Assembly (NCBI GenBank): GCA_002269645.1
Contig: NIVC01000538.1
Coordinates: 483,497 to 547,496 of the forward strand
Length of the DNA stretch: 64,000 bases
Direction of reading: 5' to 3'
Source: Macrostomum lignano
Taxonomy: Eukaryota
The notes beneath the pieces are model-generated. The model did not search any database, had not been told where the DNA came from, and was given only the letters and a program-made list of their open reading frames with translations. A program made the translations under genes and the position numbers. The first letter of the stretch is position 1, and each line of letters begins with the position of its first letter. Positions 1-64,000 of the stretch are shown piece after piece.

Positions 1-187
1 ACTCTGTTAATATTTGACTGCCTTAACAACCTAATTCTTAGCACAATTTTTCACTTTCTTCTTGGCGATTGTCATTCAATAATAAAAACTTTATAGCGCG
101 TATCTCCCTCTAGTTATGGAGACAAAAAGTTATACTTCACAAATTGGTTCTGGTTCTGGAACCAGAACAAGCAATATGAAAAGGCCC
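1..187 (-). mobile_element. Partial inverted copy of the Harbinger-like MITE found at 11125-11308 (cut by window start)
   Basis: 1-187 is the near-identical reverse complement of 11125-11308 and ends in the TIR AATATGAAAAGGCCC. Confidence 0.75.
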
Positions 188-721
188 CATGTGCATTTTC
201 CATATATGAAATCTAACTCGACGGGGGCGGGCGCCCCGCCCCCCCCCCCTAAATCGTCACTGAACCTGCCCCCCCCACTTTTTGAAACGTTCCTACGCCG
301 TATCTTTTGCTTACTATCTTACTTAATCTGCTCATATTAGAAGCAAAACCGGAAATCGAGGTTTTTCTAGCTCATTCTGTCAATAACCACTTTAAAATCT
401 TGCAATTCCTTTATTTTAATTTGTAAACCTTTTTATTTCCTAAATCCTGTTAGAAGAATGAAGATGGCCAAAGTTTGAATACCGGAATATGGTCAAGTGG
501 GAATACACTGCAGTGTTGTGTTAATGCACAGCAGTTAATGCAAGTTAATGTTAATAAATGCAAAGACGGAAATCCGAAAGTATAGATGTTCAATCAGCTC
601 AATTTACTAGAAACACACTCCATGGAACATCACAGAATCACGTAATTTATATTTATGGCAAGACATCAACAGTCGTTAAACTGATTCTGTTAAAATTGAC
701 CAACGCGAAAAAAGCAAAAAA

Positions 722-3291
722 TCAATCAAATACATAAGAATCCAATTGCCCATTCATCGCTTTACCAGTATCAAGAGCTTTGTCGTACGACGCTGGTGGA
801 TCAAGCATTTTTTCAAGACCAGTCCTGCTGCCCATGATAAGCAGCTCAAAGTCCCGGTTGCGCTGCAGCAGCCGCATCTGATAGTTAAACGTGGCCAGGC
901 GCAAGTGTGGAACAAAGCCGCCAATCACGTAGGCGTTTTCACCCACTTTAGTTCGGGCAACGTACACTGGCAAACCCTGGCGGGTGCCGGCGATAAGAGC
1001 GTTGTCTGGCACCTCGCGGGAGCTCTGCCAGGCCAGCCAGTGGTGTGAGTCGATATCGAAATTTAACAAGCCAGTATAGATTAGCACCTGAAAGTTTTAT
1101 GGTGAGTTTACCATCACCGTCTCCCGATGCCCACACTGCACCCACAGACACATCACCGTCTCCCCGATACCCAAACTGCACCCACAGACACATCACCGTC
1201 TCCCCGATACCCACACTGCACCCACAGACACATCACCGTCTCCCCGATACCCAAACTGCACCCACAGACACATCACCGTCTCCCCGATACCCACACTGCA
1301 CCCACAGACACATCACCGTCTCCCCGATACCCACACTGCACCCACAGACACATCACCGTCTCCCCGATACCCACACTGCACCAATAGACCCATCACCGTC
1401 TCCCCGATACCCACACTGCACCCACAGACACATCACCGTCTCCTCGATACCCACACTGCATCCACAGACACATCACCGTCTCCCCGATACCCACACTGCA
1501 CCCACAGACACATCACCGTCTCCCCGATACCCACACTGCACCAACAATAGACCCATCACCGTCTCCCCGATACCCACACTGCACCCACAGACACATCACC
1601 GTCTCCCCGATACCCACACTGCACCCACAGACACATCACCGTCTCCCCGATACCCACACTGCACCAACAATAGACCCATCACCGTCTCCCCGATACCCAC
1701 ACTGCACCCACAGACACATCACCGTCTCCCCGATACCCACACTGCACCAACAATAGACCCATCACCGTCTCCCCGATACCCACACTGCACCCACAGACAC
1801 ATCACCGTCTCCCCGATACCCACACTGCACCCACAGACACATCACCGTCTCCCCGATACCCACACTGCACCCACAGACACATCACCGTCTCCCCGATACC
1901 CACACTGCACCCACAGACACATCACCGTCTCCCCGATACCCACACTGCACCCACAGACACATCACCGTCTCCCCGATACCCACTGCACTGCACCCACAGA
2001 CACATCACCGTCTCCCCGATACCCACAATACACCCACAGACACGTCAACGTCTCCCCGATACCCACAATACCCCCACAGACACATCACCGTCTCCCCGAT
2101 ACCCACAATACACCCACAGACACGTCAACGTCTCCCCGATACCCAAACTGCACCCACAGACACATCAATGTCTCCCCGATACCCACACTGCACCCACAGA
2201 CACATCACTGTCTCCTCGATACCCACACTGCATCCACAGACACATCACCGTCTCCCCGATACCCACACTGCACCCACAGACACATCACCGTCTCCCCGAT
2301 ACCCACACTGCACCCACAGACACATCACCGTCTCCCCGATACCCACTGCACTGCACCCACAGACACATCACCGTCTCCCCGATACCCACAATACCCCCAC
2401 AGACACGTCAACGTCTCCCCGATACCCACAATACCCCCACAGACACATCACCGTCTCCCCGATACCCACACTGCACCCACAGACACATCACCGTCTCCCC
2501 GATACCCACAATACACCCACAGACACGTCAACGTCTCCCCGGTACCCACAATACACCCACAGACACATCACCGTCTCCCCGATACCCAAACTGCACCCAA
2601 AGACACATCACCGTCTCCCCGATACCCACACTGCACCCACAGACACATCACCGTCTCCTCGATACCCACACTGCACCCACAGACACATCAATGTCTCCCC
2701 GATACCCACAATACACCCACAGACACGTCAACGTCTCCCCGATACCCAAACTGCACCCACAGACACATCACAGTCTCCCCGATACCCACACTGCACCCAC
2801 AGACACATCACCGTCTCCCCGATACCCACACTGCACTCACAGACACATCACCGTCTCCCCGATACCCACACTGCACTCACAGACACTCAACTGCAGTTCA
2901 GTCAGCAGTCACATGTACACCCACAGAGACCCGTAGAAGCAACAATCCGCGCTCAAACCTCGAAGTCTTTGCAGCGCACGCAGCTGTCAAACGAGGCGGC
3001 GAACAGCTGCAGACCGGTGGCCACAGGTATGGAGGTCGATTCATCAGCCACGGCGCCGCTGCCGATCAAGAAGTACCCGGGGCACCACTCGCTGTCGCAC
3101 AGTGCCCGGCCGACGCACACCATCCCGCCTGGAGGACAGTCGTGAATCATCGTATGCGCCACCCCGACAGTTGTCGCGCTGGCCGGGATGACCAGCTCGG
3201 ATAGGCGCTGGCACGAGTGAATCAGCTGCCTCTGACACCAGCTCAACCTGAGCTCCTTAGACATGCCGCTAGCGCTGAACACTGTTGACAT
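722..3291 (-). CDS. DM9-repeat (DUF3421-like) protein; exons ~3291-2959 and 1087-~766/722
   Basis: Exon 1087-722 reads W..SSREVPDNALIAGTRQGLPVYVAR..GG..RDFELL, the DM9 pattern. The upstream exon has IPASATTVG..VCVGRA..PG..KDFE. Donor gag|gtttga (2959/2958) and acceptor tttcag|gtg (1088/1087) join in phase 0 to give DFE-VL. Start codon and 3' end are uncertain. Confidence 0.62.
1112..2890. repeat. 40-bp minisatellite (catcaccgtctccccgatacccacactgcacccacagaca), ~44 copies, filling the DM9 intron
   Basis: Visible tandem periodicity. Confidence 0.97.
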
Positions 3292-3521
3292 TGCCGCAAT
3301 ATTCAACGTTCGAGTGCTAAGCGATCGTACACACAAAGTATTTGGGAATCGTCTTTATAGGGTGGCAGAAATGTTAAAGCTGATTTTTCGTTTCAAAGCC
3401 GCGGTGTCCAGTCGTACGATTAGGTCTATGGCCAAAACTGATTCATTTGAATAGCGGGGTTTGGGTTGGAGCAGCGGGTTCCATTTTCTGGCCAGATTCA
3501 GAAAGTCGATTTGTTAATCGA

Positions 3522-5083
3522 TGAATCATTGGTGTCAGTAACCTGAATCATTGATGTCAGTAACCTGAATCATTGGTGTCAGTAACCCGAATCATTGGTG
3601 TCAGTAACCTGAATCATTGGTGTCAGTAACCTGAATCATTGGTGTCAGTAACCCGAATCATTGGTGTCAGTAACCTGAATCATTGGTGTCAGTAACCTGA
3701 ATCATTGGTGTCAGTAACCTGAATCATTGGTGTCAGTAACCTGAATCATTGATGTCAGTGACCTGAATCATTGGTGTCAGTAACCTGAATCATTGGTGTC
3801 ACTGACCTGAATCATTGATGTCAGTAACCTGAATCATTGGTGTCAGTAATCTGAATCATTGATGTCAGTAACCTGAATCATTTATGTCAGTAACCTGAAT
3901 CATTGGTGTCAGTAACCTGAATCATTGGTGTCAGTAACCTGAATCATTGATGTCAGTAACCTGAATCATTGTTGGTGTCAGTAACCTGAATCATTGATGT
4001 CAGTAACCTGAATCATTGGTGTCAGTAACCTGAATCATTGGTGTCAGTAACCTGAATCATTTATGTCAGTAACCTGAATCATTGGTGTCAGTAACCTGAA
4101 TCATTGGTGTCACTGACCTGAATCATTGGTGTCAGTAACCTGAATCATTGATGTCAGTAACCTGAATCATTGATGTCAGTAACCTGAATCATTTATGTCA
4201 GTAACCTGAATCATTGATGTCAGTAACCTGAATCATTGGTGTCACTGACCTGAATCATTGATGTCAGTAACCTGAATCATTGATGTCAGTGACCTGAATC
4301 ATTTATGTCAGTAACCTGAATCATTGGTGTCAGTGACCTGAATCATTGATGTCAGTAACCTGAATCATTGATGTCAGTAACCTGAATCATTGGTGTCAGT
4401 AACCTGAATCATTGATGTCAGTAACCTGAATCATTTATGTCAGTAACCTGAATCATTGGTGTCAGTAACCTGAATCATTGGTGTCACTGACCTGAATCAT
4501 TGGTGTCAGTAACCTGAATCATTGATGTCAGTAACCTGAATCATTTATGTCAGTAACCTGAATCATTGATGTCAGTAACCTGAATCATTGGTGTCACTGA
4601 CCTGAATCATTGATGTCAGTAACCTGAATCATTGATGTCAGTGACCTGAATCATTTATGTCAGTAACCTGAATCATTGGTGTCAGTGACCTGAATCATTG
4701 ATGTCAGTAACCTGAATCATTGATGTCAGTAACCTGAATCATTGGTGTCAGTAACCTGAATCATTGGTGTCAGTGACCTGAATCATTGGTGTCACTGACC
4801 TGAATCATTGGTGTTAGTAACCTGAATCATTGATGTCAGTAACCTGAATCATTTATGTCAGTAACCTGAATCATTGATGTCAGTAACCTGAATCATTGGT
4901 GTCACTGACCTGAATCATTGATGTCAGTAACCTGAATCATTGATGTCAGTGACCTGAATCATTTATGTCAGTAACCTGAATCATTGGTGTCAGTAACCTG
5001 AATCATTGGTGTCAGTAACCTGAATCATTGGTGTCAGTAACCTGAATCATTGGTGTCAGTAACCTGAATCATTGGCGTCAGTA
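3522..5083. repeat. 22-bp minisatellite (ctgaatcattggtgtcagtaac), ~70 copies
   Basis: Visible tandem periodicity with a few variant units (gat/ggt/tat, cac/cag). Confidence 0.97.
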
Positions 5084-5780
5084 GAACGGACCTAAATCAG
5101 TGAAATTAAGATAGATACAGCACTCATTAACCCATGCCCAGTGTTAGGGCATCAATGATAAAGAATGAACGGCAGAAGGTCAAACAGTACAGTTAAGGTC
5201 ATCTACTGTTAAGCCATGCAGTTGGCAATAGGACCAATCAAGTTATACATATAATTATACAACTGAGTTGCGTATATTTAAAACCAGGAAAAACAATGCA
5301 TACTGGCTAATGACACGTGTCAGCAATATTGTGTAATACTCGTATTTCTATACACAATCGTACCATAGGCCAACATATCTGAGCGATTTTCCACATCCTT
5401 TGAAAATTTGGTGTTTAATTATAACAAGCAAGGAACACAAGGATAAATCTCTAAGCTATCGAGGTTGCATTAGGCTTAAAAGACCAAGAGAATTCAAAAC
5501 GTTACAAGTCGCAGTTCTATTGTTATAATTTGAGAAACGTAAAGTAGCTTAAAAAATTTCGCATTAAGAGTAGGAAAAAAGACAGAGCGCATAAAACAGT
5601 ACAGGCGCGGGTTAAAACTGGGTAAAAACAAATAGCCAAATAAATACCAACAGACTCGCGACCTTGGGTGCAGTCACTGCCAACCCAAATCAAATTATTG
5701 AATATGCACCCAGTGTAGCCAAGCAGAGCATTTCTAACTGGACTGTACCTTGTAGGCATGATTGGCGATGCAAGATTTGA

Positions 5781-6968
5781 AGAGCTGGGATCACAATGGG
5801 GATCTGGGATAAGAATTGAGGATATGGGATCAGAATGGGGATCTGGGATAAGAATTGAGGATATGGGATCAGAATGGGGATCTGGGATAAGAATCGAGGA
5901 TATGGGATCAGAATGGGGATCTGGGATAAGAATCGAGGATATGGGATCAGAATTGGGGATCTGGGATAAGAATTGAGGATATGGGATCAGAATGGGGATC
6001 TGGGTTCTGGGATAAGAATTGAGGATATGGGATCAGAATTGGGGATCTGGGATAAGAATTGAGGATATGGGATCAGAATGGGGATCTGGGTTCTGGGATA
6101 AGAATTGAGGATATGGGATCAGAATTGGGATCTGGGATAAGAATCGAGGATATGGGATCAGAATGGGGATCTGGGATAAGAATCGAGGATATGGGATCAG
6201 AATTGGGGATCTGGGATAAGAATTGAGGATATGGGATCAGAATGGGGATCTGGGATCAGAATTGAGAATATGGGATCAGAATGGGGATCTGGGTTCTGGG
6301 ATAAGAATTGAGGATATGGGATCAGAATTGGGGATCTGGGATAAGAATTGAGGATATGGGATCAGAATGGGGATCTGGGTTCTGGGATAAGAATTGAGGA
6401 TATGGGATCAGAATTGGGGATCTGGGATAAGAATTGAGGATATGGGATCAGAATTGGGGATCTGGGATAAGAATTGAGGATATGGGATCAGAATGGGGAT
6501 CTGGGATAAGAATCGAGGATATGGGATCAGAATGGGGATCTGGGATCAGAATTGAGAATATGGGATCAGAATGGGGATCTGGGATAAGAATTGAGGATAT
6601 GGGATCAGAATTAGGGATCTGGGATAAGAATTGAGGATATGGGATCAGAATTGGGGATCTGGGATAAGAATTGAGGATGTGGGATCATAATTGGGGATCT
6701 GGGATAAGAATTGAGGATGTGGGATCATAATTGGGGATCTGGGATCAGAAATGAGAATCTGGAATCAGAATTGGAGATCTGGGATCAGAACTGAGAATAT
6801 GGGATCAGAATTGGGGATCTGGAATCAGAATTGAGGATATGGGATCAGAATTGGGGATCTGGGATAATTAATTGAGGATATGGGACCATAATTGGGGATC
6901 TGGAATCAGAAATGAGAATCTGGGATCAGAAGTGGGGACCTGGGATCAGAGTTGGGGATCTGGGATCA
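5781..6968. repeat. 39-bp composite minisatellite (gggatcagaatggggatctgggataagaattgaggatat)
   Basis: Tandem periodicity built from ~19-20-bp subunits with a GGGATC core. Confidence 0.95.
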
Positions 6969-7018
6969 GATTTACAAACAAAGCCGAACAAATATAATAG
7001 CCAAAACAATCGCGAACT

Positions 7019-10000
7019 TCAGACGTGATGAAAGGAGCCGCTGTCCTCGTCGTCCTCGAACTTGGCGTGTCTGGCGTTGGCCCGGCCGTCAGCCCGACCG
7101 CCGTCCTCCTCATCGTCTTCCTCTTCTTCATCATCTTCGTCGTCGTCATCGTCGTAGTCGATCTGATCGTCGTAGACTTCGAATGGCACGTCTGAGTCGT
7201 TGTTGTCCTGATCTGCGTGGCTGCCGCCGCCGAAGCCGCCGCTGCCACCGCCAACGGAAGTCGAAGTTGTCCGAGATTTCACAACGTAATCTTCGACTCG
7301 TACAGGCACAACTATGCCGTCCGCGTCCGCGTCCTTGCGGGTCAGCTCCACCTGCTTCCTGGTTGGGGCAGAGGGGCGGATTGGCGGCGGATTGAAGTGG
7401 AAGCCGAGGGCGGACTGAATGTGCGGTAGGGCGGATTGAAGACTGCGGGAGAGCGGATTGAAGACTGGGGGAGGGCGGATTGAAGACTGGGGGAGGGCGG
7501 ATTGAAGACTGGGGGATGGCGGATTGAAGACTGGGGGAGGGCGGATTGAAGACTGGGGGAGGGCGGATTGAAGACTGGGGGAGGGCGGATTGAAGACTGG
7601 GGGAGGGCGGATTGAAGACTGCGGGAGGGCGGATTGAAGACTGGGGAGGGCGGATTGAAGACTGGGGGATGGCGGATTGAAGACTGGGGGAGGGCGGATT
7701 GAAGACTGGGGGAGGGCGGATTGAAGACTGGGGAGGGCGGATTGAAGACTGGGGAGGGCGGATTGAAGACTGGGGGAGGGCGGATTGAAGACTGGGGAGG
7801 GCGGATTGAAGTCTGGGGGAGGGCGGATTGAAGTGTGGGAGGGCGGATTGAAGTCCTCCAAACTGGGGGGGGGGGCGGACTGAAGTCTGGGGGTGGGCGG
7901 ATTGAAAGGCCCACCCAAAGAAGTGAAGCAGGGGCGTCTCACTGGACAATTTTGACATAGTCATCGCCCTTGTTCTCCTTCCACTTGCGGAACATGACTG
8001 ACGCGTCCACATTGGCTGGCGAAGAAGTGTTCGGCTCGTTGAGCAGCGAGATGACGCTGAGCAGAATGGTGCGCACATTCTGAGTGGGATTCCAGCGTTC
8101 TGAGGGCAGCTCGCCGCTCACAGGGTCCTCACCAGGTGGGTGCAGGATGGAGATGCACACTTTGCCATCCTGAAATTCCACATTCAATCCTTACTGTCTG
8201 GTATTGTTCCAACATTCTAACAATATGAATTGAAGGGAACAGACCAGTCAGGCAACTTACATCGTAAATGTTCGGGTGAAACATTTTGGAGACAAACGAT
8301 ATGGATGGTGGCGAGTAAGGATAGTCTTGCGGAAACACCATCAGAGCCTGTTTAAAGATAAAGGTGTCATTAGCAAAAAATATCCTATTTGCCATAGTTG
8401 CAGCTGGTGCAACCTACTCAAGGTACAGAAGCTCCATCTGGGTGAAGGCCAATGACCAACAAAGTCAAAGCTGATGCAGACATAGCTCTCTCTAAATATA
8501 TAGGCCTATTAAAAATACTTTGAAGGTCATAGACAAAATGCATATATACATGTATACCATGTATATATACTCTAATAACTTGGTATACTAATAAATTTTC
8601 TCACTGAAACTTTGCATATTAGTGTTGACAAAATGGTATTTGCAATTTTGAAATTAGCTCTTTGAAATTGGCCACACTTAAGATAATAGCCTCTTAGGAT
8701 AAAATTTTTGTACAAAATCCTATACATATTCTATGCACACTAACAAAAACTCTCACACTTATGCATATGTAAGAACAAGCAAAAACGAAAAATTGGCTTA
8801 AGGCGTAGACCAACTCTTGGCTGCCTAGGGCGCCAAGGCATTCACTTATATATTATCATTGTACAGCGAGCAAATGTACATAAGAGCTAGTAAACATGGG
8901 CACACACAATCAACTAAGCAAACCATCTTACACATACATTACTGGCCAACTTGCACAACTCTAAAAGGTCTACATGCGCAGCTTTTATTTGTTTAAAAAA
9001 CTTGGGATTTCATTTGATAATGTTGAATATTTTATCTGTTACAATAAAACAAAGTTATTGCATTTAAAAGATTTAATTTAATTTTGGATCATGTACTATA
9101 TACCCAAAAATTTAGATATGCATTGGCCTTGGATGCTAAAAGTAGGCATATACAGTTGGTGTACATCACTCCTAAGAAAATAGTTCATGCACACCTGGTA
9201 TGCACTTTATAGAATCATAGAAAAGTTATTATAAAATAGAAAAAAGATGAAAAAAGTTCATTTTAAGCTTTAATTTCAAGCTTTCCAGTTTTTTAGCATG
9301 TAACAAAGCAATTAAACAAAAAGCAAAAAATTACCCCAATTATTTGCCAAAAAAGGCTTATTATGCAATTTAAAAAGTCTTTTATTGTCACAATGTAAAA
9401 AAAGATAATTTCTAGTAATACTAGGATAGTTTGGAGAATAAGCATGCATTCAATTTTGTTAGTATGCATTTGTAATTATTTAATTATTTATATTGTTTGG
9501 GCGTGCATTCAGCATGATCTAGACTATGGCATGGCTTAGAATAAAAAATTGGATAAAAAATTTGCATACAACTTTTTGTTCCAAAAATTCCACATAATTG
9601 CCATGCAAAGATTCCATACTTGGTAGTAACCTTTATAATAAAATCAAATTTGAAACTTTAAAACAAAGTATATGTATATCACATAATTTATTTTTATAAG
9701 ATTATTGTATAACTTTTTATTCTACATATAACAATGCCACTTATTAATTAAGTTATTGTAAAGTAAAAAGCATTAAATTAAATAAGCTAACTAAATAATA
9801 AATAAAACATAACACATTTATGTCTGATACTAAGACAGGAAAGAAACAGGTATTACAAAAATAAAATATGAAACATAACTAATATGAGCAGAAAAGAGTA
9901 TTGACATGATTTTCTAAATAGTTTTTAAGTTTGATAGCCAGCTGCCAACATAACATACCTTGAAATATCCACCTTGGTATAGTGTTCCAGGAGGACCAAA

Positions 10001-10138
10001 GATTACAACATTCCACTCAAAAATATTTTCATCATTTTTTAATTTAACCTTGAATCCTTCGACTGGCTCCTCATTTAAACTCTTAAGTTCTTGCTGCAGT
10101 GCTCTAACAGCACTTGATTGCATGTGTGCAGTAGCCAT
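7019..10138 (-). CDS. UBE2R2: Ubiquitin-conjugating enzyme E2 of the Cdc34/UBE2R family; exons 10138-9959, 8347-8261, 8169-7943, 7358-7019; 277 aa
   Basis: Spliced peptide contains [63 protein letters not shown] (catalytic Cys plus the Cdc34 acidic-loop insertion) and an acidic tail. All introns are GT-AG and the exons sum to 834 nt, in frame. Confidence 0.95.
7378..7905. repeat. 20/21-bp G-rich minisatellite (gggcggattgaagactggggga) filling UBE2R intron 3
   Basis: Tandem periodicity between donor 7942 and acceptor 7359. Confidence 0.95.
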
Positions 10139-11319
10139 TTAGACAGACCAGCAGAGCAGACGGCTGCAGACCCCGCTTTGTTTTCAAAATAACCTTTGCG
10201 AAATAACAACGAGGACGAGTGTGCACAAGACGACCAATTTAATAATACAATGAGGGCTAGCTGAGTTAGCTAACCGGTTTTAATAAAACAACTGATGAGC
10301 AAAATGTATGACAGTACAGTATTAGTATGACTTCTCCACTGGCTTCAGCGCAGGCCTTCCAGTTCCAGTCCAGTCCAAATTTCAAATTCCAGAATTCCAG
10401 GAACTACTCAGCAATTCAGTTGAATTGTTACCGTTTTAAGCTGTTTGATTTTAGTTTGGTTTTTTTAGACGTGTGTCAGTCTGCTGTTTTTTAATGTATT
10501 GATGGTATAATCTAATACTTAAATCGCAACTGCACAAATTTGAATTAAAAAGGTTGTTATAATACGTTTAAAATAAACGAGCCTGGAAATCGATGTTTAA
10601 AATGTTGATTAATCTATAAAAACTTTTTTTGTTTTGGGTTCTTAGCAAGCTTGCTTGGTTGTGTCCTTTCAGTGACTCGTAATAGTAGAATTGAGGCTTT
10701 AAGATCCACAAATTTTATTTTCTAGGCTAAGTTTTTGTATGATGTTGCAAAAAGATAGGATCGAGAATCGAGATTGTTCCTTTGTTTTCCGCTAGTATAG
10801 AAAAATCGGTATTGTAGTGTACTTTTACTTTTGCGATAACTTCATTGTTTATGCCCCCATGCCTCTTTGCGTTAGTTTATATATGCGAGAAGTGAACCTT
10901 AAGAAGAAATAAAGTAGAAAAAAATAAGACGCGACTTGATCCGCTACAGCTGTGGTACATATACATGTATTTAACTAAACTGCTCTTTCCTGATGCAAAC
11001 GAGTCCATCAAACTCTTAAACTACTGTAATTTACACAGATATCAACTAACACTGCCGTTCTTACTTGCTTTCTTCATTTAAAAAAAATCATGTAGTTGTG
11101 TGGCTGCAGTTATTAAAAATCAATGGGCCTTTTCATATTGCTTGCTCTGGTTCCAGAACCAGAACCAATTTGTGAAGTATAACTTTTTGTCTCCATAACT
11201 AGATGGAGATACTTGCTATAAAGTTTTATTATTGAATGACAATCGCCAAGAAGAAAGTGAAAAATTGTGCTAAGTTAGGTTGTTAAGGCAGTCAAATATT
11301 AACAGAGTTTAATAGTTAT

Positions 11320-14065
11320 CCCGGGTAGCATTTTGACGTCAATTTGCGGTTGCGTTGACGTCGCAAAAATTACTTTCGCAAATCTATTCAGCCCAGCCCG
11401 TCTTCGTTGATATTTTAGTTTATTTTTGCATAATTAGATGCCAGAGTCAATATGCATTTATAGTCATCATTTTGCTAGCTCAATTATACCTGTAAAATAG
11501 CAACGAAGTAACGTAAAATATTCGTTGAAAGTAGGTTGAAAAATCAACGTCAAACTTTAGTCATTATGGAACCCAAAATTTGACGTTTCTATGCTGCATT
11601 ACTATATGATAACGTAGATTGAATGATTTTATAACGCTGAAAAAAGTAAGGGAAAAAGTAAGGCTTCGTTTTTTTACAGTTTTATTTTGTTAATACGTGT
11701 TATTAAAATCGTATATTTGAATATTTTGCTGCATGATAAATCGCTTTATATTTAATATAGATCATAAGTGGCGTTGCTTTTTTATTTAGTTAGTGTTACC
11801 AGCTATATGAAACTTCACCTTCACGATGATATCAAACGTCATCTTTCTCCTGGTTGAATATTATTCGAAATATTTTCAGCTGCCATAAAACATACCAATA
11901 GATTTTTTTGGTATAGATATAGAATGACTTAAAGCAACACCAATTACCAAATCATGGCTGATTTAGCTACTAATACAAACTTTGCTAAATTGGCTGACTA
12001 ATAAGATAGTTGCTCATTTTAATTCTACTACTTTCTCTCTCCCCATTTCCTATCAGTACTGCTGTTTGTATTGGAAATATACAGTAATAATAGCCTGGCC
12101 TACCATAAGTATTGCATTGATTAGGCCTACAACTACTAGAGTTAAACATAATTCATATCAAAATAATAATTGTCTGGAAATCAAATTCCTACATACATAC
12201 AGTTTGCAAAGAACTGCTTGATTTTCGAATCAGTCTTACTCTCAGCCTAATCATATATAATCATTGGACCTTAGATATCATATCCAAGATCCAATTTCAA
12301 ATTTTTATTTGGAAGGTGCAGTTGTTCTAGCATTTCTATCATACAAAAAAGCTTGGTATACTTGATTTGAAATTAATAATTTTTGTTTCTTAGTTTTACT
12401 AATCAGCCATTTAATGACATTATATCTATTATACATTCTAAGTTCATGTTAGGCCTAGCATTTAAAATATACTTTAGTTTCCTAGTTAGCTCATTAAAAT
12501 CTTTAGTAGGCCCTAATTTCTCATTTTAGGGCCTACAATTTCCTTAACAAACTTATGCTTAGCTATATTCTATATTAAAACATATTTATTAATGTTTTGC
12601 CCTATCAAGTAGCCTATAGCTTTTTAATCATATTTAGACATGTTTTAGACATTATTGTAGCATTGCTAAGGCACTATTGTTTAATTTATGGTTGAGCAGA
12701 TTTTTTAGTTGAATAGAAAGTCTGAACAAAAGTAAAAATCTTTATAAGATTATGTACAGAAATCCTAAGAGTCTAAGACTAAGAGTAAGGCTAAAGACTT
12801 CTGTATAATATAGTTTTGTATATTGCAATTTATGGATGTATAAAATATAACTGTACAAATGCATAAGTCAAAATCTTTTTATAACCGAATATACTTTTTT
12901 CTGCCTATTTCAGATGGCCACCTGGATGAAGAGGACAGGAGAGATTGCTACTATATGCCATCAATGATACTAATTTCAATTCGCAACTCCTAGATGAGGA
13001 GGAGAAAATTCATTCCTATGATGACATCATCCCTGCTTATTGGAACAGGTTGTCATGAAGGAACGTCAGCTAGTCAATTTGAGGAAGGAGTTGAGGAAGA
13101 GGATAACAATTCACCATTTGATTCAGTCTCCTCCAATTCAGAGACTGAGGACTATCAAGAATTTGATGTAGATCTTCTGAGTGAAAGACTGGGCAATATG
13201 CAGCAATATGCAACCACTCTCTATTTATTTATTTTACAGTTCTGTTGTTTGCTGCTTTCATCCTTATATTTGTTTCAATGACACTGTTTTCAACATTCTA
13301 TTCTGTTTTGTCAGTACTGTCGTTTTTGGCGCTATTGTAAATTTTTCAACTTTTAAAATTTAATTTATTACCATCTTTTTCATAAATTTTCATCTGCAAG
13401 CATCAACTTAATTTGTGTTAAAATAACAATTTACGAAAAAAGTAACAATAACTTCTAAATCCAATGTCTACGATGTATGTATACAAGAGAAGATGAATAT
13501 AAGGCTTTGTCCGCATGTATTCTTGTTTAATATTTTCTGGTGAAAATGTAACTTATTAGCCAGGGGCGTAGCCAAGGGGGTCATATTGGGGTCATGAACC
13601 CCCCCCCCCAGCCGGCTGATCCAAGCCAAATACAGGCAGCAGCCCCCCTCCCCCGTCGCAGAGGCCTAGCACCCCGCCCCCGGTTGCCGCTGTGACTGTG
13701 ACCCCCGGAAGGAAATTCCTAGCTACGCCACTGCTATTAGCTTCTAAAAATAAGATGTGTACAGTACTGCCTACACACATTCAAAGAAAGTTGACTTCAG
13801 AATACAAAGATAACCATCAGTCATAAAGCCGGTAACATTTGTTTTCTTAAAAGACATCATACCAGTCATTTCGTGCATTTAAAAGCCATTAAATCTATTA
13901 AAAAAAGACGGTAAAATTTCGGTACATTTTGACGTCAAAACAACGTCACAGATCCAGGTCAAAATGACGTAAAAACATCGACAGAATTGACGTCATTTCG
14001 ACGTTACACTTTGACCTATTTTCAACGTCATTTTGACGTCGCGCAACGTCACTTTGCTACCCGGG
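11320..14065. mobile_element. Non-autonomous CMC/EnSpm-like DNA transposon (2.75 kb)
   Basis: 11-bp TIRs CCCGGGTAGCA / TGCTACCCGGG; TAT on both flanks; many subterminal (G/A)ACGT motifs at 11335-11362 and 13925-14050; degenerate acidic ORF remnants at ~12914-13250. Confidence 0.7.
13561..13733. mobile_element. hAT-like MITE (173 bp)
   Basis: Termini CAGGGGCGTAGC / GCTACGCCACTG; 8-bp flanks TTATTAGC / CTATTAGC (7/8 match); GC-rich island in AT-rich context. Confidence 0.75.
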
Positions 14066-14216
14066 TATACTGCTGTTTTTCTTGGAATTCCGAACCGATT
14101 CTGGTTCTGAAATTGGAAATATGAAAAGACCCAATAAGCCACTGAAGAAACTCCAAATCTTCGAAAACACTAATATATCAAATCAATGGACATGAGAATT
14201 AAAAAGTTCTGAAGTT

Positions 14217-15099
14217 ACTACGTAACGTGCAGTTAAGTGTTGATTTTTAGGCAGATTTGACGCAAAAAACGCAAACTATACTACTATCTGAAAATGAAGT
14301 AAGTAGTATATGAAAACGCTATCCTAAGCGTGATATGCGTATATGTAGTCGTATATGTACATTAATCCATGTACTGCAATAATCCCTATCTATCTCAAAT
14401 TGTACATTGTTACACGTCTATCCCCAATTCTATATGTACGCAGTACATACTTCTACATGTACATTAATCTACATCTACATGTACAGTGTCATACATTAAT
14501 CCCAAGACGGCCCGCGCTCTGCGTATGAATCACCAAGATTACATGTACAACTTGAAACCCTACTACATGTACAGTTGTACAATCTCATCTACTACTGCCA
14601 AATGAGTCAACTAATTGAGTAGCTCACATCGTAATGTATATTTCCAATGTACATTCTCAGAGACAGATTTGAATAATACTGGTCGGAGTCTATATGTACA
14701 TCGACAGCCTCTATACTCATATCTGCTACATACCCAAAAATTAGGTATGTACATTTTCACCCTCGGAGAATGTAGGTTTGAATATGCTGATAATTTATTC
14801 GAAATCACTTATAAAATACACATACTTTCATATAGAGGCGGGCCTGTACAAAACTCTCGCCAAGCGATGGGGTGGAGGTTGCGTCATCCAAGCCTCTCCC
14901 CAAGTCAGACCCCAAATGCAGGACTGTGTTGAAGCAGTGCTTTATATTTCTATTGACAGTGGGTATGATACAAGACGCTTCGTCGCGCTTTAATTACAGT
15001 AAACCATCCCCTCGAAGCTCCTATACTGAATGCTGAATCACCCTTTAACTCGAACCATAGTCAAATTCAACCCTGTTCGAAAACAGCCACCCCTCCGAT
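14217..15099 (+). repeat. Left terminal inverted repeat (883 bp) of the large element
   Basis: Reverse complement of the right arm, with only a handful of substitutions and two 1-bp indels seen. Confidence 0.92.
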
Positions 15100-15717
15100 G
15101 TTCACCAGACTCGTCTTCACAGCGCAGACCCCATAGCAAATCGAGCTAAATTTTAACACTCGCCCCTGTTCTCTCTGTCCCCCTTCTAAATGCCAAGGAA
15201 TTTCGACCCTCTCTCCATTTTCAGTGTACAGACAGATCTTTCCACAGCACAGACCCTATATTAAACTTCATTCAGCAAAACCCCTCTCTTCTCCGATTAC
15301 GTCATCCATGCCACCCCAGATAGCAAGAAACCAACTTTTAATGCACACATCAACCCCGCGAATCTGAGCAAATCCGAGTCCGCCAACCTCTACCTGCATT
15401 GACAAACCCCAGCTGCATTTGTAAATGTACACAGCCTATGAATCAGTGTCTCCACCGCATGCAATTCTGATTTACTTGATTCTAAACTTTGTAAATATTG
15501 CAATAGTATAAGTCACCCTTGCGTTTACTAGAAGTAGTGAAGTCCACAAATTTAAATACGTGAGGCTATTCAATTCTATCGCCTCCCCTGCCTTCTCACT
15601 TCAAGCTTTCAGACATGGTCTTTGAGACGGTTTAATCTGTTAGAAGCAGGAATGAATAATGCACTGACCTCTCCATACAAAGTAAAGTTGGAATTTCAAA
15701 CAAGAAATTTGGTTATT

Positions 15718-16147
15718 TTGAAAGCTAAATGACTAGAAATGCACATTTTTTCATAAGAAAATACAATTTTTCACAGTTTTTATACATTTTTTACGTTAAA
15801 ATGCAGAGTTTATTGATCAAAATCAGTAGTTTCATCACTAGAAACCATACTTTCAACAGCTAATTTGTCCAAATGTCGCTTTCAACTTGACCTTAGACAG
15901 CGTTTAAGCAGGAATGAACCCCACACGAACATCCACAAGCCAGCCCAAAATCATCCAAAGACATGGCTATTGAAGCCTAAATTGCTAGAAATGCGCATTT
16001 TTTCATAAGAAAATACAAATTTTCACAGTTTTTATGCATTTTTACGTTAAAATGCAGACTTTATTGATCAAAATCAGTAGTTTCATCACTAGAAACCATA
16101 CTTTCAACAGCTAATTTGTCCAAATGTCGCTTTCAACTTGACCTTAG
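15718..16147. repeat. Direct duplication of a ~180-bp AT-rich unit (15718-15896 and 15970-16147)
   Basis: Two near-identical copies, both ending caacttgaccttag. Confidence 0.85.
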
Positions 16148-16284
16148 ATGGTACCGATTGTCCTGTTGTCGGCTGACTCGTCCGAGTTGCGCCTGTGTGT
16201 ATTATAAGAGAAACAAAAATTCATATTTATGCATCATCATTATCATCATCATCGTTATCATCATCATCATCACATCACCATCAG

Positions 16285-16324
<40 letters not shown>

Positions 16325-19300
16325 TTCTTCTTCTTCTTCTTCTTCCCTTTTGTCGCCGTGTGTGGCATGGGCAGTCTTCGGGGTCTCTCGTCAGCAGTCC
16401 TTGCAGGTGCGTAGGTGGCGTGCCATGTTCGTCGCGGCGAGCGTGCGCCCACAACCTTCGCATTGTTTAGTTTTCGCTCGGTACTTCCTCTCACCTCCCG
16501 GGGACCGTGTCTCTTCCCGCGTTGTACCGCAGGTTTTGCGGTGTCTCGCTAGGTTTGATTTCGATATTTCTCGAGCACAGTTCGCGCATTTTACGCGGTT
16601 TCCTCCCACTTCTCTCTCTCCTCCGCAGACCTTTACGTGGTTTAACCACGTTGCCTCTTGCCTGAACTGCTTCTCGCATTTTTCGCACTTGAACGTTACT
16701 GGTTCTTCTATCTTGCGGTGCATCCTCTTTTGGTGAATGGTCAGGCCTGCTTTGCTTTTGCACTCCTTTCCGCAGTCTGCGTATTCACATATGAATGTTC
16801 TTGTTTTCTCCTGTTTCTGTTTGTCGTTCCTTTCGATGTTCCTTGCTTCTGCCTTCTTTCCTTGTTGTTGTTCCCATCTCTTGAGGTGGCTTATGCGTTC
16901 TTGAACAATTTTACGCCATTTCTGGCGGTCGGTTGCTAGTCTCTCTGTCCTTTCGGGCTCGATCCCTGCTTGGCGTAGTAGTCGCTTCCAATATTCGATG
17001 GTGTTACCTTTTCTCTTACGTGTTTTGCTATCTTTTCCAGACCCTTGTACCATCCGAGAACCATCTTTTTCGTTAGGCGGTTCGCCTCCATGCGAAGCAC
17101 ATGTCCGATGCGGATCAGGTGGCTCTTCTCAATCTTTGTTTGTATTGTCGTTACTTCTAGTTCATTGCGGATGTCCTGCATATTTATTCCTTTTGCCTCC
17201 ATTTCCCTTAGTGGTTCCATTTTCCTGCTGCTCCATATCTGCCGGTAGATCCGGTCCATGAAGCTTTGTAGTTGCTTCGTTTCTGACTTCAGGAATGGGC
17301 GTATGTTCGCGTGGAATAGCAGGATGCTCTCTATACAGGCTTCAACGACCTTCGCTTGGGTGGTCTTTTTCAACCTGCACTTGATGAAACGTCTACGGAT
17401 CGTCGACCAGCTTCTCGCCGCTTTTTGCAATCTCTGGCTCGTGTCATACTTCGTGTCCGTCCATGATCCTAGCATGCGTACTTTTCCTCCCTCTCTGGTT
17501 CCGAATATCATTTCCTCTTGCTTTTTGTCGTTCGTTTGTTCTTCGAATCCTGTCATTATTTCTTTCGTCGACTCTAGGCCCGCGCTGAGTTCCTTGCGGT
17601 TGCCTAGGATAGTGGTGTCGTCTGCGAATAGAACTGTTCTGATGAGTTCGGTTTTGGTCTCCGAGTTTGGTTGGTTTCTTCGCTGAGGTGGGAGTGAGCT
17701 TCCTGGGAGGTATGTCCATTCGATTCCGCATATTTGCTCTTTCTCCTTTGCTGTTTGTGCTCTTTTCTCCTCAACTTCCCTGATGCATGCTTGGTGAAAG
17801 ATATTAAATAGAACTGGGGATGTCGGGCATCCTTCGCGTAGTCCTCTTTCTGGCAACCACGATTCACTGGACTGTTTCTTTCCTTTCACTTTGTACTCTG
17901 TGTATTCATGAAGGTCCTTCAATTTGTCAATCACTTTTTCCGGCAGGGCGTACTTCTGTAGTATCCCCCAAAGTATCGGCTTGCTGACTCTGGGGTATGC
18001 TTTCCGGAGGTCTAGGAGAAATGCTAGTTGGTCTTCTTCTAGGTTGCAGTCTCCTACGGCGTTTTTCGCCTGGCGGTATTCTGTTATGTCCTCTTGTATA
18101 CGGATGATTATCTGGGTGCTGTCTGCCGTTGATCGGTTGGCTCTAAAGCCATTCTGATTGTCGTCAAGCGCCCCGACTCGTTCTGCCCAGTCCCGTAACC
18201 TTGAGGCGATGATTCTTGCCAATATGCGACTTAGCATCGGCAGGAGGCACACTCCTCGGTAATTGTTAAGGTCGGTCCTGTCCCCTTTCTTAAAGAGTGG
18301 TATGATAAGGCCTACCTTCTCACTGGCTTCCCAGTGCCACGCTCGGTGTTCGTATAGATATCGGATTCTTTCCCGGACAGCTTCTCTAACTTCTTCGGGC
18401 CCTTCCTTAAGGTAGCGCAGGCGTATTTCGTCCTCTCCCGGGCTTTTGTCCTTCATTTCTTTGATTGCTCTTTCGATCTCCGCGTCACTCGGTGTGTCGC
18501 TGAGTTCTCTGTATTCTTCCTTGCTAATGGTTTTACTTCCCGCTGGGGTTTTGATGTTTCTAATGAGCTCTGCGATCTTCTCCGGTTCGTTCTCCATTCT
18601 TGTTTTCTGTATGTTTTCTAGGTGTTCCTTGAATTCCTGTTCGTCGATATTCGTGCCTCTTTCACTATTGTTGAAGGCCGTGCCTCTTTTGTCTAGGAGT
18701 CGGAGTTTGTCGTATACCACCGCTATTTGTCCTTTGTCTGCTGCGTTTCTACATTCGTCGGCCAGTTGATCCCACCACTGTTCTTCCCATTCACGCACCG
18801 TGTTTTTTGGGTTTTTCGTGTTTTTCTCAGCGCCTCTTCTGCTCTCTTCGTCTGCTCGCTTCTCGGGCCGTGGGTTTCCCTGGCCCTGTTCCTCTGTTGG
18901 AGTCTTACAGCCAATTCTTCGTGCAACCTCTTTAGGTCGTTTTCGTGGGATGACATCCACGGATTTGTTTGTCGGTTCGCTGGTCCGCAAATCGACTTTG
19001 CACTCTCCACGATTATTCTTTGCACTTCTGTCCATGGTGGTTGTTCTCTTTCCTCCTTGTTCTCCTTCCACGTTTGCATTCTTCTTTCCAACTCTTTTTT
19101 TAATTTCGTTGCGTTCTCTTCATCATAGAGCTTCTTCCAGTTGATGCCTTGATTACTTCTCCTGTACAGTCTTTTTGCGTTCGGTCTTTTTCCTGTGTCG
19201 GCTACGCTCCTGATTATTAATGTCTTTGGGATGTGGTCGGACAGTGCACAGCCGTTGTGATTTTTAATTGATTTTATGATTTTATTACGGTCCTCTGCTC

Positions 19301-20399
19301 TTGTCGCGAATCCATCAATTTCGTACCATCTTCTGTTACTTGGGTTCTGCCATGTCCCTCGTCGTTTTTGGTGGTAGAACGAGTTTACCCATGCGAGGTC
19401 GTTGGATGTCAACCAGTTCACTAGGTCTTCTCCCTGCTTATTTGTTGTCTCCAAGCCAAATTTCCCTCTGTTTGGTGTTGGTCTTTCTGAGTTTTTGCCA
19501 ATCTGAGCATTGAAATCTCCTCCTATAATCAGTGGTCTTGGTGTCTTATCCGCATGGATGTACCGTTCTATCTCATGTCGGAGTGCAGCCAGCTCTGTTT
19601 CGTATTGTTGACTGCCCCTGACCGGACTATAGATGCTGATGATTGATAACTTGTAGATTTCAAGCATAACCGCTCTCTCGCACCTCGTTACCTTTGCTCC
19701 GCTGTCTCTCCAGATGGTGTACCATTCCCGCTTTCCTGCTGTGAATCAGGTGGACATTCTTTCCTTTTTGGTGGTAGCTTCTTACTCCATCGTCTGGTGC
19801 TCTGAGTTCTGAGATTAGAGTGATTTGCCAGTTCTCTGTCATTATTTTCTTCGTTATTTCTCCGAAGCGTCTGTCCAGGATGTTAGCTCTCTGCACGTTC
19901 CATGTTGTGATTCGAGTCTCCTCTTCCAGTCTCTTCTGTCTGCGGTTCTTCTCGTTTTGCTTCCTTCTTGTCCTTCTTTCTTTCCGTCTTTCATTTCTCC
20001 TCTTCTTCCATTCACTTGTCTTTTTTTGGTTTGCGCTCGTTTTTATTCGTTTTTGTTTGTTTTTTAGGTGCTTCCTGTGCTCTCGGTCCCGGATTCTTTT
20101 CAATAGTTCTTAGTCTTATTCTTATTATTTCTGCAAGGTGTCTCTTCTTCTTCTTGATGTTGGTCCTGCTTGTTCTCTTTCTCTTCTCATCCCCGTCTCG
20201 ACTGTGGTTGGCCTGGTGTTGTGCGGCAGCTAGGTCGGCCATGGCTACCTGCCGTTGCTGAAAAGGGCCGGTTGCACAGTTCCGACTTGCGTCGTGGGCT
20301 GGGCTCCGTGCCGGATTCCCTCTGCGTCTTCTTTGCCAGAATGCGTGACCACATCCTGTCCGCTTGCCACCTCGGGAAGGTGAGACACAATCGGCAAAC

Positions 20400-20433
<34 letters not shown>

Positions 20434-22435
20434 GTCATCATCGTGTGCATAAGACACAATCATAGCTTATAGCTCATAGTTTATATAATCAATCAAACAA
20501 ACAAACAAACAAACAGATACTTACGTAGACAGCGTCGATTCGATGTATTAGAAACGCCGACACCGTCTTTCGATGGTATAGATTGTTGGGCGCTTTCTTT
20601 ACTCCGCTGGCTATTCCATGTAATAGTCTGGCCGCGGTAGTGACGTCGTCTGTTGCGCCAATAAATACACCATTGGGTGGTTCCGATAACCGGAGTGCCC
20701 TAATTACAGTGATGGCACCGAAATCAGACTCATTTTCCAATAGAGTCTTGACTGCGGCTAGGATGCACTGCAATTGGCATGCCTTTACTCCGGCGGTACT
20801 TGCTTGCCAGACACCGCGGGTTTTCATCTCTGTCAAATCTGTGCCAACTTGGTGCGGAGCATTTAACCAAGTCTCCAGACTGACTCCCAGCTTATGTATT
20901 AATTTGGCAAGTGTTCCTCGAACCGCAGTGGTCAGTTGTTTCCGACGATGAACATGCGACTTGTTTTCTTCAATCTTGTTATTGATTTTCCACCAAATAT
21001 CGACAAGTCGCTTAGTCATGTCCTCGGCGATAGACTGTGCTTCACCATAGTCGACCATGGCAAGTGGATCATCAGTCTCGCTCGCACTGCTGTCGGAACC
21101 ACCCGCATTGTCATCCGCTTCGTCCTGGATGTCGGTGTCGGAACCAGCCGCATCAGCGGCTTGGTCGCTGTCAGGTGGCGCTGGTACGACAATGACTCTG
21201 CCTTGCTCGGAATCTGCATTGTCATTGTCCTTAGCACATTGATCGATCGCCTCCAATAAGCTGGCAACAATTTCGTCATCTGTTGTCGCGACGTTACCAA
21301 CCGCGATCTCTTCTCCTACTTCGTGGTGCCGTTGTACCGCGCTGGCCAATCTACCGACATCCGGACGCTTGTTGAACTGACCGATGCTCGTCTCGAGACC
21401 ACGGATCAGCTGTCTGGACGCCAATTCGACGTGACCACGGAGTACACGCGTCACATCGACGATGTCCATGTCGCTGGTCTCCATGTCTGGACGCAGCTGT
21501 TCTGCAAGCATGTCAAGCTGACAAGCTGTTTTCTGCAGATCAGTCAGATAGCCTGTTGGTTGTTTAATCGTGAAATAATACCCATTTTTACTCTATAATT
21601 AGTACACATCAATAAGTATACAATAATATTGTGCGATACTATCTACTGATAGAGAAGAACTGAACGATTAAATATTATTACCTTGAAATTGGCGCGCCTT
21701 TCGTATTATCGCATCGGTGATGCTGTTGCCGACTGAATCACTGTTAGACGATTGATGAACACGGTCGTCGCCAGATGGTCTCTGTTCGAATCGATCCGGT
21801 CCAACTTGGGTGCCATCGTCTGTGATGTACAACTCTTCGACAGATTCGACGACACACGGTCTAACATGATCAGGCGCGGTATTGGTCGACCCGGTTGCGA
21901 ACTTAGCTGCTGATTGGCGTTCGGTGTTCGATGCCGGGGTCACCGTTTGAGCGCGGCGTTCACTGTTGACTGTCTTGGTCGCAGTTTGAAAATTGGAATC
22001 CCTGATTGGTCCAACGTCTACACCGTCGAGTAAACCACTTGTAGACGGACCAGCTGATAAACTGACAACCGGTAGTTCAACAGTCTGTTGAGCAATCACA
22101 TCTGTTGGGCGTGCGTTTGTTGCGTCAGGCTTTCGCTTGCATGATCGTTTTAGATGTCTTTCGATACATCGAACGACCCGATGGCAATGTGGACACATTG
22201 TCATGCCGTATGTGTCACCATCGCGCTGCAGCCTTACCGCCTTCCAAACAGCAATCGCCCTAACAAATATTGGCAACTCGGAAGATGGACGATTCCCTTC
22301 TTCCACTGTAGCCAAGTAGAAATTGCGGACGAATTCTATATGACGTCTTACTAGATGACGCGCCATACTCCGCTGACTAAACAACTGTGCGCAAACAGGA
22401 CACGCCGCGTTGTCGTTACGGTGATTGTCGGCCAT
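16133..22435 (-). CDS. Spliced zinc-finger protein gene carried by the long-TIR element; exons 22435-21682, 21552(or 21525)-20525, 16192-16133; ~610 aa, probably 3'-truncated
   Basis: CPVC..SMARHLVRRH and CPHC..ERHLKRSC motifs. Donor caag|gtaat (phase 1) and acceptor caacag| are in matching phase; donor tac|gtaagt; acceptor cacacag|gcg. The 255-aa and 340-aa ORFs join in frame. Function not recognised. Confidence 0.65.
16231..16345. repeat. (CAT)n then (CTT)n microsatellite: LINE 3' tail plus target tract
   Basis: Seen directly. Confidence 0.9.
16324..20399 (-). mobile_element. Near full-length RTE-like non-LTR retrotransposon (APE + RT + C-terminal zinc fingers), frameshifted
   Basis: APE motifs TWNVQ, GGDFNAQIG, EIDGF, SDH; RT motifs NYRGVCLL, QNGFR, LDLRKAY, GLREGCPTSPVLF, LFADD; (GAA)n tail. 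The ORF is split over frames 20242-20012, 20103-19660, 19667-18723, 19071-16936 and 17053-16391. Confidence 0.9.
20399..20442. repeat. (CAT)n microsatellite at the LINE 5' junction
   Basis: Seen directly. Confidence 0.9.
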
Positions 22436-22690
22436 TATGTAGACTAGTATAATAATATAATATAAATTTCTAAATTTCTAGGCTTATAGCAATTAGGCTA
22501 TGAACAAAGAATATGCAAAAAAGGAAGAAATAATTCCGTATAAGGTTTGTCAATTTAAAATAACAGTCAAAACGTGAGATACAAATTCTTATATCTATGG
22601 CAAATAGGTCTAGCTGAGACCGATTTTGTACAGGCCTTAGTGTCTGATCCATGGCGGAAAGAATAGAATGGAGTGCTAATCTGAGCCAGT

Positions 22691-22915
22691 TATTTTTATC
22701 TCGCTCAATCTTAACTTTTAACATACCTTCCCCCCCGTTCTTTCCTATCGACTCGTGACTGCCATAGACAAAGTATTTTCCGTCTCGTTTTCGTTCCCCT
22801 CTGAAATTTCTATCCCAGCATAGTATGAGCTCGCATCAAAATATGCTTTCAGCCAATAGGAAGGAACGGAGGCGAAAGGGATGTTAAAAGCGAAAATCAA
22901 GCGAGATAAAAAATA
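22691..22915. mobile_element. Foldback/MITE-like palindromic element (~225 bp, ~57-bp imperfect arms)
   Basis: 22691-22748 pairs imperfectly with 22856-22915. Confidence 0.5.
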
Positions 22916-23189
22916 TCTTACCAGTGTTTAACCAATGTTAAAGCATACGAAGTCAAATCGCCAGTGTGTTAAATTATATAGGTCAAAACGCCAGTATTAA
23001 AGCATACGAGGTCAAAACCCCACCACTAAAGCATCGGGGGTTGAAAACATCACTGCTGAAACATTAGTGTTCAAAACAACAGTGTTGTTAAAGTATCTGG
23101 GGTCAAAACATCAATGTGTTAAAACATAGGAGTAAATCAACCAAGTACACCAATCAATTGCGTCAGCCATGTACAATAGCCAAGTGTGC

Positions 23190-23368
23190 TGACCAAATGC
23201 GCCAGCCAAATGCGCCGACCAAATGCGCCGACCAAATGCACCGATTTCTCATTGGCTTGTCTAATATATAGACCAAATGCGCCGACCAAATGCACCGATT
23301 TCTCATTGGCTTGTCTAATATATAGACCAAATGCGCCGACCAAATGCGCCGACCAAATGCGCCGACCC
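23190..23368. repeat. 13-bp (gaccaaatgcgcc) repeats with a 54-bp unit x2, abutting the inner end of the right TIR
   Basis: Visible periodicity. Confidence 0.85.
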
Positions 23369-23381
23369 GATCGGAGGGGTG

Positions 23382-26300
23382 TGTTATGTTCTCTTCTTCT
23401 GCTTCTATACCGACTATTGCCTCCAGGCTACCATCTGACATCAAAGTCAAGTCGAAGAAGCATTATTTAAAATACGAGCTGTTCACAAGCTTTATTTGCC
23501 TCTAGCCGGCGCACGTTTTGTTTGCCCTTTGTAATACTGTTAGCCTTCGGCTCTTAAAGAAATAAAAGATTGTACCCTAGACTATAGACAAAAGAAGAGA
23601 AGCATTAGTGCATTTGCTAAACCAAAAGTCCATACACAACATTCCCCCCTTTGTCAATTAACATCTCAACCGGTCCGGTTTCTGCAATTTGTCTCTGTCC
23701 CTCAGTCGTCTAGGTTCTTTAGCCGATGTGTCAGTGCTCTTGCCACGAGTTCCGTCTGAGTCGGTTGTCTGTGGTTCGTCTTGCACGGGCACGCTTTGGG
23801 CTGCTGGATTTGAGATGTCCTCACTCTGCATTTGCTCACGAGCCAAGTCAGTCTGATCGTCCTGATGCCTCTTCATGATTGGTGGAATTCGGGTGGGAAG
23901 AACGTCTGTCTTGACAATTTGATCAACGTGCCTCTTCCAGATTTGACCGTTGACCTGCAGTCTGTAAGACATTGGTCCTGTGCGGGTGACCACCTCGGCA
24001 GGAATCCATCTGTTCTCTTTCTCCCTTCTGAAATCCAGCGTCAGAACTTTTTCCCCCTCCTGGAACTCCCTCGGCGACGCTCCTCTATGGCTTTGTCGTT
24101 CGGTCACATCAGTCTGCTTATCCAGTACTTTTGAGTAGGTGTCCGGCCTAAGAAAGTTCAATTGAGTCCGGCGCTTGTAGCACAGCATCATTTCAGCTGG
24201 CGTCCTACCAGTTGTAGAGTGAGGTGTACTTCTGTATCTGAACAAGAAGTTCTGCATACTCAGTATTGGGTCTCCATGCGTTTTGATTCCGGCTTTAATA
24301 GCAGACTTCGCAGTCTGGACCATCCTTTCGCTAAGTCCATTAGTACGCGGATGTCCAACAGCCGTTTAAATTTGACGAATATTATTTCGCTTCAAAAACG
24401 CACGAAACTCAGATGAGCAGAACTGACTGCCGTTGTCACTTAAGACTTGCTGGGGAATTCCGAACCTTGTGAAAGTATCTCGCAGGCACTCAATTGTCTT
24501 ACTTGTAGTCGCATGTTTCATAGGAAAAATCTCGACCCATTTGCTAGTTGCGTCGACAATGATAAGCCAGAAATATCCATGAAATGGTCCCATGTAGTCC
24601 AGCTGGATTCTTGTCCATGGCTTCTCTGGCCAAACAAGAGGTTGTACAGGTGCCTGTGCAGGTAAATTTCTTTGCAACTGGCAACCTTCACAGCTTCGGA
24701 CTAGGTCTTCGATGGCACTATCGATTCCAGGGAACCAAACATGCAGCCTAGCGATAGACTTCATAGCAACTATTCCAGGGTGTCCGTCGTGAAGCAACTC
24801 CAGAACCATTCGTTGCACACTCCTTGGAATAACGACGCGCAGTCCCCAGAAAATCACTCCTTGCTCGATACAAAGCTCATTTCTTTTACGAAAATACTGT
24901 TCCAAACCTGGCTCACTTGTTTCTGGCCAGCCGTTTTGGCAGTAGTGAACGACTTTTCGAAGTTCTGCGTCCTTCCGTGTCGCGGTTCTAATCGTCTCTG
25001 CTGTGATCGGTAGCATCTCAAGTCTGACTTCCAGAATTTTGTCACATGAGATGTTCTTGGCTCGATCTGGTAAGCGTGAAAGCGCGTCCGCATTTGAATG
25101 GTCCTCTGTCCTTCGAAATTTGATTGTGTATTGGTGGGCGGACAGAAGTACGGCCCAACGCTGAAGACGACTTGCTGCGATGCTAGGGATATCCTTTTTG
25201 TCTCCAAAGATGGTTAGGAGCGGCTTATGGTCCGTCACAAGCACGAAATGATGTCCAAACAGGTACTGGTGGAACCTTTTTACTCCGAGTACTATGGCCA
25301 GCGCTTCCTTCTCCAACTGCGAGTAGTTAATCTCCGGCTTTGATAGCGTCCTCGAAGCATAGGCAACTGGCCTTTCATCACCATTCGGCATCACGTGCGA
25401 GATGACACATCCGATTCCATACTTTGAAGCATCCGTTTGTAGAACGAGCTGCTTCTTCGGATCGAAATGCGCTAGCACTCGGTCAGATGTCAGCGTTTTC
25501 TTCACCCTGTCAAATGCAGCGTTGCACTCCTCACTCCAGCGAAACTCCGATTCCTTGCACAACAGTCGATTGAGCGGTACCAGAATCGACGACAGATTCG
25601 GGATGAACTTCGCGTAGTAGGTTATCATTCCAATTAGAGAGCGAACTTCGGTTGCATTTGTTGGTGCCTGTGCATTGTGAATTGCCTCAACTTTCTCGTT
25701 TGATGGGTGAAGTCCATTTTCGTCAATAACGTATCCGAGGAATGAAATCTTGTTGAGACGAAATTCACACTTCTTTCTGTTTAAATGCACGCCATAATCT
25801 GAAAGGCGCTCCAACACGGCGTTCAACCTATTATCGTGGTCTTCCAGACTGGTTCCAGACACCAGAATATCATCTATGTATACAACGACGTCCAGGCCCT
25901 GCAGTATTTTCTCCATGGCCTCCTGAATCTGAGCCGGTGCGGATGCCAGTCCCATTGTGAGTCGGTTATATTGAAACAGACCGAGATGAGTGTTGATAGT
26001 GGTAAACCTTCTACAGGATTCTTCCAACTCAAGCTGCAGGAATGCTTGCGAGATGTCCAGTTTGGTAAAATATTTCCCGCCATTTAATGTTGCAAAAATT
26101 TCTTCTAGTCGTGGCAGAGGATACTTGTCGACCTCTAATTGTGGATTGACTGTCCTTTTAAAGTCAGCGCAAATTCTCACTGATTTTCCATCGCGCTTGA
26201 GAACAGGAACGATTGGCGATGCGAAATCCGATGCCTTCACCTTCGTGATGATTCCTTGGGCTTGCAAACTCTTGAGCTCGTCCTCAATGAGACCTTTGAT

Positions 26301-27976
26301 TGCAAATGGAACTGGCCGACTTTTGAAATACTTTGGTATTAAATTCTCCTTCAGCACTATATTGGCCTTCAATCCTTTAATGGTTCCCAATGTCTCAGCA
26401 AACACTTGCTCATGCTTCCTTACCAATAGATCCATAGGCTGGACTAATGTGGTCACGTTCACACTCGCAAACTTGTCCCAGTCAATCTTGATCTTAGAAA
26501 GCCAGTCGCGTCCAAGCAGATTTACTCGTTCTCCTTTGACAATCAGTACAGGCAATTGGTAAAGCCTGACGTTGTGGCTAACCACGTCGATTGTTGCTTC
26601 ACCTAATACTGGGATTGAGTGATCCGTGTAGATGGACAACCTTAAGGTAGTCCTTGAAAGCTTCAGGCCTAGTTGCTTGCTGGTCTTCTCGTTGATTAGG
26701 GTTTTATCCGCACCAGTATCCACTTGAAATCTTACAGCTTTTCCGTTCAGTTCCAGTTCGCACTCGTATGGTGGAGAAGTGACATGCGCGACCTGTCCAG
26801 TCGAGCACACTGTCCTGACTTCAAAGCACTCCCTGTGGTGTCCCTGACTCGTACAGTTTGAGTCCCTGCTGTGTGAGCTGGTTGAACTAGCTTTGTCCTG
26901 TGCATAGTGCACTCTGCCGTGTCTCTTATGTCTGGACAAGCTGAGTTTCTTTTGCTTTCCACCTCCGGAATCTTTAGTCCTGTCCCTTGTGCGGCAGGCA
27001 TCACTTTTATGTCCCACTCGACCGCACTTGCTGCACTTCTTGCTACGGTAGGGGCAGTTCTTTGCCCAGTGATCTTGTGCATTGCAGCGGAAGCATCCAG
27101 ATTGATTGTTTCTGTTGTTCTTCTCTGACAAGCCGTCTGTCAGATTTTTACTGGCTCTCGAAGACTTCACCGCCTGGATTGCACCGGTTGACGAAATTGT
27201 CACCACACCTCTTTCCGCTGCTTCCATCGCAGTCGCAAGGGTAAGTGCTCCAGTTAGTGTCAGTGTGTCTTCTTGCAACAGACGCTGCTGTGTCAGGCGA
27301 TTCCTTAGGCCGACAACGAACCTGTCTCTCAGTGCCTCGTCCAAGAATTCATTAAAACCACACGTGGCAGCCAACTTCCGCAGACTTGCGATGAAATCGC
27401 TCACATTTTCTCCTTCATGTTGGGCTCTGCTGTGGAAGTTGAATCTCTCGACAACGATCTTAGGCCTTGGGTTAAAATGCTCCCTCGGGGCCTTGACTTG
27501 ATCGTCGAAGTTCACATCCTTGGGCTTCTTTGGTGACAGCAGGTTGCGGAGCAATTGATAGCAGTCATTACCAATCACTGTAATCAGATTTGCTCGCTTA
27601 TGTGCCTCCTCGGTCACTTTGTTTACGACGAGAAACTGCTCGAGTCGTTCTTCATAAGCTTCCCATTGCTCCGGTTTAGCCACGTCGAACTCTCCGATTT
27701 TTACACTCGTCGCCATTGTTATGTTCTCTTCTTCTGCTTCTATACCGACTATTGCCTCCAGGCTACCATCTGACATCAAAGTCAAGTCGAAGAAGCATTA
27801 TTTAAAATACGAGCTGTTCACAAGCTTTATTTGCCTCTAGCCGGCGCACGTTTTGTTTGCCCTTTGTAATACTGTTAGCCTTCGGCTCTTAAAGAAATAA
27901 AAGATTGTACCCTAGACTATAGACAAAAGAAGAGAAGCATTAGTGCATTTGCTAAACCAAAAGTCCATACACAACA
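23382..27976 (-). mobile_element. Full-length Ty3/Gypsy LTR retrotransposon (Mag-like, 4595 bp)
   Basis: Identical 260-bp TG..CA LTRs (23382-23641, 27717-27976); 5-bp TSD GGGTG; PBS TGGCGACGAG; PPT at 23642-23652; gag-pol with two CCHC knuckles, protease DTGA, RT YIDD, RNase H and integrase. Confidence 0.97.
23658..27716 (-). pseudogene. Gypsy gag-pol single ORF with one in-frame TAA at 24366-24368 in the integrase core
   Basis: ..RNNIRQI-TAA-TAVGHPRTNGLSERMVQT.. continues in the same frame to 23658. Confidence 0.88.
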
Positions 27977-28727
27977 GGGTGGCTGTTTTCGAACAGGGTT
28001 GAATTTGACAATGGTTCGAGTTAAAGGGTGATTCAGCATTCAGTATAGGAGCTTCGAGGGGATGGTTTACTGTAATTAAAGCGCGACGAAGCGTCTTGTA
28101 TCATACCCACCGTCAATAGAAATATAAAGCACTGCTTCAACACAGTCCTGCATTTGGGGTCTGACTTGGGGAGAGGCTTGGATGACGCAACCTCCACCCC
28201 ATCGCTTGGCGAGAGTTTGTACAGGCCCGCCTCTATATGAAAGTATGTGTATTTTATAAGTGATTTCGAATAAATTATCAGCATATTCAAACCTACATTC
28301 TCCGAGGGTGAAAATGTACATACCTAATTTTTGGGTATGTAGCAGATATGAGTATAGAGGCTGTCGATGTACATATAGACTCCGACCAGTATTATTCAAA
28401 TCTGTCTCTGAGAATGTACATTGGAAATATACATTACGATGTGAGCTACTCAATTAGTTGACTCATTTGGCAGTAGTAGATGAGATTGTACAACTGTACA
28501 TGTAGTAGGGTTTCAAGTTGTACATGTAATCTTGGTGATTCATACGCAGAGCGCGGGCCGTCTTGGGATTAATGTATGACACTGTACATGTAGATGTAGA
28601 TTAATGTACATGTAGAAGTATGTACTGCGTACATATAGAATTGGGGATAGACATGTACAATGTACAATTTGAGATAGATAGGGATTATTGCAGTACATGG
28701 ATTAATGTACATATACGACTACATATA

Positions 28728-29001
28728 TGTAAAGGCTCAATTAATTGCGAATGGAAAAAAAGCTTAGGCTTCCACTTAGCCTTGCGTGCTATTATATATT
28801 GTGGTTGATCGATATGCAATACGATGTACATAATGCTAGAAGGGCCAAAGCTCAAGCCGATTGGCTGCAGAGGAGAGAAGAACTGAATGGGGTGGGGGTT
28901 TAAATATTGCAAGGGCCGAAGGGTTAAGTTGGCTGGCGGGAGAGAGAGTACATTGAACAGCGGGGCTGACAAGAGCGCGCAGCGCACGGGGACGGCTCAC
29001 A
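28728..29001. mobile_element. Solo LTR (274 bp) inserted in the right TIR
   Basis: TGT...ACA ends; 5-bp TSD ATATA (28723-27, 29002-06); absent from the left TIR, which shows the empty site. Confidence 0.82.
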
Positions 29002-29268
29002 ATATACACATATCACGCTTAGGATAGCGTTTTCATATACTACTTACTTCATTTTCAGATAGTAGTATAATTTGCGTTTTTTGCGTCAAATCTGCCTAAA
29101 AATCAACACTTAACTGCACGTTACGTAGTGAAGTTTTTGAATAGGTTCATTAGTGCGATGCGGCCCTTTACACGGGCCTGACTTACCACGCCACCAAATT
29201 GTGACCCGTTATGGAAATCAAGAATTTTGCCTTAGGCCGACAATACATAGGACCTGTGGCGATCAAAT

Positions 29269-29460
29269 GAGTGCCTGCGGCGCCTAAATGAGTGCCTGCA
29301 GCGCCAAACTGAGTGCCTGCGACGCTAAAGTGAGTGCCTGCGACGCTAAAGTGAGTGCCTGCAGCGCCAAAATGAGTGCCTGCAGCGCTAAACTGAGTGC
29401 CTGCGGCGCCAAAATGAGTGCCTGCAGCGCCAAAATAAATGTTTGCGGCGCTAAAATGAG
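29269..29460. repeat. 21-bp minisatellite (gagtgcctgcagcgccaaaat)
   Basis: About 9 tandem units. Confidence 0.9.
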
Positions 29461-31494
29461 CGGGGGAGCGGCGGAATGATGGGGGAGTCGCAATCCGGGG
29501 ATCAAGAAACGACGGTCAGGCCAGGGAGAGAGCAAGTTCTTGGCCGGTCTCCAGAAAGGATTAGTCCGAGCGGGCCAAAAACACCGGTTTAAATAGCCGC
29601 CAACTGGACCGCAGTTTGTTATAATGGAACACGTCGATTCTGATTGTCTGAGCCGATTTGTTAAAATGAGCGTCGAATTCTCTGATTGGCTGAGCTTGTT
29701 GCCCCCCAAAGTCACGTGACCGGGAGATCCTATATCAGTTCCCTCGGGGTCGTAAAAATATGACAGGTGCGGCCATAAATCAATCAAAATCGCAACAAAA
29801 TGATTTATGACTTTTCGCGTAGAATTGACAAAAATTATTGAAAAAATATACATCAGAAAGCTCTTATTAAGTAGAAAGTGAAGGTAATGAAGAGAAATTG
29901 CTAATCGCTAATCCCAACGTATGTACTTTTAGGGGTAAAACGCATAGCTGTCAAAGCTGTCACACGCTTGAGTGAACACGAACAATAGGCCCTGACCTCA
30001 TAAATCTGATGGCCTGCCAAAATGATGAGAAAAAAGCTATCATTCGCATCCTCTCAGACCATCTGGCGCCAGCCCCAGCACTGAGTGAGGCGCAGGTGGC
30101 TGTCAGACCAGCTCAGACGCAATGATTTATGACCCAAAAGCGAAAAACCGCGCCTATGTTATTTTAACTACCAGTATGGCAGATTAATATAGCTACAGAA
30201 GTCCTACTAATATGAATTCTAGAAAAATTACAAAAGAGGAAGAAAAACGCCCATAGCCTGCTGTTAGTAGGCTAGCAAGTTTGGAACCCATGTGCGAGCG
30301 TGAAATTTGGAAAAAAAAGTGCGTCCTCATCAGGATGTACATGTAGAATTTTTGGCTTTGTCCCCCACCATAAATCCATGGCGACGCCCGCAGCCACCAC
30401 GAGGAACCAGATTAAAAGCATGCGCAAAAAGAGATCAAGTCACTTCGTTCCATCGATCAAAACTTCGGTAAAAAACTCCATAGAAGACAATTATTTCGAA
30501 TTAACAGCTAAACAATATCTGTGCATGTAAATTTATACTCTTAGTTACGAGTATCTGCATGCAGGATCGTAAACATTCAAGCAACTTCGATATCTTCGTG
30601 TCAATTTGAAATAAAGGTACACGCAGCGCACTTGAAAGACAGAAATTACTCGAAAATGCATTGAATACAAGCATTCATTTTCTCATACAAATTTAATTTA
30701 ACTTCAGCCAGATTACACATGCAGGTATACATAGAGCTCCTGTGGTAAAATCTGATTGGTCGGTCAGTCAGGCGGAGCTGCAGGGTGTAAAACTATACGC
30801 ATGAAAGCTGTATAAATCGAAACACGAAATATACTACTGAGTTTTATTCCTTTTCTTTGCCGCACGTTTTCAACCTGAATTTACACACGGAGAGACTGAA
30901 CGCTAAGGACGCCAGGACGAACAATGTGCCGCTGGGGCTGCGCAATCTTTGATTCGGTGAGAATAATTCTGTTGCAGTTTCTGTTGGCTTTAATTGCTAA
31001 TTTCTGCCTTTAGTACGAAGCTATACATCGAAAGCAGAAATATATAGACACTGAGACCAGTGACATCGGAAAAGTTGTGCTGTTTTACTCACTCGCTTGC
31101 CCGTAACTTCCCTCAGTGACAAGCAAGTCAGCAAGTACAGCAGTATATCCGCTTGATTGTGCTTTTGTGTGCCAAGGGAAATTGCTTGCATAGCTAGTGC
31201 AGCATTACATGTGCCTACAATATAGGTGCGCGCATGTACACAGTTCCTCACTTAATCTCGTGTTTGCCTCTAGTCAACAGGTGAATTAAGCCTGAACGCA
31301 TAGGCGAGTCCTAGTTAGCAGGAATACGGATGCACAGAGAGAAACTTAGCGGCGGCTAAAATGCTAAAGTTCTCATATTAAAAGTCGGGGGACAATGACA
31401 AACTGCATGGCATTGCAATCCGACCGATAATTGCGCCCTGAACCTGGGATTCGTGTGCCTCACACCCAGACAGTCAGTTGTATGCACAGATACC

Positions 31495-31750
31495 TTACCA
31501 TGATCCCATGTATCTCAGATATGTACAGGTACAACTTACCATGATTCCATGTATGTACAGGTACACATTACCATGATTCCATGTATGTACAGGTACACCT
31601 TTACCATGATTCCATGTATGTACAGGTACAACTTTACCATGCTTCCACGTACGTATGTACAGATACACCTTACCATGATTCAATGTATGTACTGGCCACA
31701 TCTTATCATGATCCAGTGTATGTACATGTACAGGTAACACCTTACCAAAG
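31495..31750. repeat. ~33-34-bp degenerate minisatellite (ttaccatgattccatgtatgtacaggtacac)
   Basis: About 7 tandem units. Confidence 0.85.
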
Positions 31751-32396
31751 TCCTGTGTAATCTCGCGAAACAAATGCTACAATGGACTTTGTTTTAGTAT
31801 AGCAAAGCTGTTGGACTGCATGGTAAGCATACAACCAATTGGCACAGCAAATGCAATGAAATCATACAAAATGTTGGATTTGCCACGCAAACAGTGAAAC
31901 AACGCAATTTAAAAAAACCCATCTGAGGTTTTGGCTATGAAAATGAAAGCGTTTCTTTGCTTCATCAACTATGTGAAGCTGCGGGCCCAATCTGTCAGCC
32001 AGCTGACAAAACACTGCCTGGGGCCGGGTACCCCAAACCAGAGACCGCTTCGCAGATGCAGCTGCGCTTGAGAGCTCATTAATTATTCATGAGCCTTTTT
32101 TATAGCAATGGAAATATTTTTAAGCCTTCACAGAATCCCGTTTGGAAAAAAATTGGGAGCCGGTGGGGCAGACGTCGTCTGATGATTGAATCTTTTTACA
32201 GCAATAGAAGTTTTTCTAAATTCCTGCTTGATAGTTATATGCTGCAACTAGATAAGATTTGAATAGAGTAACTATATTGTACTCGATAATTACCAAATTA
32301 GGGAAGCTTAATTTTTAAAAGATTGTCCTATATCTTGAAATTTTTAAGGCTGGATTCCAAAATGCAATTTTAATTGCAGATAATTGGGGACACTCG

Positions 32397-35300
32397 GGGG
32401 CGATTCTGAGGTAGCCAAGGGGCGATTCTGAGGTTGCTAAGGAGTGATTCTAAGGTTGATAAGAGGCGATTCTGAGGTTGCTAAGGGGCGATTCTGAGGT
32501 TGCTAAGGAGTGATTCTAAGGTTGCTAAAAAGGGGCGATTCTGAGGTTGCTAAAAGGGGCGATTCTGAGGTAGCCAAGGGGCGATTCTGAGGTTGCTAAG
32601 GGGCGATTCTGAGGTTGCTAAAAGGGGCGATTCTGAGGTAGCCAAGGGGCAATTCTGAGGTTGCCAAGGGGCGATTCTGAGGTTGCTAAAAGGGGCGATT
32701 CTGAAGTTGCCAAGGGGCGATTCTGAGGTTGCTAAAAGGAGCGATTCTGAGGTTGCTAAAAGGGGCGATTCTGAGGTTGCCAAGGGGCGATTCTGAGGTT
32801 GCTAAAAGGGGCGATTCTGAGGTTGCCAAGGGGCGATTCTGAGGTTGCTAAAAGGGGCGATTCTGAGGTAGCCAAGGGGCGATTCTGAGGTAGCCAAGGG
32901 GCGATTCTGAGGTTGCTAAAAGGGGCGATTCTGAGGTTGCCATGGGGCGATTCTGAGGTTGCTAAAAGGGGCGATTCTGAGGTTGCTAAGGGGCGATTCT
33001 GAGGTTGCTAAAAGGGGCGATTCTGAGGTTGCTAAAAGGGGCGATTCTGAGGTTGCCAAGGGGCGATTCTGAGGTTGCTAAAAGGGGCGATTCTGAGGTT
33101 GCCAAGGGGCGATTCTGAGGTTGCTAAAAGGGGCGATTCTGAGGTTGCCAAAAGCGATTCTGAGGTTGCCAAGGGGCGATTCTGAGGTTGCTAAAGGGGG
33201 CGATTCTGAGGTTGCCAAGGGGCGATTCTGAGGTTGCTAAAAGGGGCGATTCTGAGGTTGCCAAAAGCGATTCTGAGGTTGCCAAGGGGCGATTCTGAGG
33301 TTGCTAAAAGGGGCGATTCTGAGGTTGCTAAAAGGAGCGATTCTGAGGTTGCCAAGGGTCGATTCTGAGGTTGCCAAGGGGCGATTCTGAGGTTGCCAAG
33401 AGCGATTCTGATGTTGCTAAAATGGGCGATTCTGAGGTTGCTAAAAAGGGTCGATTCTGAGGTTGCCAAGGGGCGATTCTGAGGTTGCTAAAAAGGGTCC
33501 ATTCTGAGGTTGCTAAAAGGAGCGATTCTGAGGTTGCTAAAAGGGGCGATTCTGAGGTTGCCAAAAGCGATTCTAAGGTTGCCAAGGGGCGATTCTGAGG
33601 TTGCTAAAAGGGGCGATTCTGAGGTTGCCAAGGGGCGATTCTGAGGTTGCTAAAAAGGGTCGATTCTGAGGTAGCCAAGGGGCGATTCTGAGGTTGCTAA
33701 AAGGGGCGATTCTGAGGTTGCCAAGGGGCGATTCTGAGGTTGCTAAAAAGGGTCGATTCTGAGGTAGCCAAGGGGCGATTCTGAGGTTGCTAAAAGGGGC
33801 GATTCTGAGGTTGCCAAGGGGCGATTCTGAGGTTGCTAAAAGGGGCGATTCTGAGGTTGCCAAAAGCGATTCTGAGGTTGCTAAAAGGGGCGATTCTGAG
33901 GTTGCCAAAAGCGATTCTGAGGTTGCCAAGGGGCGATTGTGAGGTTGCTAAAAGGAGCGATTTTGAGGTTGCTAAAAGGAGCGATTCTGAGGTTGCCAAG
34001 GGGCGATTCTGAGGTTGCCAAGGGGCGATTCTGAGGTTGCCAAGGGCGATTCTGAGGTTGCCAAGGGCGATTCTGATGTTGCTAAAATGGGCGATTCTGA
34101 GGTTGCTAAAAAGGGTCGATTCTGAGGTTGCCAAGGGGCGATTCTGAGGTTGCTAAAAGGGGCGATTCTGAGGTTGCCAAAAGCGATTCTGAGGTAGCCA
34201 AGGGCGATTCTGATGTTGCTAAAATGGGCGATTCTGAGGTTGCCAAGGGGCGATTCTGAGGTTGCTAAAAGGAGCGATTCTGAGGTTGCTAAAAGGGGCG
34301 ATTCTGAGGTTGCTAAAAGGGGCGATTCTGAGGTTGCCAAGGGGCGATTCTGAGGTTGCTAAAAGGGGCGATTCTGAGGTTGCTAAAAGGGGCGATTCTG
34401 AGGTTGCTAAGGGGCGATTCTGAGGTTGCTAAAAGGGGCGATTCTGAGGTTGCCAAGGGGCGATTCTGAGGTTGCTAAAAGGGGCGATTCTGAGGTTGCC
34501 AAAAGCGATTCTGAGGTTGCCAAGGGGCGATTCTGAGGTTGCTAAAATGGGCGATTCTGAGGTTGCTAAAAGGAGCGATTCTGAGGTTGCTAAAATGGGC
34601 GATTCTGAGGTTGCTAAAAAGGGTCGATTCTGAGGTTGCCAAGGGGCGATTCTGAGGTTGCTAAAAGGGGCGATTCTGAGGTTGCCAAAAGCGATTCTGA
34701 GGTAGCCAAGGGGCGATTCTGAGGTTGCTAAAAGGGGCGATTCTGAGGTTGCCAAAAGCGATTCTGAGGTTGCCAAGGGGCGATTCTGAGGTTGCTAAAA
34801 TGGGCGATTCTGAGGTTGCTAAAAGGAGCGATTCTGAGGTTGCTAAAATGGGCGATTCTGAGGTTGCTAAAAAGGGTCGATTCTGAGGTTGCCAAGGGGC
34901 GATTCTGAGGTTGCTAAAAGGGGCGATTCTGAGGTTGCCAAAAGCGATTCTGAGGTAGCCAAGGGCGATTCTGATGTTGCTAAAATGGGCGATTCTGAGG
35001 TTGCCAAGGGGCGATTCTGAGGTTGCTAAAAGGAGCGATTCTGAGGTTGCTAAAAGGGGCGATTCTGAGGTTGCTAAAAGGGGCGATTCTGAGGTTGCTA
35101 AAAAGGGTCGATTCTGAGGTAGCCAAGGGGCGATTCTGAGGTTGCTAAAAGGGGCGATTCTGAGGTTGCCAAGGGGCGATTCTGAGGTTGCTAAAAAGGG
35201 TCGATTCTGAGGTAGCCAAGGGGCGATTCTGAGGTTGCTAAAAGGGGCGATTCTGAGGTTGCCAAGGGGCGATTCTGAGGTTGCTAAAAGGGGCGATTCT

Positions 35301-36090
35301 GAGGTTGCCAAAAGCGATTCTGAGGTTGCTAAAAGGGGCGATTCTGAGGTTGCCAAAAGCGATTCTGAGGTTGCCAAGGGGCGATTGTGAGGTTGCTAAA
35401 AGGAGCGATTTTGAGGTTGCTAAAAGGAGCGATTCTGAGGTTGCCAAGGGGCGATTCTGAGGTTGCTAAAAGGGGCGATTCTGAGGTTGCCAAGGGGCGA
35501 TTCTGAGGTTGCCAAGGGGCGATTCTGAGGTTGCCAATGGGCGATTCTGAGGTTGCTAAAAGGGGCGATTCTGAGGTAGCCAAGGGGCGATTCTGAGGTT
35601 GCTAAAAGGGGCGATTCTGAGGTAGCCAAGGGGCGATTCTGAGGTAGCCAAGGGGCGATTCTGAGGTTGCTAAAAGGGGCGATTCTGAGGTTGCTAAAAG
35701 GAGCGATTCTGAGGTTGCCAAGGGGCGATTCTGAGGTAGCCAAGGGGCGATTCTGAGGTTGCTAAAAGGGGCGATTCTGAGGTTGCCAAGGGGCGATTCT
35801 GAGGTAGCCAAGGGGCGATTCTGAGGTTGCTAAAAGGGGCGATTCTGAGGTTGCCAAGGGGCGATTCTGAGGTAGCCAAGGGGCGATTCTGAGGTTGCTA
35901 AAAGGGGCGATTCTGAGGTTGCCAAGGGGCGATTCTGAGGTAGCCAAGGGGCGATTCTGAGGTTGCTAAAAGGGGCGATTCTGAGGTTGCCAAGGGGCGA
36001 TTCTGAGGTAGCCAAGGGGCGATTCTGAGGTTGCTAAAAGGGGCGATTCTGAGGTTGCCAAGGGCGATTCTGAGGTTGCCAAGGGGCAAT
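32397..36090. repeat. 3.7-kb satellite of 21-25-bp units (ggggcgattctgaggttgc[taaaa/caa])
   Basis: Visible periodicity with internal higher-order duplications. Confidence 0.97.
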
Positions 36091-36341
36091 TCTATTGTTG
36101 ATTCCTATATAGTCTTAATAGATGTGCCATCAAGTAATCAAACGTGATGCTCAACACATACTTTGTTAATCTGAACTGCATATTCAGTCAATAACTCTTT
36201 TAAGACATAAAATAAGCAACAATATAAAGCAGGAAATCTTTTAAGTCCCTGGGTTAGATTCAGGGGCAAATCCAGAAGCACAAATTGTGCCTGTCAATGA
36301 GAAATTCGGGGTCGCAGTGTCTCCCCGCCTCCTCTCTCGCA

Positions 36342-36681
36342 GACGTACATGTGCAAATGGTGCGGCACGCGCTACTGCCGCGAATGCTTGCTGGGCGACT
36401 TTGTGGGCAAAATGTTGGAGCCGAACATCTGCCGGGTTTGCAACCAGCGCTACTGCCAGGGCCGCCGGGTCGAGTTCTTTCCGTCGCCAGTTGCTGCTCC
36501 GGAGGCATCCACTTCGACACGAGCCGGCGTTGCCACCCGGCCGGAGACGGCCCCGGTGCCGTCAGGACGGACGGCTAAGTCGGCCAAACCGGCCACCGCG
36601 AAGTCGGCCGGTGCGGGTGGCCGGTCCAGAAGATCAACGGGAAAAAGGCGGACGAAGCGTTCGAGGACCAAAACAGCCTGA
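36342..36681 (+). CDS. Probable terminal exon of an unidentified gene with a Cys-rich (zinc-binding-like) motif and a basic tail
   Basis: Acceptor ctctctcgcag|acg; TYMCKWCGTRYCRECLLGDFVGKMLEPNICRVCNQRYCQG...KRRTKRSRTKTA*; GC-rich. Upstream exons not located. Confidence 0.55.
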
Positions 36682-36769
36682 ATGAGAAATTCCAATACAC
36701 GCTAGTAGTGACGAGCTTTCTGTTGCTGTAAATCAGGGATTGGAAAACTTTGGTCAGAGGGAATATAGA

Positions 36770-37022
36770 ATAGAGAACAGAAAGAAGAGTAAAGGAGAAC
36801 AGAGGAGAAACAAAAAAGAAGAGGAGAGAAGGGAGAGAAGAGGGGAGAAGGGAGAGAAGAGGGGAGAAGGGAGAGAAGAGGGGAGAAGAGGAGAGAAGAG
36901 GAGAGAAGAGGAGAGAAGAGGAGAGAAGAGGAGAGAAGAGAAGAGGAGAGAAGAGGAGAGAAGAGGGGAGAAAGGAGAGAAGAGGAGAAAAGGGAGAGAA
37001 GGGATTTTTTCGAGAGAAGAGA
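36770..37022. repeat. Polypurine (gaggagagaa)n-like repeat
   Basis: Seen directly. Confidence 0.9.
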
Positions 37023-37571
37023 GCTGAGAAGTGACAAACTTCACTATAATGATCAGGCCGGATTACTACAGTGAATTTTCATGTAGCCTCATGTAGCCCT
37101 TGGGCCGGAGTTTACCGACACTTGCTGTAAATTAAAAATCGAGCCTCATGGCCTGTTCTCTCACCAGTTGAACCATGCATGTACCTGTATTCTATCGATC
37201 TTTTATCGGCCCAAAAGCTCCAGTACCTTTCATAAATTCTTTATAAGTTATAAACTTCAAAGAAATTTCTCAAGTTTCGATGGACCGGTTCAGGAATGCA
37301 GGTAGCACGGATACAAAGCAGAATGCTTGAACTTTCATACGAGCCTATAGTTGATTTTCCATCTTTCAACTGACTTTAATTCTGAGAATGACATCTGTTT
37401 GAAGATAATAAGACAAGTTAGAGCCAAATATAGTAATTGCCTGCCATGTTGATTCGGTTCTCATGTATATTTTATTTTCAATGGTTAAACCCAGAGTTGA
37501 AAATATCGAGTTTAAGCTGAAACAATGTTCATAACTTGCTAAATTTCCAAGATTCAAGTCATCTGTAACAT

Positions 37572-37757
37572 CACGCTGAACTCCGCCCAGTCCTCGCTCA
37601 CGTCATGCTGAACTCCGCCCAGTCCTCGCTCACGTCACTCTGAACTCCGCCCAGTCCTCGCTCACGTCACTCTGAACTCCGTCCAGTCCTCGCTCACGTC
37701 ACGCTGAACTCCGCCCAGTCCTCGCTCACGTCACGCTGTACTTCGCCCAGTCCTCGC
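37572..37757. repeat. 32-bp tandem repeat derived from the last codons and stop of the lectin gene
   Basis: Unit gctgaactccgcccagtcctcgctcacgtcac, ~5-6 copies, contiguous with the CDS end. Confidence 0.88.
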
Positions 37758-38448
37758 CGTTCTCGATCTCCGACTCGACCTGAGCGTCGGTGAACAGCAG
37801 CAGGCGGCACAGCTTCGACCTCCTGTTGTACAGCGCGCGTCTGCAGTTTTTGTCTCGGCCAGCCGCCGCTACGCAGCTCACAGAGCTCGGCATCCCGGTC
37901 AGATCTTTGTAGCAGTACTCGGTGCTCGGGTTGTAGCTGGTCCGCTTGAACTCCACTCGCCTCCAGGCGGCCGGCTGCAGCTTTGCGGCAGGTCGAGTCG
38001 CTGGCCGGAACTCGCACAGGTAGCCATAAATTTTTGAGCATCGCCTATTAGCCAAAGTTCCGTTGTAAGTGTTCGGTTTTATCCTCAAGCAGTCATCCAC
38101 AGGTCTGTCTGGCTCTGAATAGTCCCAAAGTGAATCACTTGTTATAAGAATGCCATTATCATTAATAAGCCCCCAGCCCGATCGGTTGGTGCCGCGCTCC
38201 TCGGCATGGTCAGAGACGCCGATCCACAAGTCGTGGTGGGAACTTCGATTCCTAATGGTGTTGTAAGCATTCGCCAGCTCGCCTCCGAGCGCTGCGCACT
38301 CTGAGTTGGCCTCGCACCAGGAGTAGCTTTGTTCGGTGTTCTCAAGCAGACATGGACCAGACGAGTTGGCAAATGGACTCGGACACAGCGACTGAGCATG
38401 CGCGGAGCACAGAAGCAGAAACAGAAGGATAGAAGCGCCTAAGTCCAT
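37726..38448 (-). CDS. Secreted C-type lectin domain + PAN/Apple-like domain protein, single exon, 240 aa
   Basis: Signal peptide MDLGASILLFLLLCSAHA; CTLD motifs W.EA..C...GG.L, LWIG, W...EPD, DC, C...YLCE; C-terminal Cys pattern (C..C..C..YN..SKLCRL) typical of PAN. Confidence 0.85.
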   Translation of the reverse strand: MDLGASILLFLLLCSAHAQSLCPSPFANSSGPCLLENTEQSYSWCEANSECAALGGELANAYNTIRNRSSHHDLWIGVSDHAEERGTNRSGWGLINDNGILITSDSLWDYSEPDRPVDDCLRIKPNTYNGTLANRRCSKIYGYLCEFRPATRPAAKLQPAAWRRVEFKRTSYNPSTEYCYKDLTGMPSSVSCVAAAGRDKNCRRALYNRRSKLCRLLLFTDAQVESEIENGEDWAKYSVT

Positions 38449-39129
38449 TGCTTGTAAGGGACTCGCCACAGTCAGTATAAAGAATAGTTGTAAATTTGGA
38501 CACGCGTTGCTCCAATATATACCATGATGGTGATCGCATCAGAGACATCACCTCAAAGTTGCCTGAAAACCGGAAACGCAGCGTTCAGGCGCGTGCCAAG
38601 AAAATTTCGATTCGGTTAGCGAGTCCAAGATAGTAAATGATTTATGTTTGACTGTCATTATGCCTAGTCGATCATTAGTATTGCGAAAGTTGCGAAACTG
38701 AATACCTGTAACTCTGTTTAATTAACATGCAAGCCTCGCATCAGCCAAGACAATGAAAGCAGTATTGATACTGGCAGACAGAATCAGGTGCACAAAAACC
38801 CAAATGTTTGACTTATTCTTTGCCAGCGTCCCCTAAAGGCAAGCCAAAGAAGGCATGCCTAAGTATAAATAAAATCATTTTTTCAATGAATTTCCTTACG
38901 AGTTCCTCAATCACTACTGGCCTACTGTTAGTAGCGATAGAAGAGTAGTCAACCCCACAAACAGTTTATACTCTATCTTGTGGTTTCTACTGTTGAACCA
39001 AACAGAAACTGCTCTGGCATGAGAAATTGTTCTTAATTCAATATTTTAGTAAACAAGTGAATTGCAAGGCTTTGTGCTAGACACGAGAGAGTAGATAGCA
39101 CAATTGATCAGGGCTTCTACCGTCAGATC

Positions 39130-39657
39130 CTGCAAGTAAAGCAGAGTTGGTTACTTACTGGACTCAGCTGCAGGAGGCTCCGGGCATCCGGATGCAACGG
39201 GAAGGCGTCGCTGCCCATTGCGCTAACCCCCCTGAGAGTCCAGGAGGTGGATGGTCGCTCGCCCGCGGTAGCCCTTAGGTAGTGGACGAGCTGGCAGAGC
39301 TCTCGAGCCTGAAAACGTCGGAGATCCGGGTTTGGGACGAGGTAGGTGAGCCCTCACCTGAGTAAAGGCGGGGCACTCACAGATGAAGTGCCTCCGCATT
39401 CTCAACACCGGAGAGGCAGAATGGGCATTCCTCACAGCGGATTTCCCTTTCTCTGGAGGTAAGCGATTACCTAGCATAACTGCCATGACCTTAGAGGGCC
39501 AGGATGGCTGCCCGCTCTGATATCTCTGCGGTTTGAGTCCAAACAGGGGCCTTATGGTCCGCGGTTGGCACGCAGATGAACTTAATTGCTTGCCAAGCCA
39601 AACACTTCCCATGCTCCGTGGCAATTTGTAGTTGGCTTTGATCAAGTTCAATGGCAA
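39130..39657 (-). mobile_element. 5'-truncated 3' fragment of a non-LTR retrotransposon (I/R1/LOA-like CCHC tail)
   Basis: CPFC..(frameshift)..HFICECPAF..R zinc-knuckle motif typical of LINE ORF2 C-termini; contains stops and frameshifts. Confidence 0.5.
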
Positions 39658-41365
39658 GCATGCGCAAAAATTGCTGCGATTCGAGTGCGTGGGACTTTTT
39701 GTTCTACGAGCTAAAAAGCCCTATCCATTGAACTTCATCAAATGCATAATAGCATGTGTGAAATAAATTTAACAAGTGATTTACATCAGCTTGTCACAGT
39801 GTATGAATACTTTTTTCCAAGCTTGTCTCGTAATTTGTACAGTTCTTACAATATTTTCTCGTTCGTCATCTGACTCATAGGATGCAAATAAATGAATATG
39901 ATTTTATTAGCTCTCAGCGAGCTCTTGATCATCTTATTGATTCAAAATCACCATAATGGCAAGGAGTAAAAAGAACTGCATAAAGCACACTGAAATAGAA
40001 GGAAGTCACTGCGATGCTCAACCGCCCAGCTGCCCCAAGCTCAAGTGCTTGGCTAGCACACTTAATTTACTTTGCATACGTCCATCTAGCCCGTACAATT
40101 GTAAAGGAGGGTCGGACTATACGAATACTTAGACTCACAATTTGTCAATTTCTATAGCCTAGAAGATAAGATATGGAAAGAAAAAATATATACGTCAAGG
40201 TTACATGTGGCCCGGAAGTACAGGGTAAGGTCTCCTAGATAACGAACTGAGTTTTCATGATTTTTGAAGCAAGTACGAGTACCAAGTACCAACTTTTTTA
40301 AGTAGAAGAAAAGCATCACAACGAAGTTTAAGCAGGTCAAATTTCAGCCCGATCCGTCAACCCAGTGCAGAGAAAACTCTGCTATCCGGGAGACCTTTCT
40401 AGACCATCCTGTATTAATCAAAATCATTTGGGTTGGGATTTTTGGGAATGAACTGGGTCGCTTCAAGTTCAAATCGAGCCACTCAAATCCAGTCTGTCAC
40501 TCTCTCACACCTCACCCTGACCAAGCCACCCTCTTGCGTATTTATTAAGGCCAACGCGGTTTTTCATTAACTCCACGTCCGTCCGCGTCGCGCACACGAG
40601 CTCAGGGTCAGGCTCAGGTCTCAGTAAGCTTTGAAAAATCTATCATCATAAGTTCATAGGCAAGGACACCGGAGGGGGTCGGGGGGACGGGGGGAGAGGA
40701 AGCCATTTCTGCCATTCCCGGTTTGCGTGCGGCTTGAGAGCTAGGAAGGAGTTGGGGTACAACTCCCGGAGTCGGGGGGGGGCAAGCCCCCGCCCCCAGT
40801 TTACTTAGCCTTCAGGGCTGAATGTACATTTGCGGGTAAAGACGCCCCTCCCCCCCTATCCCGACTGGGCCCTCCCATTCCTCCTCCAGGTCTGATCTTT
40901 AAATGTACATTCAGGGCGACCACTACCCCACTACTCCTCATTGTATTTGTTGGGAGGGTTATAAAATCCAAGCCCGTCTTTACTAGGCCAGGCCCCCCAG
41001 CCAAACACAGGACTTCCAGATTCAGACTGTACAGGTTTTTGTGTTGCCCTTCTCCCCGCCTCCCCAAACGCCAGTTCAAATCCTTCCCTTCTTGTTCTTC
41101 TTGGAAGCATCCTAAGCTGACTGCACCTTACTGTTTCTTTTTCAAAGCCGTTTATTATTAACTTAGAATCCAATAAACAAAGAATCTCAACCCAATAGAT
41201 CCAGGATAGGTTATTATTATAATTAATTGGAATAATGAAATCCACAAGGCTTAGACAATTGCGCTCCGTTACGCATACTGCTTGTTCAGTGCTGGCGTTG
41301 AGTCTCCTGCTGTCGGTGAGTGACGCAATATGTCTATTCATCTAGTAGTAGGATTCCATAAGAGG

Positions 41366-41820
41366 TATCGGGGTTTGGGTTGGGATTGGGACTATAGAAT
41401 AGGAGTATCGGGGTTTGGGTTGGGATTGGGACTATAGAATAGGAGTATCGGCGTTTGGGTTGGGATTGGGACTATAGAATAGGGAGTATCGGGGTTTGGG
41501 TTGGGATTGGGACTATAGGATAGGGAGTATCGGGGTTTGGGTTGGGATTGGGACTATAGAATAGGGAGTATCGGGGTTTGGGTTGGGATTGGGACTATAG
41601 AATAGGAGTATCGGCGTTTGGGTTGGGATTGGGACTATAGAATAGGGAGTATCGGGGTTTGGGTTGGGATTGGGACTATAGGATAGGGAGTATCGGGGTT
41701 TGGGTTGGGATTGGGACTATAGAATAGGGAGTATCGGGGTTTGGGTTGGGATTGGGACTATAGGATAGGGAGTATCGGGGTTTGGGTTGGGATTGGGACT
41801 ATAGGATAGGGAGTAATGGA
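41366..41820. repeat. 42-43-bp G-rich minisatellite (gagtatcggggtttgggttgggattgggactatagaatagg), ~11 copies
   Basis: Visible periodicity; four G-tracts per unit. Confidence 0.95.
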
Positions 41821-42345
41821 GCATCGGGATTTGTATTGGGATAGAAATTAAGGGATGAAGATTCATAGGGATTAAGATTGGCTTAGGACCGGGATTAATA
41901 ATACAATAGGGTTATAGATATTTAACAGAGTTGGGATCAGGATTAAGGATTTAAAGATAGGATATTCAATCAAAGATAAAGGATAAATGGATTAGGATTG
42001 GATTAGGTCCCGGATTAATGACGGAGGAAATCATCTCGTGATTCAGATTAGGGTTGGAATGGAAGATAGTAATCTTGGGATGAATGATAGTTCTGTCTAT
42101 ATTAATTGAAATTGAGCTAGCGTCAAAATCAAGGATAGGGATCTCATCTGCTGATTAATAATTAAAATTAAGATTCCAAAATGTTTGCCAAGACATTTTA
42201 TAATTAATACCCCAGGCATTAGTGCCAATGCATCTTAGAAGAATGCAGCAGTGATTGAGCATACGAGCGCGTAGTAGACGCAGTTATTGTGAGCTTCGAC
42301 TCTGATTCGACTCTGACAGACTGTCTGATTGCAGAGGCTTCTTAT

Positions 42346-42640
42346 GACTCACGACTCACGACTTGAAGGTCAGGGGTTCGATTCCCGATCCCACTGGAAC
42401 AATTTGTGTCCTTGAGCAAGCCACTTAACTCTGCATTGCTTCGGTTCACCCAGCTGTAAAATGGCATTGGCTTTAGCTGGGGTAATTGAAGGTGTGGCGA
42501 CCCTCCCCCCCAGTCCTTGGACTGAACAGCCGTACGCAGCCTTCAGATGCGCCGCACAATAGCTGCGGCTGGGCTGTCTGTTGCACATCTGGCCCAATTG
42601 CGGCAGGTGTAATCAATTATCTCATATTATATTTTCATGT
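42346..42640 (+). mobile_element. tRNA-derived SINE (5'-eroded) with a CORE/Meta-like central domain
   Basis: Pol III B-box ggttcgattcc (42375-85) followed by tgtgtccttgagcaagccacttaactc..cacccagctgtaaaatgg, resembling the conserved MIR/CORE-type block. A-box not evident. Confidence 0.6.
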
Positions 42641-42758
42641 AAAACCAGTGTTAGTGATGAGCGTAACGCATTGAGCCAATCAGAGTTAGCTCAGCTATCA
42701 GTCGGCACACTGAAACCAATTGATACTTTCATAACAGAGAACACAGAAGGGAATTGCA

Positions 42759-43548
42759 GTGATGCATCAGTACACTCTGAATGGGGATTGCAGTGGTGCA
42801 TCAGTACACTCTGAATGGGGATTGCAGTAATGCATCAGTACACTCTGAATGGGGATTGCAGTGGTGCATCAGTACACTCTGAATGGGGATTGCAGTGGTG
42901 CATCAGTACACTCTGAATGGGGATTGCAGTGGTGCATCAGTACACTCTGAATGGGGATTGCAGTGGTGCATCAGTACACTCTGAATGGGGATTGCAGTGG
43001 TGCATCAGTACACTCTGAATGGGGATTGCAGTGGTGCATCAGTACACTCTGAATGGGGATTGCAGTAATGCATCAGTACACTCTGAATGGGGATTGCAGT
43101 GGTGCATCAGTACACTCTGAAGGGGGATTGCAGTGGTGCATCAGTACACTCTGAATGGGGATTGCAGTAATGCATCAGTACACTCTGAATGGGGATTGCA
43201 GTGGTGCATCAGTACACTCTGAAGGGGGATTGCAGTGGTGCATCAGTATACTCTGAATGGGGATTGCAGTAATGCATCAGTACACTCTGAATGGGGATTG
43301 CAGTGGTGCATCAGTACACTCTGAATGGGGATTGCAGTGGTGCATCAGTACACTCTGAATGGGGATTGCAGTAATGCATCAGTACACTCTGAATGGGGAT
43401 TGCAGTGGTGCATCAGTACACTCTGAATGGGGATTGCAGTGGTGCATCAGTACACTCTGAATGGGGATTGCAGTGGTGCATCAGTACACTCTGAATGGGG
43501 ATTGCAGTGGTGCATCAGTACACTCTGAATGGGGATTGCAGTGGTGCA
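42759..43548. repeat. 34-bp minisatellite (cagtacactctgaatggggattgcagtggtgcat), ~23 copies
   Basis: Visible periodicity. Confidence 0.96.
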
Positions 43549-45164
43549 TGAATTTACCGAAACAGCTGCAGATGCCGGTAATTGCAGCAGCAAATAGATA
43601 TATCTATAATTGCTCAGAAAATGCACCTAACAAGCATTCCCAGCTAATAGACCCACCCAGCAGCACTGACATCAATAAGTGCCGTTCCTCTTTCAATTCG
43701 TTTCCTTAATGCCTACAATGCCTATTGTTAATTGGGTAGAGTCGTAGAGAGATCTATGATATGCATAAACAGCTACTGTACAATGTATGCATGGCATTAT
43801 ATTATGCGTACTTCTGGAAGAAAGTACACTTATATTTTTAAAGACAAAGCTGTGTGCAGGCGATGGTCACTTATTGTGACTTTCTCTGCAAACATTTGAA
43901 GAAAAAAATGCCCTTGCATAGTATACATCTCGGGCATTTCCTACCTGGCTGGTTTCCAGCCTTAAAGGAACTTCTTTTTAGGTATAGGAGTCCCTGGCAT
44001 TAAAAAAGCACAATGCACGTAAATTTCGTACATACGCAGAGCCTAGCTTATACTTAGCTATGTGATGGGGAGACGGCGGAGGACTGCTGATGCGGAACGG
44101 TTAGGGGAAGGGAGACAGGCCCCGGGTTTTAGTATATCAAGGGAAGAAAGAGATGGAGTGTAAGGGATAGAAGGATAGAGGGAAAATCGTCCTTCAGAAT
44201 CTCCAACGGGACCCCCGAGCTGCAGCTGCAGGGATGCTGGGACGCGCGAGGGGCTGCGGAGAGGGGGTTGGTAGGCGGGGAGTGAAATGGGGAGTCAAAG
44301 AACATCAGATAAGCGGCAAAGGGAGAAGGGAATTCTTATCTGAAGGCATTCCAACGCCTGTACAGTGAATGCATCGTTAGATGTAGAGAGATGCTGCATG
44401 GTCTTCAAGTTCAAAGTCCAAATATCTTACTATGCACCTATGAGCTACTTGAATCAAAAGTAAATGAGATCTGTCTTTGGATTATACATGTAAGCCTTTG
44501 GCATGCAGCGTCTCCTTTCTCTCCTTCCCTGCTACTCCCTTCTCTTGTAACCCTCTAGAGTTCCTAGTGCTCTGCAACAACTCCAAAGACACAATCTATA
44601 TTAAATAGAAATACCAGTATATATGATTGATGGCGCAGCCCCATGAGAAAGAAAGTCCATCAATAGTAACATGAGATTGGAAAACGGAGGAGGGGATATA
44701 TTTGCGGGTTAGTAACTAACACTCTTTCCGGATAGAGGCGTCAGTTATGGATAGATATTGTAGATACTTATTCCTATAGGACTGAGAATTTGGATATGAA
44801 ATCGGATTAGCTCCTACATGCATGCAGTATAACTAATCTCAAATGCATATATTCTGTGAAAAACTGTTTACTCGATGATTCCTCTCGGCAACAGGAATTT
44901 TCTGTAGAGCTCAGCTCTGTTTCGTCCACGGTCACTGTCCAGATCGCATATGAGACTGCTTGCTTGATCTCGGGGGACTCGGAGTGAGTACCAGGACCTA
45001 CATTTATATACTAGTGGAAAGGCTAAGCGAGCGTCTTCTAGGGATGCATGTTGAGCATCATCAACTAGTGTTTAGTTGCAGAAATTATGCTCCATTTCCG
45101 CCTTCAATACATCAGTCTCCGAGGGAGATGAGTGGAAGATCTAAGAGCGATACTTGTGGAATCG

Positions 45165-45890
45165 TCATTCGCTGATCATAGCACACTGATGGAATTGTCA
45201 GTTGCTGATCATAGCACACTGATGGAATGGTCAGTTGCTGATAATAGCACACTGATGGAATGGTCAGTTGCTGATCATAGCACACTGATGGAATGGTCAG
45301 TTGCTGATCATAGCACACTGATGGAGTGGTCAGTTGCTGATCATAGCACACTGATGGAATGGTCAGTTGCTGATCATAGCACACTGATGGAGTGGTCAGT
45401 TGCTGATCATAGCACACTGATGGAATGGTCAGTTGCTGATCATAGCACACTGATGGAGTGGTCAGTTGCTGATCATAGCACACTGATGGAATGGTCAGTT
45501 GCTGATCATAGCACACTGATGGAATGATCAGTTGCTGATCATAGCACCCTGATTTAATGATTAGTTGCTGATCATAGCACACTGATGGAATGGTCAGTTG
45601 CTGATCATAGCACACAGATAAAATTGTCAGTTGCTGATCATAGCACACAGAACTTTCAGTTGCTGATCATAGCACACAGAACTTTCAGTTGATGCTCATA
45701 GCTCACAGAACTTTCAGTTGCTGATCATAGCACACTGATGGAATGGTCAGTTGCTGATCATAGCACACAGATAAAATTGTCAGTTGCTGATCATAGCACA
45801 CAGAACTTTCAGTTGCTGATCATAGCACACAGAACTTTCAGTTGCTGATCATAGCACACAGAACTTTCAGTTGATGCTCATAGCTCACGG
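45165..45890. repeat. 33-bp minisatellite (gttgctgatcatagcacactgatggaatggtca), shortening to 28-bp units at the 3' end
   Basis: Visible periodicity. Confidence 0.95.
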
Positions 45891-46577
45891 AACCGTCAGC
45901 TGCAGCTCATAGATTATGCTTCTCAGTCTAGCCAGTTTCACTCAGATCTCAGACTGACGTGACATCCGCAATAGGATTTTTAGTTACTCAAGTTTCCTTC
46001 TTTCCGCCACTACTCTCTCTCTTCCCCAATCTGTACGTGCGTGCCATAGTCGGCGAAGGCCAGAAGGCTGACAGCGGGCCTGTCAAAGGACCTGACCTAC
46101 AGACTCCTTGGCTCAGTCGTTCGTTTAGTGAAATAAATTAATCAAGGAAGGCCTTAGCCAAAGCTCGTGCTAGTATAGTTAAGTTCGTCCGCTGTATACC
46201 CCGGTATATTGAGTTTCTGCTCAACCCGTGCTCAGCTCCATACTCTCGAGTTTTATTATGGGATCTGTAGTGCCAAGCTGATAAAACTGCAAATGAGACG
46301 GCGCGGCACGGCGGCTTTGAACTGCTCTTATAAGATATGCTCATATCCGGTGTCTCTTCTACCCCTGTTTGTTTGCCTTTAATTCCCCTTGGGACATTCA
46401 TTGGACCAGTAATGATAAAGATTTCATACTGGGACGCTAGACGATCCGGACCGGATGTTGTCGGCAATTCGAAACCGCGGATTTTGGAATTCGAAGTTGA
46501 GATCTCGGTTGGGGGGGAGAAAAATTGGAGAAGTTAGAGTTAGGAATTTGAAATGCAAAATTCTGGTTAGAAATAGG

Positions 46578-46711
46578 GACTCGGGATCAGGAATCGGAAC
46601 TCGGGATCAGGAATCGGGACTCGGGATCAGGAATCGTGACTCGGGATCGGGAAGTGAGACACAGGATTCGACAGACAGACAGACATAAAAAACAGGCAGA
46701 GAGACAGACAC

Positions 46712-46802
<91 letters not shown>

Positions 46803-46985
46803 GGCAGATAGACAGACAGACACTAAGACAGACAGAAACATAGACAGACAGACACTAAGACAGACAGACACATAGACAGACAGGCAGGCAGCCAGGTAGT
46901 CAGACAGACAGACACATAGACAGGCAGGCAGACAGACAGGCAGGCAGGCAGGCAGGCAGACAGGCAGGCAGGCAGGCAGGCAAAA
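46578..46985. repeat. 20-bp repeat (gactcgggatcaggaatcgg) followed by (GACA)n grading into (GGCA)n
   Basis: Seen directly. Confidence 0.92.
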
Positions 46986-47614
46986 GTGAGTGAATGAGAG
47001 TCAACTGACGCACTGACACGGCAGTCACGCAGGTGGGAGGCGCGCCAATTAAGGAGATGGCACTGCAGGGAGCGGCCTCCCCAGCCTCGGAGTAACTCAA
47101 TGTGCCCATCAGTCGAACCGGCCGCTGTTATTATAGAATAGGTGTAGGGGGGGGGGGTAATTTATTTCCCACGAAAAGAGCGGCATGCACTTTTCCTAGC
47201 GTACCTGCTAAGTACAAGTGTAGGAAATGAATTTTCACAAATTTTGCTGTCTTTGCTACATCCGATCGGGAGTCGCTTCCTGTGTGACTGACAGATGCAG
47301 TGCTCTTTTCACCAGGATAATTTATGCTCACGCAATGGGTAAACACCAAGCGGTAAGCGGGTCTGACTCATGCGCAACGGCCGGGGGGGGATTCGCGCGA
47401 TTCACAGCCATGAGGGTCAGGCCCCAAGGCACAGAGGGTGTACATGCCTGACGATTTGAAAGTCGGGGCCGATGTACACCCTGTGTGAGCGAGTGCTTCA
47501 TGCCCTCATGTGATTATTGATTGACATGGGTAAATCCGGGCAGTAAGGAATTCAATCGGCCTTCAAAACTTCGACTGCAGAACTTTGCCGCCGCCCTCCC
47601 CCCCGTCAATCTAG

Positions 47615-55153
<7,539 letters not shown>

Positions 55154-55412
55154 GATGCCGAAATCGGGAATTTTAGCCACTGAATTCTCGCCATTTGCAC
55201 TTTTATTTAGATCAAATACGGAAAATTATATTTTTTAGCTAAAAAGTCATCAATTCTACTGATCGGTCGCTTTTAAGTAGCGTGATGCGAAAATTATGTC
55301 AGTAAATTGTTTTTTTTTCCTAGAATTTTCAAGTGCTTCCCTGATAAACCTTTTTGTAAATTAATAATTAAAAAATTGTTGTGGAGTTCTAGTGCGGCCG
55401 ACCCTCTTTGAA

Positions 55413-56500
55413 CTGACCTTCATTGACCTGACCTTCATTAACCTGAGCTTCATTGACCTGACCTTCATTAACCTGAGCTTCATTGACCTGACCTTCATTG
55501 ACTTATCTTCATTGACCTGACCTTCATTGACTTGACCTTCATTGACCTGACCTTCATTAACCTGAGCTTCATTGACCTGACCTTCATTGACTTATCTTCA
55601 TTGACCTGAACTTCATTGACTTGACCTTCATTGACCTGATCTTCATTGACCTGACCTTCATTGACCTGATCTTCTTTGACCTGACCTTCTTTTGACCCGA
55701 TCTTCATTGACCTGACCTTCATTGAACTGACCTTCATTGACCTGACCTTCATTGACCTGACCTGCTCGTACATTGACGTATTCTTTGACCTGACCTTCAT
55801 TGACCTACCTTATTTGACCTGACCTTCATTGACCTACCTTCTTTGACCTGACCTTCATTGACTTGACCTTCATTGACCTGACCTTCATTAACCTGAGCTT
55901 CATTGACCTGACCTTCATTGACTTATCTTCATTGACCTGACCTTCATTGACTTGACCTTCATTGACCTGATCTTCATTGACCTGACCTTCATTGACCTGA
56001 TCTTCTTTGACCTGACCTTCTTTTGACCCGATCTTCATTGACCTGACCTTCATTGAACTGACCTTCATTGACCTGACCTTCATTGACCTGACCTGCTCGT
56101 ACATTGACGTATTCTTTGACCTGACCTTCATTGACCTACCTTATTTGACCTGACCTTCATTGACCTACCTTCTTTGACCTGACCTTCATTGACTTGACCT
56201 TCATTGACCTGACCTTCATTAACCTGAGCTTCATTGACCTGACCTTCATTGACTTATCTTCATTGACCTGACCTTCATTGACTTGACCTTCATTGACCTG
56301 ATCTTCATTGACCTGACCTTCATTGACCTGATCTTCATTGACCTGACCTTCTTTTGACCTGATCTTCATTGACCTGACCTTCATTGAACTGACCTTCATT
56401 GACCTGACCTTCATTGACCTGACCTGCTCGTACATTGACGTATTCTTTGACCTGACCTTCATTGACCTACCTTCTTTGACCTGACCTACATTGACCTGAC
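55413..56500. repeat. 15-bp repeat (ttcattgacctgacc) organised as three 331-bp higher-order units
   Basis: Identical spurious ORF landmarks at 55495, 55826 and 56157 (331-bp step). Confidence 0.95.
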
Positions 56501-57559
56501 CTCGCTTCAGTGCTGGAGGGGCATTCAGGATAATGGCCATCTGTCTCATCAGTCATCACCAAGCTTTAATTATAAATCTCTTTTTATTAAACAATTTTGC
56601 TGCCGAATGAAACATTTGAGAACGCAGTGATTGTCTGTGCCTAACTTCTGGAATATGAATTGCATTACGACTTATTATTTAGCAAATTTATCTGTAATTA
56701 TCGCACTATTAATCCAAATATTTATGTCACTTTTTTGTATAATACACTGTGTAGAGTCGTTATTACCAATTTAAACAAAACTTGCACACAAATTTTCTAT
56801 GCAAATCGGCCACGAGAAATGTGCGAAAGTTCGACACCGAGTTTGGATAGAGTTTGCCATCAATGTATTACACCTGTAAGCCACATAATCTATTGTGCTC
56901 ATAAAATGTTCATCACGAGCCGTTGTGTTAATCCACTCTTTAATCCCAAATTAGCATTAATACTTGTTGAGCTTCTCCAGTGCTTTGGAAGTTTTTTCAT
57001 TATTAGGTGTTCGAGTAAAAAACCTGCTGTTTCTACTATAAGTAGTTGAAGCTGCACTGAAGGGCAGGCTGCCAATTCTCGCACTGGACACTGCGCAGTG
57101 TTTTGCGTCACAACTCACACAATGTTTTTTTTAGCTCTCGCTACATTTGCTGAAATTCTTCTTTTAAAAAATTGTTTTACCTGCTGGCTACCTCCCAGTT
57201 GCTTAATTCGGCACTGGGATTCGAATTCTGCCGCTTCTCTCTCTCTCTCTCTGTCTGTCTCAGTTATTACCGTTTTGTTCACAGTTCTATGGTTTTATCC
57301 TCGTTTTTATTTAAGTATTCCGCAGTTTCTGCTTGGCACCTGTTGCTGGTTAACCATAGTTAAGTCATAAACTGACGCCAGACTGCTGACCACGCTGATT
57401 GTACGAATAACCTGGCATTGAAATCCAACTAGTTAATATACACAAGTGCTTGCTATGGAATTTTGAGCAACTTGACTTTTCGCTTCATGCTTTTGCTAGG
57501 CTGGCTAGGTCTGAGAGTCAGGGAGTTGCACTCTGAGGCGGTCTGGGGCTACAATCTGG

Positions 57560-60500
57560 GGGCCGGAATCTGGGAGCGGGATCTGGCAGTGGGATCTCGT
57601 AATGGGATCTGAGATCTGAAACTAGCATCTGGGATTGAGAATGGGATCTAGAACTGCAAAAGGGATCTGGGATTGAGAATGGGATCTGGAACTGAGAATG
57701 GGATGGGGCCGGACTTGAGAATGGGGTGGGGTAATGAGAATGGGATCGGGAGCTGAGAATGGGATCTGGGACTGAGAATGGGTTCTGGGACTGAGAATGT
57801 GATCTGGGACTCAGAATGGGATCTGGGACTGAGAATGGGATCCGGGACTCAGAATGGGATCTGTGACTGAGAATGGGATCTGTGACTGAGAATGTGATCT
57901 GGGACTCAGAATGGGATCTGGGACTGAGAATGGGATCCGGGACTCAGAATGGGATCTGTGACTGAGAATGGGATCTGTGACTAATTATAAGGGGATCTGA
58001 GACTGAGAATTGGATCTGGGACTGAGAATGGGATCTGTGACTGAGAATGTGATCTGGGACTCAGAATGGGATCTGGGACTGAGAATGGGATCTGTGACTG
58101 AGAATGTGATCTGGGACTCAGAATGGGATCTGTGACTGAGAATGGGATCTGTGACTAATTATAAGGGGATCTGAGACTGAGAATTGGATCTGGGACTGAG
58201 AATGGGATCTGTGACTGAAAATGTGATCTGGGACTCAGAATGGGATCTGGGACTGAGAATGGGATCTGTGACTGAGAATGTGATCTGGGACTCAGAATGG
58301 GATCTGTGACTGAGAATGGGATCTGTGACTAATTATAAGGGGATCTGAGACTGAGAATGGGATCTGGGACTGAGAATGGGATCTGTGACTGAGAATGTGA
58401 TCTGGGACTCAGAATGGGATCTGTGACTGAGAATGGGATCTGTGACTAATTATAAGGGGATCTGAGACTGAGAATGTGATCTGGGACTCAGAATGGAATC
58501 TGGGACTGAGAATGGGATCCGGGACTCAGAATGGGATCTGGGACTGAGAATGGGATCTGTGACTGAGAATGTGATCTGGGACTCAGAATGGGATCTGGGA
58601 CTGAGAATGGGATCCGGGACTCAGAATGGGATCTGTGACTGAGAATGGGATCTGTGACTAATTATAAGGGGATCTGAGACTGAGAATTGGATCTGGGACT
58701 GAGAATGGGATCTGTGACTGTGAATGTGATCTGGGACTCAGAATGGGATCTTGGACTGAGAATGGGATCTGTGACTGAGAATGTGATCTGGGACTCAGAA
58801 TGGGATCTGTGACTGAGAATGGGATCTGTGACTAATTATAAGGGGATCTGAGACTGAGAATGGGATCTGGGACTGAGAATGGGATCTGTGACTGAGAATG
58901 TGATCTGGGACTCAGAATGGGATCTGTGACTGAGAATGGGATCTGTGACTAATTATAAGGGGATCTGAGACTGAGAATGGGATCTGTGACTGAGAATGGG
59001 ATCTGTGACTAATTATAAAGGGATCTGAGACTGAGAATGGGATCTAGGACTCAGAATGGGATCTGGGACTGAGAATGGGATCCGGGACTCAGAATAGGAT
59101 CTGTGACTGAGAATGGGATCTGTGACTAATTATAATGGGATCTGAGACTGAGAATGGGATCTGGGACTGAGAATGGGATCTGGGACTGAGAATGAGATCC
59201 GGGACTCAGAATGGGATCTGGGGCTGAGAATGGGATCTGGGGCTGAGAATGGGATCTGTGAATAATTATAATGGGATCTGAGACTGAGAATGGGATCTGG
59301 GACTGAGAATGGGATCTGTGACTAATTATAATGGGATCTGGGACTGAGAATGGGATCTGTGACTAATTAAAATGGGATCTGGGACTGAGAATGGGATCCG
59401 GGACTCAGAATGGGATCTGGGACTGAGAATGGGATCTGTGACTGAGAATGTGATCTGGGACTCAGAATGGGATCTGGGACTGAGAATGGGATCCGGGACT
59501 CAGAATGGGATCTGTGACTGAGAATGGGATCTGTGACTAATTATAAGGGGATCTGAGACTGAGAATTGGATCTGGGACTGAGAATGGGATCTGTGACTGT
59601 GAATGTGATCTGGGACTCAGAATGGGATCTGGGACTGAGAATGGGATCTGTGACTGAGAATGTGATCTGGGACTCAGAATGGGATCTGTGACTGAGAATG
59701 GGATCTGTGACTAATTATAAGGGGATCTGAGACTGAGAATGGGATCTGGGACTGAGAATGGGATCTGTGACTGAGAATGTGATCTGGGACTCAGAATGGG
59801 ATCTGTGACTGAGAATGGGATCTGTGACTAATTATAAGGGGATCTGAGACTGAGAATGGGATCTGGGACTGAGAATGGGATCTGTGACTAATTATAAAGG
59901 GATCTGAGACTGAGAATGGGATCTAGGACTCAGAATGGGATCTGGGACTGAGAATGGGATCCGGGACTCAGAATAGGATCTGTGACTGAGAATGGGATCT
60001 GTGACTAATTATAATGGGATCTGAGACTGAGAATGGGATCTGGGACTGAGAATGGGATCTGAGACTGAGAATGGGATCTGGGACTGAGAATGAGATCCGG
60101 GACTCAGAATGGGATCTGGGGCTGAGAATGGGATCTGGGGCTGAGAATGGGATCTGTGAATAATTATAATGGGATCTGAGACTGAGAATGGGATCTGGGA
60201 CTGAGAATGGGATCTGTGACTAATTATAATGGGATCTGGGACTGAGAATGGGATCAGTGACTGAGAATGGAATCTGTGACTAATTATAATGGGATCTGCG
60301 ACTGAGAATGGGATCTGGGACTGAGAATGGGATCCGGGACTCAGAATGGGATCTGTGACTGAGAATGGGATCTGTGACTAATTATAATGGGATCTGAGAC
60401 TGAGAATGGGATCTAAGACTGAGAATGGGATCTGGGACTGAGAATGGGATCCGGGACTCAGAATGGGATCTGTGACTGAGAATGGGATCTGTGACTAATT

Positions 60501-61228
60501 ATAAGGGGATCTGAGACTGAGAATTGGATCTGGGACTGAGAATGGGATCTGTGACTGAGAATGTGATCTGGGACTCAGAATGGGATCTGGGACTGAGAAT
60601 GGGATCTGTGACTGAGAATGTGATCTGGGACTCAGAATGGGATCTGTGACTGAGAATGGGATCTGTGAATAATTATAATGGGATCTGAGACTGAGAATGG
60701 GATCTGGGACTGAGAATGGGATCTGTGACTAATTATAATGGGATCTGGGACTGAGAATGGGATCAGTGACTGAGAATGGAATCTGTGACTAATTATAATG
60801 GGATCTGCGACTGAGAATGGGATCTGGGACTGAGAATGGGATCCGGGACTCAGAATGGGATCTGTGACTGAGAATGGGATCTGTGACTAATTATAATGGG
60901 ATCTGAGACTGAGAATGGGATCTGGGACTGAGAATGGGATCCAGGACTGAGAATTGGATCTGTGACTGAGAATGGGATCTGTGACTAATTATAATGGGAT
61001 CTGAGACTGAGAATGGGATCTGAGACTGAGAATGGGATCTGGGACTGAGAATGGGATCCAGGACTGAGAATTGGATCTGTGACTGAGAATGGGATCTGTG
61101 ACTAATTATAATGGGATCTGAGACTGAGAATGGGATCTGAGACTGAGAATGGGATCTGTGACTAATTATAATGGGATCTGAGACTGAGAATGGGATCTGA
61201 AACTGAGAATGGGATCTGGGACTGAGAA
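57560..61228. repeat. 3.7-kb satellite of 19-22-bp units (gggatctgggactgagaat, with gactaattataa variants)
   Basis: Visible periodicity. Confidence 0.97.
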
Positions 61229-61383
61229 CTAAATTTAATGAGCTAAAAATCATCGTGTACACGACAAAAACCTGTTGAGCAATTCCGATCGCAGTGCCCG
61301 CGGTTTCTAATGAGCCGGTTATAATTATCACCTTTCCAAGTTCCATAATTACCAAAAGCAAGAGTTGCTAAGAATCTGAATTA

Positions 61384-61500
61384 CGAGGGTTGTCAGGAAA
61401 GTAGTGTTACTTTTACTTGTTGCGGACGTTTGGTCAGTTGCATTGACACAAGTTTGGTGTCGTTTGAAAGTGTCGTTTGAAAGAAAATCCGACTGCAAAA
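61384..61500. mobile_element. Possible left end of a mariner-type element
   Basis: TA|CGAGGGTTGTCAGGAAAGT resembles mariner TIR starts. No matching right end or transposase found. Confidence 0.3.
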
Positions 61501-63701
61501 ACGATGGGCAGACCGGCAGACTTCGTGAAACGGGAAGGCTGCACGACCGAGACGTGTGCGTGGATTGATATTAGAAGACGAAAGAACTTTATTATTTCTT
61601 CAGTTCATCTGCACCTGTCTCTGTTTTCTCTCCCTCTCTGTCCAGTTTAGTCTTGTTATTTTCTCTCTCTCCCTCGCTGCTTTCTGATTGGCTCTCCAAT
61701 CTTGCCTCTTTCCTCAGTCGCGCAATCGATCCACCCCTCATTTTCTTACTTGCACTCAACCGCCCCACCCCAAGTTTAATGTCAAGGACCACTAGAAGTT
61801 ACCGTTGTATCAAGACGTCTAGTAAAATGCTGTTTTGAAGGCAAGCATCGCTAAATAGGTGTAAACAAAAGGGCCTTCAAATAATTCTGCAATATTTACG
61901 AGTGTTACGACCTGATACAATGGTAACTTCTGAGCGTAGTGGTCCTTGGACCTTGTTTAATGTCTTATAAATTTTACTCATTTGGGCCCTGCACCCACTT
62001 ACTGTTTCTTTTCAACTCAAATTAGGTGTCAGATAATTACCCTCAAAAAACGTTTTATACTGCCTCATGGCAGTCGGCGGAGGACGCACTCCTCTGGCCG
62101 AGGCGAAGCCGAGATATTTTCAGAGCAGAATAGACATCGAAGAAGCAAAGAGATAAGATTTGTTGCTCGAACCTTACTGCCAGAAAGGATTCTGCACAAA
62201 GTAATCACTTGCGAGAAGAGCTTTTAATTTGAGGCAACCGAGCCATCAAAGAAGCTTACACAGACATGCTACTTTAAAATCGAAGTTTACCGAGCTGGGG
62301 ATTTTATGAAAAGCCACTGCATCCGAGGTTCTTATGACAATGTTCAGCCCGATACAAAAGAAACGCTTATGAAATAGAGGACCAACCACTTTAAATTTAT
62401 ACCCTTTTGGCCGCGCCGAATAAGTCTATGGTCCAATGTACCTCGTAACAGACGTTTATTTGTCCCGGCCAAATAAACGATCCAAATAAATAATAAGGCA
62501 AACGAATGAGCCATAAGAAAGTACTCAAAGAAATGTACATGTACAAGTAACAGATTATAATGTTTTAGAAAAGCGAGCAGTTGTTAACCAGTTTTTTGGC
62601 TTGACAGTTAAAAGTGAGTCAACGGTCGTAACAGATCAACTCAATCAAAGTAGACAATCACCCCGCACAACTCCACATTGACCCCCTCCCCCAAGTCACA
62701 GAACTCACCAGTTGTCGTGGACATCACTACCAATCACACCTTCACACCAGAGTTTCTCTTCGGACGTCGGCTCTCATTGAATTCCTCGTCCTTCCAGAGG
62801 CTCCATGGCTTTCCGCATTGGTTGAGCAAGTAGTATTGCAGCATGCTGTAATCCTTCAACGTAGAAGCACGTAGAAGTAGAATTAGTAAGCGATCACCAC
62901 GTGAATTTCGGATCTCTAAGCTAAAACACTTAAGAACGTAGTTGAGATCGTTGCTCAAACTCGATAGTCGCTTGCGGTTGCCAATGGCAAGTCACTTAAG
63001 ACAGCTTAGACTTCAGCAAGACTACTAAGTGATTCAAGGCAAATAACTCGAAAATGTCACAGAAAAGGTTTAGTAGAGATTGAGACAACTACTCGCCTCG
63101 GCCAAGAAACTAGTCCTCTGCTTTTGCTTCAGACCAAAGAAATAAATAAACGGAAATAAGTGTCATTTAATACCTACTTGACTACAAGCCAACGCGTAAT
63201 AATATCAAACGCACATGTGCCGCAAAGGTTATTCCACCCTATTCGTGGTTCTTGCCAATAGCTGGTATCATCTTGATGGACTCCCCAAACCTTTCAATGC
63301 TGTCGAGCAGCGTCAACGAACGAGCAACGGATAAATTGGATCTCACTAGAGTTTACTACAATTTTGACGACGGGTGCATCCACCCTATGAATAAAAAAGC
63401 ATTCAATATTCACTTGGTGGACGCCACTCGGCTCTTAGCCCTTCAACACCCGCGACAATTAGTCGAAAAAGCTATTTTTTAAGAAGCCGATCTCCAATCG
63501 AAGACTTGGTCAGGAATAATAACGGAATATAGACGTCCAATGGCTATACTGCAAATGCTATCGGGGCCGCGATTGGTTAGGGCTGACTAAAAAAAGCAAT
63601 TCTAGCTTCTAAATCTTCTAAGTAGCTACGAGCGTGGTACGGATACATTCTGATTTTAGCGGCACAAAATTTTGAGTAAGCTTGACTCCAGAACCATCAC
63701 A

Positions 63702-64000
63702 ATGAATCTCAAACTGCTGACTGCCGCTCTGCTCCTGCAGGCCCTCGTCATCGCCGACTGCCAGGCCAGTTCGAAGAGAAACGAGTTCGACTCGACTCAA
63801 GCGACAGCAGCTCATCGCCCAGTGAGCTTCGCTTCGCGCAAGTCGGCCAGCCGGATCCACTGCTCCGGACTGTGCTCAGCCAGGTCTGGCTGCTTTGGCA
63901 TCTGCTGGCTCAGCTTGCTAGAGACTGCCGGCTCTTCACGGTGTCCGCCTTCTTCAACAGGGACTCCTGGACACTGCTCACGACCGGGCGTTGCGACATC
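63702..64000 (+). CDS. Secreted PAN/Apple-like protein, 5' part (runs off the window)
   Basis: MNLKLLTAALLLQALVIADCQA signal peptide, then SRIHCSGLCSARSGCFGICW; frame is open to the window end. Confidence 0.55.
   Translation, partial: MNLKLLTAALLLQALVIADCQASSKRNEFDSTQATAAHRPVSFASRKSASRIHCSGLCSARSGCFGICWLSLLETAGSSRCPPSSTGTPGHCSRPGVAT

Follow-up and report, generated by a model that had tools for sequence, protein, structure and literature searches.

A long-terminal-inverted-repeat DNA transposon of Macrostomum lignano that carries a truncated orphan zinc-finger gene and, by the features tested, fits no described superfamily

The element occupies positions 14217-29129 (14,913 bp) of the window, the 64,000-nucleotide stretch of Macrostomum lignano DNA that was analyzed. 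It is bounded by 883-bp terminal inverted repeats (TIRs) and flanked by the direct repeat GAAGTT, an exact 6-bp target-site duplication (TSD). The left arm is continuous, and the pieces of the right arm are separated solely by a nested LTR retrotransposon and a nested solo LTR. Compared piece by piece, the arms agree at 126/128, 748/753, and 12/12 positions, or ~99.2% over 883 bp. Their differences comprise five mismatches and two gap columns, with three of the mismatches and both gaps located in the 748/753 piece. The homology ends sharply at ACTACG/CGTAGT, where the adjoining outer bases are unpaired (T versus C), and the termini of the element are AC..GT. Each arm also includes 11 copies of the palindrome TGTACA, compared with 0.59 +/- 0.76 expected from 2000 dinucleotide shuffles. 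Coordinates of all features are listed in Table 1.

Table 1. Features of the element and its flanks, in window positions
Feature	Position	Strand	Basis or remark
Left TSD copy, GAAGTT	14211..14216	.	Direct reading; same as 29130-29135
Left TIR, 883 bp, unbroken, first letters ACTACGTAACG, 11 TGTACA palindromes	14217..15099	+	
Left internal non-coding remainder	15100..16142	-	Start of the intron after the last retained exon
Truncated gene, three exons kept, 593 open codons	16143..22435	-	Splice model, GT..AG introns
Non-LTR retrotransposon (LINE)	~16232..20442	-	Pfam; a (CAT)n array at each end
Right subterminal region upstream of the gene start	22436..23369	.	Tandem repeats
Right TIR, 883 bp in all, divided into three pieces, last letters CGTTACGTAGT	23370..29129	-	
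Ty3/Gypsy-type LTR retrotransposon, 4,595 bp	23382..27976	-	LTRs, Pfam, junctions read
Solo LTR, 274 bp, TG..CA ends, 5-bp duplication TATAT	28728..29001	-	Junctions read
Right TSD copy, GAAGTT	29130..29135	.	Direct reading

Paired inverted repeats with sharp ends and a flanking direct duplication are the marks of a TIR DNA transposon, and both are present at this locus. The chance that flanks at two fixed positions are identical at 6/6 nucleotides is 1/4096, and the TIRs and TSD taken together lie well outside what chance would produce. This anatomy is read from one copy at one locus, and the 21-nucleotide terminus has no second occurrence within the window when up to three mismatches are permitted. 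An earlier note on this DNA had proposed a transposon-type insertion, based on long inverted arms with the right arm split into three pieces, an exact 6-bp TSD, and a remainder of ~6 kb once nested elements are removed. The arms, the duplication, and the inference of an insertion are all upheld, and the element's own sequence comes to ~5.8 kb of the 14,913 bp, with ~4.06 kb lying between the arms.

Nested within the transposon are three younger elements, a LINE, an LTR retrotransposon, and a solo LTR, and each shows hallmarks of its own. All three had been recognized previously, and their ends, duplications, and Pfam domains agree with that reading. The LINE includes an AP-endonuclease, a reverse transcriptase, and C-terminal C2H2/C2HC fingers (Pfam Exo_endo_phos_2, 1.9e-10; RVT_1, 6.4e-19; zf-C2H2, 7.5e-9). 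Four reading-frame segments make up its coding region, ORF2 contains at least two frameshifts, and the bounds of the LINE are approximate because of its microsatellite tails. The two LTRs of the Gypsy-type element, 260 bp each, are 100% identical; the element has a 5-bp duplication (CACCC) and a gag-pol frame of 1,375 codons with one in-frame stop, in which the Pfam families zf-CCHC, aspartyl protease, RVT_1, RNase H, Integrase_H2C2, and rve are detected. The solo LTR is unrelated to the 260-bp LTRs. The earlier note had called the host element recently mobile. The 99.2% agreement of the arms is consistent with this description, but the element is older than all of its nested insertions, and one of the three is by now no more than a solo LTR. 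Thus, "recently mobile" holds in a relative sense.

The non-coding parts of the interior are repetitive. The left remainder contains a ~252-bp tandem duplication (15718-15897 / 15970-16148), and the right subterminal region contains 29-bp units (22938-23034) and units of 13 bp and 54 bp (23180-23367). The window as a whole is extremely rich in tandem and inverted repeats. No RNA gene is found anywhere in it by Rfam and ARAGORN.

The remaining part of the interior is mostly a truncated gene, whose product has two N-terminal C2H2/C2HC-type zinc fingers, an acidic linker, and a helical region. Its 593 codons contain no stop and are collinear with residues 103-678 of A0A1I8G604, a full-length M. 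lignano relative of 1,084 amino acids, with 85.9% identity. The gene is broken twice, by the LINE, which lies in an intron, and by a deletion that took away the coding sequence for the last 406 residues; the coding sequence for A0A1I8G604 residues 679-1084 is missing from the entire window. Nor does the window contain a counterpart of the 99 residues located before the start codon in A0A1I8G604, so the A0A1I8G604 gene may have a different context. Two acceptors are used for the third exon, in different M. lignano entries.

The earlier note had described a non-autonomous element with a spliced cargo gene. The splicing is confirmed by three exons with GT..AG introns, collinearity with M. lignano proteins, and the documented alternative acceptor. 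Because the copy is internally deleted and lacks the last 406 residues of its full-length relatives, it is also not autonomous. A gene is indeed carried; however, its status as a passenger is doubtful, because an orphan zinc-finger gene truncated by internal deletion looks more like the family's own gene.

The protein family comprises at least seven UniProt entries from M. lignano, with pairwise identities of 93-100%. M. lignano is a neopolyploid (PMC10733133), so the seven database entries need not reflect a transposon-like copy number. An exhaustive search of 1.84 billion representative proteins revealed no credible relatives outside M. lignano; for the C-terminal 406 residues, the comparison was by word-indexed search only, whose sensitivity is below that of full HMMER. 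Word-indexed searches with the window protein and with whole A0A1I8G604 reached a limit of 8,000 candidates, probably through low-complexity words, and overlooked existing relatives, so their negatives are unreliable; for the window protein the exhaustive search takes their place. Judged by these sequence comparisons, the family is an orphan, seen in M. lignano alone. A 5,434-residue metagenome protein (P0003) that matched with E = 4e-9 is not a relative, in that the match is driven by a tandem repeat of ~200 residues. Some short M. lignano entries bear the UniProt name "Ras-GEF domain", but neither Pfam RasGEF nor any exchange factor in the PDB gives a match, and we treat the name as an automatic label.

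No catalytic domain was detected in full-length A0A1I8G604 by sequence searches of Pfam, PHROGs, NCBIfam, and the PDB, and none of rve, pPolB, capsid, ATPase, or protease families matches its 1,084 residues. AlphaFold models, built from the single sequence or from an eight-row alignment of near-identical paralogues, are unusable (pLDDT 37 and 35.5, respectively). Scans of viral and metagenome contigs with the protein and the terminus gave no match, and exact-protein look-ups of two window ORFs, and of the proteins P0001 and P0002, retrieved no encoding contigs. No further copy, empty site, or autonomous partner turned up in the collections searched.

The sequence from 14217 to 29129 is a single class II (DNA) transposon insertion in a Macrostomum-type flatworm genome. 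Regarding its affiliation, the best explanation, to which we assign a probability of about 0.45, is that the copy is a non-autonomous member of a long-TIR transposon family, as yet unclassified, and that the zinc-finger gene is the family's own. The inserting enzyme would cut the two target strands 6 bp apart, and repair of the stagger would create the duplication. Non-autonomous DNA transposons usually arise by internal deletion, and the rest of the interior was probably lost from this copy in that way. Having lost that part, the copy would have depended for movement on an enzyme provided in trans by a full-length relative. Putative protein-binding sites are likeliest to lie at the 11 TGTACA palindromes of each arm. 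N-terminal C2H2/C2HC fingers are a common DNA-binding module among transposases, and the 1,084-residue zinc-finger protein is a candidate for either role, that of the enzyme or that of a DNA-binding partner to it.

A bolder reading, which we consider doubtful, is that the element represents a superfamily of animal DNA transposons not described before, characterized by long TGTACA-rich TIRs, AC..GT termini, 6-bp duplications, and a zinc-finger enzyme of ~1,000 residues, and confined so far to Macrostomum. In this case, a protein of that size without detectable likeness to any known transposase, integrase, or recombinase would be a new kind of enzyme.

Alternately, the three exons could be a captured fragment of a host zinc-finger gene, and therefore true cargo, within a Pack-type or transduplicating element whose enzyme is unrelated and encoded elsewhere. 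Several introns interrupt the gene, its M. lignano transcripts are spliced in the ordinary way with alternative acceptors, no transposase domain can be recognized in the family protein, and the sequence preceding the A0A1I8G604 start codon is absent from the element, all of which speak for a host gene. The number of database entries is also explicable by polyploidy (PMC10733133). However, the fragment begins at a true start codon and occupies nearly all of the surviving interior, its 593 kept codons are still open at 14% protein divergence, and restriction of an orphan to a single genus is seen more often among proteins encoded by elements than among zinc-finger regulators of the host. Capture of a host gene therefore stands as an alternative to the family's own gene, but an unlikely one.

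The earlier note had linked the element to Polinton/Maverick elements and offered two options, a non-autonomous derivative or a new long-TIR family with atypical AC termini. A Polinton derivative would have been inserted by an rve integrase acting in trans, and its long arms would stem from a virus-like parent with protein-primed replication that starts at these arms. TIRs of several hundred base pairs are typical of Polintons and are present here, and the core genes could all have been removed by deletion. A 6-bp TSD is also part of the classic Polinton anatomy (PMC10045372). However, such TSDs are not exclusive to Polintons, and are known also from IS3EU/GingerRoot and Dada elements (PMC10045372, PMC3706591). 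The termini are AC..GT instead of AG..CT, and the gene is intron-rich. As the earlier note itself had reported, Polinton core genes are absent: a six-frame Pfam scan of all non-nested sequence detected no family, and therefore no core gene or remnant of pPolB, rve, capsid, ATPase, or protease, and the six-frame scans likewise found no major or minor jelly-roll capsid protein, packaging ATPase, or maturation protease. The sole rve domain resides in the nested LTR element, and the interior of ~4 kb is too small to hold the Polinton capsid, packaging ATPase, and protease genes. The A0A1I8G604 family protein does not match Polinton protein families, and no relative occurs among 2.9 million viral contigs. 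With only TIR length and TSD length in common, the Polinton link is unsupported, and we regard this derivation as improbable.

Less probable still is a Crypton- or Starship-like element. On this reading, the full-length protein would end in a divergent tyrosine-recombinase domain, and the 6-bp repeat would be a crossover core common to element and target instead of a repaired stagger. Cryptons are flanked by direct repeats of 4-6 bp that are taken to be recombination substrates (PMC3212892), and Starships combine such repeats with TIRs (PMC13465315). Inspection by eye, and only by eye, finds residues in the order R...K...R...H...Y within the last ~250 residues of A0A1I8G604. Their spacing looks like that of Cre, lambda Int, XerC/D, or Flp. 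However, the Pfam families Phage_integrase, DUF3504, and DUF3435 are unmatched at E values up to 10, PHROGs and NCBIfam yield no integrase, phmmer and profile searches of the PDB yield no recombinase, and tblastn against phage and plasmid integrases is empty. A local profile of seven bacterial and phage recombinases (lambda Int, Cre, P2 Int, FimB, FimE, XerC, and XerD) gives zero matches with hmmsearch --max, and hhalign returns a probability of 0.9%, with the catalytic residues unaligned. Moreover, Cryptons of animals lack terminal repeats of any kind (PMC3212892). The domain suspected by eye was thus negative in every test, and the catalytic R-K-H-R-H/W-Y residues were demonstrated by none of them, although such tests are of limited sensitivity where a domain is very divergent. 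We retain this explanation as a low-probability rival.

An inverted segmental duplication or assembly artefact with flanks that are alike by chance, and no mobile element at all, might be suggested by the single copy seen in so repeat-rich a window, but it is hardly credible, because the arms differ at 7 columns, only one of them holds nested elements, which have duplications of their own, the interior is both unique and asymmetric, and the 6/6 identity of the flanks falls precisely where the 883-bp inverted homology stops.

If the orphan zinc-finger protein does move these arms, the known kinds of eukaryotic DNA transposon, about twenty at present, would gain a further superfamily, and a recently active element could be named in the repeat-rich model genome of M. 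lignano. Should the gene prove to be a fragment taken from the host, or the arms to be those of a known superfamily, the locus would be an ordinary case of nested transposons, with practical value limited to repeat annotation and to dating, for which it is useful because three later insertions are stacked on an older one. On either outcome, long TIRs together with a 6-bp duplication are insufficient for calling an element Polinton-derived.

By the features tested, the element fits no described superfamily. Galileo elements of the P superfamily and Foldback-like elements have arms of ~1 kb packed with short internal repeats, and their copies are mostly internally deleted and mobilized in trans. 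These would be likenesses to the present element in arm structure, internal deletion, and mobilization. However, Galileo and Foldback-like elements make duplications of 7-9 bp and encode transposases with THAP or other recognizable domains, and neither property is found here.

Dada elements have TSDs of 6-7 bp (PMC3706591), but they lack TIRs and target U6, U1, or tRNA genes, whereas the present element has 883-bp TIRs and lies in a window without RNA genes. IS3EU/GingerRoot elements are TIR-bounded cut-and-paste elements of animals whose usual TSD is 6 bp (PMC10045372). Their ends are TA..TA, or occasionally TG..CA, in contrast to AC..GT, and they encode an IS3/rve-like DDE transposase that is undetectable in the element or in A0A1I8G604. 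Cryptons and Starships share the short direct repeats of 4-6 bp at their borders, and here too the gene adjoins one end of the element. TIRs are possible in Starships (PMC13465315), which are, however, fungal and much larger; the 883-bp TIRs set the element apart from animal Cryptons, which have none (PMC3212892). Polinton/Maverick elements share the 6-bp TSD and the TIRs of several hundred base pairs, but not the AC..GT ends, the intron-rich gene, the absence of core genes, or the own sequence of merely ~5.8 kb. The further likeness to Polintons in total size, near 15 kb, arises here from the nested insertions alone.

The element at 14217-29129 is plainly a DNA transposon with terminal inverted repeats (TIRs). 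In a repeat search of 13000-30500, four collinear inverted-repeat segments pair 14217-15099 with sequence in 27977-29129, and the pairing of the left arm with the right-hand pieces is reproduced by local BLASTN (see the table). Compared piece by piece, with the pieces left unjoined, the two arms differ by 5 mismatches and 2 gap columns over 883 bp (0.8%). The left junction reads ...TTCTGAAGTT/ACTACGTAACGTGCAG... and the right junction reads ...CTGCACGTTACGTAGT/GAAGTTTTTGAA..., where the slash marks the boundary. The inverted homology of the arms ends exactly at these two junctions, and GAAGTT is repeated there in direct orientation without a mismatch. The 21-nt terminus has no occurrence in the window beyond the two ends of the element, even with up to three mismatches allowed. 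An assembly palindrome is a very unlikely origin of the arms, because they are not identical, the right arm alone is interrupted, and the interior of the element is unique.

The palindrome TGTACA, frequently in the form (C)ATGTACA(T), is present 11 times in each arm. The expected number is 0.59 +/- 0.76, none of 2,000 dinucleotide shuffles reaches 11, and the density in the remaining window is ~0.64 per kb. These palindromes are the best candidates for protein-binding sites within the arms.

Coordinates (window positions) of features in and around the element
Feature	Position	Strand	Remarks
Arm positions 1-128	29129-29002		98.4% identity (BLASTN)
Arm positions 124-876	28727-27977		99.3% identity (BLASTN)
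Final 12 bases of arm	23370-23381		found again beyond the LTR element
Gene, exon 1	22435-21682	minus
Gene, exon 2	21501-20525	minus
Gene, exon 3	16192-16143	minus
LINE	~16232-20442	minus	Exo_endo_phos_2, RVT_1, C-terminal C2H2/C2HC fingers
Ty3/Gypsy-type LTR retrotransposon	23382-27976		4.6 kb; two 260-bp LTRs, 100% identical; 5-bp duplication CACCC
Solo LTR	28728-29001		274 bp; TG..CA ends; 5-bp duplication TATAT
C-type lectin domain ORF	37726-38469	minus	Pfam 1.8e-6
ZIP zinc transporter family, exon-like ORF	54182-54676	plus	3.4e-14
Minisatellite arrays (examples)	1015-2600, 3375-5000, 5700-6850, 29232-29502, 32375-35650, 42613-43694, 45053-45900, 50234-51121, 52142-53955, 55389-56469, 57594-60000

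The element spans 14,913 bp, of which ~5.8 kb is its own sequence (the two 883-bp arms and ~4.06 kb of interior), close to the ~6 kb that had been estimated from the sequence alone. The rest comprises three nested insertions. The 274-bp insert in the right arm is a classic solo LTR. The LTR retrotransposon is very young, with identical LTRs; its gag-pol frame of 1,375 codons is open except for one in-frame stop, and according to Pfam includes zinc knuckle, aspartyl protease, RT, RNase H, integrase zinc-binding and rve domains. The LINE coding region is split over four frame segments, so there are at least two frameshifts in ORF2. Arrays of (CAT)n flank the LINE on both limits (16232-16324 and 20400-20442). 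A (CAT)n microsatellite may already have stood at the site where the LINE inserted; alternatively, there may be a second tail, itself truncated. The bounds of the LINE are approximate. The element is older than the LINE insertion, the LTR insertion that has since recombined to a solo LTR, and the element with identical LTRs. The earlier note's description of the transposon as recently mobile is fair only in a loose sense: the arms differ little, but three insertions have occurred since.

Outside the nested insertions, Pfam gives no match for the two minus-strand ORFs, 21668-22435 and 20489-21511. With stops written as X, the other five frames of 20443-23369 and the six frames of 14217-16231 likewise lack any match at E <= 0.01. 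The only rve domain in the span of the element belongs to the nested LTR retrotransposon. The statement that Polinton core genes are missing is therefore true for this copy. The interior also includes a ~252-bp tandem duplication (15718-15897 / 15970-16148, 91-99% identity); in the second copy, the last part of the final retained exon recurs together with its splice donor.

The two minus-strand ORFs belong to a spliced gene, as had been proposed. A splice model guided by A0A1I8G604 (P0007), a full-length M. lignano relative of 1,084 aa, has three exons, GT..AG introns throughout, and 593 stop-free codons that are 85.9% identical to residues 103-678 of that protein. The nested LINE is located in the second intron. 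For the third exon, the acceptor differs between two M. lignano entries, and the window contains both acceptors, which validates the exon independently. In A0A1I8G604, the residues ahead of the start codon have no counterpart in the window. Because tblastn finds no match to residues 679-1084 anywhere in the window, this copy has lost the part of the gene for the last 406 residues and anything beyond, which makes autonomy impossible and agrees with the earlier reading of a non-autonomous element.

The encoded protein has relatives only among M. lignano proteins. In an exhaustive HMMER search of the joined window ORFs against 1.84 billion representative proteins, two real relatives were found, P0001 (93% identity) and P0002 (86% identity); a third match, the metagenome protein P0003, was rejected as driven by a repeat. 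Both relatives extend past the end of the second ORF and, by their clusters, are M. lignano UniProt entries; A0A1I8G604 is one of the cluster members. A word-indexed protein search gave no relatives despite the presence in its database of ones with 93-97% identity. Acidic and serine/proline low-complexity tracts apparently filled its 8,000-candidate list, and such negatives are untrustworthy. The C-terminal domain was searched by this tool only, and the exhaustive HMMER query was the truncated protein of the window.

The protein begins with two C2H2/C2HC-type fingers, followed by an acidic low-complexity linker and a long stretch that is probably helical. The full-length protein has no significant match in Pfam, PHROGs or NCBIfam, in the PDB (phmmer or profile), or in phage or plasmid translations, and no relative emerged when viral and metagenome contigs were scanned with the protein as guide. 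Two AlphaFold runs gave pLDDT values of 37 and 35.5, which precluded fold comparison. By eye, R, K, R, H and Y residues in the C-terminal ~250 residues have an order and spacing like those of tyrosine recombinases. This likeness is unsupported: a profile of lambda Int, Cre, P2 Int, FimB/E and XerC/D from public records gave no match with all filters off, and the hhalign probability was 0.9%. The N-terminal fingers (22150-22435, minus strand) share a CxxC...(M/L)ARH...C/H pattern with the C-terminal fingers of the LINE (16391-17053, minus strand), which match Pfam zf-C2H2 and zf-C2HC_2. The two mobile elements, though unrelated, may have fingers of one class, or the resemblance may be coincidental.

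Minisatellites with repeat units of 8-40 bp are packed extraordinarily densely across the whole window, and most of its long "ORFs" are consequently spurious. Two of the arrays, 46636-47027 and 49120-50040, lie in mutually inverted orientation (about 85% over ~290 bp). The C-type lectin ORF and the ZIP exon are probable pieces of host genes. Together with the M. lignano relatives of the transposon protein (86-94% protein identity), these features place the window in a Macrostomum genome or that of a very close relative.

We infer that, to insert the transposon, an enzyme would have cut the target with a 6-bp stagger, and that the gaps would then have been repaired. This copy would depend on enzyme supplied in trans, with the arms serving as cis-acting sites. 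The zinc-finger gene had been regarded as cargo, which is doubtful. Four features suggest that it is the transposon family's own gene: its true start codon is near one arm, it takes up what remains of the interior, it is an orphan confined to a single genus, and it is truncated in the manner usual for non-autonomous copies. The orphan protein might be a new kind of transposition enzyme. The A0A1I8G604 residues missing upstream may temper this own-gene interpretation, as could neopolyploidy in M. lignano (PMC10733133) if it is the source of the seven database entries.

By the features tested, no described superfamily fits the element. Polintons have long TIRs, and their termini are typically AG..CT. 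They produce 6-bp target-site duplications (TSDs) (PMC10045372), and their defining genes encode a protein-primed polymerase and an integrase of the rve type (PMC5499653). The element shares the 6-bp TSD and long TIRs, but has none of the other three features (polymerase, rve integrase, AG..CT ends), so the Polinton derivation that the earlier note gave as one option is not demonstrable. Starships combine direct repeats with TIRs (PMC13465315), as the element does, but they are fungal giants. IS3EU/GingerRoot transposons likewise have 6-bp TSDs, but are distinguished by TA..TA ends and an rve-like enzyme (PMC10045372). Dada transposons produce 6-7-bp TSDs, but lack TIRs and target small RNA genes (PMC3706591), whereas the element has 883-bp TIRs; neither Rfam nor ARAGORN detects RNA genes in the window. 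Cryptons are flanked by 4-6-bp direct repeats without TIRs, and animal Cryptons are without any terminal repeats (PMC3212892), in contrast to the TIRs of the element.
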